Shown here in pieces: positions 1-64,000 of a stretch of DNA of 64,000 nt. This DNA is from an uncultured Myxococcales bacterium (GTDB lineage Bacteria; Myxococcota; B64-G9). Location of the stretch: the NCBI GenBank assembly GCA_964561025.1, contig CAZLNM010000012.1, positions 416 through 64,415 on the forward strand, written 5' to 3'. The number at the start of each line of letters is the position of its first letter. The stretch's first letter is position 1. The notes under the pieces were generated by a model that was not told where the DNA came from, made no database searches, and saw only the letters and a list, made by a program, of their open reading frames with translations. Both the position numbers and the translations under genes were made by a program.

Positions 1-417
1 TTCATGAACAAGAGCGGAGAGTGCGTGGCGGCGGCGATGCGCTACTACCGCCTGACGCCGGAGGATCTTCTGGTGATCCACGACGACCTCGACCTCGAGT
101 TGGGGCGCATCCAGGTGCGCCGGGCGGGTGGCAGCGGAGGCCACCGCGGGGTCCAGTCGGTCATGGATTCGTTGGGCGAGGGCGGTTTTTACCGGTTGCG
201 CCTGGGTGTCGGCCGGCCGCCCGCGGAGCGAGACGCGGCCGACTGGGTGCTGGAGAGTTTTTCCGCGGGCGAGGCGGCGATCGCCCGGTCCATGATCGAG
301 CGCGGCGCCCAGGCGGTCGAGAGCCTGCTCTCCGAGGGCCTGACCGCCGCGATGAACCGCTTCAACCCCTGGCCCGCCGAGGGCCAGGACCCGGCGTCCG
401 CAGCGGACGTCGAATAA
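1..417 (+). CDS. pth: peptidyl-tRNA hydrolase, C-terminal part (5' end outside window)
   Basis: The frame is open to the window edge. The translation (VIHDDLDLELGRIQVRRAGGSGGHRGVQS ... RLRLGVGRP) matches conserved Pth motifs. It lies just upstream of rpsF-rpsR-rplI, a common arrangement. Confidence 0.85.
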   Translation, partial: FMNKSGECVAAAMRYYRLTPEDLLVIHDDLDLELGRIQVRRAGGSGGHRGVQSVMDSLGEGGFYRLRLGVGRPPAERDAADWVLESFSAGEAAIARSMIERGAQAVESLLSEGLTAAMNRFNPWPAEGQDPASAADVE

Positions 418-504
418 CCGGCCGGCTCGCTACCGCAGGCGACCCGGCCCCAACTCCTTGCCCCTGGACGATGATCCTTGGGCTTTATCCGGAAGGAGGC
501 CCCC

Positions 505-1017
505 ATGAACCTGCGGGAATACGAAACTCTGTACATCCTCAAACCCGACCTGCCCGACGAGCAGGTGGCCAAGCTCAACGAGCGGCTCACCGGCGTGCTC
601 GGGCGCGAGGGCGCGCGCATCCTGCGCCTGGACGTGTGGGGCCGCAAGAAGCTGGCCTACGAGGTGCGCAAGAACCCGAAGGGGTTGTACGTGCACCTGT
701 CCTACCTCAGCCAGCCGCAGGTGGTGGCCGAGTTCGAGCGCAACCTGCGCGTGATCGAGTCGGTGATCAAGTACCAGACCATTCGCATCGCCGACAACGT
801 GGACGTGGAGGAACGCCTGCGCCGGCAGGAGGCCGAGGATCGCCTGCGCGCGGCCGAGGAAGCCCGCCGCGCGGCCGAAGGCCCGAAGGTCACCGAGAGC
901 GTGTCCGAGACATCCGAGGACAATCCCCGCGAGGCCCGCTCGCAGAGGATCTCGGATGTGGAGCCGGGCGACGAGCGGATGGACGAGCCGGAATACGAAG
1001 GGCGCAAGGAGGACTAG
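505..1017 (+). CDS. rpsF: 30S ribosomal protein S6 with long acidic C-terminal extension
   Basis: MNLREYETLYILKPDL...WGRKKLAYEV is the canonical S6 N-terminus. I moved the start to ATG 505, which follows a ggaaggagg RBS; the ORF track starts at 478. Confidence 0.9.
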   Translation: MNLREYETLYILKPDLPDEQVAKLNERLTGVLGREGARILRLDVWGRKKLAYEVRKNPKGLYVHLSYLSQPQVVAEFERNLRVIESVIKYQTIRIADNVDVEERLRRQEAEDRLRAAEEARRAAEGPKVTESVSETSEDNPREARSQRISDVEPGDERMDEPEYEGRKED

Positions 1018-1020
1018 GCC

Positions 1021-1284
1021 ATGAGAGACGAAGCCGACAAGGAAAAAGGCCGCAAGCCCCGCCGTTCGTTCTCGCGCAAGAAGGTGTGCCGTTTCTGCGC
1101 GGATCGCAACCTCCAGGTCGACTACCGCGACCCGAACACCCTGCGCCTGTTCGTGACCGAACGAGGCAAGATCATCCCGCGGCGCATCTCTGGCAACTGC
1201 GCGCAACACCAGCGCAAGGTGGCCGCCGCCATCAAGCGGGCGCGCCAGATCGCCCTGCTGCCCTACACCCAGAACGTCATCTGA
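1021..1284 (+). CDS. rpsR: 30S ribosomal protein S18
   Basis: [60 protein letters not shown] is the conserved S18 core. Confidence 0.92.
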
Positions 1285-1303
1285 GGCGGGACGGAGGCAA
1301 ATC

Positions 1304-1747
1304 ATGAAAGTCATTCTTCGCGAAGACGTGCCCTCGCTGGGCAACGTGGGCGAGCTGGTCAACGTCAAGGACGGTTACGCCCGCAACTTCTTGCTGCCGC
1401 GGGGCCTGGCCCTGCCGGCCAACGAGAAGAACGCGCGCCAGATCGAACATCAAAAGCGCCTGGTGGAGCAGCGCCGCCTCAAGCTGCAGAAGGACGCCCA
1501 GGCGGTGGCCGACAAGCTGCAATCGGTCTCCTGCACCATCCCCATGCTGGTGGGCGAGCAGGACAAGCTGTTCGGTTCGGTGACCGCCAAGGACATCGAG
1601 GAGGCCCTGCAGAACGAGGGCGTGCGCATCTCGCGCAAGCAGATCCTGCTCGCGGAGCCCATCAAGGCGCTCGGCGTGTACACCGTGGACGTGAAACTGC
1701 ACGCCGACGTGGTGGGCAAGCTCAAGGTGTGGGTGGTGGCCAAGTAG
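1304..1747 (+). CDS. rplI: 50S ribosomal protein L9
   Basis: MKVILREDVPSLGNVGELVNVKDGYARNFLLPRGLA is the L9 N-domain signature. The gene follows rpsR. Confidence 0.92.
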   Translation: MKVILREDVPSLGNVGELVNVKDGYARNFLLPRGLALPANEKNARQIEHQKRLVEQRRLKLQKDAQAVADKLQSVSCTIPMLVGEQDKLFGSVTAKDIEEALQNEGVRISRKQILLAEPIKALGVYTVDVKLHADVVGKLKVWVVAK

Positions 1748-1757
1748 CGGAGCGCGG

Positions 1758-3116
1758 ATGGCGGACGAGAGCACCTCGGGACGGTTGCCGCCCCAGAACC
1801 TGGACGCCGAGCGCTCCATCCTGGGCGGGGTCCTGCTCAACAACGCCGCCATGGACCAGATCCTGGATCTGGTCGAGGAAGAGGACTTCTACCGTGACGC
1901 CCACCGCCGCATCTTCGCGGCCATGCGCGAGATGTCGTCGCGGGGGGAGGCCATCGACTACCTCACCCTGGAGAACCAGCTCAAGGGCCAGGGTCACCTG
2001 GACGAGGTGGGCGGCGCCGCCTACCTGGCGGCGCTCACCGACGCGGTGCCGGCGACCGCCAACATCGTGCACTACGCCCGCATCGTTCGCGACAAGGCCG
2101 TGGCCCGGCGCCTGATCCAGGCGTCCAGCGAGATCCTGCAGAGCGGTTTCGACGGGGGCGAGGACCTGGACGAGGTGATCGGGCGCGCCGAGAACCTCAT
2201 CTTTGGGGTGGCCCAGAAGCGCTTCCAGAGCGGCGTCAGCCACATCAAGGATCTGGTGCGCGAGAGTTTCGACGCCATCGAGCGGCTCTACGAGCGGCAG
2301 GAGCAGTACACCGGGGTGCCGTCCGGCTTCAAGGACCTGGACGACATGACCTCGGGGTTCCAGAAGGGCGATCTGATCATCCTGGCCGCCCGGCCGTCGA
2401 TGGGCAAGACCTCGCTGGCGCTGAACATCGCCCAGTACGCCGCCCAGAAGCTCAAACTCCCGTCGTTGGTGTTCTCCCTGGAGATGAGCAAGGAGTCGCT
2501 CTCCATGCGCCTGCTGTGCGCCGAGGCCCGGGTGGACTTCCATCGCATGCGGCAGGGGCTGCTGGGGGACGCCGAGTGGGGCCACCTGGCGCGCGCCGCC
2601 GGCGCGCTCAGCGAGGCCAGCCTGTACATCGACGACACGCCCTCGATCCGGGTGATGGAGATGCGGGCCAAGGCGCGGCGCCTGCAGGCCGAGCTGCGCA
2701 AGCAGAACCAGGAGCTGGCCCTCATCGTCATGGACTACCTGCAGCTGGGCAGCCCCCCGCGCGGCTTGGACAGCCGGGAGAGAGAGATCTCCGAGATCTC
2801 CCGCTCGCTCAAGGCGCTGGCCAAGGAGCTCAACGTGCCGGTGCTGGCGCTTTCCCAGCTCTCGCGCAAGCCCGAGGGCCGCGAGGAGAAGCGGCCTCAG
2901 CTCGCGGACCTGCGCGAGTCCGGCGCCATCGAGCAGGACGCCGACGTGATCCTGTTCATCTACCGCGACGAGGTGTATAACCCGGAAACGGAGGACAAGG
3001 GCGTGGCGGAGGTGATTATCGGTAAACAGCGCAACGGGCCGACGGGCAAGGTGAAGCTGCGCTTCTTCAACGAGTATACGCGATTCGAGAGCCTGGCCCG
3101 CGGCACGCAGGACTGA
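1758..3116 (+). CDS. dnaB: replicative DNA helicase DnaB
   Basis: PPQNLDAERSILGGVLL N-terminal motif, Walker A ARPSMGKTS, MDYLQL, SQLSR and RESGAIEQDADV. At 452 aa there is no room for an intein. Confidence 0.93.
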   Translation: MADESTSGRLPPQNLDAERSILGGVLLNNAAMDQILDLVEEEDFYRDAHRRIFAAMREMSSRGEAIDYLTLENQLKGQGHLDEVGGAAYLAALTDAVPATANIVHYARIVRDKAVARRLIQASSEILQSGFDGGEDLDEVIGRAENLIFGVAQKRFQSGVSHIKDLVRESFDAIERLYERQEQYTGVPSGFKDLDDMTSGFQKGDLIILAARPSMGKTSLALNIAQYAAQKLKLPSLVFSLEMSKESLSMRLLCAEARVDFHRMRQGLLGDAEWGHLARAAGALSEASLYIDDTPSIRVMEMRAKARRLQAELRKQNQELALIVMDYLQLGSPPRGLDSREREISEISRSLKALAKELNVPVLALSQLSRKPEGREEKRPQLADLRESGAIEQDADVILFIYRDEVYNPETEDKGVAEVIIGKQRNGPTGKVKLRFFNEYTRFESLARGTQD

Positions 3117-3139
3117 GGACCCTTTCTGGGGGAAAGCCC

Positions 3140-4030
3140 ATGAACGCGGCCGAGCGGATCCTGGTGGTGGACGACGATCGCTTCAACTGCACCCTGATGC
3201 GCGAGCTGTGCGAGACGGCGGGGTTCTCGGTGGTGGAGGCGCACGATGGCATCGAGGCCCTCGAGCGCATCCGCGCCGAGCAGCCGCAGCTCGTGCTGCT
3301 GGACATCATGATGGGAGGCAAGGACGGCTTCCAGGTGCTGCAGGAGCTGCGGCGGACGCCGGCCACCGCGCGGCTCCCGGTCATCGTGGTCACTGCGCTG
3401 AGCGATCTGGACAGCAAGGTCCGGGGGCTCTCGCTGGGCGCGGACGACTACGTGACCAAGCCCTTCCACTCCATCGAGCTACAGACCCGTATCCGCATCG
3501 TGCTGGACGCCCATCGCTATCGGGCCCAGCTACAGGGGAGCGGCCAGAGCGAGGGGGCGCGCCTGCCGGCCGAGGTGCGCGGGTGCCAGGAGCTGGCAGA
3601 GGATCTGGAGATCGAATTCCGCCGCTCCGAGCGTTACCATCATCCGCTCTCCCTGGGGCTGATCTTGCTGGACGACAACGGGCCGCTGCCCGCGGAGCCG
3701 GCCCAGGCCGCCAAGCTCGGTGACGAGCTGCTTTCGGTGTTCCGCCGCACCTTGCGGGTGGTGGACCGGATCTACCGCCTGCAGCACGATCAGTTCGTGC
3801 TGCTGCTCCCGGAGACCCCGCTGGCGGGTGCCCGGGTGGCGCTGCGCCGCGTGCGTGAGGGCTGGGGCGCGAATCGCGCGCAGCCGCCGCCGACGTTCTC
3901 CGCGGCCATCACCCACAGCCCGCACCCGTCCATCAACGCCTCGCAACAGCTCCTGGAACAGGCCTCTCGCCTGCTGCAAGACGCCCACTGGAAGGGCGGA
4001 GATCGGCTGCTCGAGCTGCCCCCTGCCTGA
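3140..4030 (+). CDS. response regulator: receiver domain fused to a degenerate GGDEF-like domain
   Basis: REC motifs are present (ILVVDDD, LVLLDIMMGGKDG, DDYVTKPF). The C-terminal half aligns by eye to GGDEF, but the active site reads QHDQF. An RxxD (RVVD) sits 5 residues upstream of that position. Confidence 0.75.
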   Translation: MNAAERILVVDDDRFNCTLMRELCETAGFSVVEAHDGIEALERIRAEQPQLVLLDIMMGGKDGFQVLQELRRTPATARLPVIVVTALSDLDSKVRGLSLGADDYVTKPFHSIELQTRIRIVLDAHRYRAQLQGSGQSEGARLPAEVRGCQELAEDLEIEFRRSERYHHPLSLGLILLDDNGPLPAEPAQAAKLGDELLSVFRRTLRVVDRIYRLQHDQFVLLLPETPLAGARVALRRVREGWGANRAQPPPTFSAAITHSPHPSINASQQLLEQASRLLQDAHWKGGDRLLELPPA

Positions 4031-4055
4031 GAGGACCGGATTCTGCGAAGGTGTT

Positions 4056-4421
4056 TCAGCGCAACGCGGGGAAGAGCCACTGGGCCAGCGTGCCCAGGGC
4101 CGACATGACGGCCGCGCCCAGCAGCGCGGCGCCGGCGCCCTGGACGGTCAGGCGGTCGGTCAGCGCGTCGGTGACCTTGAGCAGGATGGCGTTGACGATC
4201 CAGCGGGTGATGAAGGCGAGCAGCAAGCCCAGGCCCAGGGTGGCCACCGCGATCACGGTGAAGATCAGCCAACCGATGAGGGTGTTGAGGACGCCGTAGA
4301 TGGCCGCGGCCACCACCGCGCCCCAGAATCCCCGGACCTTGATGCCGGGAACGATCAGCGTGGTCAGGTAGATGACGACCGAGAGCACCAGCCAGTTCAG
4401 CAGCAGGGTCATGGTTCGCAC
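4056..4421 (-). CDS. small 4-TM membrane protein, DUF360 / phage-holin superfamily IV-like
   Basis: 121 aa with four hydrophobic segments. LVLSVVIYLTTLIVPGIKVRGFWGAVVAAAIYGVLNTLI is typical of the YvlD/DUF360 family. Confidence 0.6.
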   Translation of the reverse strand: MRTMTLLLNWLVLSVVIYLTTLIVPGIKVRGFWGAVVAAAIYGVLNTLIGWLIFTVIAVATLGLGLLLAFITRWIVNAILLKVTDALTDRLTVQGAGAALLGAAVMSALGTLAQWLFPALR

Positions 4422-5170
4422 CGCCTTCCTCGCGACAGGAGCGCATTTCTCAGGTACGCCCGCACCGCCCGCCGCGCCAGCACCACGGAGGAGCGGAGCG
4501 ACAGCCCGCGGGCCAGCCCGGCGGCGATCCCCGAGGTGAACCGGCAGCCGGTGCCCCGGGCCCGGACCGGGATCCGGGGGGCAGCATACGTCACTTCGCC
4601 TTGCGCGTCGACCAGGAAGTCGCGAGGCTGGCCGGCGTCGTCGCCGGTGGTGATGATCACCGCCCGCGCGCCCATGTGGACGAGGGCGCGCGCCGCGCGG
4701 CGTACCGATTCGGCGTCCGGCAAGCGCTGCCCGAGGATGACCTCGGCCTCGCGTCGATTGGGCTTGAGCAAGGTGGCGCGAGGAATCAGCCGCTCGCGAA
4801 GCACCCGCAGGCCCGCGCCATCCAGCAGGGGCGGTCCGGCGCTGGCACGCAACACCGGATCGAGCACCAGCGGAACCCGGCCCAGCTCGTCTAGCAGGCG
4901 CGCCACCTCGCGCGCCATGGCGGCGCTCCCCAGCATGCCGATCTTGATCACCCGCGGGCGGCCCTCGCGCAGCAAGGCCTCCGCCTGGCGGCGTAGCCAG
5001 GCGGGGGACAGCGCGCGCCGCGCCAGGAACTCGCGACTGTTCTGCGCGGTGAGCGAGGTGACCAGCGCGGCGGCCGACACCCCGAGCGCGTCGAACGCCA
5101 TCACGTCCGCCAGGACACCGGCGCCGCCGGAGGGATCGAATCCGCCGATGGCCCAGGCGCGGATCTTCAT
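4409..5170 (-). CDS. thiD: hydroxymethylpyrimidine/phosphomethylpyrimidine kinase
   Basis: AIGGFDPSGGAGVLADVMAF...VTSLTAQNS N-terminus plus a ribokinase-fold C-terminus (GTGCRFTSGIAAGLA). Its start overlaps the upstream protease gene's stop in a 4-nt ATGA. Confidence 0.8.
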   Translation of the reverse strand: MKIRAWAIGGFDPSGGAGVLADVMAFDALGVSAAALVTSLTAQNSREFLARRALSPAWLRRQAEALLREGRPRVIKIGMLGSAAMAREVARLLDELGRVPLVLDPVLRASAGPPLLDGAGLRVLRERLIPRATLLKPNRREAEVILGQRLPDAESVRRAARALVHMGARAVIITTGDDAGQPRDFLVDAQGEVTYAAPRIPVRARGTGCRFTSGIAAGLARGLSLRSSVVLARRAVRAYLRNALLSRGRRCEP

Positions 5171-6684
5171 CTTCCGATCACCAGGAACATCTGTCCCTCT
5201 CCCCGCTGCACCAACAACAACACCTGCCGGCCCCGGCCCTTGGCCAGGGCCCGGCCCACGTCGTCAGGGCGAGTGACGCGCTGGCGGTTGACCTCCAGGA
5301 TCACGTCCCCCGGACGCAGCAGGCCGCCGGTCGGGCCGTCGGGCTCCACCTGGACCACCACCACGCCGCGCAACGCCGGGTCCACTCCCAGCCGGCGCGC
5401 GCGTTCCGGGGTGAGCTCGGAGACCTTGACCCCGATGTCGGTGTCCTGCTCCTCGGCTTCGGTGCGATCCCGGGGCGCGGCCGGCGCCCGTCCCGTGACC
5501 TGGGCCTCGCCGGCATCGCGGTCGCCCAGCACCACGTTGACCGTCTGGCGTTTCCCATCCCGCAGCAACTCGAGTTGAACCTTGCCTCCCGGGGGCAGGC
5601 TGCCGATGCGGGCCGTGAGCTGGCGGCCGTCGGAGATCGGGGTCCCATTCACGCTCAGCACCACGTCGCCGCTCTTCAGGCCGGCCTTCTCGGCCGGGCT
5701 GCCCACGTACACCTGGGACACCAGGGCGCCGCCGCCGCGGGTGGCGCCGAACTGCTCGGCTAGCTCCTCGTTGAGGTCCTGGATTCCGATGCCCAGCCAG
5801 CCGCGGACCACCTTCCCCGACGAGCGCAGCTGCGGCAGCAGGCTCTTGACCAGGTTCACCGGGACCGCGAACCCGATGCTGGAGCCTCCCTGGATGATGG
5901 CGGTGTTGATCCCCACCACGTTCCCGGCGGTGTCGAACAGAGGCCCGCCGGAGTTGCCGGGGTTGATCGAGGCGTCGGTCTGCAAGAAGTCGTCGTACGG
6001 TCCATGACCGATCTGACGGTCCTTGCCGCTGATGATGCCGGCGGTGACGGTGTGACCCAGTCCGAAGGGGTTGCCGATGGCGATCACCCAGTCACCCACC
6101 TCCAGCCGATCCGAGTCGCCGAGGTAAGCGAAGGGCAGGGGCGACTTGGGGTTCACTTTCAACAAGGCGATGTCGGTGCGCGGATCGCCACCGATGAGTT
6201 TCGCCTCCAGGGTTTGCTCGTCCGCCAGACGGACCTTGATCTCGCTGGCGTTCGCCACCACGTGGTGGTTGGTGACCACATAACCGTCGGGACTGATGAT
6301 GACGCCGGAGCCGAGCGAAGGGGCCCGAAAACCACCCCGCGGCATGTCCAGCGAGGGGTCGTCCCCGAAGAAGAAATCGAAGAAGGGGTCCATGCGGGGC
6401 AGGCCGCGCCGCAAGCCGCCCGGGGAGCGGATCACCTGTGTGGTGTGGATGTTCACCACCGCCGGCTTGAGCTGCTTGACCAACCCGGATAGCGATGGAA
6501 TCGGTGCGGTGCCTGGAGCCAACAGCGGCGAACCTGGCGCTCGTTCCTGCCAGAACGTCCCTTCGGGCCGTGGCTCCGCCAGCACTCGCTGTCCGAAGAA
6601 AGCCGTTAGCAGCGCGATGGGGACGGACGCCAAGAGCAGCAAGCGAAATCGTCTCAGGGCCTGACCGCTACCGTTGGCTCGCAT
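5167..6684 (-). CDS. periplasmic serine endoprotease, DegP/HtrA family, two PDZ domains
   Basis: Signal peptide, catalytic triad contexts TNHHVV / DIALLK / GNSGGPLF, then two PDZ-like segments. Confidence 0.88.
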   Translation of the reverse strand: MRANGSGQALRRFRLLLLASVPIALLTAFFGQRVLAEPRPEGTFWQERAPGSPLLAPGTAPIPSLSGLVKQLKPAVVNIHTTQVIRSPGGLRRGLPRMDPFFDFFFGDDPSLDMPRGGFRAPSLGSGVIISPDGYVVTNHHVVANASEIKVRLADEQTLEAKLIGGDPRTDIALLKVNPKSPLPFAYLGDSDRLEVGDWVIAIGNPFGLGHTVTAGIISGKDRQIGHGPYDDFLQTDASINPGNSGGPLFDTAGNVVGINTAIIQGGSSIGFAVPVNLVKSLLPQLRSSGKVVRGWLGIGIQDLNEELAEQFGATRGGGALVSQVYVGSPAEKAGLKSGDVVLSVNGTPISDGRQLTARIGSLPPGGKVQLELLRDGKRQTVNVVLGDRDAGEAQVTGRAPAAPRDRTEAEEQDTDIGVKVSELTPERARRLGVDPALRGVVVVQVEPDGPTGGLLRPGDVILEVNRQRVTRPDDVGRALAKGRGRQVLLLVQRGEGQMFLVIGR

Positions 6685-6802
6685 GGATTCCTCCTTCCGT
6701 CAGCGCGGGCGCACCGGGTTTCGGCGAAATCATAATGCCGAGCGGGCCCGCGTCAATGCCCACAACGCGGTGGCGAAGAGCCGTATTCCCCGAATGCATA
6801 CC

Positions 6803-7081
6803 CTAGGTCGCGTGGCGGCGATGGGGGCGGGCTGGCGCGAGGTTCAGCGTTTTGAGGCGCAGGCGGAGGGTATTGCGGTGGATGCCCAGGATCTTCGAGG
6901 CCTCGGTCTGGGACCCGTTCGCCCGGCCCATGACCTCCTCGAGCAGCGCCCGCTCCACCTCCTCCAGGACCCGTCGGTACAGGTCGGGCGCGCGGTGCCG
7001 CCCCAGCCGATCCAGTAGTTGGGCCATCTTGATCCGCACCAGTGCCCCCAAGGGCAACCGCTCCACCTCGCTCGAATTCAT
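6803..7081 (-). CDS. Fis-type helix-turn-helix DNA-binding protein
   Basis: The C-terminus (GSQTEASKILGIHRNTLRLRLKTLNL) is the Fis/NtrC-type HTH_8 motif. 4-nt overlap with the upstream glycosyltransferase gene. Confidence 0.7.
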   Translation of the reverse strand: MNSSEVERLPLGALVRIKMAQLLDRLGRHRAPDLYRRVLEEVERALLEEVMGRANGSQTEASKILGIHRNTLRLRLKTLNLAPARPHRRHAT

Positions 7082-8292
7082 CGAGTCTTACCTCGCTCGT
7101 CGAAGACCGCCCGCCCTTTCCAGCGCACCGCCCGCCCCAGCAGGTGCAGCCACGCCGAGCGCATGAGGATGAACACCGCGACCAGATTGCCCAGCGGCGC
7201 CAAGACGGCGAAGGCCGGGTACCAGCGGTTGATCGCGCGCAGCCAGGTTTGCAAAAAGAGCACCAGCGGGTAGATGCCGATCACCGTCCAGGCCATGACG
7301 GCGGGCCTGGGTTCGCTCGGGAGCGCCAGCGCCGCGGCCAGCGCCGCCAGCGGAGGCCACAAGCTCAGCGCGAGTGAGGCGAGGGCGGCCAGCAAGACGC
7401 GGGTCGGGCGAGAACGCAGGATCAGGTGGAAGTTCTTGGTCCAGCCCGCCACCAGCTCCCGCAGCGAGCGGTACATGCGGGTGGAGAAGAGGTCGCGCCC
7501 GATGGCCAGGCGCATCCGGAATCCGGCGGCCGTGATGGCGCGGGCCAGCTCCACGTCCTCCAGCACCTTGCCGCGAACCGCGGCGTGGCCACCGGCGGCC
7601 AGGTACGCTTCTCGCCGTACCAGCATGAACTGGCCGTTGGCGAACACCTCCGCCCGGGCGGGATCGTTCACACGGCGTGGGCGGTTGAACAGGGCGATGA
7701 GCGCCGCCACGCTGGGTTGGACCACCCGCTCCCAGAAGCTGCGCGCCTCCAGATGCGGCACCAGGGTGAGCAGATCGACGGACTCCGCGGTGGCGTAGTC
7801 GAGGGCGGCGCCGACGCCGTGCGGGTGGTGGCGGGTATCCGCGTCGGTGAAGAGCAGCCATTCCCCCTTCGGTTGACCCTGCGTCACGCCGATGTGCAGG
7901 GCGTGGCATTTGCCGGTCCAGCCCGGTGGCGGTTCGGGGGCGGACAGCAGCCTCACCCGGTTGTCGCGCCCGGCGATGTCGCCGACGATCCGCGCGGTGG
8001 CGTCCTGGGAACGATCATCGATCACCAGGATCTCCGCGAGCGGAGGATCCTGCGAAAGCAGCGATTCGAGACAGGGTCCGATGTTCTCGGCTTCGTCGCG
8101 GGCGGGGATCAGGACGCTGGGCGGCGCGAACTCCCGGCGCGCCTTTTGCGGTGCGAGGCGAGGAGTGGCGCGGTGTTCGGCGAGGTTGATCGCGAAGAGG
8201 GCGATCCATATCGCGCCGACGGAAAGGGAGATGATCCACAGGGCGAGCATCCGGCGGGCTCGACTGTCATACGAGCGCGCGCGCGCTGTCAA
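7078..8292 (-). CDS. family 2 glycosyltransferase, membrane-anchored
   Basis: VLIPARDEAENIGPCLESL...VIDDRSQD...FTDADT are GT2 motifs, flanked by N- and C-terminal TM segments. The exact start is uncertain (8292 or the internal Met at about 8250). Confidence 0.75.
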   Translation of the reverse strand: MTARARSYDSRARRMLALWIISLSVGAIWIALFAINLAEHRATPRLAPQKARREFAPPSVLIPARDEAENIGPCLESLLSQDPPLAEILVIDDRSQDATARIVGDIAGRDNRVRLLSAPEPPPGWTGKCHALHIGVTQGQPKGEWLLFTDADTRHHPHGVGAALDYATAESVDLLTLVPHLEARSFWERVVQPSVAALIALFNRPRRVNDPARAEVFANGQFMLVRREAYLAAGGHAAVRGKVLEDVELARAITAAGFRMRLAIGRDLFSTRMYRSLRELVAGWTKNFHLILRSRPTRVLLAALASLALSLWPPLAALAAALALPSEPRPAVMAWTVIGIYPLVLFLQTWLRAINRWYPAFAVLAPLGNLVAVFILMRSAWLHLLGRAVRWKGRAVFDERGKTR

Positions 8293-8351
8293 GCCGAGCC
8301 GCGTCAGGCGCGGGCGGGTTGTGTTTACGCTTGAAATATCAACGATTTATC

Positions 8352-8380
8352 TTGACTCTCGCGCCGCGTCTTTCTAGCAT
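8352..8380 (+). promoter_or_regulatory. sigma-70-like promoter candidate for the PfkB kinase gene
   Basis: TTGACT (8352-8357), 17-nt spacer, TAGCAT (8375-8380), about 45 nt upstream of the GTG start, which has a gaggaggag RBS. Confidence 0.35.
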
Positions 8381-8425
8381 CGGCCAGGCGGAGGGGACCG
8401 GGACCGGAGGGGCTGAGGAGGAGCC

Positions 8426-9319
8426 GTGGGATTCGAGGTGGTGGGTGTCGGTCATTGCGCCGCGGACTACCTGGGAGTGGTGGAAAGCTACCCGCAGGTG
8501 GACACCAAGATCGAGCTTTCCCAGTTCAGCATGCAGGGCGGCGGGCCGGTGGCCACCGCGCTGGTGACGCTCTCCGCGCTGGGAGTGGAGACCAGCTTCA
8601 TCGGCAAGATCTCCGACGACGAGTTCGGCCGCTTCATCCACCAGGGCCTGCGGGAGGCCGGGGTGGACACGCGGGGGTTGGTGATCGAGCCCGGCTACAT
8701 CTCGCCGTTCAGCTTCATCGCGGTGGAGTCCGGTAGCGGCAAGCGCACGGTGTTCTGGACCCGCGGCGACCTTCCGCCGCTGCGACCGGATGAAGTGCGT
8801 CTGGACGTGTTGGAGTCGGCCCGGGTGCTCCACGTCGACGGCCTGGCCATCGAGGCCCAGCTCCACGCCGCTCGCCACGCGCGGAGCCGCGGCATCCCGG
8901 TGGTGTTCGACGCCGGCAGCCCGCGCGAGGGGATGGACGATCTGCTGAAACTCTGCGACGTGCTGGTGGCCTCGGAGCGTTTTGCGGCGGAGTACGGCGG
9001 CGGGGCGTTGGGCGAGAGCCTGAAGGCCCTGCGCGCGCGCGGTCCCAAGACCGTGGTGATCACCATCGGCGCCGACGGCTCGGTGGGGATGGAGGGCGAG
9101 GAGACCTACGTGGTTCCGGCGCACGCCGTGGAAACGGTCGATACCACCGGCGCGGGAGACGTCTACCATGGGGCCTTCATCTTCGGTATGCTGCGCGGCA
9201 TGAAGTTCCGCGAGCGCATGCACTTCGCCAACGTGGCGGCGGCGCTCAAGTGCCGGTCTTTGGGGGGACGGGCCGGCATCCCGACCCTCGAAGAGATCGA
9301 TCGCGAGCTGGGCGAATGA
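8426..9319 (+). CDS. PfkB-family carbohydrate kinase (ribokinase-like)
   Basis: Shows the N-terminal GxG region and the C-terminal TGAGDVYHGAF signature of the PfkB family. Confidence 0.8.
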   Translation: MGFEVVGVGHCAADYLGVVESYPQVDTKIELSQFSMQGGGPVATALVTLSALGVETSFIGKISDDEFGRFIHQGLREAGVDTRGLVIEPGYISPFSFIAVESGSGKRTVFWTRGDLPPLRPDEVRLDVLESARVLHVDGLAIEAQLHAARHARSRGIPVVFDAGSPREGMDDLLKLCDVLVASERFAAEYGGGALGESLKALRARGPKTVVITIGADGSVGMEGEETYVVPAHAVETVDTTGAGDVYHGAFIFGMLRGMKFRERMHFANVAAALKCRSLGGRAGIPTLEEIDRELGE

Positions 9320-9423
9320 CCTTTTCTCCCTTGCGCTGATCGCGCAACATGAGGCGGCGCCAGGGCGGGGAGCGATGGACCCCTCTCGGAGCTAGACTCC
9401 ATGCGGTCCCGAGCGTTTTCTCT

Positions 9424-9452
9424 CTTGACACTCGATGAACGGCTGCATACAC
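9424..9452 (+). promoter_or_regulatory. sigma-70-like promoter candidate for the HU/IHF-family gene
   Basis: TTGACA (9424-9429), 17-nt spacer, TACACT (9447-9452). The leader contains a short hairpin (ccgtttcc...ggaaacgg). Confidence 0.35.
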
Positions 9453-9521
9453 TGCCGCCGTTTCCCACCGCGGAAACGGCCGCCGGTGCGGTGCGGCGGT
9501 GTAACACAAACGGGAGGATCC

Positions 9522-9800
9522 ATGACCAAGGCGCAGTTGATCGAGGCGGTGTTGAATTCCAAGAACATGCCCAGGATCACCAAGAAGGCCACGGGAGAGA
9601 TCGTGGACGCGGTGTTCAATAACCTGGCCAAGGCCATCCGCAAGGACCGCCGCTTCGTGGTCCCGGGCTTCGGCACTTTCTCGATCCGCAAGCGCAAGGC
9701 CCGCACTGGCCGCAACCCTCGCACCATGAGCGAGATCAAGATCCCGGCCAGCAAGACGGTGCACTTCAAGCCAGCCCCGGATTTCAAGCAGAGCCTGTAG
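9522..9800 (+). CDS. HU/IHF-family nucleoid-associated DNA-binding protein
   Basis: MTKAQLIEAV...GFGTFSIRKRKARTGRNPRT...IPASKTVHFKPA is the HU/IHF fold signature. I moved the start to the Met after a gggagga RBS (codon 30 of the tracked ORF). Confidence 0.88.
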   Translation: MTKAQLIEAVLNSKNMPRITKKATGEIVDAVFNNLAKAIRKDRRFVVPGFGTFSIRKRKARTGRNPRTMSEIKIPASKTVHFKPAPDFKQSL

Positions 9801-9839
9801 CCAGGCTTCGCCGTCCGGTCCGGCGGCTTCGCCGGAGTC

Positions 9840-11033
9840 TTGATGGGGACGGAACGTAACCAGCGCGCGATCAGAGGTCGTCGGGCGGAGTCGGCCCAGA
9901 CGGTGAGGGGAAGGCGCCTGCCTGCGAAGGCGCTAGGATCTCTGCTTTTTTCCCTTCTCGTGACGGGCGCGTGTTCCGGCGGCGGAGCGAACCTGGCCCT
10001 CACCAGGGACCTGCAACAACCGGTCCGCTCGCTGGCGGTCTTGCTGTGGCCCACGCTGGAGCTTCGGCCCGATCGCCTGGATGACATGCTGCTCGGCCTC
10101 GGCGAGGCATTTCGCAAGCAACACGGATTCTTTCCGCTGACGGGGCTTTCCCTGAGCCGGGCAGTGTGGCGTGAACTGGACGGCGCCACCTCCGATTGCC
10201 GGCGCCAGTTTGATCTTTCCCTGGCCGAGGGGCGAAGCGCGTTGCAAGCCCTTCAGCTCACCCGGGCGAAGCAGGGCCTGGCAAAGGCCGAGCAACACCT
10301 GCCCTGGTGCGCGGATGCCCTGCCCGCCGGATCCGCCATCGAGCTATTTGTCCGCCGCGGAATGCTCTCGCTGCTGCAGGCCCAGCCGGAGGCCGCCGAA
10401 GCCGAGTTCCGTAAAGCCGTCTCCCTCGACCCGGAGATCTCGGGGCAACGTCTCGCGCTCAATGCCGACGCCTTGACCGTCTTCGAGCGGGCGCGGCGCC
10501 AGCTCCTTTCCGGCAAGCCGACCTCGACGGTGGTGTTCTCGTGGCCCGAGGGCGCCGCGGTGGAGGTCGATGGCCGGGCGGTGGGGCCGGCCCCGTGCAC
10601 CCTGGCGCTGTTTCCCGGCGTTCACACCGTACGGGTGAGCCTGCCGGGGCACGCCGCCTGGACGCGGATCCTGCCGGACGATCTGCCCCCGGCGGAGCTT
10701 CGCGCCTGGCTGTTCCCGTTGCCCGCCTTCGGCCCGCCTCGCGCCCTGCTGGAGTACTCGCTAGCAAGCGACGCCCTTCCGGCGAAAGCCCAGCAGCAGC
10801 TCGCCGCCCTGGCCCGCGAGTGGAGCGTGGAGGGAGTGTTGCTCGTAGGACTTTGGCGCGGGGAGGGCGGGCTGGAACTCCAGGCGCGCCTGAGCGTCCC
10901 CGGGCAGAACTACCTCGGGGAGCTGCGCGTGTTCCGGGTCAAGGATCCCCCCACTGCAAAGGATCTGGAGATCGTGGTCCGGGCCTTGCCCGAGTTCAAG
11001 ACGAGCGCCGCGTCCAAGCCGCCTCGAAGCTGA
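9840..11033 (+). CDS. PEGA-domain lipoprotein with TPR-like N-terminal region
   Basis: Lipobox LLVTGAC and a PEGA-like segment (VVFSWPEGAAVEVDGRAVGPAPCTLALFPGVHTVRVSLPGHA). The start codon is uncertain. Confidence 0.55.
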   Translation: MMGTERNQRAIRGRRAESAQTVRGRRLPAKALGSLLFSLLVTGACSGGGANLALTRDLQQPVRSLAVLLWPTLELRPDRLDDMLLGLGEAFRKQHGFFPLTGLSLSRAVWRELDGATSDCRRQFDLSLAEGRSALQALQLTRAKQGLAKAEQHLPWCADALPAGSAIELFVRRGMLSLLQAQPEAAEAEFRKAVSLDPEISGQRLALNADALTVFERARRQLLSGKPTSTVVFSWPEGAAVEVDGRAVGPAPCTLALFPGVHTVRVSLPGHAAWTRILPDDLPPAELRAWLFPLPAFGPPRALLEYSLASDALPAKAQQQLAALAREWSVEGVLLVGLWRGEGGLELQARLSVPGQNYLGELRVFRVKDPPTAKDLEIVVRALPEFKTSAASKPPRS

Positions 11034-11046
11034 GGCGGCATGAGAC

Positions 11047-11880
11047 CTAGGGAGCGAGCCCCGTCAGGCGTCGCTCGACCTCCTGAATGACCCAGTCGGG
11101 CGTGGACGCTCCGGAGATCAGGCCGACGCTATCGACTCCGGAGAGCATGGAGGGGGAGAGTTCCGCCGCTTGCTCGATCTGGAGTGTGCGCGGCTGGAGG
11201 CGGCGGCAGATCTGGGTCAGGCGGCTGGTGTTGGCGCTCTCGCGCCCGCCGATCACCAGCACCAGGCCCACTTCGCCGGCCAGGCGCGACGCCTCCTCCT
11301 GGCGCCGGGCCGCGTCCTGGCAGATGGTGTCGCGGATGTCGGCGTCCGGGAAGCGGCGGCGCACCTCTTCCGCCAGCGCGGCGAAGGCTTGCCGCTCCTG
11401 GGTGGTCTGAGCCACCAGGCCCAGCGGGTGGGACGGACGCAACACCGCGAGGTCTTCCGGGCCCCGGATCACCTCGAGGCCAGCGGCGGCGAAACTCAGG
11501 ATGGCCTGGACCTCGGGGTGGCGGCGATCCCCGTGGAGCAGCACCTCGCGGCCCTGCTGCTGCAATGAGAGCACGATCTCCTTGCAGCGCGTGACGTGGG
11601 GGCAGGTGGCGTCCACCAGCGTGACGTTCAGCGCCCGGGCCCGGGCGATGTCCTCGGCTCTGGCGCCGTGCGAGCGGATGATCACCGTTTCATTGGCGCA
11701 GGACTCGATTGAGTCCGCGACCCGGATGCCCAGGCTCTCCAGGCGTGCGACCTCCTGGCGGTTGTGGATCAGCGGCCCCAGGGAGCAGATGGGGCCCCGC
11801 TCCGCCCGGCGTACCGCGAGTTCGATGGCGCGGCGCACGCCGTAACAGAAGCCGATGCCGCGGGCCCGCACGATGCGCAT
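11047..11880 (-). CDS. ispH: 4-hydroxy-3-methylbut-2-enyl diphosphate reductase
   Basis: GFCYGVRRAIE, TCPHVTRC and VIGGRESANTSRL are the IspH/LytB conserved Cys and motif contexts. Confidence 0.88.
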   Translation of the reverse strand: MRIVRARGIGFCYGVRRAIELAVRRAERGPICSLGPLIHNRQEVARLESLGIRVADSIESCANETVIIRSHGARAEDIARARALNVTLVDATCPHVTRCKEIVLSLQQQGREVLLHGDRRHPEVQAILSFAAAGLEVIRGPEDLAVLRPSHPLGLVAQTTQERQAFAALAEEVRRRFPDADIRDTICQDAARRQEEASRLAGEVGLVLVIGGRESANTSRLTQICRRLQPRTLQIEQAAELSPSMLSGVDSVGLISGASTPDWVIQEVERRLTGLAP

Positions 11881-11900
11881 GCGCGCCTCCTCGATCCCGG

Positions 11901-12269
11901 CTAGCGCCCCGCCTCGAAGGCGTTGCGGATGAGTTCGATGGGGCCGCCCTCTCCCAGCACCGCCACCACGTCGAACCGGATCATGGTGTCGCGCACCTTG
12001 TGCTTCTGGCAGTAGAGCATGGCCACCCGCACCACCTGCCGCTGCTTGCGGCGGTTGACCGTGGCGGCGGGGTGCACCGCGCTGGCATCGCGCCGCGAGC
12101 GCACCTCGACGAACACCAGCGTGTCGCCCTCCATGGCCACGATGTCCACCTCGCCCAGGCGGGTGCGCAGGTTCCGCTCCAGGATACGATACCCTCGCTC
12201 GGTCAGGAAGGCGGCGGCCCGTTCCTCCGCCTCCTGGCCGAAGAGGTGCCGGGGATCGGAATCGCTCAT
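11901..12269 (-). CDS. yraN: YraN-family (UPF0102) endonuclease-like protein
   Basis: GQEAEERAAAFLTERGYRILERNLRTRLGEVDIVA...LVFVEVRSRR is the YraN signature. I trimmed the start to ATG 12269; the upstream part of the tracked ORF overlaps the neighbouring gene. Confidence 0.8.
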   Translation of the reverse strand: MSDSDPRHLFGQEAEERAAAFLTERGYRILERNLRTRLGEVDIVAMEGDTLVFVEVRSRRDASAVHPAATVNRRKQRQVVRVAMLYCQKHKVRDTMIRFDVVAVLGEGGPIELIRNAFEAGR

Positions 12270-13777
12270 ATCTGGGGCCCCTTTCCCAGCGGGGTGCGAT
12301 CGAAGGGACAGAAACGCGCCCCGGCGGGAAGGGTCCGGCCGCAGCCAGGGCACGTCACTCCGGCCGGTGGTGGAGCTGTGGCGGCAGGGGCGGGAGCGCG
12401 ATCGAAGGGACAGAAGCGAGCCCCCGCAGGGAGCGCGCGCCCACACTCGGTGCAGAACGCCCGACCCGTGCCCGCATCCGGCGCTCTCGCGGCCGCGCGG
12501 GGGAGGGCCTGGACGGTGGGCAGCGATTCGAGGGGGACCTCTCGCGGCGGCGACGGGACGGTCGCGGGGAGGGCCGGATGGCTCTTCTTGCGCCGGCGGA
12601 GGCCGACGACCAAGGCGGCGCACAACGAGAGAGCGATGGCGCCTGCAACCGCGAACCAGGCCCAGCGAAGTTCGCCGCTCGCTTCTCGGCCGGGGGTAGG
12701 GGAGGCCGCGGCCGCGGGCATTGCGATGGGGCGCGTGACGGGTGGAGGCGAAGGCGGCACCTGTTCCGGCGGCGGAGCCTCGGCGGGTCTCTCCGTTTCA
12801 TCGGGCGCTGGCGCGGCCACGCTCGGTGCCGCTTCCGGCGGGACGGGTCGTGGCGTGCTGGGCTCCAGGCGACGCAGGATGACGAGCTGTAAGATGACCC
12901 GTTGGCCCTGGGAGTGGACCTCGATCCGGCGCGTGCCGCCCGGGGCGCGCTCGGTCACGCGCAGGCATCCGTCCGGGGTCCAGGCCACGCCGGGCACCGG
13001 CTCGGCGGGGGTCGGTTCCGGGCGCACCGGGAGCGGGCACCCGGCGGCGTCCCGCCCTTCCAGCCGGGGGCAGAACACCTCTCCCACCAGGACCTGCGCC
13101 CGGTCGGGATTCACGCGCAGCGTGCGGATCGGGCCCGGGGCCCGGCAGGGATCTTGAGAGTCCGGCGGCGCGCCCGCGTCGGCAGGGGTGGCCTCGATCG
13201 CCTCCGCTTTCGCGAGGGCGACCGGGCCGGCGTCGGCGGACGCGGGAGGCGGCTCGGCGGCGGCCTCGCCGGCCGGGGCGGCGAGGCGCCGGTAACGGCG
13301 TTGCACCCGCCGCGTATGCACGCACAGGGCGCCCTGGTTGGCGCGCGAGAAACGGGTCGTCTCGCGGTACTCGATCACCTCCGGCGAGATCACGCGGAAC
13401 GAGTACAGCCCGCTCTCGTAGTCGAGGGCGTCGTCCGCGGTGGAGCAGTTCTTGAGGTACAGGCCCTCCTTGAGGGTCATCTCGCGGGGACGGATCCCGG
13501 GGTGGGAGGATTGGCAGTCGCTGGTGGAGAAGCTCTCTTGCGGCGACGAGAAACGCAGCTCCACCCCCCGATCCTCGACGGTGAAGGTGCGTCCGCGGTC
13601 GCGCCGGCCCGGGCTCTGCGGGGCCTCTCCGCAGCGGGTGTCCCACTGCTCCACCGAGCGGATGTCCTCCTCGAACTCCTCACGCCACTGCCCGGTGAGG
13701 TTCTCCCGGGCCAGGGCCGGGCCGTCACAAAGAAGCAGCACGGCAAAGAACAGCCAGCGCATTTCGCGCCACGTCAT
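12266..13777 (-). CDS. single-pass membrane protein: secreted N-terminal domain, Pro-rich linker, TM, cytoplasmic tandem zinc-ribbon tail
   Basis: Signal peptide (WLFFAVLLLCDGPALA), a TM segment (WAWFAVAGAIALSLCAALVVGL-RRRKK), then two near-identical CxxC...FCPFDR zinc-ribbon units. 4-nt overlap with yraN. No family recognised for the ectodomain. Confidence 0.6.
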   Translation of the reverse strand: MTWREMRWLFFAVLLLCDGPALARENLTGQWREEFEEDIRSVEQWDTRCGEAPQSPGRRDRGRTFTVEDRGVELRFSSPQESFSTSDCQSSHPGIRPREMTLKEGLYLKNCSTADDALDYESGLYSFRVISPEVIEYRETTRFSRANQGALCVHTRRVQRRYRRLAAPAGEAAAEPPPASADAGPVALAKAEAIEATPADAGAPPDSQDPCRAPGPIRTLRVNPDRAQVLVGEVFCPRLEGRDAAGCPLPVRPEPTPAEPVPGVAWTPDGCLRVTERAPGGTRRIEVHSQGQRVILQLVILRRLEPSTPRPVPPEAAPSVAAPAPDETERPAEAPPPEQVPPSPPPVTRPIAMPAAAASPTPGREASGELRWAWFAVAGAIALSLCAALVVGLRRRKKSHPALPATVPSPPREVPLESLPTVQALPRAAARAPDAGTGRAFCTECGRALPAGARFCPFDRAPAPAATAPPPAGVTCPGCGRTLPAGARFCPFDRTPLGKGPQI

Positions 13778-13783
13778 GGGGCC

Positions 13784-15241
13784 TCAGGAGAAAAGCGCCT
13801 TGACGAAGGGCTCGGGCTCGAAGGGCCGCAGATCCTCCACCTGCTCGCCGATGCCGATGTAGCGGACCGGGATGCCGAAGGTGTCGCAGATGCCGATGAT
13901 CACGCCGCCCTTGGCCGTGCCGTCGAGCTTGGTGAGCGCGATGCCGGTCACGTTCAGCGAGGAGTGGAACTCCTTGGCCTGGTTGATGGCGTTCTGGCCG
14001 GTGGTGGCGTCCAGCACCAGCAGCACCTCGTGCGGTGCCCCCTCCATGGCCTTGCCGCATACCCGGTGGACCTTGCGCAGCTCCTCGACCAGGTTCACCC
14101 GGGTGTGCAGGCGCCCGGCGGTGTCGGCGATGACCACGTCCGCCTGTTGCGAGCGCGCCGCCGAGATGGCGTCGAACACCACCGAGGCCGGGTCGGCGCC
14201 CTCCTGGCCGCGGATCACCTGGGAGCCGGCGCGCTGACCCCAGATGGTGAGCTGTTCGGCGGCGGCCGCCCGGAAGGTGTCGCCGGCCGCCAGGATCACC
14301 TTGCGCCCGGCGCGGGTGTGCTGCAAGGCCAGCTTGCCGATGGTGGTGGTCTTTCCGGTGCCGTTCACCCCCACGACCAGGATCACGTGCGGGCGGTGGA
14401 CCCCGATCTCGGGCACGTTCGATGGCACGGCCAGGATCTGGCGGATGCGCTCCTGCAAGGCGGCGAACAGCCGGGCGCTGTCGGCCAGCTCCTTTCGGGA
14501 CAGCGCGTCTTGCACGAAGTCGATGAGCTTCTGGCTGGTGCGCACCCCGATGTCCGCGGTGAACAGGATCTCCTCCACCTGCTCCATGTCGGCCGCGCTC
14601 AGCTCTTTGCGGCCGAACAGGCGGCCCAGGCGCGAGAAGACCCCCTCGCGGGTCTTCTGTAGCCCATCCTCGAGCGAGCGCGGCTTGTCGGCCGGCACCG
14701 CCACGGGACGGGGCGGCGCCGGGGACGGCGCGGGAGGCGCCGGGGCGGGCACGGGCGCAACGTCGCTGCTCGCCTCCGGTGCGCTCGCCGGCGGAGGCAC
14801 CGGGGCGGGCGCGGCGGCGGGCTCGAGCCCCGCCGGCGGGGCAGGGGGGGGCGGCGCCTCGGCCAGGGCGTCCAGCAAGACGTTGCGAGCCGGCGCGCTG
14901 CGGGCGTCGAGGCGCTCGCGGGACTTCTGCAAGAGCTCGTCCTGCAACGCGGGGAGCTCTTCGGCCGGAGCGGACGCCTCCTCGTCCTCCTCCTCGTCCT
15001 CGGTGCGGCGGCGGGCCTCCGCCCACAGCCGCAGGTTCTCCGCGGCCTCGCGCTCGTCCTCGGTGAGATCCCCCAGCCGGCCGCGTACGTTGCCGAGGCG
15101 GCGCCGCACCACCGCCACCAAGAGCCACACGAAGAACGCCACCACGGCGCAGAACACCAGGATGGCCCACACGTCCCCGGACGAGGTGGCCGCCGGCTCC
15201 TCCGGAACGCTGGCGGCGGCGGCTGGCAGAAGGTGTCTCAT
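13784..15241 (-). CDS. ftsY: signal recognition particle receptor FtsY
   Basis: GVNGTGKTTTIGKLA, DTAGRLH and TKLDGTAKGG form the SRP GTPase NG domain. The N-terminus has a TM segment and an acidic A-domain. Confidence 0.92.
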   Translation of the reverse strand: MRHLLPAAAASVPEEPAATSSGDVWAILVFCAVVAFFVWLLVAVVRRRLGNVRGRLGDLTEDEREAAENLRLWAEARRRTEDEEEDEEASAPAEELPALQDELLQKSRERLDARSAPARNVLLDALAEAPPPPAPPAGLEPAAAPAPVPPPASAPEASSDVAPVPAPAPPAPSPAPPRPVAVPADKPRSLEDGLQKTREGVFSRLGRLFGRKELSAADMEQVEEILFTADIGVRTSQKLIDFVQDALSRKELADSARLFAALQERIRQILAVPSNVPEIGVHRPHVILVVGVNGTGKTTTIGKLALQHTRAGRKVILAAGDTFRAAAAEQLTIWGQRAGSQVIRGQEGADPASVVFDAISAARSQQADVVIADTAGRLHTRVNLVEELRKVHRVCGKAMEGAPHEVLLVLDATTGQNAINQAKEFHSSLNVTGIALTKLDGTAKGGVIIGICDTFGIPVRYIGIGEQVEDLRPFEPEPFVKALFS

Positions 15242-15301
15242 GCGGTCTTGCTACCCCGAAATCCGGCGCGCATCAAGGGGGAAGTGCCCCGCCCGCGGGG
15301 T

Positions 15302-18300
15302 TCAGGCGGCCTGCTCGGCCTTCGGCGCGTCGATGTCCTTGAGCTGGACCGCGATCATGGTGGAGACGCCGGGCTCCTCCATGGTCACGCCGTACAGGCG
15401 GTCCACCGTCTCCATGGTGCGCTTGTTGTGGGTGATGATGATGAACTGGCTGGTCTTGGACATCTCGCGGATCATGGCGTTCACCCGGTCGATGTTCACC
15501 TCGTCCAGCGGCGCATCCACTTCGTCCAGCAGACAGAAGGGCGTGGGCTTCACCAGGAAGATGGAGAACAGCAACGCCACCGCGGTCAGGGCCTTCTCGC
15601 CGCCCGACAGAAGCTCGATGTTCTGCAGCTTCTTGCCGGGGGGCTGTGCCACGATGTCCACCCCGGCCTCGAGCACGTCCTGCACCTCCTCGAGCGCCAG
15701 GTGGGCCCGCCCGCCGTTGAACAGGCGCGGGAAGATCTCCTGGAACTTGAGGTTGATGGCGTCGAAGGCCTCGCGGAAGCGCTTGCGGCTGGCGCGGTTG
15801 ATCTTCTGGATGACCGCCTCCAGCTTCTCCAGGGAGTCCTGCAGATCCCGGCTCTGCGTGGACAAGAACTCGTGGCGCTGCTTGAGCCGCTCGTACTCCT
15901 CCACCGCGCCGGGGTTGACGTCGCCCATGCGCTCCATGGCCGAGCGCAGCTTGGCGGCGCGGGCCAGATCCTCTTCGTCCGGCGGGGGCATCAGGTGGTA
16001 GCGGCTGACGCACTCGCCAAGCTCGGTGCGGTGCGCGCGGCGGACGTCCTCCACCAGGTGCGAGAGCGCCAGCTCGCTCTCCTGGAGGCGCAGCCCGATC
16101 TCGCCCAGGCGGGAGCGGCCTTCGTCCAGCTCGCGGCGCTCGTTCTTCTGCAGCGATTCGTCCGCCCCGATGGAGGCCAACAGCTCCTCGTAGCGCTGGC
16201 GCCGTAGCGCCAGCTCCTTCTGATCGCACTCCTTGCGGTTGAGGAGTGCCGCGATCTCCTGGCGGCTCTCCTCGATCTGGGAGCGGCTGCGGTTCACCTG
16301 CTGGTTGTCCTGGTTGACCTCCTGCCGCAGGCGCGAGAGCCTCTCCTGGATCTCGGCGCGGGTGGCCTGCATCGCCTCCTGGCGCCGGCGGGAGGACTGT
16401 AGCCGCTCCTGCCCGGCCGCCGCCCGCACCTTGAGATCCAGGCACTCCTGGCTGAGGCGGGCCAGCTCGGCGCGCTCTCGCTCCAGGCGCTCGCGCAGCT
16501 CGCGCAGCCCCTCGTCCAGGCGCGCCTGCTCCCGGGTCAGCTCTTCCTGCTGCCGCAGAAGCTCGCCGCGCTCTTCCCGGCAGCGGTCGCGCTGCGCCTC
16601 CTGTTCGAGCTTCTCCCGGCGCAGGGCGGCCAACCGCTCCTCCTGGCGCGCCATCTCTGAATCCAGGTGGTGCAGGTCCTTTTCCCGGTCCACGATGCGG
16701 ATCTCTTCCTCGTGGGAGTTCTGGCGCAACGAGTCGAGCGCCGAGTGCGCCGAGGAGAGCTGCGCCTTCATCTGGCCCATGGCCGCCTGCACCAGGGCGT
16801 ACTGGGCCTCGAGGTCCTGGAGCGAATCGGAGAGCTCCCGGATCTGGCGCTTGTGGGCGAGCAGGTGGGCGCCCGGCCCTTCCAGGGAGCCGCCGGTGAG
16901 CACCCCCTCCGGCTCGAGCACCTCGCCGTCCAGCGTGACCAGGGTGGCCTTGTGCCCGTTGCTGCGCCACACGGCCAGCGCGCTGGAGAGGTCCTCCACC
17001 ACCACCACGTCGCCGAGCAGGTAGCGCACCACGCCCTCGTACTGGGGCTCGAAGGCCATCAGCGTGCGCATGGGGCCGATCACCCCGGGGCCGTGGACGG
17101 TCTCGGCGCTCACCTCGTACACCGGGTCGCGCAGCGAGAGCGGGATGAAGGACGAGCGTCCCTGGGACTCGGCCTTCAGGTAGTCGATGGCCGCCAGGCC
17201 CGCCTCCTGGGAGCGCACCACCACGCCCTGTAGCCGATCCCCGAGCACCGCCTGCACCGCCGTCTCGTAGCGCGGCGGCGCTTGCAGCACGTCGGCCACC
17301 AGGCCCACCACCCGATCCTGCTCGGATTGCTCGCGCGCCTTCATCATGACCTGGCGCACGCCGTTCTGGCAGCCCTCGAAGTCGCGCATGATCTGCTGGA
17401 GGGAACCCAGCCGCGAGCGCTTGTCGGAGATCTCCTCTCGCAGCGCCATGGCGCGGGCCTCGGTCTGGGCGAGCTGCGAGCGCAGGTCGGCGAGCTGGTT
17501 CTCCTCGGCGGCGCGGCGCTCGGTGAGGTTCAGGTGGAGCTGCTTGCGCTCGGACAGATCCCGCCGGGCGTTGGCCCGCTGGCTCGCCAGCTCGGCGAGG
17601 TATTTCTCCAGGGCGGCGGCCTCCCCCTCCAGTTGGCCGAGGCGGGTTTCGCGGTCGATGAGGCGTTGCTCGAGCGCCGTCTGACGGCTGCGCAGCTCCC
17701 CGGTCTGGGTGCCGAGCTGGAGCTGCCGGGACCGATCACCCTCCAGCGTCGTCTCGATCTCGCGCACCCGGGCCTCTTGCTGGCCCTGTTGTTCGGCCCG
17801 TTCCCGCAGGCGCAGCTCGGCTCCGGCCGCCTGGGCCTCCACCTCGGCGAGCTCCCGCTCGGCCTGCTCGGCCTCGCGCTCGATCTGCCCGACGCGCGCG
17901 TGGAGCGTCTCGATCTCGTTGGCCGACTCCTGGCTGCGGCTCCCGGCGGCCTGGATCTCGCGGTTCAGAAACTCCACGTTCTGCTCGTGCAACCGGATCT
18001 GGTTGTCGGTCGAGAGCAGCCGCTCCTGCATCTCCGAGAGCCCGCGCTCTTCCTCCATCAAGATAAGGCGGCGTTCCTCGATGGAGGCCTCGCGGGAGGC
18101 GATGCGCGACTGCAACGCCGCTCCCTGATCGGAGAGCGCCTGCTGCTTCTGGGAGAGGTGGCGGCGGATGACCGAGAGCTCGAGGAAGCGGTGGGTGGCG
18201 GAGCGCAGCTCGACCTCGCGGACCTGCTCCTTGAGCTTGAGGTACCGGGCCGCCTTGCGCGCCTGGCGTTGGAGGGCATCCAGGTTGCGGCCGATCTCGG

Positions 18301-18885
18301 TCACGACGTCGTTCACGCGGAGCAGGTTCTGCCGGGTGAGCTCCATCTTGCGCTCGGCCACCTTGCGGCGGGCCCGGTACTTGCTCACCCCGGCGGCTTC
18401 CTCGATGACCACGCGGCGATCCTGCGGTTTCAGCGACACCAGCAGGCCGATCTGACCCTGGCCGATGATGGAGTAGGCCCGGGTGCCCACGCCGGTGCCC
18501 ATGAACAGCTCCTGCACGTCCAGCAGCCGGCAGGCGGTCTTGTTGATGGAATACTCGCTCTCCCCGGAGCGGAACAGCCGCCGGCTCACCGTGATCTCCG
18601 AGTACTGGGCGTACTCCGGCGGCACGTTGTGGCCGTCGTTCTCGAACGTGAGCGCCACCTCGGCCATCCCCATGGGAGGCTTGGACTCGCTGCCGGCGAA
18701 GATGACGTCCTCCATGCTCTTGCCGCGCAGCATGCGCACGCTCTGCTCGCCCATGACCCAGCGGATGGCGTCCACCAGGTTGCTCTTGCCGCACCCGTTG
18801 GGGCCGACGATCCCCGTCATGCCATCGTCGAAGCGCAGGCGAGTGCGCTCCATGAACGACTTGAACCCGAAAAGCTCCATCCGCC
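15302..18885 (-). CDS. smc: chromosome segregation protein SMC
   Basis: FGFKSF...GPNGCGKSN Walker A, long coiled coils, a hinge, and C-terminal LSGGEKALTAVALLF...LDEVDAPLD. I prefer the TTG start at 18885, which gives MKLRRMELFGFKSF after a gagagg RBS. The tracked ORF extends to 18955. Confidence 0.9.
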
Positions 18886-19067
18886 GCAGTTTCAAGGTGT
18901 ACCTCTCAATCGACTCGAGCCATCGGCACTCGAACACGCGTGCCACGTATGGCAAGGTATTTCAATGTACCGTCACGAATGGTCACACCCAGACGTGACA
19001 GTCGGTTTGGATACCCCTATCACATGCCAGTCTTGCTGTAAAGCAGAAAATCCAATCCGCGGTATGA

Positions 19068-19958
19068 TCAGGCGAGAGGGACCACAATATCTGGTGGAGA
19101 AAGCCGGCAGAGCTCGATGAACTTCGGGTCCTTTCGAACCGCATCGAAGCGAGAGTCCTCATCCAGCCAGTTTTGAACCGTCTGAATGTCCGAGTGCAGC
19201 GCGGGTTTCAGGTGCTCGAAGCATTCTTCGGTGCGGCGCCCGAGCGCGGCCGCCGCCGCCAGGTTGTAGTGGGCGTAGAGGTTCTCGGGATCCCTCTTCA
19301 GCACCCGCGAAAGGTGCTGGGCGCCTTCCTCGAGAAATCCGGCTTGGACGAAGGCCACGCCCAGATCGATGAGGATGTCGAGATCGTCGGGTTGCATCTG
19401 GGAGGCGGCGCGGAGGAACCCGATGGCCTCGTGGACCCGCCCGGTATCCGAGAGCAGGTTGCCGAGCTCGTGGTTGGCGGTCGGATTGCGCGGGTCCTTT
19501 TCGATGGCGCTTCGCAGGGCCTTTTCGGCGGGCTCGAACTCGCCGCGGTCCATGAGCGTGATGGCCAGCTGGATCAAAGCGTCCACGTGCTCGGGCTCGT
19601 GACGCAGCACGTGCTCCAGCTCCTGCACCGCGAGGTTGCTGCCGTGGACGCTCAAAAAGAACCCCAAATGATAGCGGGCCGACTCGTTGTCGGGGGCCAC
19701 CCGCACCGCGTCCACCAGGTCGGACAGGGCCTCCAGGAGCTTTCCCTGCTCGATGTACACGCTGGCGCGGTTGATGCGAGGGAACGGCGCCAGCGGATCC
19801 AGGGCCAGCGCGCGCGAGAACTCCTGCATGGCCTCGTCCAGGAAGCCCCGGTCGGCGAGCTCGATGCCGTGGAGGTTGTGGCTGTCGGGGTTGCCGGGCT
19901 CTTTGGTTCTTCGCCGTTTCACGGCGCGCAGTCTAGATCCGCGCGGATGGTGCGTCAA
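19068..19958 (-). CDS. TPR-repeat protein
   Basis: Repeated 34-residue A/Y/L patterns throughout (for example AMQEFSRALALDP, EALSDLVDAVRVAPDN, ALRSAIEKDPRNP). Confidence 0.7.
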   Translation of the reverse strand: MTHHPRGSRLRAVKRRRTKEPGNPDSHNLHGIELADRGFLDEAMQEFSRALALDPLAPFPRINRASVYIEQGKLLEALSDLVDAVRVAPDNESARYHLGFFLSVHGSNLAVQELEHVLRHEPEHVDALIQLAITLMDRGEFEPAEKALRSAIEKDPRNPTANHELGNLLSDTGRVHEAIGFLRAASQMQPDDLDILIDLGVAFVQAGFLEEGAQHLSRVLKRDPENLYAHYNLAAAAALGRRTEECFEHLKPALHSDIQTVQNWLDEDSRFDAVRKDPKFIELCRLSPPDIVVPLA

Positions 19959-19972
19959 GCGCGCCGCGCCGC

Positions 19973-21127
19973 TCAGCGCCGGCGTTCGATGCGGGCCAGG
20001 GCCTCCCGCGCGCGCATGGCGGTCTCATCGTCGGGCTTATAGTCGAACACCGAGAGCAGGTGCTGGTAGGCCGTGGTGGGCTGGCCGCGGGCGAGCGCCA
20101 GCAGGCCGAGGTGCAGAAACACCCGCGCCAGATCCGCGCGATCGCCGTGGGCCGAGAGGCACCGCCGCAGGAGCCGGGCGGCCGCCAGCGGGTGCCCCGC
20201 CTCGTGGAGCCAGTCGGCGAGCACCACGCACTCGTCCGGGGACAGCCGGCCGAGCTCGCCCGGGGGCACCTCCTCCAGGGTGTTTATGGCGTCCGCGGGG
20301 CGCTGCTCGCGGATGGCGCTGCTCAGGCGCTCCAGCGGGTGCGCCGCCCGGGGAGCGAACTCGCGCTTCGCCGGGCCGCGGTCCTGCCAGGGCCAGGACC
20401 AGCCGAGCGCCTCGCCGGCCAGCGCCAATCCCAGGCCCGCCACGAACCCACCCAGGTGGGCGCCGAAGGCCACATTGGAGTCTGAGCCGATGAGAAACGG
20501 CAGCAGGTTGTCGGCCACGATGTAGAACCCCAGCACCCAGCGCACCGGCAGCAGCACGGTGTCGAAGAAGAACGGGAACAGCGCCACGAACACCTTCACC
20601 CGGTTGCGCGGGAACATCACGAAATACATCCCGATCACGCCGGAGATGGCCCCGGAGGCGCCGACCAGGGGGATCTGGCCGTTCTTGGCGAACAGCGAGA
20701 AGGCCAGCGTCGAGAGCATCCCGGTGCCGAGGTAGGCCAGAAGGTAGCCGATCCGGCCCAGCCGGTGCTCGATGTTGTCGCCGAAGATCCACAAGAACAG
20801 CATGTTGCCGGCGAGGTGCAGCAGTCCGGCGTGCAGGAACATGCAGGTGATGAGGTCGAGGAACTCCGGCTGGGCGGGCCGGTAGCCGTGCGCGAAGACG
20901 AACAGGTCGTAGGCCGAGAGCTCTCGCAAGGAAAGAAACGAGATCGGCTGATCCGGCATGAGCTTGTGCAGGTACTCGACGAGCAGCGGGTCGCGCGGGT
21001 CCACCCCGGTCTGGGAGAGCGGCAGGGCCACGACGAGGTACACCAGGATGTTCACCCCCATGAGGGACCAGTTGACCCAGGGGCGGAAGAACTGCGGGTT
21101 GGGCGTGTCGCCGAGCGGGATGAACAT
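19973..21127 (-). CDS. rhomboid-family intramembrane serine protease with C-terminal TPR-like domain
   Basis: Multiple TM segments, an HxxxN-type region (FLHAGLLHLAGNMLFLWIFG), the catalytic GASGAISGV and a downstream AHLGG. The soluble C-terminal tail is helical-repeat-like. Confidence 0.8.
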   Translation of the reverse strand: MFIPLGDTPNPQFFRPWVNWSLMGVNILVYLVVALPLSQTGVDPRDPLLVEYLHKLMPDQPISFLSLRELSAYDLFVFAHGYRPAQPEFLDLITCMFLHAGLLHLAGNMLFLWIFGDNIEHRLGRIGYLLAYLGTGMLSTLAFSLFAKNGQIPLVGASGAISGVIGMYFVMFPRNRVKVFVALFPFFFDTVLLPVRWVLGFYIVADNLLPFLIGSDSNVAFGAHLGGFVAGLGLALAGEALGWSWPWQDRGPAKREFAPRAAHPLERLSSAIREQRPADAINTLEEVPPGELGRLSPDECVVLADWLHEAGHPLAAARLLRRCLSAHGDRADLARVFLHLGLLALARGQPTTAYQHLLSVFDYKPDDETAMRAREALARIERRR

Positions 21128-21301
21128 GCGGGCAGCCTACTCGCGGAGGCTTCTTTGTGCAACCCGGTCGGCGGCTGACCGTGCCTCGTTATTTTTCCGA
21201 CAATGTTCTCTTGGGCGCGGCTGCTTTGCGCCGCGCCGCTGAAAGCTCCACGATGGCTCGAAGCCGTTGCATCCCGGCCCAAAAAACAATAACGTTGCCA
21301 C

Positions 21302-21937
21302 ATGAATCAAAGAAATCCCCAAGCGTGCATTCGCCGGTGGCTGTATCGCCTGTCCCTGGTCGCGGTGATTTCGGCCGGCGGGTGGGCGATCGCTCCGCCT
21401 GCCTTCGCCGGAGAGACCGCCAGCGCCGCTGCGCGGCCGGAGAAATACGCCAAACCCCTCCAGGGAGAGGGCCTGTCCAACTTCTTCAAGGTCTCGGACG
21501 TGCTCTACCGCGGGGCGCAGCCGGACAAGGAAGGCATGAAGACGCTCGAGAAGCTGGGCATCCGCACCGTGGTCAACCTGCGCTCGATGCACTCCGACCG
21601 CAAGAAGCTCAAAGGTACCAATCTTCGCTACGTGCACATCCCCATCAACACCTTCGACATCAAGGAAGAGCAGGTGGTGGCCTTCCTCAAGGTCATGGCC
21701 GACCCCGCCAACCACCCGGTGTTCCTCCACTGCCAGCACGGGGCCGACCGCACCGGCATGATGTCGGCCTTCTACCGCATCATGTTCCAGGGCTGGTCGC
21801 GCGAGGAGGCCATGCAAGAGATGCTCGAGGGCGGCTACGGCTTCCACACCATATGGAAGAACATCGTCTCGTTCCTTCGCAAAGCCGACCTCGAGCGCAT
21901 CCGCGAGCGGGCCGGCCTGCCGCCGGCGAAGCCATAG
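21302..21937 (+). CDS. secreted Cys-based (CX5R) protein tyrosine/dual-specificity phosphatase-like protein
   Basis: Signal peptide, then the HCQHGADRTG P-loop (HCX5R[ST]). Confidence 0.7.
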   Translation: MNQRNPQACIRRWLYRLSLVAVISAGGWAIAPPAFAGETASAAARPEKYAKPLQGEGLSNFFKVSDVLYRGAQPDKEGMKTLEKLGIRTVVNLRSMHSDRKKLKGTNLRYVHIPINTFDIKEEQVVAFLKVMADPANHPVFLHCQHGADRTGMMSAFYRIMFQGWSREEAMQEMLEGGYGFHTIWKNIVSFLRKADLERIRERAGLPPAKP

Positions 21938-21973
21938 ATAGCACGGCAATCCGCAGCAGCAGGTCGTGAGATC

Positions 21974-22015
21974 GCGTCTGGCTGCGCTGGCTCTTTTGGC
22001 CCCGCAGCCAGACGC
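21974..22015. terminator. 13-bp perfect hairpin between convergent genes (possible bidirectional terminator)
   Basis: GCGTCTGGCTGCG (21974-21986) pairs with CGCAGCCAGACGC (22003-22015) across a 16-nt loop. It lies between the phosphatase and MFS gene ends. There is no clear U-tract. Confidence 0.4.
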
Positions 22016-22106
22016 AAGGTTGCTCTTGCGTCCGGCCGCGAAAGAAGAACATCAAGATCTGCATCGAGGAGGCCTCGCCTGGCGCGCCGCGCTCGGAGGT
22101 GTTCTC

Positions 22107-23546
22107 TTACTTTCGGATCGGGTAGCGGGTGAAGGCCAGGGCCGCGGCCAGCAGGCACAGCCCGGCCAGCGGGGTGGCCAGGCGGATGCCCAGGTTGTCC
22201 TGGGTGGTGCCGCCGAAGAGCTGGAAGAGCAGCCCGGCGATGCCCGGCCCCAGCGCGGCGCCGGTCTTCTGGATGAGCCCCTCCATGCCGTTGTAGATGC
22301 CCTCGCGCCGAAGCCCGGTGAGCTTCTCGTCGGCGTCGATGACGTCGGCCAGGATGGGCCGGATGATCACCAGCGCGATGGCGAGGGGGAACGTCGCCAG
22401 CGCGAAGAGGACCAGCGCTTGTGACAGCGGCGACAGGACCGGCCACAGGCCCAGCGTCGACATGAGGATGAGCACGATCCCCAGCCAGGTGAGCGAGAGG
22501 ATGTACAGCGCGCGCTTTCCCATGCGGCGCGAAAGCAGCGACACCAGCGGAAAGAGCAGCGCCGCGCCCAGCAGCACCAGCATCATGAGGTAGCCGGCCG
22601 CGAGCTCCCAGTCGACCGCGCCCTGCTCGCCGACGGCGCCCAGCGCCCCCAGGATGGTGAGGTCGCGCTCCGTGGCGGGGTAGGCGCCCAGGATCTTGGT
22701 GGCCACGAAGGGCGTGACGAAGACGATGGTGGCCGCCGCCATGCGGTAGAACCCCGCGCCCAGGACGTAGGGGAGGAAGGCCGGGTTGCGAAACACCGAG
22801 GCGAACTCGCGCAGGGCATCGCGCACCGGCCGGCCGCCGCTCGGGCGCGCCTCGGGCGGCCGGTAGCGTTCGCGGGTGAAGAGCGCGGCGAGCATGAAGC
22901 ACACCATGAGCGTGAGCGCGCCGATGAGCCCGGTCACCTGGTAGCCGTTGGTAAGGAACAGCGCCCCCGTGGCGAAGGCGCCGGCGAAGACGGGCGGCAG
23001 GATGTTGCCGGCGGCGGTCCCCAGCACCTCGTGGATGCCCATGAAGGCGGAGATGCGGACCCGCTCGTTGTCGTAGGGCGTGATCTCGGGAAGCAGCGCG
23101 AGATACGGCGCCACCACCACGGTGAAGAACAGCCAGAAGCCAAAGAGCGAAAAGAACAGGATGATTGCGTTGGCCAGCGACGGCTCGCCGGTGGCCGGCG
23201 TCCACAGGAAGAAGAAGCACAACCCGAGCAGCGGCGCGCCGATCAGGATCCAGGGGCGCCGCCGGCCGAAGCGCGAGCGGGTGCTGTCGCTGAGATACCC
23301 CACGATGGGGTCGGTGAAGGCGTTGAGGAACTGCGTGGCGAACCAGATGACGCTGAAGGTGGCCGGGGCCAGGTACAGGATGGGCCGGCCGCCGTCCTCC
23401 TGGCCGTAGAAGAAGTACCCCAGCCAGGCCGCCACGATGGTGGGGCTGAAGGCCACCCCGAAGTTCCCGAGCGCGTAGGCGGACTGGGCGAAGAAGGAGA
23501 GGCTCTGGCCCTCGCGGCGCTCCTCGGTCGGGACGGGTTCTGTCAT
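22107..23546 (-). CDS. MFS transporter, glycoside-pentoside-hexuronide (GPH) cation symporter-like
   Basis: About 12 TM segments. The N-terminus (LSFFAQSAYALGNFGVAF...) and the DxxxSRFGRRRPW loop are typical of the MelB/GPH family. Confidence 0.75.
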   Translation of the reverse strand: MTEPVPTEERREGQSLSFFAQSAYALGNFGVAFSPTIVAAWLGYFFYGQEDGGRPILYLAPATFSVIWFATQFLNAFTDPIVGYLSDSTRSRFGRRRPWILIGAPLLGLCFFFLWTPATGEPSLANAIILFFSLFGFWLFFTVVVAPYLALLPEITPYDNERVRISAFMGIHEVLGTAAGNILPPVFAGAFATGALFLTNGYQVTGLIGALTLMVCFMLAALFTRERYRPPEARPSGGRPVRDALREFASVFRNPAFLPYVLGAGFYRMAAATIVFVTPFVATKILGAYPATERDLTILGALGAVGEQGAVDWELAAGYLMMLVLLGAALLFPLVSLLSRRMGKRALYILSLTWLGIVLILMSTLGLWPVLSPLSQALVLFALATFPLAIALVIIRPILADVIDADEKLTGLRREGIYNGMEGLIQKTGAALGPGIAGLLFQLFGGTTQDNLGIRLATPLAGLCLLAAALAFTRYPIRK

Positions 23547-23648
23547 GCCGCCTTCCTATCAGGCGCGGCCGCAAAAATCCAATCAGTTGAATCTGGCGCG
23601 CCTGCTCTGGTAGGCTGCGGCCGGTTGCGCGAACCCAAGGAGGAGCCG

Positions 23649-24035
23649 ATGAGCCGTGTGAGCGTGGAGAGCCAGCAGGCGCCCAAGGCCGTAGGCCCGT
23701 ACTCCCAGGCCTGCCGGAGCGATGGCGGCCGGACCTTGTACCTCTCGGGCCAGATCCCCCTCGACCCCCGCACCGGGGAGCTGGTGGCGGGGCCGCCGGC
23801 GGCCCAGGCCGAGCGCTGCCTGGAGAACCTCAAGGCGGTGCTGGCGGCGGCGGGATTGGATTTCTCGCACGTCCTACGCTGCACCATCTACATGACCGAT
23901 CTTTCGCACTTCGGCGCGGTCAACGAGGTGTACGGCCGTTACTTCCAGAAGCCCTTCCCGGCCCGGGCCACGGTGCAGGTGGCCGCGCTGCCGAAGGGCG
24001 CCCAGGTGGAGATCGACGCCATCGCCGAACTGTAA
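23649..24035 (+). CDS. ridA: RidA/YjgF-family reactive-intermediate deaminase
   Basis: APKAVGPYSQA...LYLSGQIPLDP...CTIYMTDLSHFGAVNEVY...PARATVQVAALPKGAQVEIDAIA is the RidA signature. Only the last 128 codons of the tracked 334-aa ORF are credible. Confidence 0.88.
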   Translation: MSRVSVESQQAPKAVGPYSQACRSDGGRTLYLSGQIPLDPRTGELVAGPPAAQAERCLENLKAVLAAAGLDFSHVLRCTIYMTDLSHFGAVNEVYGRYFQKPFPARATVQVAALPKGAQVEIDAIAEL

Positions 24036-24038
24036 CGC

Positions 24039-26354
24039 ATGCGGCACCTTCCTCACGGGATGCTCCCGGCCCTGCTGGCCGTGGCGATCGCGGCCGGCGG
24101 GCGCGCGGAGGCGGCGGCGCCGGGAGGAGGGGAGGCGTCCGCCGCGCACGCCGCCATCGAGGGGGTGCTGCGGGACAAACAGAGCGGCGAGCCGCTGCCC
24201 GGGGCGCCGGTCCAGCTCGACGGCAAGGACATCGCCATCACCGACGAGCGCGGGCGCTTCGTCTTCGAGCGGGTCGCGCCCGGCGCCCACGAGCTGTGGG
24301 TCCAGGACCCCGACCACGTCCCGCTGCGCGTGCACGTCAATGTGGCCGAGGGCCAGCGGCTGTCCCTGTCCTACGCCCTGGACCCCGTAGGCTCCGAGGA
24401 GCAGGAAGAGGTGGTGGTGGTCTCGAAGCGCCTCCAGGCCGAGGTCAGCAACACCGTGGTGCAGGTGGAGGAGGTCAAGAAGATCCCCGGCACCCAGGGC
24501 GACGTGGGCAAGATCGTGCAGAGCCTGCCCGGCGTGGCGCAGGGCATGGCCTTCTCCTCGGGGACCATGGGGCCGGGGCTGCTCATCCAGGGCGCGGCTC
24601 CGCAGGACAGCAAGATCCTGATCGACGGGCACCCGGTGCCGCTCTTGTATCACTTCATGGGGCTCACCTCGGCCGTCAACTCGGACATCCTGAAGAGCAT
24701 CGACTTCATTCCCGGGGCCTTCGGCGCCGAGTTCGGCGAGGCCATCGGGGGCATCGTGGACACCCGCACACGGCCCTGCGACCGGCAGGACTTCGGCGGC
24801 TACGTCAACCTGGGCATGATCGACGCCGGCGTCCTCTTGGAAGGCCCGCTGGGGCCGAAGGCCGGCTTCGTGGCCGCTTTCCGCCGCAGCACGGTGGACG
24901 TGTGGCTGCCCTCGGTGCTCGAGGACATCGAGGGCTTCGAACTCACCGTGGCCCCGGTGTACTACGACTACCAGCTCAAACTTGAGCTGCTGCCGGCGCG
25001 CGGCGATCACCTGACGCTGTTCGCCTACGGCTCATCCGACGAGGCGCGCCTGGTGATGCAGAAGGCCGTGAGCGCCGACCCCGGCATGCTCGGCACCTAC
25101 CAGGACCAGATCCAGTTCCACCGCGTGAACCTGGCCTGGGTCCACTCGCCCGACCCGTCCTGGGAGTTCCGCACCTCGCTGGCCGGCGGCTACGACCAGT
25201 ACCACTTCCGCTTCGGGGCCGAGCGCTTCGTGCAGGCGCGGGTGTACTCCATGGCCAGCCGCTTCGACTGGGAGTGGCAGATCGACCGGCGCTGGTTCAT
25301 CCACGGCGGGCTGCTCGCCTCGACGTTGTCCTACCAGTACTCCATGCGCATGCCCCGGCCGCCGAAGGAGGGCGAGGTGGTGGCGGACTTCGCCAGCCTG
25401 GAGATCCTGGAGGGGAGCGAGCGCACCGCCTGGATGTGGGGCGGGGCCTACGGCGTGCTCGGCTGGTCGCCGGTGCCGCGGCTGCTGCTCACCCTGGGCG
25501 CGCGGGTGGAGGCCTTCGACCTGCCGCTCAACCAGGCGGTGTTGCTCCCGCGACTTTCGTTACGCTACGAACCGCGGCCCGGCACCGTGCTCAGCGCGGG
25601 CTTCGGCATTTACGCCCAGGCCCCGGCCCCGGACGAGATGTCGCGCCTGCTCGGCAACCCCGATCTCGACATGGTGCGGGCGCGCCACTACGCCCTGCGC
25701 GTCCAGCAGGACTTGCCCTGGCAGGGCCAGCTCGACGTGGAGGTGTTCTACAAGGAGATGGACAAGCTGGTGGTGCCGGACGCGCGGGCCTTCTACAGCA
25801 ACGCCGGCCGGGGCAAGGCCTCTGGCCTGCAGCTCATGCTGCGGCGCGACGCCCGCGAAGGCCCCTTCGGCTGGCTGGCCTACACCCTGATGCGCTCCGA
25901 GCGGCAGGACGGCCCGGGCCAGCCGTGGCGGCTGTTCGACTGGGACCAGACGCACATCCTCACCATGGTGCTGGGCTACCTGCTGCCCACCGGCCCGGTG
26001 GTGCCCGCGCACGGCCTTCGCGACGGCTGGCAGTTCGGGCTGCGCTTCTCGCTCGTCTCCGGCAACCCCACCACGCCGCTGCTCGGCGGCATCTTCGACG
26101 CCGACTACGACAGCTACCGGCCCATCCCGCTCGAGAAGAACAGCGAGCGCCTGCCGCTCAACCACCGCCTGGACGTGCGGGTGGACTACACCTGGGCCTT
26201 CGCCCGCTTCGCGCTCACCCTTTTTCTCGACGTGCAGAACGCCTACAATTACCGCTCGGTGGAAGGCATCCGCTACAACTACGACTTCACTGAGCGCGCC
26301 TACTTCCGGGGCCTGCCCATCATCCCGGCCCTGGGCCTGAAGGGGTCCTTCTAA
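24039..26354 (+). CDS. TonB-dependent outer-membrane receptor with N-terminal carboxypeptidase-regulatory-like domain
   Basis: Signal peptide, a CarboxypepD_reg-like beta-sandwich (GVLRDKQSGEPLPGAPVQLDGK...), a plug (KKIPGTQGDVGKIVQSLPGV), a long beta-barrel region and a terminal aromatic residue (…LKGSF). Confidence 0.78.
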   Translation: MRHLPHGMLPALLAVAIAAGGRAEAAAPGGGEASAAHAAIEGVLRDKQSGEPLPGAPVQLDGKDIAITDERGRFVFERVAPGAHELWVQDPDHVPLRVHVNVAEGQRLSLSYALDPVGSEEQEEVVVVSKRLQAEVSNTVVQVEEVKKIPGTQGDVGKIVQSLPGVAQGMAFSSGTMGPGLLIQGAAPQDSKILIDGHPVPLLYHFMGLTSAVNSDILKSIDFIPGAFGAEFGEAIGGIVDTRTRPCDRQDFGGYVNLGMIDAGVLLEGPLGPKAGFVAAFRRSTVDVWLPSVLEDIEGFELTVAPVYYDYQLKLELLPARGDHLTLFAYGSSDEARLVMQKAVSADPGMLGTYQDQIQFHRVNLAWVHSPDPSWEFRTSLAGGYDQYHFRFGAERFVQARVYSMASRFDWEWQIDRRWFIHGGLLASTLSYQYSMRMPRPPKEGEVVADFASLEILEGSERTAWMWGGAYGVLGWSPVPRLLLTLGARVEAFDLPLNQAVLLPRLSLRYEPRPGTVLSAGFGIYAQAPAPDEMSRLLGNPDLDMVRARHYALRVQQDLPWQGQLDVEVFYKEMDKLVVPDARAFYSNAGRGKASGLQLMLRRDAREGPFGWLAYTLMRSERQDGPGQPWRLFDWDQTHILTMVLGYLLPTGPVVPAHGLRDGWQFGLRFSLVSGNPTTPLLGGIFDADYDSYRPIPLEKNSERLPLNHRLDVRVDYTWAFARFALTLFLDVQNAYNYRSVEGIRYNYDFTERAYFRGLPIIPALGLKGSF

Positions 26355-27208
26355 TGCGCCGCGCCCTCGCCGCTGCGTTGTGCCTGTGCGCCGCCGCGTT
26401 CGCGGCCGGCTGCGACAACCCCTTTCCGCCGGGGTCGCTGGTCGAGCGCCTGCGCGTGCTGGGTGTGCGGGCCGAACCGCCCGAGGTGGGCCTCGACGGC
26501 GAGGTCGTGCTTTCGGCGCTGGTGGCCGATCCGCAGGGCGGCGGCCGGCCGCTTTCGTTCGAGTGGGCGGTGTGCCTGAGCGAGCTTTCCTACCAGGCCG
26601 CGGACATCGACTGCCCCGGCGCGGACGGCTATGCGCTGCCGGGGTCGGGAGACACGGCGCGTCTCTCCGTGCCCGCGCTGGTGGAGTTCGCGGCGGCGAA
26701 CCTCCCGGCGGGCTCGTTCGGCGACCCCGCCGCCTGGAAGGACCTGAAGTGGTTCCCGCTCATCGTCGGCCTGCGGGCCCGGGCTGGCGATGAGGTCGTC
26801 CGCGCCATCAAGCGGGTGCGGCTGCGGCTGGCCACCGAGGAGCCCCCCAACGCCAACCCGCGCCTTCTGGGCCTCACGCTCGACGGGGCAGAGGCGCTGG
26901 ATCTTGTGCAGGTGAAGGCGGGGGCGACGGTGTCGTTCCAGGCCCTGGTCGATCCGGCCACGCGCGAGCGGTACCGCCGGCAGGGCGAGAGCGAGGAGCG
27001 CATCGAGGACGTGGTGTTCGCCTGGTTCGCCACCGGCGGCGAGTTCGAGGGTGACTACTCGGTCCTGTCCGGCGACGGCACCAGCGAGTTCGACCGCATG
27101 CGGTGGACGGCGCCGGACGAACCCGGCCAGGTCGAGCTGTGGGTGGTCGCCCGCGACGGCCGGTTCGGCGAGGACTGGTTGGAGCGAACCATCGAGGTGG
27201 TCCCGTGA
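26354..27208 (+). CDS. lipoprotein of unknown function, coupled to the TonB-dependent receptor gene
   Basis: Lipobox AFAAGC. Its ATG shares one base with the receptor gene's stop codon (TAATG). No family recognised. Confidence 0.55.
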   Translation: MRRALAAALCLCAAAFAAGCDNPFPPGSLVERLRVLGVRAEPPEVGLDGEVVLSALVADPQGGGRPLSFEWAVCLSELSYQAADIDCPGADGYALPGSGDTARLSVPALVEFAAANLPAGSFGDPAAWKDLKWFPLIVGLRARAGDEVVRAIKRVRLRLATEEPPNANPRLLGLTLDGAEALDLVQVKAGATVSFQALVDPATRERYRRQGESEERIEDVVFAWFATGGEFEGDYSVLSGDGTSEFDRMRWTAPDEPGQVELWVVARDGRFGEDWLERTIEVVP

Positions 27209-27356
27209 CGAAGCGCATCTGGAATGGATACAGGCTGGCGCCGAGTGAGCGGGCGCGCACACACGCGACCTCTCGACCGGCCAGGACATTCGCGCCCGAC
27301 CGCGCTGGCGCTGGCGGCCCCGCTGTCGGTCGCGAGCTTACGAAGGAGCGTGCCCC

Positions 27357-28640
27357 GTGGAAGCGTTCGTGATCGAGGGAGGCCGCCGCCTGAGCGGGAG
27401 CATCCGCCCCAGCGGCAACAAGAACTCCGCCCTACCGCTCCTGGCCGCGTCATTGCTCACCGACCAGCCGCTCATCCTGCGCAACGTGCCGCGCATCCGT
27501 GACGTGGCCGCCAAGCGCCAGATCCTGGCCGCCCAGGGCGTGGCCTTCGACGAGCCGGGGGCCAACGTGCTGCGCATGCAGTCCGGCTCCATGCCCGCCA
27601 TGGACCCCGATCCCGAGCTGTGCCGGCGCATCCGCACCTCCATCCTGTTGGCCGGCCCGCTGCTGGCGCGCCTCGGCCACGTGCGCCTGCCGCGCCCCGG
27701 GGGCGACCGCATCGGCCCGCGCCCGCTGGACACCCACTTCCAGGTGCTGCGCGCGCTGGGGGCCAAGGTCGAGATCACCCCGCACTTCTACGAGGCTCGC
27801 ACCGACGGGCTGCGCGGCGCCGATATCTTCCTCGAGGAGATGAGCGTGACCGGCACCGAGCAGGCGGTGCTGGCGGCGGTGCTGGCCGACGGCGACACGG
27901 TCATTTGCAACGCGGCCTCGGAGCCGCACGTGCAGGACCTGTGCCGCTGCCTGTGCGGCATGGGCGCGCGCATCTCGGGGATCGGCACCAACACCCTGGA
28001 GATCCATGGCGTGCCCAGGCTCGCCGGCGCGGACTTCACCCTCGGCCCGGACTACATGGAGGTCGGATCGTTTCTGGGGCTGGCGGCGGTCACCGGCTCC
28101 GAGCTGCGCATCCAGGGGGCGCGCCCGCAGGAGCACCGCATGACCCGCATCGCCTTCGGCAAGCTCGGCGTGACCTGGCGCGACGAGGGCGACGACATCG
28201 TCATCCCAGCCGGGCAGGAGCTGCGCGTGCAGGCCGGGCCCCACGGGGCCATCCCCAAGATCGACGACGCGCCCTGGCCGGGTTTCCCCTCCGACCTCAT
28301 GAGCATCGCGCTCACCGTGGCCACCCAGGCCGAGGGCACGGTGCTGATCCACGAGAAGATGTTCCAGAGCCGCCTGTTCTTCGTGGACAAGCTCATCGAC
28401 ATGGGGGCGCGCATCATCCTGTGCGATCCCCACCGGGCGGTGGTGTCCGGCCGCTCCCCGCTGTTCGGCGAATCCCTCACCAGCCCCGACATCCGGGCCG
28501 GCATGGCCATCCTCATCGCCGCGTTGTGCGCCCAGGGGCAGTCGGTCATCTCCAACATCGAGCAGATCGATCGCGGTTACCAGGACATCGAAAAGCGCCT
28601 CGCCGCCGTCGGCGCCGCCATCCGGCGCGTGAGCCTCTAG
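27357..28640 (+). CDS. murA: UDP-N-acetylglucosamine 1-carboxyvinyltransferase
   Basis: GSIRPSGNKNSALPLLAASLLT N-terminus and an EPSP-synthase-fold repeat, 427 aa, GTG start. Confidence 0.9.
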   Translation: MEAFVIEGGRRLSGSIRPSGNKNSALPLLAASLLTDQPLILRNVPRIRDVAAKRQILAAQGVAFDEPGANVLRMQSGSMPAMDPDPELCRRIRTSILLAGPLLARLGHVRLPRPGGDRIGPRPLDTHFQVLRALGAKVEITPHFYEARTDGLRGADIFLEEMSVTGTEQAVLAAVLADGDTVICNAASEPHVQDLCRCLCGMGARISGIGTNTLEIHGVPRLAGADFTLGPDYMEVGSFLGLAAVTGSELRIQGARPQEHRMTRIAFGKLGVTWRDEGDDIVIPAGQELRVQAGPHGAIPKIDDAPWPGFPSDLMSIALTVATQAEGTVLIHEKMFQSRLFFVDKLIDMGARIILCDPHRAVVSGRSPLFGESLTSPDIRAGMAILIAALCAQGQSVISNIEQIDRGYQDIEKRLAAVGAAIRRVSL

Positions 28641-28658
28641 CTCCCCCGTCCATCCGCC

Positions 28659-28692
28659 GTCCGGATTTCGACAGTATGTTCGAAATCCGGAC
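28659..28692 (+). promoter_or_regulatory. 13-bp perfect inverted repeat: murA terminator hairpin or enhancer (UAS) for the downstream sigma-54 promoter
   Basis: GTCCGGATTTCGA (28659-28671), an 8-nt spacer, then TCGAAATCCGGAC (28680-28692). It starts 19 nt after the murA stop, has no U-tract, and is centred about 95 nt upstream of the predicted sigma-54 transcription start. Confidence 0.4.
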
Positions 28693-28744
28693 AGGATCGG
28701 CGATGCCGTTCGTAAATCTATCTGAAAAACAAAGGCAATTTTTC

Positions 28745-28760
28745 TGGCATCGATCTTGCT
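28745..28760 (+). promoter_or_regulatory. sigma-54 (-24/-12) promoter candidate for the FHIPEP operon
   Basis: cTGGCATcgatcTTGCT compared with the consensus YTGGCACGrNNNTTGCW. It has exact GG-N10-GC spacing, lies in an AT-rich stretch about 35 nt upstream of ATG 28794, and a gggagaag RBS sits between. Confidence 0.55.
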
Positions 28761-28793
28761 TACACACCGGCCGGATATCACGGGAGAAGCTTC

Positions 28794-30653
28794 ATGGACT
28801 TTATCAGGCGTGTGGGCAGGATGCTTCTCGGTGGAGGCCGGATGGAGCGTATCTTCGCCCTGTTCGTCCTCTCGGCGGTGGCCATCCTGATCCTGCCCAT
28901 CCCACCCGCCTTGATGGACCTGCTCCTGTGCGCGAACCTGGCCGGCTCGCTCACGTTGCTCTTGGTCTCGCTAGAGATGGGGGACGCGCTGCGGGTGGCC
29001 TCGTTCCCCACGCTGCTTCTGGTCAGCACCGTGTTCCGCCTCACCCTGAACATCTCCACCAGCCGGCTGGTGCTGCTCCACGGCGACGCGGGCGCGGTGG
29101 TGCGGGCCTTCGGCGAGTTCGTGGTGCAGGGCAATCCCCTGGTGGGCGGCATCGTGTTCCTCATCATCACCGTGGTGCAGTTCGTGGTCATCGCCAAGGG
29201 GGGCGAGCGGGTGGCCGAGGTCACCGCGCGCTTCACCCTCGACGCCATGCCGGGCAAGCAGATGAGCATCGACGCCGACCTGCGCGGCGGGCTCATCGAC
29301 GGCGCCGAGGCGGCGCGCCGGCGCGGGCAGCTGGAGCGCGAGGCCCAATTCTACGGCGCCATGGACGGCGCCATGAAGTTCGTCAAGGGCGACGCCGTGG
29401 CCGGCCTGGTGATCGTGGCGGTGAACATCCTGGGGGGCCTGCTGGTGGGCGTGGGGCAGCACGGCATGGAGCTGCCCGCCGCGGTGGCCCACTACACCGT
29501 GCTCACCATCGGCGACGGGCTGGCCTCCCAGGTGCCGGCGCTGCTGGTGTCGGTCGCGGCCGGGCTGGTGATCACCCGGGTCCGGCCGGAGAAGAGCGGC
29601 GCGGGGCTGGGGGGCGAGGTGCTGCGCCAGCTCGGCGCGCACCCCGAGGCCTTGCTGCTGGCGGGAGGGGCGTTGTCCGGCCTGGGGGTCATCCCGGGGA
29701 TGCCCACCGTCTCGTTCATGGTCCTGGGCGGAGCGACGGTGGCCCTGGGCCTTTGGCTGCGCGCCCGGGGCCGGCGCGACCTGCGGGCACGGGCGGAGCC
29801 GGCGCCGCGCGAGGGCGGGCCGTGCCTGTTCCTGGACCCCGCCATTTCGCCACAGGAGATCATGCCGCGGTTGGAGGAGCTGCGGCGGGGGCTCGAGGAG
29901 GACCTGGGGATCCCGGTGCCGTCCGTGCGGCTCGCCGCCGGGGCGCCGGGGCGCTGGCGCCTGGAGGTGGACCAGGCTCCCGTCGCGGCCGGCGCGCTGC
30001 CCGATCGGAACGTTCCCTGGGGCCGGCTGGAACAGGCCTTGCGGGAGTCGGCCTTCCGCTTCGTGGGGGTGCAGGAGGTGCAGGATCTGCTGGATCGGCT
30101 GGAGCGGAGCCAGCCCGCGCTGGTGCGCGAGATCGTCCCGCGGCTCATCCCGCCGGTGCTCCTGGCCGAGGTGCTCGCGCGCCTGGTCGAGGAGGGCGTG
30201 CCGATCCGCAACCTCAAGGGCATCTTGCTCTCGCTGGCCGAGCACGCGCGCCGCGAGTCCGACCCGGTCCAGCTCAGCGAGCGGGTGCGCGAGGCCCTGC
30301 GGCCGATCATCAGCCACCGCCTGGCGCCGGACGGCAGCCTGCAGCCGCTCCTGCTGGACCCGGCCATCGAGGAGGCGCTGGCCAGGGGCCTTTCGCGCGA
30401 CGGCGCCGGGGCCTCGCTGTCGCTGCCACCCGAGCAGGGAGAGGCCATCCTGAGCGCCCTCGAACGGACTCTGCGCAAAGGCGCGGGCCAACCGGTGGTG
30501 GTCCTGACCCGGCCGGAGCTGCGCCGTCCCTTCTGGAAGCTGGCCGCCAACCTGTGCCGCACGCTCTTCGTGGTGAGCTACGGGGAGCTGGAGCCGAACG
30601 TCTCGCTCAAGCCCGCCGGCGTGATCCGGCTGGCCCTGGAGGCAAAGAAATGA
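28794..30653 (+). CDS. FHIPEP-family export-gate protein (SctV/FlhA-like), orphan
   Basis: The N-terminal TM domain carries the FHIPEP core (GNPLVGGIVFLIITVVQFVVIAKGGERVAEVTARFTLDAMPGKQMSIDADL...EREAQFYGAMDGAMKFVKGDAVAG). The cytoplasmic C-domain is about 300 aa. At 619 aa it is shorter than the roughly 680-700 aa I recall for typical family members. Confidence 0.85.
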   Translation: MDFIRRVGRMLLGGGRMERIFALFVLSAVAILILPIPPALMDLLLCANLAGSLTLLLVSLEMGDALRVASFPTLLLVSTVFRLTLNISTSRLVLLHGDAGAVVRAFGEFVVQGNPLVGGIVFLIITVVQFVVIAKGGERVAEVTARFTLDAMPGKQMSIDADLRGGLIDGAEAARRRGQLEREAQFYGAMDGAMKFVKGDAVAGLVIVAVNILGGLLVGVGQHGMELPAAVAHYTVLTIGDGLASQVPALLVSVAAGLVITRVRPEKSGAGLGGEVLRQLGAHPEALLLAGGALSGLGVIPGMPTVSFMVLGGATVALGLWLRARGRRDLRARAEPAPREGGPCLFLDPAISPQEIMPRLEELRRGLEEDLGIPVPSVRLAAGAPGRWRLEVDQAPVAAGALPDRNVPWGRLEQALRESAFRFVGVQEVQDLLDRLERSQPALVREIVPRLIPPVLLAEVLARLVEEGVPIRNLKGILLSLAEHARRESDPVQLSERVREALRPIISHRLAPDGSLQPLLLDPAIEEALARGLSRDGAGASLSLPPEQGEAILSALERTLRKGAGQPVVVLTRPELRRPFWKLAANLCRTLFVVSYGELEPNVSLKPAGVIRLALEAKK

Positions 30654-31192
30654 AGATCCCGCTCGCGGTGTGGTTCGCCATCGCCGGGGTGTGCGGTTGC
30701 TTTGCGAGGACGGTGGTGCACCCCGAGGCGGTGCGGCTCAACGACGAGGGCGCCCGGGCCATGGCCGAGGGGCGCGCGCGCGAGGCGCGGGTGCTGTTCG
30801 AGCTGAGCCTGGAGTACGGGCCGTGCTACGCCGAGGCCCTGCACAACCTGGGGATCTGGCACCTGCTGCGCGGGGAGTTGCCGGCCGCCGCCCTGCGCGA
30901 GGAGGAGGCGCTGGTCTGCCGGCCGGACCTGGTCCAGGCTCGGTGCGGACTGGGAGTGGTGCGTTGGCGGCAGGGGGATCGCGACGAGGCGCGCGCGCTG
31001 TTCGAGGAGGCCCTGCGGCTCGATCCCGGATCGCTCGACGCGCGGCGCAACCTGGTGCTCCTGGATCTAGAACAGGGAAGGCTGGAGGAGGCCCGCATCC
31101 AACTCGATCGGCTGCGGGTCCTCTCCCCGGAAGACCCGATTCTGAAAGACCTGCCACCGGACGCAGAGACCGCTTTTTCGGATGGCCAGTGA
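30650..31192 (+). CDS. small TPR lipoprotein (pilotin-like architecture)
   Basis: Its ATG overlaps the FHIPEP stop in a 4-nt ATGA. It has a lipoprotein signal (WFAIAGVCGC) and about 4 TPR units. It is the 3' end of a 1190-aa shadow ORF in the track. Confidence 0.7.
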   Translation: MKIPLAVWFAIAGVCGCFARTVVHPEAVRLNDEGARAMAEGRAREARVLFELSLEYGPCYAEALHNLGIWHLLRGELPAAALREEEALVCRPDLVQARCGLGVVRWRQGDRDEARALFEEALRLDPGSLDARRNLVLLDLEQGRLEEARIQLDRLRVLSPEDPILKDLPPDAETAFSDGQ

Positions 31193-31205
31193 AAGAGGGA
31201 GGATC

Positions 31206-32012
31206 ATGACATTTCGCTTCTTCATCGTGGGACAGGAAGCCACCGCGGCGGGGTTCTTCGTGGACGAGGCCCGCGCGGGCCCGGAGGTCGTCCTCGGCCG
31301 GGACGAGCAAGCGCACATCGTGCTCCCGGATCCCTCCGTCTCCCGCCGGCACTGCCGGGTGACGGAACACGCGGACGGGCCGCGGGTGGAGGACCTGGGT
31401 AGCCGGCTCGGCACACGTCTGAACGGCGCCGCGCTGCTGCCGGGGGAGCCTGTGTTGCTACGGCAGGGGGACGAACTCACCCTGGGGGTGTACCGGGTGG
31501 TCTTCGTGGGGGACTCTGACGCTGCCTGCGATGAGACTCGCGCCGTGGCGGCGGCGCTGCAGGAACTCCTCGAGCAGCCGGACGCCGTGGTCGAGAAGGC
31601 GTACCTGGAGATTGAGAACGGGCCCGAGGCAGGGAAGCGTATCGATCTGCCAGACGAGGGCGTGCTGCGGCTCGGCCGCGGCCGGGAGTGCGAGGTTCGC
31701 CTGGATGACGCGCGAACCTCGAGAGCCCACGCGCTGATTCGGCTGCGCCGCAAGGAGGCCTGGCTGGAGGACAATGGATCTCAAAACGGCACCTTCGTGG
31801 GCGAGCGGCGAGTGCGACGGGAGGTCCGGCTCGCGGATCGGGATCAGTTGCGCCTGGGCCGGATGGTGCTGCGCGTACGGCTGCCAAAGCAACCGCTCGA
31901 TCTCGGCGCCGTCCTCTCGGCCCGGACGGGGCCGGCGCGGCGCCTGTGGCTTTCCTCGCTGGCATTTCTGCTGATGGGAGTCGGCGGTCTTCTGCTGGCG
32001 GCGTGGACCTAG
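31206..32012 (+). CDS. tail-anchored protein with two FHA domains
   Basis: Two FHA signatures (VVLGRDEQAHIVLPDPSVSRRHCRV...LGSRLGTRLNG and LRLGRGRECEVRLDDARTSRAHALI...NGSQNGTFVG) and a C-terminal TM segment (LWLSSLAFLLMGVGGLLLAAW). Start at ATG 31206 after a gagggagga RBS, 13 nt after the TPR gene. Confidence 0.78.
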   Translation: MTFRFFIVGQEATAAGFFVDEARAGPEVVLGRDEQAHIVLPDPSVSRRHCRVTEHADGPRVEDLGSRLGTRLNGAALLPGEPVLLRQGDELTLGVYRVVFVGDSDAACDETRAVAAALQELLEQPDAVVEKAYLEIENGPEAGKRIDLPDEGVLRLGRGRECEVRLDDARTSRAHALIRLRRKEAWLEDNGSQNGTFVGERRVRREVRLADRDQLRLGRMVLRVRLPKQPLDLGAVLSARTGPARRLWLSSLAFLLMGVGGLLLAAWT

Positions 32013-32109
32013 CGTTGCTGTGCCGCAACTTACGCGCGCCCGCCCGCCAGCGCTGGCTCTTTCGCTCCCACGATCGGTCGCGACTTACGGAGAGAGGAGG
32101 GTGGGCGTC

Positions 32110-33204
32110 CTAGCTGAGATCCACCCGGAGCACCTGGTTGCCGATCTGGACGCGATCGTCGTGAGCGAGCGGCGTGCTGCCGACGATGCGCAGGTAGGTG
32201 CCGTTCGACGAGCCCAGGTCGCGCAGGAAGCAATCCCCCTGGCGGTTGCTGAGCAGACAGTGGCGCGAGGAGATGTACCCGTCATCGGGGAAGCGCACCT
32301 CGCCCTCCTCGCGCCCGATCATGACCTCGGCCTGGGTGAGCAGGTGGATCTCGCCGATCTTGCCGCCTTCCAAGATCTGCACCAGGCGGGCCCACACCTG
32401 GGGCACCGGGCTGCCCCAGAACTGGCTGTCGTCGCCGGCCTTCGGCGGGGCCTCCAGGTCCTGGAAGCCCCCCGGCACCTCCAGCCGCAGCAGTTGCCGC
32501 CCGATGCGAAAGCAGGTCCCCGGCGCGATGGGCTCCTCGGCGGTCATCTTGCGGAAGATGCCGTTGAGGCTGTCGAGGTCGGTGATGGAGAGCTGGCCGT
32601 CCTTGAAGGTGAGTTCGGCGTGCCGCGGGGAGATGAACGGATCCTTGGGGAACATGATGACCCCCTGGCTCCGCCCGAGCGTGGTGCGCTCGGCGGCCAG
32701 GGTGAAGACCGTGCCCTCGGAGCCGTCGGGCTTGATCAGCACCAGCCGGGCGCGGGGTTTGCGGGCGGCGTCGGGGGAGGCCACGTGCATGAACATGGTG
32801 GCCCCCTTCGGCGCCGCCTCGCCGCCGGAGAGCCGCTGGCCGCAGCCGCTACAGAAGACGTCGCCGGGCTTGGTGGGGGCGTGGCAGTGCGGGCAGGCCG
32901 CGGGGGCGCCAGACGGCGATTCTACGGCCGGGGCGGCGGCGACCGGCGCCGGCTCCGCGGGGGGAGGCGGCGGCGCCGCGGCGGGCGGCGGGGCGGCCGG
33001 ACGGATGGCGCTCGCGGGTTTCGCCTGGGCGCCGGTGGCCGGGCGGGAAGGCCGTGGGGCTGGAGCGGGCTCTACCGGAGCTGGCGGCGCCGCGGCCGGA
33101 GCGGGCTTCTCCGAGGTCCCGCCGGGGCGCAGCACGTTGCCGCAGTCGAGGCAGAAGCGGAACGAATCGTCGTTTTCCCTGCCGCAGTTCGGGCACTTGA
33201 CCAT
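32110..33204 (-). CDS. double zinc-ribbon, double FHA-domain protein
   Basis: MVKCPNCGRENDDSFRFCLDCG and CPHCHAPTKPGDVFCSGCG zinc ribbons, a Pro/Ala linker, then two FHA domains (LGRSQGVIMFPKDPFISPRHAEL...SLNGIF; IGREEGEVRFPDDGYISSRHCLL...SSNGTY). I trimmed the start to ATG 33204. Confidence 0.78.
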   Translation of the reverse strand: MVKCPNCGRENDDSFRFCLDCGNVLRPGGTSEKPAPAAAPPAPVEPAPAPRPSRPATGAQAKPASAIRPAAPPPAAAPPPPPAEPAPVAAAPAVESPSGAPAACPHCHAPTKPGDVFCSGCGQRLSGGEAAPKGATMFMHVASPDAARKPRARLVLIKPDGSEGTVFTLAAERTTLGRSQGVIMFPKDPFISPRHAELTFKDGQLSITDLDSLNGIFRKMTAEEPIAPGTCFRIGRQLLRLEVPGGFQDLEAPPKAGDDSQFWGSPVPQVWARLVQILEGGKIGEIHLLTQAEVMIGREEGEVRFPDDGYISSRHCLLSNRQGDCFLRDLGSSNGTYLRIVGSTPLAHDDRVQIGNQVLRVDLS

Positions 33205-33367
33205 GAAGGCTCTCCCTGTCGTGCCGGACGAGCGCCGGCCGGATCCTATGACCGCGGATTGAACCATCCGGCGCGCGACACTGTCAAGCGCCGCGCCAAC
33301 TCCCTTGCCACACCTGGCGAGACGGCGTAGCATTTCCCGTCATCGAACCCACCGCGCGGGAGGACGC

Positions 33368-33796
33368 ATGGACTTCGAGGAACTCACGGCGGGGAACTTG
33401 TTGTTCCGCATGCTGGACCAGGAGGCGCGGCGGCGCGTCGCGGCCCTGGGCCGGATCGAGGCCTTTCGCGCCGGCCAGGTGATCATCGCCCAGGGGGACA
33501 GCGACACCGACATCTTCCTGGTGCGCAAGGGCTCGGTGGACGTGCAGACCCAGCAGGAGGGCTTCATCGTGGAGCTTTCCACGCTCGGCCCGGGCAGCCT
33601 GTTCGGCGAGGTGGCGGGGGTGAGCGGGGTGCGCCGCACCGCCACGGTGACGGCGCGCGAGGACGCGGAGGTGCTGCGCTTTGCCGGCAAGGAGCTGGTC
33701 GAGGAGCTGCGCCGCCACCCCACCGCCAGCCGCCTGCTGGACGCCATCGTGCTCCACCGCGCCAAGGACACCATCGGCAAGACCTTCGGGGAGTGA
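33368..33796 (+). CDS. stand-alone cyclic-nucleotide-binding (CAP_ED) domain protein
   Basis: LFRMLDQEARRRVAALGRIEAFRAGQVIIAQGDSDTDIFLVRKGSVDV...LGPGSLFGEVAGVSGVRRTATVTA is the cNMP-binding beta-barrel with an FGE...RTA phosphate-binding cassette. There is no output domain. Confidence 0.75.
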   Translation: MDFEELTAGNLLFRMLDQEARRRVAALGRIEAFRAGQVIIAQGDSDTDIFLVRKGSVDVQTQQEGFIVELSTLGPGSLFGEVAGVSGVRRTATVTAREDAEVLRFAGKELVEELRRHPTASRLLDAIVLHRAKDTIGKTFGE

Positions 33797-33820
33797 AAAG
33801 CAACCAGCGTCCGACGCGAG

Positions 33821-33857
33821 GCCGATCCCCGATTGCATGATCCTCGGGGATCTCGGC
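33821..33857 (+). terminator. hairpin downstream of the cNMP-binding gene
   Basis: GCCGATCCCCGA ... TCGGGGATC(T)CGGC has a 9-bp perfect core with an extension and an 11-nt loop. A T5 run follows about 20 nt later. Confidence 0.35.
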
Positions 33858-33882
33858 TGTCAGACACCGGGGTCGGGGATTT

Positions 33883-33911
33883 TTGACTTTACTCAATGCG
33901 CTGAGTAATAA
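33883..33911 (+). promoter_or_regulatory. sigma-70-like promoter giving a leaderless or near-leaderless ATPase mRNA
   Basis: TTGACT (33883-33888), 17-nt spacer, TAATAA(T) (33906-33912). The ATG at 33920 is only 8 nt after the -10 hexamer and has no Shine-Dalgarno sequence. Confidence 0.45.
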
Positions 33912-33930
33912 TACTCATCATGTTGAGTAA
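33889..33930. promoter_or_regulatory. two tandem palindromic operator-like sites, TACTCA-N6-TGAGTA
   Basis: tTACTCAatgcgcTGAGTAa (33889-33908) and aTACTCAtcatgtTGAGTAa (33911-33930). Their centres are 22 bp apart. The first fills the promoter spacer and the second is centred on the start codon. Confidence 0.5.
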
Positions 33931-35125
33931 ATTGTCAAAGGCTTTCCGGCGCCCACAGGCAGAGACACTGGCGCGGCGACTGCGAGAGCCGCGCCGGTTC
34001 ATCCAGGTGGTGGCCGGGGCGCGGCAGGTCGGAAAGACCACGCTGGTCGAGCAGGTGGTGCAGGACTCCGGTGTGCCGGTGGTGTTCGCCAGTGCCGATG
34101 AGCCCACCCTCAAGGGGTCGGATTGGATCGCTCAGCAGTGGGAAGCCGCGAGAATGACTGCCGGCGACAGCGGCTCCATCCTGGTCATCGACGAGGTGCA
34201 GAAGGCCGCCGGCTGGTCAGAGACGGTGAAGCGACTGTGGGACGAGGACACGCGCAAGAGGTGGCCCATCAAAGTCCTCCTGCTGGGTTCAGCGCCCCTA
34301 TTGGTTCAGAGAGGGCTTTCCGAGAGCCTGGCCGGCCGATTCGAGATTTTGAACCTGCCGCACTGGTCGTTCGACGAGATGCGGCGGGCTTTCGGTTTTT
34401 CCCCGGAACAATACGTTTTCTACGGTGGCTATCCTGGAGCCGCTCCTCTGATCGGGGAGTTCGAGCGCTGGGTGCGATACATCCGCGATTCCCTCATCGA
34501 AACCACCATCTCGCGAGACGTGACGTTGCTTGCGCGGGTGGACAAACCGGCACTGCTGCGTCGGCTTTTCGAACTGGGCTGCATCTACTCGGGGCAGGTG
34601 CTCTCCTACAACAAGATGCTTGGCCAGTTGCAGGACGCCGGCAACACCACCACCCTGGCGAACTATCTCGAACTGCTTTCCGCGGCAGGCATGCTCTGCG
34701 GACTGTCCAAATACGCCGGTGGAAGGACCCGCTCGCGCGCCTCGAGCCCGAAGCTGCAAGTGTTCAACACTGCCTTGATCAGCGCCCAGGCCGGGGTCAC
34801 GTTATCCGACGCCCGTGCCGACCGCGAGCACTGGGGGCGCCTGGTCGAATCGGCCGTCGGCGCTCACCTGATCAACACGTGCCGGTCGGGAAGCGGGGAA
34901 GTCTATTACTGGCGAGAGCGCGACCTGGAAGTGGATTTCCTGGTCAAGATGGGGCGAACGCTCGCGGCCATCGAAGTCAAGAGCGGGCGCAGACGCGCCG
35001 CAGGAACGGGCATGGCGGCCTGCTCGAAGATCTTTCGGCCAGACCATGTCCTGCTCGTGGGCGGCGACGGCATACCCGTTGAGAAATTCCTGGCGACGCC
35101 CATCGAGCGGTTGCTGAAGAACTGA
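33920..35125 (+). CDS. AAA+ ATPase with C-terminal DUF4143-type domain (AAA_14 family)
   Basis: Walker A GARQVGKTT about 35 aa from the N-terminus, Walker B ILVIDEVQ, and a C-terminal region typical of DUF4143 (…EVYYWRERDLEVDFLV…AIEVKSG). Its GC content is visibly lower than that of its neighbours. Confidence 0.75.
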   Translation: MLSKLSKAFRRPQAETLARRLREPRRFIQVVAGARQVGKTTLVEQVVQDSGVPVVFASADEPTLKGSDWIAQQWEAARMTAGDSGSILVIDEVQKAAGWSETVKRLWDEDTRKRWPIKVLLLGSAPLLVQRGLSESLAGRFEILNLPHWSFDEMRRAFGFSPEQYVFYGGYPGAAPLIGEFERWVRYIRDSLIETTISRDVTLLARVDKPALLRRLFELGCIYSGQVLSYNKMLGQLQDAGNTTTLANYLELLSAAGMLCGLSKYAGGRTRSRASSPKLQVFNTALISAQAGVTLSDARADREHWGRLVESAVGAHLINTCRSGSGEVYYWRERDLEVDFLVKMGRTLAAIEVKSGRRRAAGTGMAACSKIFRPDHVLLVGGDGIPVEKFLATPIERLLKN

Positions 35126-35259
35126 AAACGGCTGTCCGGGCATGGAGAGGAGCGGGGACCATTCCCCAGGGCCCACGTCTTCTTTGGCGGAAACCGAATC
35201 GTTGAAAGCTCACTGTTCGCTGTGAAACTCCAAGCCGCTCTGAGCCGTTTGCTCCCGGC

Positions 35260-36639
35260 TCAACGAGACTCGTACGCCCCCACGTCCAGCGGGGGAGAGG
35301 CGGGACGGGGCGTCTCGGCGCAGGGGTGGAGGTATTCGCTGCGCGGGACGAGGTCGAAGCCCGCCGCCGAGCCCGGGTCGGCGCCAGCGTCGATGGCCGG
35401 GCAGCCGGCCACGGGGTGGTAGTCGAACCCCGCCCGGTCGGCCAGGGAGGCCCCGCTGGCGGGGGTGAGGTTGTTGGTCTCCAGCGCGGTGGCCGCGAGG
35501 CGGGTGCCCGCGCCCACGAAGAGGTTGTTGGTGAGCGCCGCCGTGGCGCCGGCGGCGATGCGCACGAACGTCCCGCCGTCGTAGTCGTTGACCAGGGTGT
35601 TGTTGACCATGAAGAGCTCGGCCGACGGGTTGGACAGGCCCTCGTCGCCGTACGAGAACAGGGTGTGGTTGGGGCTGTCGGGGCCTTGCTCTAGCAGGTT
35701 GCCGATCAGGATGCTGCGGCCGCCGTTCGGGAGCTGCACGGTGTAGCTGGGATCGCCAGATTCGTCGCTGATGCGGTTGTAGAGGATGAGGTTCTCGAGC
35801 GCCCGGCTCTTCAGCTCGTGGCCCTGGTGGGCGGCGTGGGAGTAGTTGAAGCGGAAGGTGAGCCGCCGCACGTGGTTGATGTAGAGGTTGTGCGACTGCC
35901 CGTCACCGTAGCCGTTGCGGGCGAACTCGGAGAATTCGATGAGGATGTCGCTCTCGGAATCGTCGCCCGCCAGGATGCCGTCCTCGTTGTCGTGGAAGAA
36001 ACAGTGGCGCACGGTAAGACCGGTGCCCTCCTGGCGGATGCCGGCGCCGTTCTGGTCCGGGACGGTGCAGCCGGAGAACTCGATCCATTCCACCGTGGTG
36101 CGATCCCCCTGGATGACCCAGATGGCCTTGCCGCCGTAGGCCGCGCCGTTCGCGCGCAGGTGCGCCATCCCCCCCACGCCGCGGATGGTGAGGTCGTTTC
36201 GGGTCCAGGCGCACACGTCGCCGAGGTATTCCCCGGCGTCGATCTCGATGGTGTCTCCGTCGCGCGCGGCCGCCGCCGCCTGGCAGGGCGTCTTGTAGGT
36301 CCGGGTCGGCCCCACCTGGAGGATCCGGCCCGGCGCGCCGTCTCCGTCACCGGTCCCGGCATCGTTCCCGGCGTCCGTTCCCGGATCACCGCCACCGTCT
36401 GGACCGGTGTCGGAGCCCGGGTCCGCTCCGGCGTCGGCGCCGGCGTCCTGTCCCGCGTCTGCGACATGGCCGTCATCACCCGTCGCGCCCGCGTCGCCGT
36501 CGGCGCCATCTGCCCCGTCCGGCGAAATCGGCGCGTCCTCGTCCCCGTCGGGCCGGCCGGAAGCTCCAATCGATCCGGTGCAGGCGGAGCAAGCGGCGAG
36601 CACTCCCAGAAGGAAGCAGAGCCTAAAAAAGGAGCGCAT
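35260..36639 (-). CDS. secreted right-handed parallel beta-helix protein (polysaccharide lyase/hydrolase-like)
   Basis: Lipoprotein signal (FLLGVLAACSAC), an 80-aa D/G/A-rich linker, then beta-helix-type repeats (…GTGLTVRHCFFHDNEDGILAGDD…HNLYINHVRRLTFRFNYSH…). I prefer ATG 36639 with an RBS; the tracked TTG start is at 36666. Confidence 0.65.
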   Translation of the reverse strand: MRSFFRLCFLLGVLAACSACTGSIGASGRPDGDEDAPISPDGADGADGDAGATGDDGHVADAGQDAGADAGADPGSDTGPDGGGDPGTDAGNDAGTGDGDGAPGRILQVGPTRTYKTPCQAAAAARDGDTIEIDAGEYLGDVCAWTRNDLTIRGVGGMAHLRANGAAYGGKAIWVIQGDRTTVEWIEFSGCTVPDQNGAGIRQEGTGLTVRHCFFHDNEDGILAGDDSESDILIEFSEFARNGYGDGQSHNLYINHVRRLTFRFNYSHAAHQGHELKSRALENLILYNRISDESGDPSYTVQLPNGGRSILIGNLLEQGPDSPNHTLFSYGDEGLSNPSAELFMVNNTLVNDYDGGTFVRIAAGATAALTNNLFVGAGTRLAATALETNNLTPASGASLADRAGFDYHPVAGCPAIDAGADPGSAAGFDLVPRSEYLHPCAETPRPASPPLDVGAYESR

Positions 36640-36667
36640 GGAATCTCCCGCGAGCGCGATCGCCAAG

Positions 36668-38005
36668 CTAGGGCGAGGCCCAGATCGGCGCGGCCACCAG
36701 GAAGCCGCCGTCCTGCATGGTGGCCCGGGCCACGACGTAGGTGGCGCCGATCACCGGGACCGAGAGCTCCGCGACGCAGGGGTTGGCGCCGGCGCAGTCG
36801 AAGGTCGACAGGAGGGTCTTCTGCGGCCCGTAGAACTCGATGGCGGTGAATGCGTCGCCCGCGTCGGGATCCGATACGGTCACCCGCAGGCTCAGGTAGC
36901 TGGCCCCTCGCAAGATCGAGCCCATCCAGCACTCGTCCTGAGCCATCATGACGATCGTGGCGTTCTTGTCGGTGGTGGCGAACGAGCGCCGCTCGAGCAT
37001 GGCCTGGTACAGCGCCTCGCGCGTGAGCTCGGGCAGGAAGAACCCGCTGCGGTTGTCGTTCTTGGTGCCCCAGTCGCAGCCATGGTTGTCCTGGTTGTAG
37101 GTGGGCGAGAGGTGCCAACCCTTGTCGAGCGCCTGGAAATACAGGTCCCACACCGGGCCGTCCCCGTTGAACTCGAACAGGTTGAGCCGCTCGTCGGCCG
37201 GCGCGTCGTACGCGAAGTCCTTCCAGGTGTGCCCCGCGCTGTCGCCGGGGTGGTTGAAGGCGCCGATGCAAGTTCCGCAGCCGGCCAGCGCCGGGTAGAA
37301 GGCCTCGAAGTCGAACACCAAGGGGAACAGGGTAGGGGAGAAGAACACGTTGTTGTGGCCCAGGAGTCCCACCACCGCGGTGGCGTACTCGAAGGCGCAG
37401 CCGGCCAGGTACTGGCCGGGGACGTAGAAGGTGTCGGCGAGGGCCAGACAGGTCTGGTACTCGTCGAGCGGCCAGTAGAGCTGTTCGATGTGGTCCGAGA
37501 GGATCATGATGTCCAGGTGGGCGGTGTCGCGCGCGTAGGTGTAGGCCTGGTCGGCCGGGCAGTCGCCGTCCGAGTACTTGCTGTGGGAGTGGAGGTTGCC
37601 GAAGTACGCCCGGTAGCCGGTCCCCCGCAGGCAGCCTCGCAGGCCGCCGCCGCCGTCGCCACCCGCATCGGCGCCCCCATCCTCCGCATCCACGCCCGCG
37701 TCCACGCCCGCGTCGGGGGCCTCGTCGGCGCCCGCATCCAGCCCGCCGTCCGGCTCGTTGCCGTCCGCGTCGAATATCCCACCGTCCGCGCCGCCGTCCT
37801 CGGCGGAGTCTCCGGCGCCCGGGTCGGCGCCGGCATCGTTCCCGTCTCCGCCGTCCGGCAGGAACCCGCCGTCGTCGCCGGCCGTCGCTCCGTCGGCCGC
37901 ATCCACGCCGTCACCGTCCGAGCCGTCGGGTGGCGAGGGAGAATCGCCGCAAGAGCACAGCCAGAGCAGGTCGGCCGCAAGGAAAGTTACCAGCATCCAT
38001 CGCAT
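36668..38005 (-). CDS. secreted PHP-domain (CehA/McbA-like) metallohydrolase
   Basis: Lipoprotein signal (LLWLCSC), a 100-aa D/G/A-rich linker, then the PHP motif YFGNLHSHSKYSDGD and further His/Asp clusters (ILSDHIE, LLGHNN, FNHPGD). Confidence 0.65.
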   Translation of the reverse strand: MRWMLVTFLAADLLWLCSCGDSPSPPDGSDGDGVDAADGATAGDDGGFLPDGGDGNDAGADPGAGDSAEDGGADGGIFDADGNEPDGGLDAGADEAPDAGVDAGVDAEDGGADAGGDGGGGLRGCLRGTGYRAYFGNLHSHSKYSDGDCPADQAYTYARDTAHLDIMILSDHIEQLYWPLDEYQTCLALADTFYVPGQYLAGCAFEYATAVVGLLGHNNVFFSPTLFPLVFDFEAFYPALAGCGTCIGAFNHPGDSAGHTWKDFAYDAPADERLNLFEFNGDGPVWDLYFQALDKGWHLSPTYNQDNHGCDWGTKNDNRSGFFLPELTREALYQAMLERRSFATTDKNATIVMMAQDECWMGSILRGASYLSLRVTVSDPDAGDAFTAIEFYGPQKTLLSTFDCAGANPCVAELSVPVIGATYVVARATMQDGGFLVAAPIWASP

Positions 38006-38053
38006 GGGCGCTCCCGTGGCAATCCAGCACCTGTCAGTCTAGCAGATCCGGGG

Positions 38054-40081
38054 CTATTTTTTCGAGATTCTTCGGCGCAGGAGCACAACGAGAAAGACGA
38101 GCCCCGCCGTGGCCGGCACGGGCGCCGAGGCGCAGCCGCAACCGCCCGACATCCGCTGGCTCGAGCCGTCTCCCGGCGTTGGCCCGTCTCCGCCGTCCGC
38201 GGGCGGCAGGCCGTCGTCCGTCGCTCCCGCGTCGGTGTTGGCATCGCCGGGTCCGTCGGTGGGCATGGCGTCACCGCCGTCCGGAGAAGCGTCGGAGGCG
38301 TCCAGCCCCGCGTCGCCGGCTCCGGCGTCTCCGTCGCCGCCGTCCTCCTCGATGGGTTGCCCGGTCTCGCAGCCAAAGGGCTCGCTCCGCTCGTCCACGC
38401 CCTCGGGCCGGATGCCGAAGACGGGAGAGGGACAGCCGCGTTCGAGCGCGCCCAGATCGGGGCCGCTTCCCCGGAAGGCGTCGTTGATGCCGGGGAGCAG
38501 GAGGCCCCGGTCCAGCGCCGGGGTGGTCGCGGAGAGGATGGCCTCGGGTGGGGAGAGGGTCTCGGTGTAGCTCGTGGGCGGCTCGAGCCCGCTCTCGAAC
38601 GGCGACGCCGCGAGCAGCAGGCCGTGAATCTCGACGCCGGCGCCTTGCAGGGCGGCGAAACTCGACACCGACACCGCTCCCGACTCGAAGCGGATGCGAA
38701 AACCCCCGTCCGGGCGGTAGGCGTTGTAGTCGAACAGGCCGTCTCGAACCGTGCCGCTCCAGTCCACGGTGCGCGCGCCGCCGAGGGCGGCCGGGCCCAG
38801 GAAGATGTTGTTCTGGATGGCGAAGTGGGAGCTGGTCGTGTCGTCCCACACCACCAGTGGGGCGCCGGGGCTCACGAAGGTGTTGTGCAGGACCAAAACA
38901 CCCGAGGTGCTGTTGTGGAACTTGAGGGGCTCGGAGGTGTAATTGACCAGTACGTTGCGCAGAAAGTACACCGGCCCGCCGAACACCGGCTGGAAGGAGG
39001 CCGGCATGAAGGCGTTGGTGAAGCGGTTGAAGACCGCCCGGCCGTTCCCGGCGAGCGTGTCCAGTTCCAGGGCATTGTCGTAGGCGCTGACCACCTCGTT
39101 CCCGTAGAAGTCCACCGCCCGGCTCCCGTCCTGCTCGATCTTGAGCGCGTCGCCGAAGCCTTGCAGACGGTTGTGGCACACCACGTGACCGTCCCCGGCC
39201 AGGTTGATGCCGTCGTCGTTGGCGTGCGCCCCGCCGTCGTCGGTGTAGATCGCCGGCCACTGGAGCAGCCCCTGCAGGTCGTTGTCGCAGATGTAGAAGT
39301 CCTTCTGGTTCTCGCGGCTGCCGATGCCCAGGCGCACCTGGCGGATGCGCAGGCGGCGGGCCACGTTGCCCTCGGCGCCGGCGCCCTGGAAACGCAGCGC
39401 CCGGTTGGCGTTTTGCAGGGTGAGGTTTTCGATGTGGACGAAACTGCCATAGATTTCGAAGACGTTACCGGTGCTGCCTCCACCGTCCAGGATCGCTCCG
39501 TCACGGTGTTGTCCGCGGATGACGATGGGATTTTCCGCCGCGCCGCTGGCATTGATTGAAAACGTCCCACCGTAGGTGCCGTCAGCGAGAAGGATGACGG
39601 TTCCGGCGCGAGCGGCGGAGAGAGCGGAGCGCAGCCCGGCGGCGTCGGAAACATTGACCGTGTTCGGTTGCGACGGATCGCCGGGCACGCCGCGTGTCCG
39701 AGCGGTCAGTGTCCGGACCAGCTCCGAGCCGTTGTCGGGATCGCGGGCGACGAGCTCGACCTCGTACTCGGTGCCGGGGCGCAGGTAGAACAGGCTCCCG
39801 GCGAACTGTTCAGGCACCGAGAGCCCGGTCACGTCCTCGGGCCGCACCCGGAAGAGCGGTGGGCCATCCCGCCAGGCGCTCTGTCCCACCGCGCGATAGC
39901 GGACCGATACCGTGGCGTCGTGATCGTCATCGCCCTGGATGAGGAGCTGCAAGCCGAGGTGGATGAGCGTGGGCCGGTCCACCCGCACGGGATCGAGCAG
40001 GGTCAGGCGATCCTCGGCCCGTGAATGGTTGGAGGCCAGAAGCGCAGCGAAAAAGAAATGCGGCCAGAGCTGTCGGACCAT
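38054..40081 (-). CDS. secreted beta-helix protein with FN3-like N-domain and MYXO-CTERM sorting tail
   Basis: Signal peptide after ATG 40081 (GGAGG RBS), an FN3/PAP-N-like segment (VSVRYRAVGQSAWRDGPP...GTEYEVELVARDPDNG), beta-helix repeats, an acidic D/G/A linker and a C-terminal SGGCGCASAP-hydrophobic-RRRISKK. Confidence 0.72.
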   Translation of the reverse strand: MVRQLWPHFFFAALLASNHSRAEDRLTLLDPVRVDRPTLIHLGLQLLIQGDDDHDATVSVRYRAVGQSAWRDGPPLFRVRPEDVTGLSVPEQFAGSLFYLRPGTEYEVELVARDPDNGSELVRTLTARTRGVPGDPSQPNTVNVSDAAGLRSALSAARAGTVILLADGTYGGTFSINASGAAENPIVIRGQHRDGAILDGGGSTGNVFEIYGSFVHIENLTLQNANRALRFQGAGAEGNVARRLRIRQVRLGIGSRENQKDFYICDNDLQGLLQWPAIYTDDGGAHANDDGINLAGDGHVVCHNRLQGFGDALKIEQDGSRAVDFYGNEVVSAYDNALELDTLAGNGRAVFNRFTNAFMPASFQPVFGGPVYFLRNVLVNYTSEPLKFHNSTSGVLVLHNTFVSPGAPLVVWDDTTSSHFAIQNNIFLGPAALGGARTVDWSGTVRDGLFDYNAYRPDGGFRIRFESGAVSVSSFAALQGAGVEIHGLLLAASPFESGLEPPTSYTETLSPPEAILSATTPALDRGLLLPGINDAFRGSGPDLGALERGCPSPVFGIRPEGVDERSEPFGCETGQPIEEDGGDGDAGAGDAGLDASDASPDGGDAMPTDGPGDANTDAGATDDGLPPADGGDGPTPGDGSSQRMSGGCGCASAPVPATAGLVFLVVLLRRRISKK

Positions 40082-40173
40082 GGGCACCTCCGCGCGACCT
40101 TGCGCGACGTTTGCCATTGTGCGGCAAAACATGGTAAGGCATCAACCGGAAACGCGGGGGCAAGGGACAACCC

Positions 40174-40674
40174 ATGGCAAAAGAAGAGAAATTCGTGCGC
40201 CGCGTCCGGCTGGAGAAATACCTCGAGGATTACCGGTTCACCGATTCGAGCCGCATCCGCAGGAAGGATGGCAAGGCGTACCTCCCCGCGGTGTATTGCC
40301 ACAACGGCCACAACCTGATGGTGCGGGCGGTGACCTTCGACGGGCTCCCCGCCATTCACGTGCGCGGCCTGGTGGGCGGCGAGGGCGGCCCTGCCGAGGA
40401 CTTCTACCTCTCGCCCATCATCAACGATGCCCGCAAGGAGGGGCCCGACCTTCCGCCGGGCACGCGGCTGCAGCTCGTCTGCCCCATCTGCGAAGAGTCT
40501 TTGCGAGCGCTCGTCCCCTGCACCTGTCGGGTGGGCGCGTACCGCAGGGCCCTGTACCTCACGCCGCGGCCCGACGAGCTGGGAACCGTCGGCCTGTGCG
40601 AGATCTTCGGCTGTCCCCAGTCCTTCGTCTCCGACGACGGCGAGCTGGTGTTCGAGGTGGTGGCGGAGAAATAG
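40174..40674 (+). CDS. hypothetical Cys/His-rich protein (possible zinc-binding)
   Basis: 166 aa with CHNGH, CPICEE, CTC and CEIFGC clusters. Codon usage looks like its neighbours. No family recognised. Confidence 0.45.
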   Translation: MAKEEKFVRRVRLEKYLEDYRFTDSSRIRRKDGKAYLPAVYCHNGHNLMVRAVTFDGLPAIHVRGLVGGEGGPAEDFYLSPIINDARKEGPDLPPGTRLQLVCPICEESLRALVPCTCRVGAYRRALYLTPRPDELGTVGLCEIFGCPQSFVSDDGELVFEVVAEK

Positions 40675-40679
40675 CCGGA

Positions 40680-42092
40680 TCAGGGCGGGTCCCAACAACA
40701 GCGGAAGCCCGTGGTCGGGGAGGCGGTCAGGGGCGCGTCGCAGTAGTCGATGTAGGTCATGGGGTACTGGCACTGGTGGCGTTGCTCGATGTCCGAGCGC
40801 CGTTGGTCCGGATCGTCGAAGTCGCACGCCTCCCAGCCGGAGGTTGTCTGGGTCCAGCACTCGTAGGCGCCGCCCTGCACCGAGCGCTTGGCGGCGTCTT
40901 TCTCGCAGGGCGAATCCGTCCATTCCCACAAGTTGCCGCTCTGGTCGTAGCTGCCGACCCGCGAGCGGCAGGTGTCCAGGGATCCGCTGGACACCGTATC
41001 ACCGATCAGCCGGGTGAAGGTGTTGCAGGCTGTGGGGCTGTAGGTTCTGTCGGCGTATGTATACTGGAAGTTGCTGCCGTCCCAGTCGGCGCCGCAGGCC
41101 ATGGACCAGTCCCGCTTGGTGCAAAGGCGCTTGCCCGAAGCTTGGCAGGCCCGGCGCGCCTGGAACCAGGTCAGGTTGCGCGAGGGGCGAAGACCCGGCA
41201 GGGAGCAGGCGTACAGCGTCACGGTGACGCCGGTGTCGTTGGGTGGCCAGCCGGAGGGGTAGTCGTAGCTGGACTTCTCCTCGCCGAAACGCTTTCCGGT
41301 GCAGTCGGCGTTCTCGAAGACGGTGGCCTCGTACTTGTCGATGAGCACGACGAACCCCTGCAAGGTGTAGGGCACGCGCACCATGCAGCCGGGCTCGTCG
41401 GCGACGCCGTTGCAGTTGTTGTCCTTGCCATCGTGCGCGGCGGCTCCCAGCTCGCACTCATCGAGCGGCGGGATGCCCTCGTCGGTCTCAGCATCGCAGT
41501 CGTTGTCGATGCCATCGCAGATCTCAGGCGAGGAGCGGTCGTCAGAGCCGCCCGGCATGGTGCTGCAGCGCTGGCCGGTGGCGTCCACGCACTCCCACAC
41601 CCCGTCCGGGCAGGCGCCTTGCCCCGGGCAGGGTTGCCCCGAGCTGAACCCCTCGTCGGTCTGGCCGTCGCAGTTGTTGTCCACCCCGTCGCAGATCTCG
41701 CGCGCCGGGACAAGCGCATCGCACTGCCAGGCGGTGGACACGCACGTCTCGGTGCCCGTGCAGGTGCCGTAGCTGTTCTTGCGCTCGCAGGAACGCGGGG
41801 AGAGTTCCTCGTCGGTCTGGGCGTCGCAGTCGTTGTCCACCCCGTCGCAGTCCTCGACGCCGCCGTGGGTGATGGAGCAGCCGAGTTCGCACCGGCCGCG
41901 GCCGGTGCAGCGGTATCCCGAGGGACAGTCCGATGCCAGGACACAGTCGAACACGCAGTCCCCCGACAGAATGGCGCAGTACCGGCCCGACGGGCAGTCG
42001 GTATCGACGCGGCAGCCGGACTCCCCCCCGGATGAGCACGCAGCCAACTCGAGGGAGAGCGCCAGCGCCATGAGGCAAGTCGTTGTTTTCAT
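40680..42092 (-). CDS. secreted lipoprotein: Cys-rich MopE-like repeats plus FGE-sulfatase (SUMF1/FGS) domain
   Basis: Lipoprotein signal (ALSLELAAC), four CDG[VI]DN[DN]C[DN]xxxDE repeats, then an FGE-sulfatase-type domain (IDKYEATV..., NLTWFQARRACQASGKRLCTKRDW, GNLWEWT, QGGAYE). It is the 3' third of a 1425-aa shadow ORF; start is ATG 42092 after GGAG. Confidence 0.75.
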   Translation of the reverse strand: MKTTTCLMALALSLELAACSSGGESGCRVDTDCPSGRYCAILSGDCVFDCVLASDCPSGYRCTGRGRCELGCSITHGGVEDCDGVDNDCDAQTDEELSPRSCERKNSYGTCTGTETCVSTAWQCDALVPAREICDGVDNNCDGQTDEGFSSGQPCPGQGACPDGVWECVDATGQRCSTMPGGSDDRSSPEICDGIDNDCDAETDEGIPPLDECELGAAAHDGKDNNCNGVADEPGCMVRVPYTLQGFVVLIDKYEATVFENADCTGKRFGEEKSSYDYPSGWPPNDTGVTVTLYACSLPGLRPSRNLTWFQARRACQASGKRLCTKRDWSMACGADWDGSNFQYTYADRTYSPTACNTFTRLIGDTVSSGSLDTCRSRVGSYDQSGNLWEWTDSPCEKDAAKRSVQGGAYECWTQTTSGWEACDFDDPDQRRSDIEQRHQCQYPMTYIDYCDAPLTASPTTGFRCCWDPP

Positions 42093-42161
42093 GAGGCTCC
42101 TCGTAACCAGCATCATTATAGTCGATACCGCTCGAAAGGCCAATGCAGCCTGGCGATTCGT

Positions 42162-42189
42162 TTGACTCCACGGGACTTCAAGGTACAAT
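42162..42189 (+). promoter_or_regulatory. sigma-70-like promoter candidate for the MCP/CHAT unit
   Basis: TTGACT (42162-42167), 16-nt spacer, TACAAT (42184-42189), 26 nt upstream of GTG 42216, with a gaggga RBS between. Confidence 0.45.
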
Positions 42190-42215
42190 GAGCCCGTTCT
42201 TTCGAGGGACAAGCG

Positions 42216-44798
42216 GTGAACGACACCGATCGCTCGCGCCAGGCTTCGCCCATCCGGACCGCCGGCCTCCTGGTCGGCCTGTGGGGCCTGGTGGTGCTGG
42301 TCAGCAACTTGTTCATCATCTGGTTCTTTCCCCCGCCCAAGGGTCACTGGCTCCTGTTCGAGATCGTGCTGTGGGCCGGCGCCGTGCTGATGGGCTGGTG
42401 CACCGTTTTTTTGGTGTTGCGCTTCTACCAGCCGCTCATGGACTTCTACGAGGCCCACCTGAACGGCAGGAAGCTGGAGGACGCCATCATCGAGAGGGCC
42501 CGGCGGGCGGCCGGAAGCCTGTACCTCAAGCTGGCCGCCACCGGCGGCGTCTGTCCCGTGCTGCTCATGCTCGGCGTGGGCCTGTTCATGATCTGGGAGG
42601 CCGACCTCCCCGCCCAGCACCTGGGCTACTTCATCCTGCTGGGGTTGTTCGGGGCGCTGACGATGGGCATGGTGTTCTTCTTCGCCCCCGGCGCGCGCTC
42701 CGGTCAGGCCCTGGAGGCGGCGTCCAGTTACGGCGCGGGTGGGCCGCGGCGGCGCGGTTTGTCGTTGGGAAGCAAGACCATCATGCTGGGGTTCGGCCTG
42801 GCCTGCATGCCGGCGCTGCTGGTGGGCGCCTTCAGCAACTACCACGCCAACCGGCTCATGGCCGAGGAGCTGGGCCGGCGCATGGAGAGCGGCCTGGTGC
42901 TGGTGGAGCGCGGAGCGCGCGCCCTGGAGCAAGATGGCGCCGGACGGAGCGAGATCGACAAGTACCTCACCACCGAATCCCGCAAGCTCGGGGAGGGCGT
43001 CTTCTTGCACCTGGTGAGCCAGAACGGGGCGGCCTTCCGCAGCCAGGACGCCGAGCCCCTCACCGGCGAGCTGTACCGGACGATCGTCGCCCTGCGCGGC
43101 CCCGGGGTCTCGGGCACCGTGACGGATCCCGCGGGCTCGGGCAGCTACGCCTTCGCCTTCAGCGCGGACTCGTCGAGGGTGCTCATCGCGCCGGTGCGCG
43201 CCGCGGCCTTGCGCAGCACGCAGCGCACCCTGCTGGGGCTGACGTTGGGCATCCTGCTGTGCTCGCTGGTCGTGGCGGCCGGCCTGGGATGGCTGTTCGC
43301 GGCGTACCTGGGCGGGACCATCCGGCGCATGGTGATGTTCACCGGCGAGGTGGCCCGCGGCGAGCTGCGCCGGGATCTCACGGTGGTGGGAGACGACGAG
43401 ATCGGCGAGCTGGGGGACGCGCTGCACGCCATGGCCGACAACTTGCGGCGGATGGTGCGCGACGTCTCCACCCTGGCCAACCAGATCGCGGGCACCTGCG
43501 ACCGGTTGCTGCTCAAGGCCTCGGCCATCGCCACCGGGGCCGACGTGCAGGCCCAGTCGGTGCACGAGACCAGCAACGCCGTGCACAGCCTCAACCAGAC
43601 CATCGGCACCGGCGCCGAGGCGCTCAAGAAGCTGGCCCACTCCGCCCGCGAGACCGCCGAGGTCGCCGACAAGGTGAGCCAGGGTTTCTCGCTCATGTTG
43701 ACGGAATGTGATTCCTTGCAGGGGACGGTCGATCGCACCGGTCAGATCGTGGAGCGCATGACCCGGGCCGTGCAGGAGGTGGCCCAGGTCATCCACGAGC
43801 TCAGCGGCGGTGCCGTGCGCTCCGCCCAGTCGATGTCGGAGGTCGATCGCTCCGTGGCCGAGGTGACCACCCGGGCGGCGGAGACCGCCCAGATGACCCG
43901 CCGGGCCATCGACGTGGCCCAGGAAGGCGCGGTGGCCGTCCGGCGCACCATCGAGGGAATGGATCGGATCGTGGAATCCACCCGGCAGGCCTCCAGCGTC
44001 ATCCTGGGGCTCGGCAACCGCATCGAGGCCATCGGCTCCATCCTGGGCGTGATCGAGGAGATCGCCGATCAGACCAACCTGCTGGCCCTCAACGCGGCCA
44101 TCATCGCGGCCCAGGCCGGCGAGCACGGCCGGGGATTCGCGGTGGTGGCCGACGAGATCCGCTCCCTGGCCGAGCGCACCGGGTCCTCCACCCGGGAGAT
44201 CGGCCAGATGATCACCGACATCCAGGAGGCCTCCGGAGAGGCCATCCGCGTCATGCGTGGCGGAGGCGCCACGGTCAACGAGGGCGTGAACCTGGCCAAG
44301 CAGGCCGGGGAATCGCTCAACCAGATCCTGGTCAACGTCCAGCGCGCGGCCGAGAACGTGGAGATGATCGCCAAGTTCACGGAGACCCAGGCGCGCTCCA
44401 GCGCGGTGGTCACCCGCGAGATCAACCAGGTGGCCGAGCTGGCCGGGCGGATCTCGGAGACCGCCTCCGGGCAGACCCGGAGCGGCGAGGAGCTGCTGGC
44501 CGCCTTCCGCGAAACGTTGCAGAGCACGCAGGCCATCGGCAAGTTGGTGAACCAGCAGGCCCAGGAGAACCGCCTGGCCCTGGCCACGGTGGGGGACATG
44601 CGAGACTCGGCGGAGCGGACCCGCACGGCCCTGTCGGAGCAGATGGCGGTTTCGGACAATATCCTGCGCGTCATCGAGCAGGTGCGGGAGATCGCCAAGA
44701 ACCACGCCAAGGCCGCGCAGGAGATGGGCGAGGCCACGCAGTCCTTGGCCGAGAAAAGTGCGCGTCTCAAGCAGGAAATCGACGTCTTCCATGTGTAG
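42216..44798 (+). CDS. methyl-accepting chemotaxis protein (multi-TM, HAMP, MA domain)
   Basis: About six N-terminal TM segments, a HAMP domain (…[23 protein letters not shown]) and the canonical hairpin tip [42 protein letters not shown]. Confidence 0.88.
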
Positions 44799-47700
44799 GG
44801 CCGCGGGCGGAGGTCGTGCCTTCGCGGCCTTGCTGCTGGTCTTCTCCGGCGGATGCGCCGCGGGTCGGCTCGCCATCGAGGGGCTGCCCGAGGACGCTGT
44901 TTCTTCTGAGCCGCGCCAGATCACCCGCGGGTTGGAGGACGAACTCTCCCCGGTCATCGACCCCGCCCGGCGCCGGCTCTTCTACGTGTCCAACCAGGGC
45001 CAGGACCGGGAGATCTGGGTGCGTTCGCTCTCCGGGGGAACGCCACGGCGCGTCACCAGCGATCCCGCCGACGATTTCGATCCGGCCCTCTCCTTCGACG
45101 GAAAGAAGCTGGCCTTCGTCTCCCAGCGCCTCGACGCCAAGGGGGACATCTTCGTGCTGGATCTTTCCAGCGGCGGGCTCGAGCGTGTCACCGACCGCAG
45201 CACCGCGGAGCGCCAGCCGGTGTTTTTCCCCGACGGCCGGTTGGCGTTTACGCGGATCCGGCCCGACAGCGACTCCGAAAGCATCTACCTCATGGACGTC
45301 GCCCGTCGCAGCGTCTCGCGGCTGACCCGCCGCGACGGGTTCGACCCCGCGGTCTCGCCGGACGGGCGCTACCTGGCCTTCACCTCGCCGAACAACGAGG
45401 GGCCTCCCTGTATCTGGCTGCATGATCTTACCGATGGCAGCGAGCGGCCGCTCACCGCTTGCGATCGGCCCGAGGCGTTTCCCGCCTTCGGCGGCGAGGT
45501 CGCGCCGTGGCGGGTGGTGTTCTCGCGCTTCCAGGACGACACCAATGGCGACGGTCGCATCGACACCGCCGATCGCCCCTCCTTGTGGCGGGTGGAGATC
45601 GCCTCGGACGGCCGCGCCTCGGAGCCATTCCCGCTGACGACCGGTCTGTCGTCCGACATCCAGCCCCGCGTCCTGGGCAACAGTGTCTACTACGCCAGCC
45701 GCACCGAAGGCGGCCTGGACATCTGGCGAACGTCCATCACCGGGCGGGGCGCTCCCATCGCGAGCCGCAAGGACATGCTGTCGCGGGCCAACGGCGCGCC
45801 CGATGGGCAGCAATCCCTGTACTGGCTGCGCCGGGCCGAGCGCGAGCTTGGCGCGTTCGGCGAGGTGGAGCTCTCACGCGTGCTCCAGGGAGAACGACTG
45901 CTCGAGGCGGGCCGGTTGCAGGAGGCGGTCGAGGTGTTCTCGGCCCTGTCCGAGAAGGCGCGCCTGGCCTCCATCCGGAACCGGGCCCGCTGGGGCCTGC
46001 TGGCGGCGCGCGTGCAGCGCGAGCTGCCCGCGGGGCTCTCCGCGGCGCAGCTTCTGGAACGGCGCGCGCGCATCGAGGAGTTCCTCGGCGAGGTCGCCTC
46101 GTTGCCGGTCTCAGACACGCGGCGCGCCTTGTTACGCGCTCAGATCCTGGATCGCGCGGGCCGGCCCGACGAGGCGCTCTTGCAGCTCGCGCTGCCCCTC
46201 GAGGCACAAAAGAGCCAGAGCCGGCTGACGGTGAAGGCCCTGCTGCAGCGCGCGGAGCTGTGGAACCGCACCGGCAATCCGGAGGGCGCCAGGGGCGACG
46301 CGCTGGCTGTGCTGAAGGCCTCGCGGGCCACCCCGGCCGAAAGGCGCCGGGCCGCCGAATTCCTCTTGAAACTCGCGCTCTCCCTCCCCGAGGCGGCCGA
46401 CGCGCGTCCGGTGCTGGAGCGCCTCCAGGAGCTCTTGCAAGCGGGCGAACTCCTGCCCGATCTCCGCAGCCTGGCCGGGCTCGCCCTCGGCGATTGGTAC
46501 CTGGGGCAGCGACAGCAGGATCGGGCCCGGGCAGCTTATATTTCGGTCTTCGAACGCGAGGACACGCCCCCGGATCTGGCCGGTCGGGCGCTGCTCGCGC
46601 TCTCCCGGCTGGACCGCAGCGCCGGCGATACCGGAGCGGCCCTGGATCGAGCGGTGGACCTGCTGCGGCGATTTCCGGAGCATCCGGCCGCGGCGGTGCC
46701 GGCGCGGCGCGAGCTGGAGGAGCTGGGGCGGCGCACCCTGGACGAGCTCACCTCGCGCGGGGAGATCGGCGGCGCGCTGCGCGTGGCGCAGCGCATGCTG
46801 GAGCAATACGACGACGATCCGGTGTTGTGGCGGCGCTGGCTGGACCTGATGGCTCGCTCGGGCCAGATCGAGGCCGCGCTCCGGCGCTGCCGCGAACTGC
46901 TGGCGGCTCGGCCGGGGGAACTTTCGCACTACCTGCTCGGCCTGGCGCTGACCTACCACGAGCCGCCCCGGCACTTCTCGCAGGCGGAGCGGCACTTGCG
47001 CGAAGCGCTGGCGCTCGACGAGCGGCTGCCGTATGCCTACCAGACCCTGGGCTGGATCGAGGAGCAGCGGGGGAGACAAGACGGGGATGGCGAGGCGTTG
47101 AGCCGCGCGGCGGCAGCCTACGATACGGCGCTGCTGCTGCTCGACGCGCGCACCCAGCCGGAGACCGAGGCGGACCTGCTGCAGAACCTGGGCAACGTGC
47201 ATTTTTTGCTGGGCAACCACCGCCAGGCCCATCAGTTCCTCAAGCGGCGTGAGGAGGCGGGTTTTCCGTTCCGCCACCCGGTGACCCGGCAGGTGTTTCT
47301 GGAACAGTTCGGGCGGGCCGCCTTCCTGGCGGGAGAGCATGAAGACGCTCGGCGGAGCTTCGCCGCCGCCATCGAGCACGCGGAGCGCGAGCCGGCCCGC
47401 CGGGCGCGCCTCGGCTGGCTGTGGAGCGCGCTGGGGGCATCGCATCAGCTGGCGAACGACCACCCGGCGGCGATCGAGGCCTTCTCCCGCTCCTGCCGGA
47501 TCTACCGGGAGGAGAAGCAGGTGGCGCGGGAGGAGATCTGCCAGCGCAACCTGGCCAACAACCTGATGTTGGCGGACCGGCTCGAGGAGGCCGCCAAGGC
47601 CTTCGCCGAGGCCGAGAGGCTCCTCACCCGGCTCGGCGCGGCGGACGATTCCGGCGGCGGGGTGTCTGTGGCGGTCACCGGGCGCGGGTCGCGGGCGGCC

Positions 47701-50700
47701 TTCGGCTTCAACCGGGCGCAGGAGCGCTACCTGCTGGCGATGCTCCAGAGCCGGCTCTTCTGGCGGATGGGAGAGCCATGGCTTTCGCTGGCGGCCGGCG
47801 CTCGCGCCCTCGAGCTGCTCTCTGTCGAAATGCAACGGGAAGGGGCGGAGGCGCTGGCCCCGGATATGGCCAGGGTGGCCAGCCAGCAGGCCGACCGGCT
47901 GGCCCGCGCGGGCGAGCTAAGGCAGACCGCCCAGCAGGCGCGCGAGTCGCTGTCGTATGCCGACACCGCCGGAGAGGCCGAGGGGCTGGCGACCGGAGGC
48001 ATCAACCTGGTGAGCCTGGCGGCGGCGGACGGCAGCGGCGTGAGCTGGCAGGAGGCGGATCAACGCCTCTCCGCCATCCAGGGCCGGGTGGAGCGCGCCA
48101 GCGATCTTGCGGACCCCGGCCTGCCGCGCCGCTTCGCCAGCGCTCGGGGCGTGGCAGGATTCCGGGCGGCGCTCTCGCAGCCCCTCCCCGAGGCCCACTC
48201 GGATCCCGAGCGTCAACTCGTGCAGTCTATCGCGTTTCTGGATCACGCGCTCAAACGTCTAGAGCAGGCGGGTGAAGACCTGACGCGCGCCTGTCCGGCA
48301 GAGGATCCGCGAAGCCGCTCTGAGCTACTGTCTGCGACGTTGGCGTGCGACAACCTGGCCGTCTTGCGTGAATTCGCAGGCGACAGCGAGGCGGCGGCCG
48401 GGTTGCGACGCGAGAACCAGCGCCGCAGCGATGACTTTGAACTGTTGTCCGTCGGCTGGCGGCTCTCGGGCACCTCCTTGCAGGCGAGAGCGAAGACGCT
48501 GCTGTCCTTGCCGAGCGAGCTCTCTGGGACCCGGGACGATCGAGCCGCCCGGCTGGCCCGGGACGAGCTGTTGCGGTCGCTGGGAGAAGAGGCGCTGGCG
48601 CGGGAGGACGCCGCCGCGGCCCTGGAATGGTTCGACAACGCCCGCTTGCGAGACCGCCAGGACCGGCTCCAGGCCGAGGAGATGGAGCTGCTCGTGCCCG
48701 AGGAGGCGGAGTCGCTGCGGCGCATTCGGCAGATCGTCGCCCGGGTGCAGGCGGCCCTGGCGCGGATCGAGCCCGCGACGACGGAGGAGGAGCGGGCCCG
48801 GCTGAAGCGCGAGGTCGCTTCCGCTCTTGCGGAGTTTTCTGAGCTGCGCGCCCGGACGGCCGCCTCCAATGCGCTGTGGCTTCTCTGGGGCCAGGCCGCC
48901 TCGGCCGCCGAGATCCGCGCGGCGCTCTCGCCGGGCGAGGGCATGCTGGTCTACGTCCCGACTCCGCGGCGGCTGGTGAGCTTCTGGATCACGGGCGAAC
49001 AGGTGAAGGAGGTGACGCTGCCGGTGCCGGCCGCGACGCTGCGGCAGGCGGTGGAGGAGCTGCGCGGCGGTGATCCCGAGCGCTCCCGCCTCGCCAGGCG
49101 CCGATTGACGGAGTGGCTGGTGGAGCCCTGGCAGAAGGAGGTCGCGGGCCTTCGCACCGTCCTGCTGGTCGCGGGGACGAGCGAGATCCCGCTGGAGGCG
49201 CTCGAGCTGGGCGGTGCTCCGCTACGGTCACGGCTGTCGGTGAGCCGTCTTGCGACCGCCTCGGACCTGGTCCGGCTGCGCCAAACCCCGCGCTTCAACT
49301 ACCGCATCGGGCTGTGGCGCGGCCCGGCGCCCGAAGCGTCGTTCGCGCGGGCGTTGAAGGAGCGCCTGGGCGAACTGAACGTCCGCCCGACCGAGGGGAA
49401 CGCCGCGGCGCGCGGCTTGGCCGGCGAGGAGGCGGGCGTGGTAGTCTTGGCGGAGCTGCTTCGAGGCAACCCGTTGCGCCTGCTCCGTCCCTGGGTGCGG
49501 GGGGGCCGGGAGAACCTCGTGCTGGACGAGGAGTCCGCGCGCGCCAGCCTGTGGATCGCTCCGCTCGAGCCGCGGGATGTCGCAGCGCGAGAGGCGCTGA
49601 TGGCGGCGATGATCGCCACCGGGGTCCCCAGCGCCGTGGTGCCCGGCGATCGGCTGGCGGAGCCGGCACACCAGGCCGCCCTGCTGGAGCTCTTGTCCCG
49701 GCTGGAACGAGCCGGGCCGGCGGCGGCCGTGTCCGCGATGAACGGGCTCGGGCCCGCGCCGCCGGCCGCGGTATCTTCCTGGTACATCCTGGGAGATCCG
49801 GGCCTCGACGCCACGGAGCGGCGCGCGCGCGCCGAGGCCGCGCTGCCGGCGGACGTCCAACGCGCCATGTCGGCCTACGGCGCCAAGCGCTGGAAGGAAG
49901 CGCAGGAGGCATTCTTGCGGACGCGCTTCTGGGTGCGCTTCTTGGGGCGCGAGGAGCTGCTGCCCCGCATCGAACAGGGGTTGGTCCAGTGCGCCTTCCA
50001 CCTCGAGGACTTCCCGCGGGCGCGGTTCCACCAGACCCAGATCGTGGACATCGCCCGGCGGGCGGGTGACGCCGTGGCCGTGGCGCGCGCGCAGGCGCTG
50101 CTGGGCGTGCTGGAGGCTCGTCTGCAAAACCACCGCGCGGCCGAGGAGCTGCTGCGTGGCGCGGCCGAGGCGTTGGAGAGACATGGCAACCCGGCCGAGT
50201 CCGCCGGGGCCTGGACCAACCTGGCGCTGGCGCTGGACGCCGCCTCGCGCTATGCGGAGGCGCTTTCGGCCCTGGGCAAGGCCAGCGCCATCTATGAATC
50301 GCTGGGGGATCAAAAGAGCCGCCTTCGGCTGGAGCAGAACGCGGGGACGATCTACCTGCGGCGCCTCAACGACGTCGCCGTGGCGCGCGAGCGCTTCTTT
50401 GCTGCCTTGGGGATCGCGCGCGCCCTCGCGGATCGCGCCCAGGAGGCCGCCATCGGGTTGGACCTGGCGCGTTGCGACCTGGCCGCCGGCGACTATTCCG
50501 GGGCGCTGCAGCAGGCCGAGCGAGCGCTGGAGATTTCGCGGGAGCTCATGGACGCGGCCGGGCAGGCCGCGGGATTCATCGAGCAAGCGCACGCGCACTG
50601 GTACCAGGGCGACTACCCGGAGGCCTGGGCCGCCCAGGGCCGCGCCCTGGAGCTGGCGAAGCAGGCGGGCGATCGCCGCCTGGCCGTGATGGCCCGGAGC

Positions 50701-52653
50701 CTGGGTGGGTTGATCGCCCTCAACCTGGGGGATCTGAAAGAGGCGGAGCAGCGCCTGGGCCAGGCGCTGGAGGAGGCGCGCCAGGCCCGATTGGCCGACG
50801 AGGAGGCCACCCAGCTCAACAACCTCGGGGCGGTGGCCCGCGAGGCCGGAGACACCGCGCTGGCCCGCAAGCGCTTCGAGGAGGCCCTGCGCCTGGACGA
50901 GGCGCGCAAGAACGAGCTGGGCCGGGCGTACGATCTTCGCAACCTGGGCCTGCTGGAGCTTGCCGCCGGGAACCGGCCCACCGCCAAACGCAACCTCGAC
51001 GAGGCGCTACGGCTCAGCCGCGCAACGAAAGATCGCTTCAATCAGGCGAAGGTGCTGCTGGGCCTGGCGGACGCGGAACGCGCCCTGGAGGGTGGGGGCG
51101 AGGCGGCGCAAGAGCACGCCCTGGAGGCGGAGCGGATCGCCACCGAGCTCGGGCTGAAGGAGGTCGCCTGGCGGGCGCAGCGGGTGCTCGGGGATCTGCG
51201 GGCGGGCCGGGGAGAGCTGGAGCCGGCCCTGGCCCATTACCGGGAGGCGCTGCGCCTGGTCGAGAGCATGCGGGTGATCGCGGGTGGCGATCTGCAGGCG
51301 GGGCTGTCCGACGACAAGTACGAGCTCTACGAGTCCGCGGTGCGAGTGCTGTGGCGGCTCGGGCGGGAGGACGACGCCCTGGTCATGGTCGAGCGCTCGC
51401 GTTCGCGCCGCCTGCTGGATCTGCTGGCCGGGCGCGTCATCCACGCGGGTGGGCGGGCCAGCGAGTGTCTCGCCACCATCCAGGAGGCGGATCGCGTCTT
51501 GGCCGGGAGGGCCCGGCTCAAAGACGTGACCGATGAAGAGGCCCGGCGGATCCAGGACGCGACGGAGCGCAAGAACGCGGCGCTGGCAGAGCTTCGCCGC
51601 ATCCAGCCGGAGCTGGCCGAGCGGGTCGAGATGCAAGAGATCCGCTTGCAGGACCTGGACGGCCGCATCCCGCCGGACACCGTGCTGCTCGATTACTTCG
51701 TCTCCCGCGAGCAGGTCATGGTGTGGGCGCTGCGAGCCGACCGGCGCGTCCTGCGCGTCGTGCCCTTGGCTCGCGCGGAGCTCGAGCGGCGCGTCAAGTC
51801 GCTGCGCGAGGATGTCCAACATTTCGAACCCGTGGACGGGGAGCTCGCCCTGCTCTACCGGGATCTGCTGGAGCCGGTCGAGGATCAACTGGCCGGGGCA
51901 GAGCGCCTGGGGATCGTGCCCCACGGCATCCTGGCCCGCGTCCCGTTCGCCGCGCTGCGCGACGGCGGCGGCCGGGCCCTGGTGGAGCGCTTCGACATCT
52001 TCTGGTTGCACTCGGCGCTGATGTTGGAGCAGCTGCGGCGGCGCGGTGAGCAACGGCTGGGTCCCGGCGGCGAGGCCCTGGTGGTGGCCAACCCGGCGGT
52101 GAAGGACCGGCCGGCGCTACCGCTCTCGGAGCTGGAGGCGGTGGAGGTGTCGCGCGAGCTCCCCGGCGCCGAACGCTGGCTCCGCGAGGACGCCCGCAAG
52201 GACCGGGTCATCGAGCGCCTGCCGGGCGCCGAATTCGTCCACCTGGCTTGCCATGGCACCCTCGACGCGCGCAACCCCTTGCGCAGCCGGCTGCTGCTCT
52301 CGCCGGGGCCCAACGGGGATGGAGACCTCAGCGCGCAGGAGGTGTTCGACCTGTTTCTGTCGGCTCGCCTGGTGACGTTGTCGGCCTGCGACTCCGCGCT
52401 CACGGGCGGCGTGGCGGGAGACGAGTTGGCAGGCCTGCCCCGCGCCTTCCTGTCCGCGGGCGCACAGAACGTCATCGCCGGCCTGTGGCGCGTCGCGGAT
52501 CCGGCGACGGCCATGCTCATGAAGCGGCTCTATCGCGAGCTGTCCCGCCATCCCCCTGCGCGGGCGCTGCGTCTGGCGCAGCAGGTGGTGCGGCGGTATT
52601 TCCCGCACCCGGGCCAGTGGGCCGGGTTCGTGTTGTACGGCCTGGGCGAGTAG
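44791..52653 (+). CDS. giant (about 2,620 aa) lipoprotein: TolB/PD40-like beta-propeller, about 1,900 aa of TPR-like repeats, C-terminal CHAT (caspase-fold) protease domain
   Basis: Signal and lipobox-like [15 protein letters not shown]40-type repeats follow ([64 protein letters not shown]), then long TPR-like arrays. The CHAT end carries His (HLACHG, codon 52252-52254) and Cys (LSACDS, codon 52387-52389). The ATG at 44791 overlaps the MCP stop by 8 nt; the tracked GTG start is at 44758. Confidence 0.8.
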
Positions 52654-52666
52654 GTTCCGGCGCCGG

Positions 52667-55261
52667 CTAGTTCCGCGGAAGGAAACGGCGGATGCGTTGG
52701 CACAGCTCCTCGCGCCGGGCGGCGTCCTTCCCCAGGGGGGTCAGGCCGAGGCGGTTGTCCTTGCGCCCGGAAGAGGAGAGCTCCAGAAGGCCCATCTCGG
52801 TGTAGCGCTGGATGGCGTTGCGGAACAGATCTCTCGACAGCGCCTCGGGCCAGCGCAGCTCTCCCTGGGCGAATTCGTGCTCGCCGAGCTTCAGCAGTCG
52901 GTTCTGGAACTCGCGCTCGGGCAACGGCTGGGGTTCGAGCAGCGAAAGCCCGCGGGCGCACAACAGGTAGGACTCCAGGAAGTGCTCCAGGGCGCCGCAG
53001 AACACCTGGCCCAGCTCTCCGGTCGCCTCGCCCTTGACCACGAAGTCCCCCTCCGAGCGCAGCAGTCCCAGGCGGCCCAGGTCCGTCAGGGCCTCCTGTA
53101 GCTCGGAGTCGAACTCGCGGCGGCTGCGGAACAGAAATTCCTGTTTGAGGAGCTGAGACAGATCCTGGATACGCTCGGCGAGCGGGCCGCGCGGCACCGC
53201 CTCCACCGTGAAGGACTGGAGCGCCAGCATCACGATCGAGGCCGGCACGAAGTGGTGGATCACGTTGTTGCGGTAGTAATCCAACGCCAGGCGGCGGTGC
53301 TCCACCGGCGAGAGCACCACGTCCAGCCCCGTGTCCTGCAGCGTGATCAGGCCGTCCCGGGCGAAGCGGGAGGCGGCCTCGGCCAGCGCCCGCGGGAAAT
53401 CGGACAGGGTCTGGGAGAACCGCGCCGGGCGCCGGCGGGAGATCCACTCGGCCGCCCAGCGGGCCCGCTCCAGCAGTTTCTTTTCGCTCATGCCGCGCCG
53501 CCGGTGGGTGAGCAGGCAGAACGCCAACAGGCCGGAGGGGGTGACCGTGGCCACCTGGTTGATGCGGAAGAGGATGTCGTGGGCCAGGGCCGAGATCAGC
53601 TGCCGGCGCGACTCCTCGTCGGGCGCGGTGGAGTAGCCGCGCTGCGAAAGGTACTCGCGCAGCGACACGATCTCGCCCACCTGCAGGTAGATCTTGCCGT
53701 ACCGGCTGCGCAGCGCCTCCCCGGCCTTCACCAGGGCCACCACGTTCTCCTTCTCCTTCTCGCCTCCGGAGAGCTCCCGCACGTAGCTCCGAGCCTCCAC
53801 GATCTTTTCGTAGTCGATGGACAGCGGTACGAAGTGGATGTCGGCGTCGGATTCGTCCAGGCAGGCCTGCACCAGCCAGGAGAGGATGCCGAACTTGGGC
53901 GGCAATAGCTTTCCGGTCCGGGAGCGGGTGCCCTCGATGAAGAACTCGATGGGGAACCCCTCCCGCATGACGTGGCGCAGGTAGGTGCGGAACACCGCCG
54001 GGTACAGCTCATCGCCCTTGAACGAGCGGCGCATGAAGAAGGCGCCCGAGTGCCGGAAGATGGGCCCCATGGGCCAGAAGGACAGGTTGATGCCCGCCGC
54101 GATGTGGGGCAGCGGAAGCGCCTCCTGCAGGCACATCTGGCTCAAGATGAGGTAGTCCACGTGCGAGCGGTGCGCCGGGCAGAACACCACCGGCGACTTG
54201 CGCAGGGCGGCCCGGATGCGGTCGAAGCCTTCCTGATCCACCACCACGCCCTCGTACATGCGCTTCCAGAAGACGTTGAGCACGGCGTTGAGGAACAGCG
54301 GCCAGCGGATGCGCGGCTCGGCGGCGATCTCGTCCAAAAGGTCGTTGGCGCGCTGGCGCAAGGCCTCGGTGCGGGTGTTGTCGCCGGCCGCCTGGGAGGC
54401 GATGTGCTCCAGGAGGTGGGGATCCGAGAGGATGTCGCGGATGAACTCCTGGTGGGGCCGGAGCCGGGGCCCGGTGACCCCGTAGGCTTCCAGCGAGAAG
54501 CGCTGCGTCAGCGCCTCGAACAGCCGCGGTGCCTGTTGCGCCGCGTCCGCCGGGCCCTGCTGTTCGAGGAACGTCTTGAGCTCCAGCGGTTCGCCGACCT
54601 TGAGGAAGGCGTTGCGGTAGCGCCGCCACAGCACCCACAGCGAGCGCAGCAGGCCGGGGGCCTCGGGTTGCCCGAAGACCGCGTCGGTGAGGCTCTTCGA
54701 TTCCCGCTCGGGATGGCGGTCCCACACGAACATGTGGGGCACCAGGTGGATCGGGCGCTCCATGCGCCGCTGCACCTCGATCAGGGTCTCCAGCAGGCGC
54801 GTGCCGTCGACACCGCCCACGCTGGTCAGGGTGGCGGGGCGATCCAGAAACAGCAGCGCGGAGCGGTTCGCCTGGAGCATCGCGGCGAGTTGGATCGCCT
54901 CGGGGTGGGCGGTGGCGTCCGGCGGCTCCTTCGAGTCGTCCCGGGCCAGGTTGCGCATGTGCCCGAGCAAGAGGCCGACCGGCTCGAACAGGATCGGGTC
55001 GACCTCATTGACGAAGGCCGCCAGCGGGAGCCGGTGTTTCAGGCACATGTAGTTGAGGTACAAGAAGTGGACCGGGTTGGCGGAACGCCCCACGTACACC
55101 ACCGGCCCGCGCTCGGCGATCTCCCGGATGCGCGCGGCGGCCTCGGGCGGAAAGCGGATGGGATCGAAGTAGCGGGCGAAGAAGGCCCGCAGCAACGGGC
55201 CGTAGCCGTCGTGCATGGCGAGCGGCGGAACGGGGAGCGATGGGTCGGTGTTCTCGGTCAT
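52667..55261 (-). CDS. plsB: glycerol-3-phosphate 1-O-acyltransferase
   Basis: About 860 aa with the acyltransferase H(X4)D block VFCPAHRSHVDYLILS, plus FFMRRSF and IEGTRSRTGKLLPPKFG, as in PlsB. I prefer the start at MTENTD (55261); the tracked start is 55330. Confidence 0.82.
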   Translation of the reverse strand: MTENTDPSLPVPPLAMHDGYGPLLRAFFARYFDPIRFPPEAAARIREIAERGPVVYVGRSANPVHFLYLNYMCLKHRLPLAAFVNEVDPILFEPVGLLLGHMRNLARDDSKEPPDATAHPEAIQLAAMLQANRSALLFLDRPATLTSVGGVDGTRLLETLIEVQRRMERPIHLVPHMFVWDRHPERESKSLTDAVFGQPEAPGLLRSLWVLWRRYRNAFLKVGEPLELKTFLEQQGPADAAQQAPRLFEALTQRFSLEAYGVTGPRLRPHQEFIRDILSDPHLLEHIASQAAGDNTRTEALRQRANDLLDEIAAEPRIRWPLFLNAVLNVFWKRMYEGVVVDQEGFDRIRAALRKSPVVFCPAHRSHVDYLILSQMCLQEALPLPHIAAGINLSFWPMGPIFRHSGAFFMRRSFKGDELYPAVFRTYLRHVMREGFPIEFFIEGTRSRTGKLLPPKFGILSWLVQACLDESDADIHFVPLSIDYEKIVEARSYVRELSGGEKEKENVVALVKAGEALRSRYGKIYLQVGEIVSLREYLSQRGYSTAPDEESRRQLISALAHDILFRINQVATVTPSGLLAFCLLTHRRRGMSEKKLLERARWAAEWISRRRPARFSQTLSDFPRALAEAASRFARDGLITLQDTGLDVVLSPVEHRRLALDYYRNNVIHHFVPASIVMLALQSFTVEAVPRGPLAERIQDLSQLLKQEFLFRSRREFDSELQEALTDLGRLGLLRSEGDFVVKGEATGELGQVFCGALEHFLESYLLCARGLSLLEPQPLPEREFQNRLLKLGEHEFAQGELRWPEALSRDLFRNAIQRYTEMGLLELSSSGRKDNRLGLTPLGKDAARREELCQRIRRFLPRN

Positions 55262-55345
55262 GACGAGCCGGCCGGGCGGGCCTCCGCTGTGTGGTGGGCC
55301 GAAGGTAGCAGACCGCCCGGGAGGGCGCAAGGTGCCCCGTGGGCA

Positions 55346-56251
55346 TCACCCGCGCGAGCGCTTCTTGCGGTGGGCGGCCGCGCGGGCCCGGCCCTCGGCG
55401 TGCAGCCACTCGTTCTTCGCCCCTGCGATGTCGCCGAAGCGGGTGAGAGCCGCCTTGGCCTTCTTCTTCATGAGCCGCTGGTGCTCCTCCTCCGGGACGA
55501 AGGCCAGGATGCGGCAGATGCAGCTCTCGCCGTCCACCAGCCGCCAGGGGAAGGCGCCGATCACCGCCCGGCGGTTGAGCAGCAGGTCGATGTCCCCGCC
55601 CAGGCACTCGGCGTGGATGATGCCGTGGTCGAACATCTCGATGTGCATGAGCTGGTACTTGGAGTCGTCGAAGAACTTCGCCAGCGGTTGCTTGTATTTC
55701 TTGCGGAAGTGCAGCTCGGCCTGGCGGGCCTCGCGCGGCATCCAGTTGCGGATGATGGTGTTCATGGGGTGGTCGGCGCTGCCGCAATCCACCCCGATCC
55801 AGCGCAGCTGCTTGCGCTTGGCCCAGCGGGCGAACTCCCGGTCCGGCCCCGGGTGTTTCACCATGTATTTCACCTCGTGGGCGGTCGGCTGATCCCAGCC
55901 GAAGTGGTGGAAGCCGGTGTGGATGATGAGGATGTCGCCCGGGCGGACCTCGACCCGGTCCTCGACCATCTTCGAGGTGTACACGTCGTACTCGCCGGCG
56001 GCGTCCGACAGGTCCACGATGGCGCCGGCGTGCATCAGGTAGTCGAGGGGGAGCTGGGCGATGTCGCGGCCCGGGGTGTAGAAGTGGATCTCCCCGTCCA
56101 GGTGCGTGCCCACGTGGTTGGAGTGGGTGAGGAGCTGGCCGTTGGCGCCGTTGGGGGCCAGCCTCTTGAAGTACTTCATCTGCAACGGCTCGTAGGTCGG
56201 CCAGGCCGGGGTGCCGATGCCCAGCGGGATGCTCAACTCGATCGGAAGCAT
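55346..56251 (-). CDS. cyclase-family (kynurenine-formamidase-fold) metallohydrolase
   Basis: HVGTHLDGEIHF matches the HxGTHxDxPxH cyclase-family motif. 301 aa. Confidence 0.7.
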   Translation of the reverse strand: MLPIELSIPLGIGTPAWPTYEPLQMKYFKRLAPNGANGQLLTHSNHVGTHLDGEIHFYTPGRDIAQLPLDYLMHAGAIVDLSDAAGEYDVYTSKMVEDRVEVRPGDILIIHTGFHHFGWDQPTAHEVKYMVKHPGPDREFARWAKRKQLRWIGVDCGSADHPMNTIIRNWMPREARQAELHFRKKYKQPLAKFFDDSKYQLMHIEMFDHGIIHAECLGGDIDLLLNRRAVIGAFPWRLVDGESCICRILAFVPEEEHQRLMKKKAKAALTRFGDIAGAKNEWLHAEGRARAAAHRKKRSRG

Positions 56252-56264
56252 GATCTCCTCCTTG

Positions 56265-57722
56265 TCACGCCTCGCGGGCGTGAGCGACGAAGGCCTCGAA
56301 GGCCTGGGTAAAGCATTCCCAGGGGGGGCTCACCAGCCCGGCCCCGACCTGGCCCACCCCCGGCTCGCGGTGGGCGATGCCGGTGTTGATGGTCGGCAGG
56401 CGGTCGAGCTCGATCACCTTGCGAAGGTCGATCAGGGTGGGAGCGCCACGGAAACCCAACGACGGGATGGCGAAGCCCGGGTTGGCGCCGAGCGTGATTC
56501 CGGCCATGCGGCGCGTGGTGTTCAGGGCGTCCTCGGGGGTTCCCCCCACGAACTGCACGATGGCCGGGGCCGCGGCCATGGCGAAGCCGCCGAAGCCGGC
56601 CGTCTCGGTGATGGCGCTGTCGCCGATGTCGGGATTGGCATCCTTCTCGGAAAACCCGGGGAAGTACAGCCCGCGCACCATCTGCGCCGGGCCCACGAAC
56701 CAGCGTCCCGGCAGGGCCGAAAGCTGGATGCCGAAGTCGGTGCCGTTGCGGGCCATGACCGAGACGGCCGAGCAGAGCGGTAGGCCTTCGGTGGCCATGA
56801 GCAGCAGCTTGGCCATGGGCATGGTCAGGTTGAGGAAGAAGTGATCGTTGCGGTGGATGAACTCCATCACCCGGGCGGCGGTCTCGCCGTCCCTGGCGGT
56901 GCGTGCCAGGGCGGGGGCCAGCTCGCGGAACAGGAGCGAGGTGCCGGCCCGGTTGCGGTTGTGGCCCTCGTCTCCCATCTGCAGCGCCTGGGCGAACAGC
57001 GCCTTCAGATCGATCGGACCGCGCGCCGCGAGAGCGGCCTGCAGGGCGGGCGCCAGCGTCCCGGCCATGAAACGGAGCCGCTCGAGCACCTCGGGCGCGA
57101 AGGCCCCGTAGCGCAGCACCTTGCCCAGGCCCTCGTTCAGGGTGCAGAAGGCGCGGCGCGGCCGCCCGTCCGCTCCGCTCGGGCCGCGATCCTCGAGGAT
57201 CCACACCGGCATGGACGGCGTCACCAGCCCCGCCATGGGGCCCACTGCCTGGTGGGCGTGGCAAGGCTCGAAGCGCACGGCGCCGGCGGCGGCCAGGCGG
57301 GCGGCGTCCTCGGGATCCTTCGCCCGGCCTTCCAAGATCAGTCCACCCATCACCGCGCCGCGCAGCGGGCCGGACATGCGCTCCCAGGAGATGGGCGGGC
57401 CGGCGTGCAGGAACAGATCCTCGCTCATGCCGGGCACCACCTCGCGGGCCAGGCCGATGCCGATCAGGTGGGGTTGCGCCATGAGGAGGTTCTTCAGGGC
57501 CTGCCGGTTGGCCTCCTCGATGCGCGCGGCCAGGGCCGGGCGCATAAGCTCCTCGAGCAGCGCCATCCGGCGGGGATCTCCGCCGCAGGGAGGCACGAAG
57601 TCCACCTCCACCACCGGCACCCCGGCGCTGCGGGCGCCCTGGGCCACCTCGGCCAGGCCCAGGTGCAGGACCGTCCTGGGGACACTCAACGGGTTGCGAG
57701 TTTCGGGCGGCGAGTTTTTCAT
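56265..57722 (-). CDS. DUF1116 protein (YlbE/AllG-like)
   Basis: The size, its position directly after fdrA (4-nt overlap) and its overall sequence character match the YlbE family. I called it mainly from synteny and recalled family features. Confidence 0.55.
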   Translation of the reverse strand: MKNSPPETRNPLSVPRTVLHLGLAEVAQGARSAGVPVVEVDFVPPCGGDPRRMALLEELMRPALAARIEEANRQALKNLLMAQPHLIGIGLAREVVPGMSEDLFLHAGPPISWERMSGPLRGAVMGGLILEGRAKDPEDAARLAAAGAVRFEPCHAHQAVGPMAGLVTPSMPVWILEDRGPSGADGRPRRAFCTLNEGLGKVLRYGAFAPEVLERLRFMAGTLAPALQAALAARGPIDLKALFAQALQMGDEGHNRNRAGTSLLFRELAPALARTARDGETAARVMEFIHRNDHFFLNLTMPMAKLLLMATEGLPLCSAVSVMARNGTDFGIQLSALPGRWFVGPAQMVRGLYFPGFSEKDANPDIGDSAITETAGFGGFAMAAAPAIVQFVGGTPEDALNTTRRMAGITLGANPGFAIPSLGFRGAPTLIDLRKVIELDRLPTINTGIAHREPGVGQVGAGLVSPPWECFTQAFEAFVAHAREA

Positions 57723-59254
57723 GCGTCTTTACCTCTGGCGCCGAGCAACACATCCGCGGCCCCCATGGCGGCGCGCCAGGCGGACGGGAAGCACCGCGCT
57801 CCCGCCCGCTCGAGCACGTCGCGCTGGCGCTGGGCGTCCTGGGGATCCAGCTCGGTGCCGGTGACCGCGGCGAGCACCCGCAAGGGCCGCCGGCCGCGCG
57901 CTGAGCGCGCCGCCTCCAGGGCCTGTGCCAACTCGGGCGCGGGATCGAGATGGGCGCCGTCGCCCAACACCAGATCGAGCAGCAGCACGCCCACGGCGGG
58001 ATCGGCCCCCAGCCGGCGGATCAGCTCGCAGCGCACGGTCTGGTCCACCATGGGGTGGGGCTTGCCGCGGGTGTAGAACTCCTCGCCGCAATCCACCACC
58101 AGGTGCGCCGCGCCGGGAAGCGGCTGGCCGGGGAGCAGCGGCTCGCCCGGTTCCTCGACCGGAAGGCCTCGGCTGCGGAGCGTGAGCGCGGCCTCGGAGG
58201 CAAGGGAACCTCCTCCGAACAGGCCCACCAGGCGCCCGGGCGCGCTCGCCTCCGGTTCGCTTTCGGTGGCGAGACCGGACGAGGCGACGTCCTCGAGCCG
58301 GTCGCGGGGCGCGCCAGAAAGCCGGGCGGCCAGGCAGGCCGCCTCCTCGAGCGAATCGGCGTACTTCACCTCGGCCGAGGAGGGCCGGGCGGGCTGCCCC
58401 AGGAAGCGGACCACCACGGTCTTGCCGAGCCCCGTAAGGAGCCGGTGCAATCGCGCCGCCACCTCCTGCGCGGGGTGTTTGGCGATGAGCCCGATCACCC
58501 GGGTGTCGGGATCGGCGGCCAGCAGGCGCAGGCCGGCCTCGGTCATCATGGCGCCGACCTCCGCGGACAGATCGCGGCTGCCCGTGCCGATGGCGTGGGA
58601 GATGCCCGAGCCGAGCTGGTGCAACAGACTGGACACCTCTTGCAGGCCGGTGCCCGAGGCGCCGACCAGGCCGACCGGGCCGCGGCGCACCCGGTTGGCG
58701 AAGCCGAGACCCACGCCGCCCAGGATGGCCGTGCCGCAGTCCGGGCCCATGAGCAGAAGCTCGCGCGCGCGCGCCTCGCGCTTGAGCGCGATCTCCTGCT
58801 CGAGCGGCACGTTGTTGGAGAACAGGAACACGTGCCGTCCCGCCTCGATGGCCTGGCGGGCCACATAACCGGCGTACTCGCCCGGCACCGCCACGCTGAC
58901 CAGATCCGCCTGGGGATGCTCCCGCAGCGCCTCGCGCAGACTGGCGGGGCGGGCGGCGGCGCCGGACGAGGCCGGGCGATCGGCCTGGGACAGCAGCCGC
59001 TCGCACTCGGCCCCGGCGCGCTCGAGCGCCGCCAGATCTTTTCCGCGCAGCGCGACCACCAGATCCACGGGCCGGGCCGCATCCAGCTCGGCCGAGCGAA
59101 AGCCCACGCCGGCCAGCAGGGCCCGGTTCATCTCGGTCGCCATGACCACCACGGCTTCCGAGATGCCTTCGCCCTGGGCGAGGCGCCGGGACAGCCGCAT
59201 GAGAAAAGCCGAGTCACGGTACTGGGCGCGGTGGATCAAAATGCGTTCAGGCAT
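57719..59254 (-). CDS. fdrA: FdrA-family protein (succinyl-CoA-synthetase-alpha-like; AllF-like)
   Basis: N-terminus (IHRAQYRDSAFLMRLS...) and the CoA-ligase-type core LMGPDCGTAILGGVGLGFANRVRRGPVGLVGASGTGLQEV. Confidence 0.75.
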   Translation of the reverse strand: MPERILIHRAQYRDSAFLMRLSRRLAQGEGISEAVVVMATEMNRALLAGVGFRSAELDAARPVDLVVALRGKDLAALERAGAECERLLSQADRPASSGAAARPASLREALREHPQADLVSVAVPGEYAGYVARQAIEAGRHVFLFSNNVPLEQEIALKREARARELLLMGPDCGTAILGGVGLGFANRVRRGPVGLVGASGTGLQEVSSLLHQLGSGISHAIGTGSRDLSAEVGAMMTEAGLRLLAADPDTRVIGLIAKHPAQEVAARLHRLLTGLGKTVVVRFLGQPARPSSAEVKYADSLEEAACLAARLSGAPRDRLEDVASSGLATESEPEASAPGRLVGLFGGGSLASEAALTLRSRGLPVEEPGEPLLPGQPLPGAAHLVVDCGEEFYTRGKPHPMVDQTVRCELIRRLGADPAVGVLLLDLVLGDGAHLDPAPELAQALEAARSARGRRPLRVLAAVTGTELDPQDAQRQRDVLERAGARCFPSAWRAAMGAADVLLGARGKDA

Positions 59255-60146
59255 ACGGAGCCTCCGTCTGTGCCAGAAAACCCGCCAGCATGTCGGCGCC
59301 GCTGGAGGCGCCGACTCCCATCAAGGCCTCGAGCGTCGAGCGCCCGAGATTCGGCCAGGCGGTGGCCAGGGTCGAGAGCGGCAACACGAAGAATCCCGCG
59401 GCCGCCTCGCGCAACATGGCCCGGCCGGCCGCGGTGGTCGCGTCGGGGGAAAAATCCGATAGCGCCTCACCCAGGCGCCGGGCACCGGGCAGGCCCAGCG
59501 TGCGGGCCGCCGCCGCGGCGCCCGCCAGAATGTCGTCTCCGCTGGGTGTCGAGCCGCTGCCGAGGCCCAAGAGCCCGTGGACGGCTTCCTCCAGCCGGGC
59601 CTCGTGGCCGGGCGCGAGGCCACGCAGGCCGGTGGTGAGCTCTTCGAGCATGGCGCGCAACCGGTCGAGCTCGACCTCTCCGAAGGTCGGTAGGCTCTCG
59701 GGGCCTGGCCGAAGCCGCGACATTGGCGCGACGCCGAGGATCGCCCGCGTGCGCGCGGGCAGCGCGTCCATCGCCAGCGTGGGGCAAGCCGGGGACGGCC
59801 GCGAACGGTGCGCGGCCGGCCGCTGGTCCTGCATGGGTACGAATAGGTCCTGGCCCGGGCCATCGAGGAGCCAGCGCTCCCGGCTCCCGTCGAGGTGGAA
59901 AAGCTCGAGACAGGCCCCGTCGATACGAACGGCACTGCCGGGATCCGGGAGGCGCGCGCACTCGGGGAGCCGCAGCCCGCGGGGGACCAGCGCCCGGTCG
60001 TGCGAGAGCAGCACCAGTTCCTCGCCATCTTCACAAGCGACCAGCGCGCTGTGGGTGCTCCGGCTCACCACCCGGCCCGAAAAAGCCGCACGCCGTGAGC
60101 GAAAGCGCCCGTCGAAGGTCCGGCAGCAGGGGTGAGAATGCCTCAA
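59247..60146 (-). CDS. DUF2877 protein (YlbF/AllH-like)
   Basis: The GLGSGSTPSGDDILAGAAAAA motif is characteristic of DUF2877 as I recall it. 8-nt overlap with fdrA. Confidence 0.55.
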   Translation of the reverse strand: MRHSHPCCRTFDGRFRSRRAAFSGRVVSRSTHSALVACEDGEELVLLSHDRALVPRGLRLPECARLPDPGSAVRIDGACLELFHLDGSRERWLLDGPGQDLFVPMQDQRPAAHRSRPSPACPTLAMDALPARTRAILGVAPMSRLRPGPESLPTFGEVELDRLRAMLEELTTGLRGLAPGHEARLEEAVHGLLGLGSGSTPSGDDILAGAAAAARTLGLPGARRLGEALSDFSPDATTAAGRAMLREAAAGFFVLPLSTLATAWPNLGRSTLEALMGVGASSGADMLAGFLAQTEAPYA

Positions 60147-60149
60147 GGC

Positions 60150-62480
60150 CTACCCCTTGGCGCGTTTCTCTCGGAGGGCCGCGCGGACCTTCTCGGCGGT
60201 CAGCGGCATCTCCTGGATGCGAATGCCGCACGCCGCGTACAGCGCGTTGGCCAGCGCGGCCGGAGTGGGGATCATGGTGTGCTCGCCGATGCCGCGGGCG
60301 CCCAGGGGGCCGTCCTGCTGCGGCGTCTCGACGAAGCTCGCCTCCATCGCCGCCGGGACGTCCAGGGCGGTGGGGATCTTGTAGTCCACCAGGTTGGCGT
60401 TCTGGGCCTTGCCGGTCAGAAGGTCGAGCTTGAGTTCTTCCATCAGGCCGGTGCCCAGCCCCTGGATCACCCCGCCGTAGGTCTGGCCCAGGATCAGCCC
60501 CTGGTTGACCACCTGGCCCACGTCGTAGCAGGCCACCACGCGATCCACCTGGATGTGGCCGGTGTCCGGGTCCACGCTGATCTCCACGCCCTGGGCGCCG
60601 AAGGTCCACTTGGCCACCGGCTTTTCGCTCTGGCTGGTCTGGGGGTCGAGGAACAGCAGCCCCTCGGGGACATGGTGGGCGGCGGCCGCCACCGGCCCGC
60701 CGATGACGTGGCCGTCGGGGAACTGGTACCCCATCACCAGCCGCGTGATGGGCACGCGCCCCTCGCCGCCGGTGTCCACCACCTGTCCATCCTTGAGCGT
60801 AAGCCGGGCGACCGGCACGCCCAGCACCTGAGAAGCCGTCTCGAAGAGCTGGGCCTTGCACTTCTCGGCCGCCTTGAGGATGGCGTTGCCGGTGGCCCAG
60901 GTCTGGCGCGAGGCCACCGTCTGCCAGTCGTAGGGCGACAGGTCCGTGTCGGGCAGGTTGCGCACCCGGACCTGCTCGACGGGGAGGTTCAAGGCCTCGG
61001 CCGCGAACTGGGCCGCCACCGTCCGCAGGCCCTGCCCGTAGTCGATGCCCGAGACCAGGACCTCCAGCACCCCGTCCTCGCAGAACTTGAGGAGCACCGA
61101 GCTGGCCGCGTCGTTCGGCATGGCGGGGGCCTTGACCGCACAGGCCAGGCCGCGGCCACGCAACCGGCCCGGGCGCGGCGCGAGCGGCTCGGAGAAGGCC
61201 TGGGCCACCTGCTGGATGCACTGGTCCACCCGGCCGGAGTGTTCGTCGAGGAGCTGGCCGGTCACGGTGCGCTTGCCGGGGCCCAGGCAGTTCTTCAGGC
61301 GGAAGGAGATGGGGTCCTCACCGATCTCGTGGGCCACCATGTCCATCTGCTGTTCCAGCGCCCAGTGGATCTCCTGCATGCCGAAGCCGCGGTAGGCCGA
61401 GCCCACCGGCCGGTTGGTGTACACCCCGATGGAGTCGCCCCACACGTTGGGGAACTCGTAGGCCCCGCCGCAGGTGTATCCCGCCGCGCGCACCACGTTC
61501 ACGCCGTAACCGCCGTAGGCCCCGCAGTCCCACAGGTAGTGCATGCGCTGGGCTACCACCTTGCCCTGTCGGTCCACCCCGGTGGTGAGCGTCGCTACCA
61601 GCCCCTGGCGCACCACTGCGGCGTAGAACTCCTCCGCCCGGGTGAGCACCAGCCGCACCCAGCGCCCCGGGACGCGCATGGCCAGCGCGGTCACGATCGG
61701 CTCCAGGTTGATGCCCGCCTTGCCGCCGAAGCCGCCGCCGACCTGGGGCACCATCACCCGCACGTCGCCGTGGCTCAGGCCGAAGCAGGCGCACAGCAGG
61801 TGGCGCACGGTAAACGGGCTCTGGGCCGAGGTGAGCACCTCCAGCTTGCCCGAGAGATCCATGCGCGCGGCGCTGCCGTGGACCTCCATGGGGACGTGCT
61901 GCACCTGCGGCACGATGAAGGTGTTCTCCACCACGCGGGCCGCCGTCTTCAGGGCCGCGTGGTAGTCGCCCTTGCGGACCTTGAGGTGGTTGCAGATGTT
62001 GGTGCCGGCCTGCGGCGTGATCCACGGCACGACCTGGTACTTTCCCAGGTCCGGGTGGACCAACGGGGCGTCGGGCTGGATGCCCTGGCGCACGTCGAAC
62101 AGGGCCGGCAACGGCTCGTACTCCACCCGCACCAGCTCGGCGGCTTCCCGGGCCGCCTCCGGGCTCTCGGCCGCCACCGCCGCCACCGGATCGCCCACGA
62201 AGCGGACCCGGTCGGTGGCGAAGACGGTCTGGTCCTTGAGGTAGATGCCCACGTGGAAGGGGAAGTCGCGGCCCGAGGCCACCGCCCGCACCCCGGCCAC
62301 GTTCAGGGCGCGGGAGAGGTCCACCTCGCGCACGCGGGCGTGGGGATGGGGCGAGCGCACCACCTGGGCGTACAGCATGCGCGGCAGTTTCACGTCGGCG
62401 AGGTAGCGGGCGGCGCCGGTGACCTTCTCCAGCCCGTCCACCCGCAAGACGTCCTGACCCACCCAACGTCCCTGGCTCAT
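60150..62480 (-). CDS. molybdopterin-binding large subunit of a xanthine dehydrogenase/aldehyde oxidase-family hydroxylase
   Basis: WVGQDVLRVDGLEKVTGAARYLADVKLPRMLYAQVVRSPHPHARV a/b-hammerhead N-terminus, GGGFGGK and GIGEHTMIPTPAALANAL near the C-terminus. Start is ATG 62480, with a 4-nt overlap on the 2Fe-2S gene. Confidence 0.85.
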   Translation of the reverse strand: MSQGRWVGQDVLRVDGLEKVTGAARYLADVKLPRMLYAQVVRSPHPHARVREVDLSRALNVAGVRAVASGRDFPFHVGIYLKDQTVFATDRVRFVGDPVAAVAAESPEAAREAAELVRVEYEPLPALFDVRQGIQPDAPLVHPDLGKYQVVPWITPQAGTNICNHLKVRKGDYHAALKTAARVVENTFIVPQVQHVPMEVHGSAARMDLSGKLEVLTSAQSPFTVRHLLCACFGLSHGDVRVMVPQVGGGFGGKAGINLEPIVTALAMRVPGRWVRLVLTRAEEFYAAVVRQGLVATLTTGVDRQGKVVAQRMHYLWDCGAYGGYGVNVVRAAGYTCGGAYEFPNVWGDSIGVYTNRPVGSAYRGFGMQEIHWALEQQMDMVAHEIGEDPISFRLKNCLGPGKRTVTGQLLDEHSGRVDQCIQQVAQAFSEPLAPRPGRLRGRGLACAVKAPAMPNDAASSVLLKFCEDGVLEVLVSGIDYGQGLRTVAAQFAAEALNLPVEQVRVRNLPDTDLSPYDWQTVASRQTWATGNAILKAAEKCKAQLFETASQVLGVPVARLTLKDGQVVDTGGEGRVPITRLVMGYQFPDGHVIGGPVAAAAHHVPEGLLFLDPQTSQSEKPVAKWTFGAQGVEISVDPDTGHIQVDRVVACYDVGQVVNQGLILGQTYGGVIQGLGTGLMEELKLDLLTGKAQNANLVDYKIPTALDVPAAMEASFVETPQQDGPLGARGIGEHTMIPTPAALANALYAACGIRIQEMPLTAEKVRAALREKRAKG

Positions 62481-62968
62481 GGCCGCCTCCCTTGGGCGCC
62501 GGCCCGCATCTCCTGGGCGGCCGCCTGGACGGCGTCCAGGATCTGGCGGTAACCGGTGCAGCGGCACAGGTTCCCCGAGAGCGCCGTGCGCACTTCTTCT
62601 TCCGTCGGGTCGGGATTCTCCAAGAGCAGCGACAGCGCCGTCATGATCATGCCCGGGGTGCAGAACCCGCACTGCACCGCCTGGTGGGCCAGGAAGGCCT
62701 TCTGCAACGGGTGCAAGGCGCCGGGGCGCCCCAGCCCCTCGATGGTGGTCACCTCGTGCCCGTCGGCCTCGGCCGCCAGCACCAGGCAGGCGTTGACGGC
62801 CTTGCCGTCGAGCAGCACCACGCAGGCGCCGCACTCGCCCTCGTTGCAACCCTCCTTGGCGCCCGTCAGATCGAGCCGCTCGCGCAGCATCGAAAGCAGA
62901 CTCTCGTCGGGCGCCACCTCGAGCGACTCCGCTTGACCGTTCACCTTGAGCCGGATGGGGATCGCCAT
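62477..62968 (-). CDS. (2Fe-2S)-binding small subunit of the molybdenum hydroxylase
   Basis: [16 protein letters not shown] and [11 protein letters not shown]...[11 protein letters not shown] are the two canonical [2Fe-2S] Cys motifs. Confidence 0.9.
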
Positions 62969-62982
62969 GGGTATTCCTCCGT

Positions 62983-63828
62983 TCAGGCCGCGCCCAGGGC
63001 CCGCACCGCGCGATGGAGCAGCACTCCGACCATCTCGCGCCGGTAGGCCGCCGTCCCGCGCACGTCGTCGATGGGCCGGGCCGCCGCCATGGCCGCCTCG
63101 GCGGCGGCGTTCGCCCCCGACGGCCCGTGCTGGTCGAGGAGACGTTCCGCCTCGGGCGCCCGGCGCGGGGTGGGGGCCACGCTGAGCAGCGCCACCCGGT
63201 GCCGGGGGCTGCGCTGCGGCAGCTCGGTCAGCAACACCGCCACCGTGGCGATGTCCACGCCCTGCCGGCGGCTGAGCCGGCCCAGCTCGGCGCGGCCTCC
63301 GGCCAAGGCCGCTGGGATCTCCACGGCCAGAGCCAGCTCGCCGCTCGCGAGCGAGGTCTGGCCGGGCCCGACGAAAAACTCGTGGATGGGGATCCGGCGC
63401 GGTCCGGCCGGTCCAACGCACAGCACCGTCGCGTCCAGGCACAAGAGCGCCGCGGCGGTGTCCGCGCAGGGCGAGGCGTTGCAGATGTTGCCCACCACGG
63501 TGGCCCGGTTGCGCAGCGGGTAGGAGCCCAGGGCCGAGGCGCACAGCGATAGCGCCGAAAAACGCTGGTGCACGGCAGGGTGCGCCGCCACCGCCGCCAC
63601 GCTCACGGCGGCGCCGATCCTGAGATCGCCCGAGGGAAGCTCCTCGATGCGCGAAAGCTCCGGGATGCCCTTGATGTCCACCAGCCGGCTCGGGACCTGG
63701 CCGCTTCCGCGCGCGCGGGGCAGCAGATCGGTGCCCCCGGCCATGTAGCGCGCCCCGGCGGACTCCCGCCACAGGCTCAAGGCCTCCTCCACGGAGCGGG
63801 CCTTTTGGTAGTCCAGTCTTCTCGACAT
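62983..63828 (-). CDS. FAD-binding (CoxM-like) medium subunit of the molybdenum hydroxylase
   Basis: DYQKARSVEEALSLWRESAGARYMAGGTDLLP is the FAD_binding_5 N-terminus. Start is ATG 63828 after an AGGAGG RBS. The upstream 57 codons of the tracked ORF lie in lower-GC, apparently non-coding DNA. Confidence 0.82.
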   Translation of the reverse strand: MSRRLDYQKARSVEEALSLWRESAGARYMAGGTDLLPRARGSGQVPSRLVDIKGIPELSRIEELPSGDLRIGAAVSVAAVAAHPAVHQRFSALSLCASALGSYPLRNRATVVGNICNASPCADTAAALLCLDATVLCVGPAGPRRIPIHEFFVGPGQTSLASGELALAVEIPAALAGGRAELGRLSRRQGVDIATVAVLLTELPQRSPRHRVALLSVAPTPRRAPEAERLLDQHGPSGANAAAEAAMAAARPIDDVRGTAAYRREMVGVLLHRAVRALGAA

Positions 63829-64000
63829 GGGTACGAACCTCCTGTGCGGATTGAAGCTACCAGAACGCCGTGGAGGATAAAAGAGGTCCGACAAGGAGTA
63901 GAAAACCCCACCCCGGAAGGTTGTTGGTGACTTTGGAAGTTGCTCGTTGACCACTTGATCTTCATCAAAGTCCGGCGATATCATTTCTTCAGTCATCATC

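What the first reader, a model, noticed from the sequence alone, without database searches (positions are those of the whole stretch)
28659..32012. Orphan FHIPEP (SctV/FlhA-like) export-gate gene in a three-gene operon with a TPR lipoprotein and a tail-anchored double-FHA protein
Seen in the sequence:
- A 619-aa FHIPEP protein with a well-conserved TM core is encoded with no other type III or flagellar export genes anywhere in the 64-kb window. SctR/S/T/U, the ATPase, SctJ/D/C/Q and the needle or rod genes are all absent.
- It is coupled by a 4-nt ATGA overlap to a 180-aa TPR lipoprotein. A gene follows 13 nt later for two cytoplasmic FHA domains plus one C-terminal TM segment.

Established knowledge:
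- SctV normally works as a nonamer inside a complete export apparatus.
- SctD-family ring proteins have cytoplasmic FHA-like domains, two of them in chlamydial CdsD.
- TPR lipoproteins act as secretin pilotins (PilF/Tgl).
- Myxococcus has a needle-less T3SS, but there sctV sits inside a full cluster.

Inference: this trio may be a minimal or repurposed export-gate module, or a regulatory derivative. The FHA protein would be an SctD remnant that reads phospho-Thr signals.
Basis: partly seen in the sequence, partly recalled or inferred. Interest (0 to 1): 0.7.

Follow-up and report, generated by a model that had tools for sequence, protein, structure and literature searches.

The report
Detached piece of myxobacterial needle-less T3SS
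The lone export-gate gene and its two partners are real and conserved, but they are most likely one piece of a myxobacterial needle-less type III secretion system whose genes are scattered around the genome and share one kind of promoter.

Summary
Three coupled genes lie at 28794-32012(+): a 619-aa FHIPEP/SctV, a 180-aa TPR lipoprotein and a 268-aa tail-anchored double-FHA protein. No other type III gene lies in the 64 kb, which is nearly the whole 64.7-kb contig.

The trio is not an odd new association. In complete Myxococcaceae T3SS loci, sctV is flanked by a homologous TPR-lipoprotein and double-FHA operon. The FHA gene there is the one annotated SctD (MXAN_2464) in M. xanthus T3SS*.

The window's version defines a conserved clade of uncultured Myxococcota:
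- Its SctV lacks subdomain SD2 and has a shorter linker.
- An intact sctU lies adjacent in most relatives. A clade-type sctU was recovered at a separate locus from two of the sequencing runs that also contain the window organism.
- Clade sctU and sctV carry a sigma-54 promoter (degenerate in two loci) and a shared upstream palindrome, TGTCCGRAATCCGGACA.

A metagenome scan with that signature recovered an sctJ-L-N-Q-fliO-R-S-T operon that lacks sctU and sctV. Published tables also show scattered T3SS genes in Polyangia MAGs.

The trio is therefore most likely (0.6) the sctV sub-operon of a dispersed, SD2-less T3SS* variant. A truly stand-alone gate remains possible (about 0.2), because the rest of this genome could not be searched.

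The parts
28659..28693 (+). Pair of inverted copies of a conserved upstream palindrome (consensus TGTCCGRAATCCGGACA). The arms are 28659-28671 and 28680-28692, and the best 17-mer is 28677-28693. Probable binding site of a sigma-54 enhancer-binding protein.
   Evidence: Perfect 13-nt inverted repeat. The 17-mer is the only match at up to 3 mismatches in the 64 kb, against 0.07 expected. In 1.8 Mb of fetched loci it occurs, apart from one chance hit, only directly upstream of clade sctU or sctV.
28745..28760 (+). Sigma-54 type -24/-12 promoter, TGGCATCGATCTTGCT, 34 nt upstream of the sctV start codon.
   Evidence: Only match to TGGCAY-N5-TTGCW on either strand of the window, against 0.12 expected. 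Strict matches lie at the same position upstream of sctU or sctV in L003, L006 (two), L007 (two), L096 and L005/L093, always 51-56 nt after the palindrome where both are present.
28794..30653 (+). sctV: FHIPEP export-gate protein, 619 aa. The TM domain and FHIPEP loop are intact, the linker is short, and the cytoplasmic domain lacks subdomain SD2.
   Evidence: Pfam and NCBIfam. PDB alignment: aa 14-325 match YscV 13-322, aa 358-402 match 392-439 and aa 409-612 match 499-703, so about 60 residues are missing. Clade alignment. AlphaFold model with pLDDT 86.8 and no SD2. Foldseek best matches are SctV and FlhA C-domains. dN/dS 0.18. On the non-flagellar side of an NJ tree with 100/100 support.
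30650..31192 (+). TPR lipoprotein, 180 aa, translationally coupled to sctV by an ATGA overlap. A short counterpart of the 350-aa TPR lipoprotein next to sctV in Myxococcaceae T3SS loci.
   Evidence: TPR families. Conserved lipobox Cys and two further conserved Cys. HMM of clade TPR proteins scores 98 bits on the L009 neighbour. BLASTP against the L097 neighbour is colinear from the lipobox, E = 3e-13. dN/dS 0.37.
31206..32012 (+). Tail-anchored double-FHA protein, 268 aa, with two cytoplasmic FHA domains and a C-terminal TM helix. Positional counterpart of the FHA protein annotated SctD (MXAN_2464) in M. xanthus T3SS*.
   Evidence: FHA at aa 28-94 and 136-224. FHA2 has GR, TSRAH and GSQNGT. 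FHA1 has GR and SVSRRH, but its Asn is replaced by Leu. 31% identity over 232 aa with the L097 neighbour of sctV, E = 1e-30, with the same architecture. MXAN_2464 annotation from PMC11821767 Table S5. dN/dS 0.27.
32110..33204 (-). Convergent gene for a cytoplasmic protein of 364 aa with two zinc ribbons, a Pro/Ala-rich linker and two FHA domains. It is a conserved neighbour of the trio in every clade locus whose flank reaches it; whether it is a functional partner is not shown.
   Evidence: Pfam DZR, Zn_ribbon and FHA. Found in the same position and orientation in L001, L003, L005, L006, L089-L093 and L115. The C-terminal 230 aa look more conserved across lineages than SctV (by eye). Not found next to sctV in L009 or L097.

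Best explanation
The three genes are the sctV sub-operon of a myxobacterial needle-less type III secretion-like system (T3SS*). It occurs here in an uncultured Myxococcota lineage where the system's genes are dispersed over several loci instead of one cluster.

Proposed mechanism (inferred).
- SctV forms the usual proton-driven nonameric export gate around an SctRST-SctU core that is encoded elsewhere in the genome.
- The tail-anchored double-FHA protein is the 'SctD' of myxobacterial systems, but it has no periplasmic ring domain. It sits in the inner membrane with both FHA domains in the cytoplasm. There it docks cytoplasmic partners and reads phospho-threonine marks written by Ser/Thr kinases.
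- The TPR lipoprotein is the periplasmic partner.
- The separate units (sctV-TPR-FHA, sctU, and an sctI/J/L/N/Q/R/S/T operon) are switched on together by sigma-54 and one enhancer-binding protein that recognises TGTCCGRAATCCGGACA.

This variant's SctV has lost subdomain SD2, part of the chaperone-docking surface in flagellar and injectisome gates. Substrate delivery is therefore expected to differ from the canonical chaperone route.

Shown: gene content, homology, synteny, the SD2 deletion, purifying selection and the shared promoter signature.
Inferred: the assembly with SctRST, the roles of the FHA and TPR proteins, and the identity of the regulator.
For: 1. Ancestral triad. In an Archangium MAG (L009) and a complete Myxococcaceae genome (L097, CP120527.1), sctQ-fliO-sctR-S-T-U...sctV is followed by a convergent operon. 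That operon encodes a TPR lipoprotein (350 aa) and then a protein with two FHA domains and a C-terminal TM helix (351 aa). BLASTP against the window proteins gives E = 1e-30 and 3e-13. In M. xanthus the gene next to sctV (MXAN_2463) is an FHA protein annotated SctD (MXAN_2464).
2. Conserved clade.
- About 27 SctV clusters of 52-94% identity were found, on loci of 47-72% G+C.
- L001-L004, L006 and L115 carry sctU-sctV-TPR-FHA; L005 and L093 carry the trio without an adjacent sctU; in L007 sctU lies 5 kb upstream.
- SctU keeps its N-terminal motif and the NPTH autocleavage site.
- dN/dS is 0.18-0.37.
3. Same organism. A clade-type sctU (P0172, NPTH intact) lies on 69% G+C contigs from SRR21798932 and SRR19214163. 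Contigs 100% identical to the window's FHA gene come from those same two runs. This sctU has the palindrome upstream.
4. Shared regulation. The sigma-54 promoter and the palindrome lie upstream of sctU and sctV even where the two genes are unlinked, as in L007.
5. The missing core exists under the same signature. L138 carries the UAS and promoter, followed by a needle/rod-like gene, sctJ, sctL, sctN, sctQ, fliO, sctR, sctS and sctT, and no sctU or sctV. It comes from the same metagenome, has the same G+C, and has an identical 17-mer to the sctU locus L116.
6. Published data. In Polyangia MAGs, homologues of SctR, S, T, U, V and J sit at widely separated gene numbers. LcrH-type chaperones occur only in the Myxococcaceae bin (PMC11821767 Table S5).
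Against: - No SctR, S, T, N, Q or J gene was shown for the window's own genome. The contig ends at about 64.7 kb and no tool could search the rest.
- The link between L138 and the window's clade rests on the same metagenome, the same G+C and the same promoter motifs, not on a shared contig.
- The assignment of L094 to the window organism rests on co-occurrence in two runs, matching G+C and the palindrome.
- The promoter signature is not exclusive to sct genes. Most of the 120 metagenome hits precede unrelated genes.
- Loss of SD2 and of the long linker could instead mean that the gate no longer works as a secretion gate.
- The L094 promoter is degenerate, and L001 has TTGA in place of TTGC.
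Confidence: 0.6

Rival explanations
1. A true minimal module. This lineage has lost SctRST, the ATPase and the rings. It keeps only SctV (without SD2), SctU, the TPR lipoprotein and the double-FHA protein. These form a stand-alone inner-membrane complex with a new job, for example a phospho-regulated, proton-motive-force-coupled channel or signalling platform rather than a protein secretion machine.
For: - No other T3SS gene lies in the 64 kb of the window or within 10 kb of any clade locus.
- In L094, sctU is also alone, between a Ser/Thr kinase gene and yceD-rpmF-fabD-acpP.
- SD2, part of the chaperone-docking site, and part of the linker are deleted.
- Other SD2-less Myxococcota SctVs (L008, L012, L017, L028) are also alone within the flanks held, a full 10 kb each side only for L017 and L028.
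- FHA proteins and kinases recur around the module.
Against: - SctU has no known role outside an SctRST-containing export apparatus, yet it keeps its NPTH site and N-terminus.
- An sctJ-to-sctT operon that lacks exactly sctU and sctV exists under the same promoter signature.
- Published MAG tables show that scattered but present SctR, S and T are the rule in Polyangia.
- The TPR and FHA partners are ordinary members of complete Myxococcaceae clusters.
Confidence: 0.2
2. The trio belongs to a working T3SS*, but the TPR and FHA genes and the Zn-ribbon-FHA gene are merely retained neighbours. They would have no direct role at the gate and would act instead in general Ser/Thr-kinase signalling.
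For: - The FHA domains are generic. The best NCBIfam matches are FhaB/FipA, TagH and OdhI, while the SctD model scores only 25 bits.
- The TPR matches are generic.
- The Zn-ribbon-FHA protein appears more conserved than the sct genes and is absent from the Myxococcaceae loci.
Against: - TPR and double-FHA stay next to sctV from Myxococcaceae to this clade, despite rearrangement of everything else and a switch from convergent to co-directional arrangement with a 4-nt overlap.
- Translational coupling argues for stoichiometric co-production.
Confidence: 0.12
3. A decaying relic of a lost T3SS or flagellar system, no longer functional.
For: - It is isolated from other sct genes in the window.
- SD2 is deleted.
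- It scores below the NCBIfam equivalog cut-offs.
- dN and dS are higher than in the flanking housekeeping genes.
Against: - The open reading frames are intact and coupled.
- dN/dS is 0.18-0.37.
- The invariant FHIPEP-loop residues are kept.
- The clade is conserved across lineages of 47-72% G+C, with a conserved promoter.
- It lies on the non-flagellar side of the tree with 100/100 support.
Confidence: 0.03

Closest known systems
Myxococcus xanthus needle-less T3SS* (MXAN_2434-2464; Abby & Rocha 2012 'Myxo' NF-T3SS; Thiery et al. 2022, as cited in PMC10433427 and PMC12075869)
   Same: - An SctV of the non-flagellar type.
- The same neighbours: a TPR lipoprotein and a tail-anchored double-FHA protein (the MXAN_2464 'SctD' position).
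- No secretin, needle or translocon genes seen.
- In the relative L138, the gene order sctJ-L-N-Q-fliO-R-S-T matches MXAN_2439-2449.
   Different: - The genes are not in one cluster. sctV-TPR-FHA, sctU and the sctI-T block lie at separate loci.
- SctV lacks SD2 and is about 90 aa shorter.
- The TPR protein is half the size.
- The FHA protein lacks the acidic linker.
- TPR-FHA is co-directional and translationally coupled to sctV instead of convergent.
- The sigma-54 promoter and palindrome were not found in the Myxococcaceae loci.
- No LcrH-type chaperone genes lie nearby.
Chlamydial T3SS (CdsV/CdsU/CdsD), from my own knowledge and from Abby & Rocha 2012
   Same: - Core genes are scattered over several loci, with sctU and sctV together and apart from sctRST.
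- The SctD homologue CdsD has two cytoplasmic FHA domains and is linked to Ser/Thr kinase signalling.
- The CdsV C-domain is the best Foldseek match.
   Different: - CdsD has a large periplasmic domain, and CdsV has SD2.
- Chlamydiae have a full injectisome with secretin and needle.
- The NJ tree shows no specific relationship.
Orphan or repurposed flagellar export genes: chlamydial FlhA/FliI/FliF, the Lysobacter enzymogenes FT3SS remnant (PMC7277350, PMC7688988), and the B. subtilis CORE nanotube platform (PMC6456723)
   Same: Export-apparatus genes are kept in organisms without the parent organelle, possibly with a new role.
   Different: - Those are flagellar (FlhA-type) genes and include FliPQR.
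- The window's gene is SctV-type.
- None of those cases has the TPR/FHA partners.
TPR lipoprotein pilotins (PilF/PilW, Tgl)
   Same: A small periplasmic TPR lipoprotein. Tgl and PilW are the top NCBIfam names.
   Different: - Scores are far below the family cut-offs (45 against 225, and 39 against 154).
- No secretin gene lies nearby.
- Its true relatives are the sctV-linked TPR lipoproteins of Myxococcaceae.

Membership tests
FHIPEP / SctV export gate | N-terminal multi-pass TM domain with the conserved FHIPEP cytoplasmic loop (RFxLDxMPGKQMxIDAD, MDGAxKFVKGDA) | tested here: met
   aa 14-325 align without large gaps to YscV 13-322, and both motifs are present. These residues are invariant in a 59-sequence alignment.
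FHIPEP / SctV export gate | Cytoplasmic domain with four subdomains, SD1 to SD4 | tested here: not met
   SD1, SD3 and SD4 are present, but about 45-60 residues corresponding to SD2 are absent. The AlphaFold model passes from the SD1 strands straight into the SD3 helices. The fold still matches SctV and FlhA C-domains with TMt 0.63-0.79.
FHIPEP / SctV export gate | Score above the NCBIfam equivalog cut-off for SctV (TIGR01399) | tested here: not met
   602 bits against a cut-off of 692. FlhA scores 533 against 772. The shortfall fits the missing SD2 and linker.
FHIPEP / SctV export gate | Non-flagellar (SctV) rather than flagellar (FlhA) lineage | tested here: met
   The NJ tree splits flagellar loci from all non-flagellar loci plus this clade with 100/100 support. 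NCBIfam and PDB scores are higher for SctV than for FlhA.
FHIPEP / SctV export gate | Nonameric ring assembled around SctRST-U | not testable with these tools
Myxobacterial needle-less T3SS* | Genome encodes sctRSTUV, sctN, sctQ, sctJ and sctL | tested here: inconclusive
   Only sctV lies in the window. A clade-type sctU occurs in two of the sequencing runs that hold the window organism. An sctJ-L-N-Q-R-S-T operon was found in a related metagenome under the same promoter signature. The rest of this genome could not be searched.
Myxobacterial needle-less T3SS* | sctV flanked by a TPR lipoprotein and a tail-anchored double-FHA protein | tested here: met
   The same pair lies next to sctV in L009 and L097. 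MXAN_2464 is the FHA 'SctD' next to MXAN_2463, the SctV.
SctD inner-membrane ring protein | Cytoplasmic FHA-fold domain followed by one TM helix | tested here: met
   Two FHA domains and one C-terminal TM helix.
SctD inner-membrane ring protein | Periplasmic ring-building domains after the TM helix | tested here: not met
   The protein ends one residue after the TM helix. TIGR02500 scores 25 bits against a cut-off of 86 and matches only the FHA part. The Myxococcaceae counterparts are also tail-anchored.
TPR lipoprotein pilotins (PilF/PilW/Tgl) | Family-level sequence match and an associated secretin | tested here: not met
   Tgl scores 45 against 225 and PilW 39 against 154. No secretin lies in the window.
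Sigma-54-dependent operon | -24/-12 element TGGCAC-N5-TTGCW at a suitable distance from the start codon, with an upstream activator site | tested here: met
   A unique match lies at 28745-28760, with a conserved palindrome 52 nt upstream. The activator protein was not identified, and transcription was not tested.

The most novel reading that the evidence does not exclude
This lineage has truly discarded SctRST, the ATPase and the ring proteins. It uses an SD2-less SctV nonamer with SctU, a periplasmic TPR lipoprotein and a phospho-threonine-reading tail-anchored FHA protein as a self-contained, sigma-54-controlled membrane machine. That would be the first type III export gate working outside a type III secretion apparatus.
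Probability: 0.18. Interest if true: 0.8.

Novelty: new variant of a known kind. Interest (0 to 1): 0.45.

Why it matters
Three points may be of use to people who work on the myxobacterial predation machinery and on type III export gates.

1. The TPR lipoprotein and the tail-anchored double-FHA 'SctD' stay with sctV from Myxococcaceae to distant uncultured Myxococcota, even when every other gene has moved away. That singles them out as likely direct partners of the gate. The TPR gene lies just outside the published T3SS* cluster boundaries (MXAN_2434-2464), by inference from synteny.

2. A natural SctV without SD2, under purifying selection, is a ready-made test of what SD2 is needed for. It fits the absence of LcrH-type chaperones outside Myxococcaceae.

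3. The dispersed units share a sigma-54 promoter and a palindrome. This gives a handle for finding the regulator and other regulon members, possibly including substrates.

It also warns that 'orphan' secretion genes in MAG contigs can reflect dispersal rather than loss.

Tried and rejected
- **Exact look-up of the 619-aa FHIPEP.** It found nothing, probably because gene callers chose later start codons. The FHA protein worked instead.
- **The single genome-contig scan.** It was swamped by the universal motif DAMPGKQM and returned 80 unrelated SctV/FlhA loci. I used these as controls and as a source of seeds for my own HMMs.
- **My iterated 'SctD' HMM.** It drifted into a generic FHA model and was discarded.
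- **A search for sctU in the window.** None was found.
- **The metagenome scan with the UAS and sigma-54 pattern.**
  - Most hits precede unrelated genes, so the signature is not specific to sct genes.
  - The recurrent small downstream families have no homologue in the window.
- **Position of the clade inside the non-flagellar side of the tree.** It is unresolved: monophyly of clade A, clade B and Myxococcaceae has 13/100 support. SD2-less sequences are not monophyletic in the NJ tree, so I make no claim of a single SD2 loss.
- **Readings considered and rejected.**
  - Flagellar FlhA relic: rejected on the tree and the scores.
  - Pseudogene: rejected on dN/dS.
  - PilF/Tgl-type pilotin: far below cut-offs and no secretin.
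  - The inverted repeat as terminator of the upstream MurA-like gene: it has no T-run, an A+T-rich stem, and is conserved upstream of sctU and sctV elsewhere.

Full report
**1. What is in the sequence**

- a 619-aa FHIPEP protein, 28794-30653;
- a 180-aa protein, 30650-31192, overlapping the FHIPEP stop by ATGA;
- a 268-aa protein, 31206-32012, starting 13 nt after the previous stop.

Domain evidence:
- Pfam scores the first gene 605 bits for FHIPEP. NCBIfam ranks SctV (602 bits) above FlhA (533). Both scores are below the equivalog cut-offs.
- The second protein is made of TPR repeats behind a signal peptide. Its lipobox Cys is conserved in all orthologues, as are two further Cys residues.
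- The third protein has two FHA domains and ends one residue after a C-terminal hydrophobic helix. FHA2 has the full pThr-binding set (GR, TSRAH, GSQNGT). FHA1 keeps the Arg, Ser and His but has Leu in place of the Asn.

No other type III or flagellar family is present in the window. This holds for Pfam scans of all plausible ORFs and for six-frame searches with my own SctR/S/T/U/N/Q/W profiles. Those profiles found at least one such gene within 10 kb of 69 of 80 unrelated FHIPEP loci used as controls.

The surrounding genes are housekeeping: S6, L9, DnaB, SMC, FtsY, LytB and a MurA-like enzyme. The window is nearly the whole contig, because the longest contig carrying its FHA protein is 64,683 bp.

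**2. The trio is conserved and has more members**

Homologues of the FHIPEP protein form a tight group of about 27 clusters, roughly 620 aa long and 52-94% identical. The next best hits are about 48% identical.

Contexts recovered:
- L001-L004, L006 and L115: sctU-sctV-TPR-FHA.
- L005 and L093: the trio without an adjacent sctU, as in the window.
- L007: sctU lies 5 kb upstream of sctV, and the contig ends within the gene that follows sctV.

These loci range from 47% to 72% G+C.

In most of them an intact sctU lies immediately upstream of sctV. It keeps the N-terminal TEPPSxRKL motif and the NPTH autocleavage site. A convergent gene for a zinc-ribbon plus double-FHA protein follows the trio in every locus whose flank reaches that far.

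The window's closest relative is GCA_012798435.1, whose sequence here is identical to the ENA contig L005. It is syntenic with the window and also lacks an adjacent sctU.

Against that relative:

| Gene | dN/dS |
|---|---|
| sctV | 0.18 |
| TPR | 0.37 |
| FHA | 0.27 |
| flanking MurA-like | 0.07 |
| flanking TonB receptor | 0.14 |

The trio is therefore under purifying selection, although it evolves faster than its neighbours.

**3. The SctV is a variant**
- The alignment to Yersinia YscV (PDB 7alw) covers the whole TM domain and the FHIPEP loop. It then skips about 35 linker residues and about 60 residues of the cytoplasmic domain.
- In clade alignments the gap removes the insert that Myxococcaceae SctVs and all canonical controls carry. 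The segment between the conserved flanks is 60 aa here, 70 aa in four other Myxococcota SctVs, and 113-115 aa in canonical proteins. From my own knowledge of SctV and FlhA structures, this insert is subdomain SD2.
- An AlphaFold model (mean pLDDT 86.8) runs from the SD1 strands directly into the SD3 helices.
- Its best PDB matches are the C-domains of CdsV, YscV, SsaV, EscV, MxiA, InvA and FlhA.
- An NJ tree puts the clade (100/100 monophyletic) on the non-flagellar side of a 100/100 split from flagellar FlhA. Its position within that side is unresolved.

**4. Where the partners come from**

Profiles of the clade's TPR and double-FHA proteins hit two adjacent genes next to sctV in an Archangium MAG (L009). 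That locus carries sctN, Q, R, S, T and U upstream of sctV.

The L009 proteins are a 350-aa TPR lipoprotein and a protein with two FHA domains, an acidic linker and a C-terminal TM helix. The same pair, with the same order and architecture, flanks sctV in the complete genome CP120527.1 (L097). BLASTP against the window proteins gives 31% identity over both FHA domains (E = 1e-30) and a match colinear from the lipobox for the TPR protein (E = 3e-13).

[quoted passage not shown] The T3SS* cluster is described in PMC10433427 and PMC12075869. Its evolutionary position is treated in PMC3459982.

The trio is therefore the sctV end of the myxobacterial needle-less T3SS, not a new association. The FHA protein is the myxobacterial 'SctD'. 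It fails the SctD definition, because it has no periplasmic ring domain, both here and in Myxococcaceae.

**5. Is the gate really alone?**

Four lines of evidence argue for dispersal rather than loss.

(a) A profile of clade SctU proteins finds about 38 clusters scoring at least 337 bits, clearly separated from other SctU/FlhB proteins at 261 bits or less. One of them, P0172, lies on contigs from SRR21798932 and SRR19214163. Contigs 100% identical to the window's FHA gene come from those same two runs. The G+C matches (69%). This sctU stands between a divergent Ser/Thr kinase gene and yceD-rpmF-fabD-acpP.

(b) The window's only match to the sigma-54 consensus TGGCAY-N5-TTGCW lies 34 nt before the sctV start codon.
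- Its consensus is TGTCCGRAATCCGGACA.
- In 1.8 Mb of fetched DNA it occurs, apart from one chance hit, only upstream of clade sctU or sctV.
- This includes the unlinked pair in L007 and the L094 sctU.

- Most hits precede unrelated genes, so the signature belongs to a larger class of sigma-54 promoters.
- Besides five sctU loci and one sctV locus, it recovered L138. There the signature is followed by a needle/rod-like gene, sctJ, sctL, sctN, sctQ, fliO, sctR, sctS and sctT.
- This is the order of MXAN_2438-2449, and it stops exactly before sctU.
- L138 comes from the same metagenome as the sctU locus L116 and has the same G+C.
- The two loci share an identical 17-mer and a GGGGAC box.

(d) In published Polyangia MAGs, homologues of SctR, S, T, U, V and J are present at widely separated gene numbers. 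LcrH-type chaperone genes are found only in the Myxococcaceae bin.

**6. Conclusion and limits**

The best-supported reading (0.6) is a dispersed, sigma-54-controlled, SD2-less variant of the myxobacterial T3SS*. The window holds its sctV-TPR-'SctD' unit.

Loss of SD2 together with loss of LcrH-type chaperones suggests a changed mode of substrate delivery. This is inference. The FHA residues, the neighbouring FHA protein and the recurring kinases suggest control by Ser/Thr phosphorylation. This too is inference.

The stand-alone module (about 0.2) cannot be excluded, for three reasons:
- No SctRST gene was shown for this genome.
- The L138 link is by metagenome, composition and promoter motifs only.
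- The L094 link is by co-occurrence in two runs, composition and the palindrome.

A pseudogene or flagellar relic is very unlikely. The finding is a new variant of a known kind and is of moderate interest.

Noticed in passing
window 28641-28793; also L003 8859-8944, L006 8732-8817 and 9879-9964, L007 4042-4128 and 9841-9969, L094 584-600, L096 479-586, L138 10323-10409: A conserved palindrome, TGTCCGRAATCCGGACA, often in two tandem or inverted copies, lies 51-56 nt upstream of a sigma-54 -24/-12 element. The metagenome scan shows the same arrangement in front of many non-sct genes. It probably marks a large enhancer-binding-protein regulon in these bacteria. The regulator is unknown.
   Followed up: partly
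L098-L217 (for example L103, L104, L113, L163, L164; L102, L144, L179, L197; L117, L136, L141): Three recurrent small-protein families lie directly downstream of the same UAS and sigma-54 signature. One is a coiled-coil protein of about 105-150 aa with RMDGLE-type repeats (11 loci). One is a protein of about 67-101 aa with the motif KVLCPIEKDGKATHWIRVGTAFPNRD (8 loci). One is a protein of about 120-160 aa (5 loci). None has a homologue in the window. Whether they are co-regulated cargo or unrelated is unknown.
   Followed up: partly
window 32110-33204 (-): The zinc-ribbon plus double-FHA protein convergent with the trio appears, by eye, more conserved across lineages than SctV over its C-terminal 230 aa. 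It keeps its position in all clade loci whose flank reaches it, but is absent next to sctV in Myxococcaceae. L001 adds a second copy and a Ser/Thr kinase.
   Followed up: partly
window 28794-32012 compared with 24039-28640: Against the closest relative (L005 = L093), synonymous divergence of the trio (dS 0.19-0.34) is 2-4 times that of the adjacent MurA-like and TonB-receptor genes (0.07-0.09). This could reflect recombination or weaker codon constraint. It is unexplained.
   Followed up: no
L094 3-518 (-) and 781-1818 (+): The probable sctU of the window organism is divergently adjacent to a Ser/Thr protein kinase gene. It is followed by yceD-rpmF-fabD-acpP, so it sits in a housekeeping neighbourhood.
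   Followed up: partly
L096 599-1609 (P0162): One clade SctU has NPTR instead of the NPTH autocleavage motif. This may be a non-cleaving variant.
   Followed up: no
L097 7555-9253 (-): Four tandem 80-aa genes lie between sctU and sctV in the complete Myxococcaceae T3SS locus, flanked by small TPR (chaperone-like) genes. They are possible substrates. Nothing comparable lies in the window.
   Followed up: no
L008, L012, L017, L028: Other Myxococcota or Polyangia SctV genes that also lack SD2 stand alone within the flanks held (a full 10 kb each side only for L017 and L028), without even the TPR/FHA partners. L017 is on a 3.27-Mb contig. SD2-less sequences are not monophyletic in the NJ tree.
   Followed up: partly
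window 44551-52653 (+): A giant ORF of about 2,700 aa with PD40 (WD40-like), many TPR_12 repeats and a C-terminal CHAT protease domain. It follows an MCP-type chemoreceptor gene at 42192-44798.
   Followed up: no
window 21293-21937 (+) and 19973-21136 (-): A dual-specificity or tyrosine phosphatase gene and a rhomboid protease gene lie 7-9 kb upstream of the trio. They are syntenic in L005 and L093. No link to the FHA proteins has been shown.
   Followed up: no

Follow-up and report, generated by a model that had tools for sequence, protein, structure and literature searches.

A predicted two-gene operon of a chemoreceptor and a giant TolB-propeller/TPR/CHAT lipoprotein in an uncultured Myxococcota lineage

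In Myxococcus xanthus, DdvA is a sensor whose periplasmic TPR-CHAT dimer has been proposed to relay a cue from the periplasm across the membrane, and it controls a CBASS/CRISPR island (PMC11506125). It consists of one chain of ~990 aa with an N-terminal zinc-binding anti-sigma domain and one transmembrane (TM) helix; its partner is an ECF sigma factor and its target a defence island. A TPR region joined to a CHAT domain is also found in Csx29 (TPR-CHAT) of type III-E CRISPR (Craspase), which is cytoplasmic, ~650-750 aa long and switched on by Cas7-11 binding target RNA. Separase, a eukaryotic protease of the CHAT/caspase fold that is cytoplasmic or nuclear and regulated by securin, combines a long helical-repeat N-terminal region with an inactive pseudo-protease and an active protease in one chain, the pseudo-domain packing straight onto the active domain. 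Exported partners that report to inner-membrane signalling proteins are known from the outer-membrane lipoprotein co-sensors of NlpE-CpxA and RcsF-IgaA and from the indirect-binding chemoreceptor pair MBP-Tar. NlpE, RcsF and MBP are small and non-enzymatic, none of them is a protease or a TPR giant, and no lipoprotein example is known to signal to a chemoreceptor (methyl-accepting chemotaxis protein, MCP).

We have analysed a locus in which an MCP gene is followed directly by a 7.9-kb gene for a putative TPR-CHAT lipoprotein, here called the giant. The locus lies in a 64-kb stretch of DNA (the window), and its features are as follows.

40680-42092, minus strand: context, divergent gene for a lipoprotein with MopE-like Cys-rich repeats and an FGE-sulfatase domain; upstream bound of the unit
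42162-42189, plus strand: predicted sigma-70-like promoter site TTGACT-N16-TACAAT, 5' of the MCP/giant pair
42216-44798, plus strand: MCP gene, 860 aa, with six TM segments, a periplasmic domain, HAMP and a ~64-heptad signalling hairpin (Pfam, topology, AlphaFold2)
42834-43229, plus strand: predicted periplasmic domain of the MCP, aa ~207-338, between TM5 and TM6 (AlphaFold2 model)
44068-44150, plus strand: tip of the MCP signalling hairpin, tip Glu636 (comparison with solved chemoreceptors)
44791-52653, plus strand: giant lipoprotein gene, intact, 2,620 aa from ATG 44791 (stop 52651-52653; alternative GTG 44758)
44791-44856, plus strand: lipoprotein-type signal peptide, lipobox Cys22 with Ala at +2 (PROSITE PS51257-type pattern)
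44893-45795, plus strand: TolB-like PD40 beta-propeller, aa ~35-335 (PD40 E 9e-21)
45808-48660, plus strand: first TPR-rich helical region, aa ~340-1290, boundaries approximate (TPR_12, TPR_1, LGN/Pins-type TPR at aa ~560-950)
48667-49800, plus strand: degenerate (pseudo-)CHAT, aa ~1293-1670, without catalytic His and Cys (hhalign, AlphaFold2/Foldseek)
49858-51360, plus strand: second TPR region, aa ~1690-2190 (TPR_12, TPR_2, consensus-TPR at aa ~1730-2110)
51424-52650, plus strand: active-type CHAT, Pfam aa 2353-2617, full unit from ~2212
52252-52254, plus strand: catalytic His2488 (HLACHG starts at 52240)
52387-52389, plus strand: catalytic Cys2533 (LSACDS starts at 52378)
52667-55330, minus strand: context, convergent plsB (glycerol-3-phosphate acyltransferase; GPAT_C E 3e-82); downstream bound of the unit

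The original prediction described an MCP frame from GTG 42216 to TAG 44796-44798 that overlaps the giant ATG at 44791 by 8 nt, with a single sigma-70-like promoter ahead of the pair. Both frames were found again, with coding-type GC3 values of 0.94 for the MCP and 0.88 for the giant, and a GAGGGA Shine-Dalgarno-like motif precedes the MCP start. The 8-nt overlap, ATGTGTAG, is as predicted, but the choice of start is uncertain: the ATG at -8 is present in only 4 of 14 loci and is missing from the closest relative, GTG 44758, which would give a 41-nt overlap, is kept in 10 of the 14, and TTG 44830 is a further possible start. The true start is uncertain between ATG 44791 and GTG 44758, and the MCP gene is overlapped in either case. 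The promoter site matches 10 of 12 consensus positions and is the only sigma-70-like site on the plus strand between 41800 and 53000; two such sites were found in this 11.2-kb segment, against 0.2 expected from shuffles, and the second, on the minus strand (42143-42115), serves the divergent gene. In L005, which carries an 89%-identical relative, both promoter hexamers are identical and 4 differences fall in the spacer. The MCP/giant junction has neither a promoter-like nor a terminator-like site. We predict from these sequence features that the MCP and the giant form a two-gene operon, kept in one uncultured Myxococcota lineage.

The MCP is predicted to be an inner-membrane protein with its N-terminus inside and six TM helices, since it has six hydrophobic segments with a positive-inside pattern; domain searches gave 31.9 bits for HAMP and 144 bits for MCPsignal, and the TM and HAMP content first proposed for this protein is thereby borne out. 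Its predicted periplasmic exposure consists of a folded domain of ~130 aa and two short loops. The domain has no Pfam match, and its AlphaFold2 model (pLDDT ~81-87) contains a long helix, a second helix, and then five strands and one helix, an arrangement that we read as a probable small PAS/Cache-like fold. Among orthologous MCPs the domain is deleted in L007 and L013, as it is in several homologues, and the giant still adjoins. The signalling hairpin is unusually long, at ~64 heptads, and its tip had been called perfect; this did not hold, as two residues are changed (E to I and R to Q) relative to NAAIEAARAGE, the tip of the two top-matching solved chemoreceptors, and both substitutions are invariant in 14 orthologues. 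The sensor module is rare: of the 150 best-listed representative proteins in a library of 1.84 billion, only ~10 show a match that extends past HAMP. Five contigs were fetched for these matches, and on three of them the MCP adjoins a giant, on one, of 3 kb, there is no giant, and on the last there is none within 20 kb.

For the giant, a lipobox with Cys22 agrees with the lipoprotein signal of the original prediction, and export signals are conserved across the family, whose members carry either a lipobox or a type-I signal peptide. Several database relatives have called starts that leave out the signal peptide; setting the start near the MCP stop reveals a lipobox or a hydrophobic, signal-like stretch in the nearer-clade loci. 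In vivo, the giant would be exported, lipidated and extracytoplasmic. The predicted PD40/TolB-like propeller was recovered, and no other part of the nearer-clade alignment is as well conserved. The propeller most closely resembles the C-terminal beta-propeller of TolB (Tol-Pal), which the family profile matches at E 1e-34, but the giant lacks the TolB N-terminal domain and the tol-pal gene context, and the propeller_TolB model scores 86 bits, under its equivalog cut-off of 343 bits.

Beyond the propeller, ~1,900 aa of TPR-like repeats had been proposed. TPR matches do occur in this stretch (TPR_12 seven times in Pfam), but a degenerate CHAT domain of ~380 aa interrupts it, so that the giant reads as [TPR-pseudoCHAT]-[TPR-CHAT]. 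Family columns of the pseudo-CHAT aligned with those of the C-terminal CHAT with a probability of 99.9% (hhalign, E 1.2e-36, 371 columns). With the AlphaFold2 model of the pseudo-CHAT, all 22 Foldseek PDB matches at E <= 1e-3 were chains of Craspase TPR-CHAT/Csx29, on whose CHAT domains the model superposes, of separase (5u1t, 9hn5) or of the ciliary central pair. None of 24 members has His or Cys where the dyad would fall, and the pseudo-CHAT is predicted to be catalytically dead. The C-terminal CHAT, by contrast, matched 5-288 of the 289 model positions (E 3.7e-61, 207.5 bits against a cut-off of 24), and both catalytic contexts reported earlier are present: His2488 and Cys2533 are invariant in 24 of 24 diverse family members, and HLACHG and LSACDS align with LLLCHG and LGACES of Csx29 (7y9x). 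From these residues we infer that the giant is probably an active caspase-like protease.

Compared with the systems described above, the giant resembles DdvA, which is from the same phylum and is likewise a large periplasmic TPR-CHAT protein with a conserved His-Cys dyad, tied to inner-membrane signalling. PDB searches showed no sequence similarity to any DdvA chain. The giant also differs in being a separate lipoprotein of 2,620 aa that includes a TolB-like propeller and an inactive copy of CHAT, in having a six-TM chemoreceptor as partner, and in having no sigma factor or defence genes nearby; the two CHAT units of DdvA form a homodimer, whereas those of the giant would be a covalent pseudo-CHAT/CHAT pair. 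The NCBIfam Csx29 model gave 43.8 bits on the giant, against a cut-off of 300, and, in contrast to separase, ~500 aa of TPR separate the two CHAT domains. The original prediction that no such system had been described thus stands in part: an extracytoplasmic CHAT tied to transmembrane signalling has a precedent in DdvA (PMC11506125), and the pairing with a chemoreceptor has none.

The giant family is rare, with ~68 full-length relatives of 2,380-2,881 aa, exported and known from metagenomes only. The original prediction asked whether orthologues of the two genes occur together with overlapping stop and start. Every nearer-clade locus with upstream DNA available (16 of 16; giants 32-89% identical) has a full-length orthologous MCP gene immediately 5' of the giant and in the same orientation, overlapping or nearly abutting it; in the 13 loci studied closely, the distance from the MCP stop to the giant start ranges from -41 to about +40 nt, which implies translational coupling. 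Because the flanks are syntenic too, namely convergent plsB (also in L001, L002, L005, L007, L008, L011, L013 and L016) and a trio of small upstream genes, part of this conservation may be simple inheritance in a taxonomically narrow MAG group. It counts against coupling of the pair that more distant members of the giant family have no MCP, and that at L037 an MCP homologue adjoins plsB and the surrounding 20 kb examined lack a giant.

The reading that we tentatively favour is that the giant is a periplasmic sensing and protease arm, which signals through the co-expressed chemoreceptor to a CheA/CheW pathway. The propeller and TPR surfaces would bind an envelope cue, either a protein or a peptide; the pseudo-CHAT/CHAT pair, as a built-in heterodimer comparable to the DdvA periplasmic TPR-CHAT homodimer or to the pseudo-protease/protease pair of separase, would turn the active site on; and a conformational change or cleavage event would be read by the chemoreceptor through its periplasmic/TM module. 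The CheA/CheW pathway would be encoded elsewhere in the genome, since in a Pfam survey none of 46 coding-type ORFs, which span about all of the window, proved to be CheA, CheW, CheB, CheR or stand-alone CheY, as had been noted at the outset; the window does hold one response-regulator-GGDEF gene (3140-4030). Conserved gene order is what suggests a functional coupling of the two products, and with it the envelope surveillance or proteolytic signalling role first put forward; the proposals on physical contact, on the cue, on which way the signal runs and on the pathway downstream extend this suggestion. Contact with, or cleavage of, the MCP periplasmic domain would not be the universal mode, given the L007 and L013 receptors. 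The same logic operates in NlpE-CpxA, RcsF-IgaA and MBP-Tar, a resemblance that is conceptual only.

It is also conceivable, if on the unlikely side, that the two genes are co-transcribed and functionally independent, the giant being an envelope-maintenance scaffold or protease that merely came to sit behind the MCP, beside plsB, in this lineage, and the MCP sensing something unrelated. The giant's ancestral partners would then be a DUF1318 lipoprotein and possibly an AsmA-like protein of ~1,200 aa, with a role in outer-membrane lipid homeostasis. In the more distant clades, the gene just ahead of the giant, often with an overlap, encodes a DUF1318 (YdbL-like) lipoprotein and usually follows a gene for a ~1,200-aa TM protein; in E. 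coli, YdbH-YnbE-YdbL form and regulate an intermembrane lipid bridge (PMC11126948, PMC13464000). The L037 arrangement is consistent with insertion of the giant next to plsB, and the giant is retained where the MCP has lost its periplasmic domain. However, the ~1,200-aa protein is only possibly AsmA-like, with weak DUF748 or faint AsmA Pfam matches, no match at E < 0.05 in a direct Pfam scan and no PDB match in a profile search. The nearer-clade loci have no DUF1318 gene in that upstream position, which the MCP occupies instead, and the pairing, with its overlapping or abutting starts, holds in every one of them although giants have diverged to 32-40% identity. The MCP-giant coupling is specific to one lineage.

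We consider it improbable that the pair serves, in the manner of DdvA, as a sensor in conflict or defence, in which the periplasmic TPR-CHAT protein would recognise a protein from an invader or prey, be it phage, predator or competitor, and the MCP would act through a Che-like pathway on gene expression, development or cell death, not chemotaxis. CHAT domains are recurrent effectors or sensors of conflict systems, and Myxococcota have several Che-like pathways with non-motility outputs. The Csx29 structural matches and the DdvA precedent point the same way. However, the window is housekeeping chromosome (pth, rpsF, rpsR, rplI, dnaB, smc, ftsY, ispH, aroA, plsB) with no defence genes, mobile elements or pair-adjoining ECF sigma factor; as predicted, it holds no CRISPR, cas genes or NTPase partner. 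PADLOC gave only a generic TPR match and weak, low-scoring matches in the MCP, and the syntenic position is stable in many genomes, unlike a typical defence island.

A role for the giant as part or regulator of an envelope-spanning motility or secretion machine, with the MCP as a Frz-like controller, is highly improbable. In M. xanthus, TolB-like/WD-type lipoproteins such as AglU and the giant TPR proteins AgmK and GltD do serve in gliding, which the MCP FrzCD steers, and the giant, with its lipoprotein signal, TolB-like propeller and very long TPR arrays, recalls these parts. However, neither the window nor the nearer-clade loci have Agl/Glt, pilus or flagellar genes beside the pair, and a purely structural role leaves the conserved catalytic dyad unexplained. 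There is scarcely any likelihood that the extracytoplasmic protease is an annotation artefact, the giant starting past the lipobox and being cytoplasmic, or being a decaying pseudogene: the start is ambiguous, signal peptides are missing from some database calls and the L041 relative is broken into five frames, but the 7.9-kb frame here is intact, a hydrophobic stretch and Cys precede the propeller in most nearer-clade loci (with a type-I signal peptide in other clades), the dyad and many propeller residues are invariant, and the L041 breaks probably reflect a long-read-style assembly, in which frameshifts are common.

Returning to the giant as a sensing and protease arm coupled to the chemoreceptor, the locus suggests that in this Myxococcota lineage a protease-based sensor in the envelope may signal into a pathway of the chemotaxis type.

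The window has a G+C content of about 70% and many spurious long ORFs. The two ORFs of interest, for a chemoreceptor (MCP) and for a 2,620-aa lipoprotein that we call the giant, showed third-position G+C (GC3) of the coding type (0.94 and 0.88, respectively) and lie where the original prediction had put them. The MCP ORF runs from a GTG at 42216 to a TAG at 44796-44798, and an ATG at 44791 opens the 2,620 codons of the giant, such that the two overlap by 8 nt, ATGTGTAG. The local gene order is as follows.

40680-42092, minus strand: divergent lipoprotein gene, 5' of the MCP gene, with MopE-like Cys-rich repeats and an FGE-sulfatase domain
42216-44798, plus strand: MCP gene
44791-52653, plus strand: gene for the giant
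52667-55330, minus strand: plsB, convergent, 13 nt past the stop of the giant

Because the upstream gene is divergent and plsB is convergent, the MCP and giant genes make up a two-gene unit with clear limits on either side. When 41800-53000 was scanned for consensus sites, 2 sigma-70-like sites were found (0.2 expected); they lie in the divergent intergenic region and face opposite ways, and no promoter-like or terminator-like site was detected at the MCP/giant junction. The lone plus-strand site thus agrees with the single promoter that had been proposed ahead of the pair, and its TTGACT and TACAAT hexamers are identical in the closest relative (L005), with four substitutions in the spacer. 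The minus-strand site, at 42143-42115, belongs to the divergent lipoprotein gene, whose product carries four 'CDGxDNDCD' repeats of the MopE-like, metal-binding type in addition to the formylglycine-generating-enzyme-like (FGE) domain. The 8-nt overlap is present in the window, but of 14 loci only 4 have an ATG at -8 relative to the MCP stop, L005 not being one of them, and 10 have a GTG at -41; the exact start of the giant is therefore uncertain, and overlap or abutment is the rule.

Pfam and NCBIfam comparisons showed that the giant contains PD40 repeats and many TPRs. The best named match of the repeats was the TolB propeller, as had been proposed, though far below the equivalog level (86.2 bits vs 343); only propeller positions 177-364 matched, and the giant has no TolB_N match in Pfam and no tol/pal neighbours. 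An acidic motif of the propeller (45540-45600, aa ~249-266), which looks like a calcium-binding loop, is highly conserved, and several of its residues do not vary in the nearer clade (relatives whose giants are 32-89% identical). The N-terminus fits a PROSITE-type lipoprotein pattern (Cys22, Ala at +2, Arg3 and Arg9), which upholds the lipoprotein-type signal first proposed, and the pattern recurred in relatives once their starts were set near the MCP stop. Across the family, N-termini had either a lipobox or a classical type-I signal peptide, the rest being evident start-codon miscalls, so the family is predicted to be extracytoplasmic. At the other end, aa 2353-2617 match the CHAT model (PF12770) from position 5 to 288 of its 289 with a score of 207.5 bits, where the cut-off is 24 (E 3.7e-61). 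The expectation that both catalytic contexts are intact was confirmed by an alignment of 24 diverse relatives, in which His2488 and Cys2533 are invariant, and by the match of the motifs around them with LLLCHG and LGACES of Csx29, the TPR-CHAT protease of type III-E CRISPR. In length and dyad this is a CHAT domain, with peptidase activity as a prediction.

The intervening 1,900 aa had been read as TPR-like repeats throughout. Many TPRs are indeed present, but the segment at aa ~1293-1670 is a catalytically dead CHAT domain and not TPR, a conclusion for which we have three lines of evidence. First, profile-profile comparison from the family alignment matched this segment to the C-terminal CHAT columns with a probability of 99.9% (E 1.2e-36, 371 columns). 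Second, its AlphaFold2 model (pTM 0.70) gave 22 PDB matches at E <= 1e-3, all of which were Craspase TPR-CHAT/Csx29, yeast or human separase, or ciliary central-pair chains. Third, the dyad-equivalent positions of this copy were never His or Cys in 24 members, whereas the C-terminal copy has both residues in 24/24. The dead CHAT corrects the domain reading of this part of the giant, whose order therefore becomes signal, TolB-like propeller, TPR, pseudo-CHAT, TPR and CHAT. The giant holds two tandem copies of a TPR-CHAT unit, from an ancient duplication, and one of them is inactivated.

The upstream product belongs to the MCP family by its Pfam scores (MCPsignal 144.2 bits vs a threshold of 34.6; HAMP 31.9 vs 25). 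Hydropathy indicated six TM segments (17-35, 50-68, 108-130, 139-157, 188-206 and 339-365), and Lys/Arg residues are enriched in the N-terminus and in loops 69-107 and 158-187, from which the N-terminus is predicted to lie inside and the 132-aa loop 207-338 to be periplasmic. No Pfam sensor family matched this loop. In an AlphaFold2 model it comprises a long helix, a second helix, and five strands with one helix, which we read as a possible PAS/Cache-like arrangement; local pLDDT was ~81-87 and the mean for the whole MCP was 72.7, a moderate confidence, since the underlying alignment held only 11 sequences. The signalling hairpin turns at Glu636, with arms of ~223 and 224 residues (~64 heptads), and its core aligned gap-free to a 44-heptad Thermotoga receptor. 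The six TM segments and the HAMP domain were thus correctly foreseen, but the description of the tip as perfect was overstated, because where the two chemoreceptors of solved structure that matched best read NAAIEAARAGE, the tip of this MCP has E replaced by I and R by Q (IIAAQAGE vs IEAARAGE). Both changes, in the tip region at 44068-44150 (aa ~618-645), are invariant across 14 orthologues, and they occupy positions that make trimer contacts in E. coli Tsr. The sensor module is rare: in an exhaustive HMMER search with aa 1-420 against 1.84 billion proteins, ~10 of the best 150 listed representatives matched beyond HAMP. As had been noted, che genes are missing from the window, in that a Pfam survey of its 46 coding-type ORFs found no CheA, CheW, CheB or CheR; orphan MCPs are common.

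Among 5.8 billion clustered proteins we found ~68 full-length relatives of the giant (2,380-2,881 aa); every one stems from a metagenome or a MAG, under the label Myxococcota, 'Deltaproteobacteria' or Nitrospirales, and none has a name beyond 'CHAT domain-containing protein'. The contig scan was made with 7 closer sequences and two patterns, both in the propeller, so it may have overlooked distant relatives, and several matches that cover the propeller only (L025-L036) are irrelevant. For the 16 nearer-clade loci with upstream DNA (L001, L002/3, L005-L013, L016, L022, L024, L039 and L041), a full-length MCP orthologue was found directly upstream of the giant, on the same strand, in 16/16. Among 13 of them that were analysed more closely, the signal-inclusive start of the giant fell between -41 and about +40 nt from the MCP stop. 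Synteny of the pair, with overlapping or abutting starts, thus holds across this clade. An intact giant also follows MCPs that have no periplasmic domain, namely the orthologues of L007 and L013 and several homologues. Synteny extends to plsB and, in most of these loci, to a trio of small genes upstream, so part of this conservation could be inherited gene order. Also, the MCP-plsB neighbourhood can exist without the giant, because L037:9001-13380 encodes an MCP homologue (747 aa, TM module 29% identical, no periplasmic domain) that adjoins a convergent plsB, with no giant within the 20 kb examined.

The trio, located 5' of the MCP gene (L001:3641-5240, L002:3789-5302 and equivalents in ~10 other loci), encodes a cNMP-binding-like protein, a TM-anchored protein of ~191 aa that resembles protein-lysine methyltransferases (E 2e-10, below the cut-off), and a protein of ~98-133 aa with weak sigma-70 region-4 similarity. 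A tblastn search of the window returned no copy of these genes, and in its upstream region L005 resembles the window instead; the trio therefore lies outside the conserved core. At L041:11499-19347 the giant is colinear but occurs as five fragments whose reading frames differ, being either a pseudogene or a case of frameshift errors in a long-read assembly; CheX and flagellin genes are found ~8 kb upstream.

From these features we tentatively favor a reading in which the giant senses and proteolyses in the periplasm and the MCP relays the outcome to a Che pathway encoded elsewhere. The giant would be the periplasmic sensor/protease arm of a two-part input device, its state might be ligand-bound, cleaved or conformationally switched, the pseudo-CHAT would serve as a built-in partner of the active CHAT, and the co-expressed MCP would read that state.

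The main alternative, which we regard as somewhat less probable than the favored reading, is that the two genes share a transcript and function separately, the giant serving in envelope maintenance. It is suggested by the gene context of the distant clades, whose giants are 23-31% identical and have no MCP upstream. There, a lipoprotein of ~190 aa, assigned by Pfam to DUF1318 (the YdbL family) in several loci, precedes the giant and often overlaps its start, and is itself usually preceded by a TM protein of ~1,200 aa with weak DUF748 or faint AsmA matches. The arrangement was observed upstream of the giant at the following locations.

L004:3749-8013
L042:2490-6868
L044:2632-7004
also L017, L021, L023, L014, L018 and L019

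Direct Pfam/NCBIfam scans of the ~1,200-aa protein gave nothing usable, and a 5-sequence profile had no PDB match; because the DUF748/AsmA matches are weak and our own scans did not confirm them, the label 'AsmA-like' is tentative. By analogy, the arrangement recalls the ydbH-ynbE-ydbL operon of E. coli, whose products assemble and control a phospholipid bridge between membranes (PMC11126948, PMC13464000). Such neighbors speak for an envelope location of the giant family and also suggest a rival role for the giant, outside signalling. That one clade is paired with an MCP and the others with DUF1318 may also hint at what the giant monitors, perhaps envelope or lipid status.

The remaining alternatives are less likely. 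A defence sensor would be one; PADLOC returned nothing meaningful for the MCP or the giant, its only output being an unspecific TPR match and weak MCP matches with low scores. The Pfam survey of the 46 coding-type ORFs depicted an ordinary chromosome (pth, rpsF, rpsR, rplI, dnaB, smc, ftsY, ispH and aroA, as well as a TonB-dependent receptor and xanthine-dehydrogenase-type genes), with no cas genes, ECF sigma factor or mobile elements. A motility machine is also less likely, with no Agl/Glt, pilus or flagellar genes next to the pair here or in the nearer-clade loci, as is an annotation artefact, the ORF of the giant being intact over 7.9 kb with coding-type GC3. Besides the FHIPEP region at 28794-33333, the window showed no flagellar or injectisome genes. 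Other features of the window are:

28794-30653: FHIPEP-family (FlhA/SctV-type export gate) gene, 619 aa
31182-32012, plus strand: FHA/YscD-cytoplasmic-domain gene, following the FHIPEP gene
32110-33333, minus strand: FHA/YscD-cytoplasmic-domain gene with zinc ribbons
33920-35125: AAA_14/DUF4143 ATPase gene, which may be horizontally acquired (GC3 0.79; local G+C dip to 0.65 at 34-36 kb)
3140-4030: response regulator with a weak GGDEF match
4056-4421, minus strand: Phage_holin_4_2-family membrane protein
5167-6684, minus strand: DegP/HtrA-type protease with two PDZ domains
19973-21127, minus strand: rhomboid protease

Full-text literature searches found no relevant paper linking CHAT with chemoreceptors, PD40 or a lipoprotein. 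The original prediction had held that no system of this kind was described; this stands for the union of CHAT with a chemoreceptor, but not for periplasmic CHAT proteases, of which, to our knowledge, DdvA of Myxococcus xanthus is the single studied example. DdvA is a transmembrane anti-sigma factor with a periplasmic, dimeric TPR-CHAT and a resting His-Cys dyad, and has been proposed to sense a periplasmic cue and then start regulated proteolysis (PMC11506125). It is the closest known system in mode of working: DdvA and the giant have in common their phylum, the periplasmic compartment (predicted for the giant from its export signal, TPR and CHAT) and the TPR-CHAT module. Unlike DdvA, however, the giant has neither an anti-sigma domain nor a TM anchor in the same chain, a 22-aa lipoprotein signal leading directly into the propeller, and instead of an ECF sigma partner, which the window survey did not find, its neighbors are the FGE-sulfatase lipoprotein, the MCP and plsB. 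A PDB sequence search with its CHAT region returned only Csx29-type chains, with no similarity to DdvA or separase. For these reasons the giant is not a member of the DdvA family. Nor is it a Csx29, scoring 43.8 bits against the NCBIfam cut-off of 300 in a window without cas genes by survey.

In the aggregate, the earlier reading was largely right. The finding is less unprecedented than claimed, since DdvA exists, and narrower than implied, since the MCP/giant pairing is lineage-specific; at the same time, the pseudo-CHAT, the export signals seen across the family and the alternative set of partners make it richer than first described.

A more specific form of the favored two-part device, about which we are doubtful, is that the giant is a trans-periplasmic caspase-like protease sensor that would gate the chemoreceptor by its activation state, with the pseudo-CHAT as allosteric partner of the CHAT. 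Direct tests would need heterologous reconstitution, because all members of the giant family are from uncultured organisms. Known chemoreceptor inputs are small molecules, detected directly or by way of binding proteins, and redox or energy cues; a protease that serves as dedicated co-sensor would form a new input class. If true, this would be the first bacterial chemosensory (Che) pathway with a CHAT/caspase-fold protease as its input device, and the pseudo-CHAT/CHAT combination would be a bacterial counterpart of separase or of FLIP/caspase-8 pseudo-protease regulation. DdvA and the giant together provide comparative leverage on periplasmic CHAT, and a second, independent periplasmic CHAT design in the phylum of DdvA suggests a broader myxobacterial theme of extracytoplasmic caspase-like sensing.
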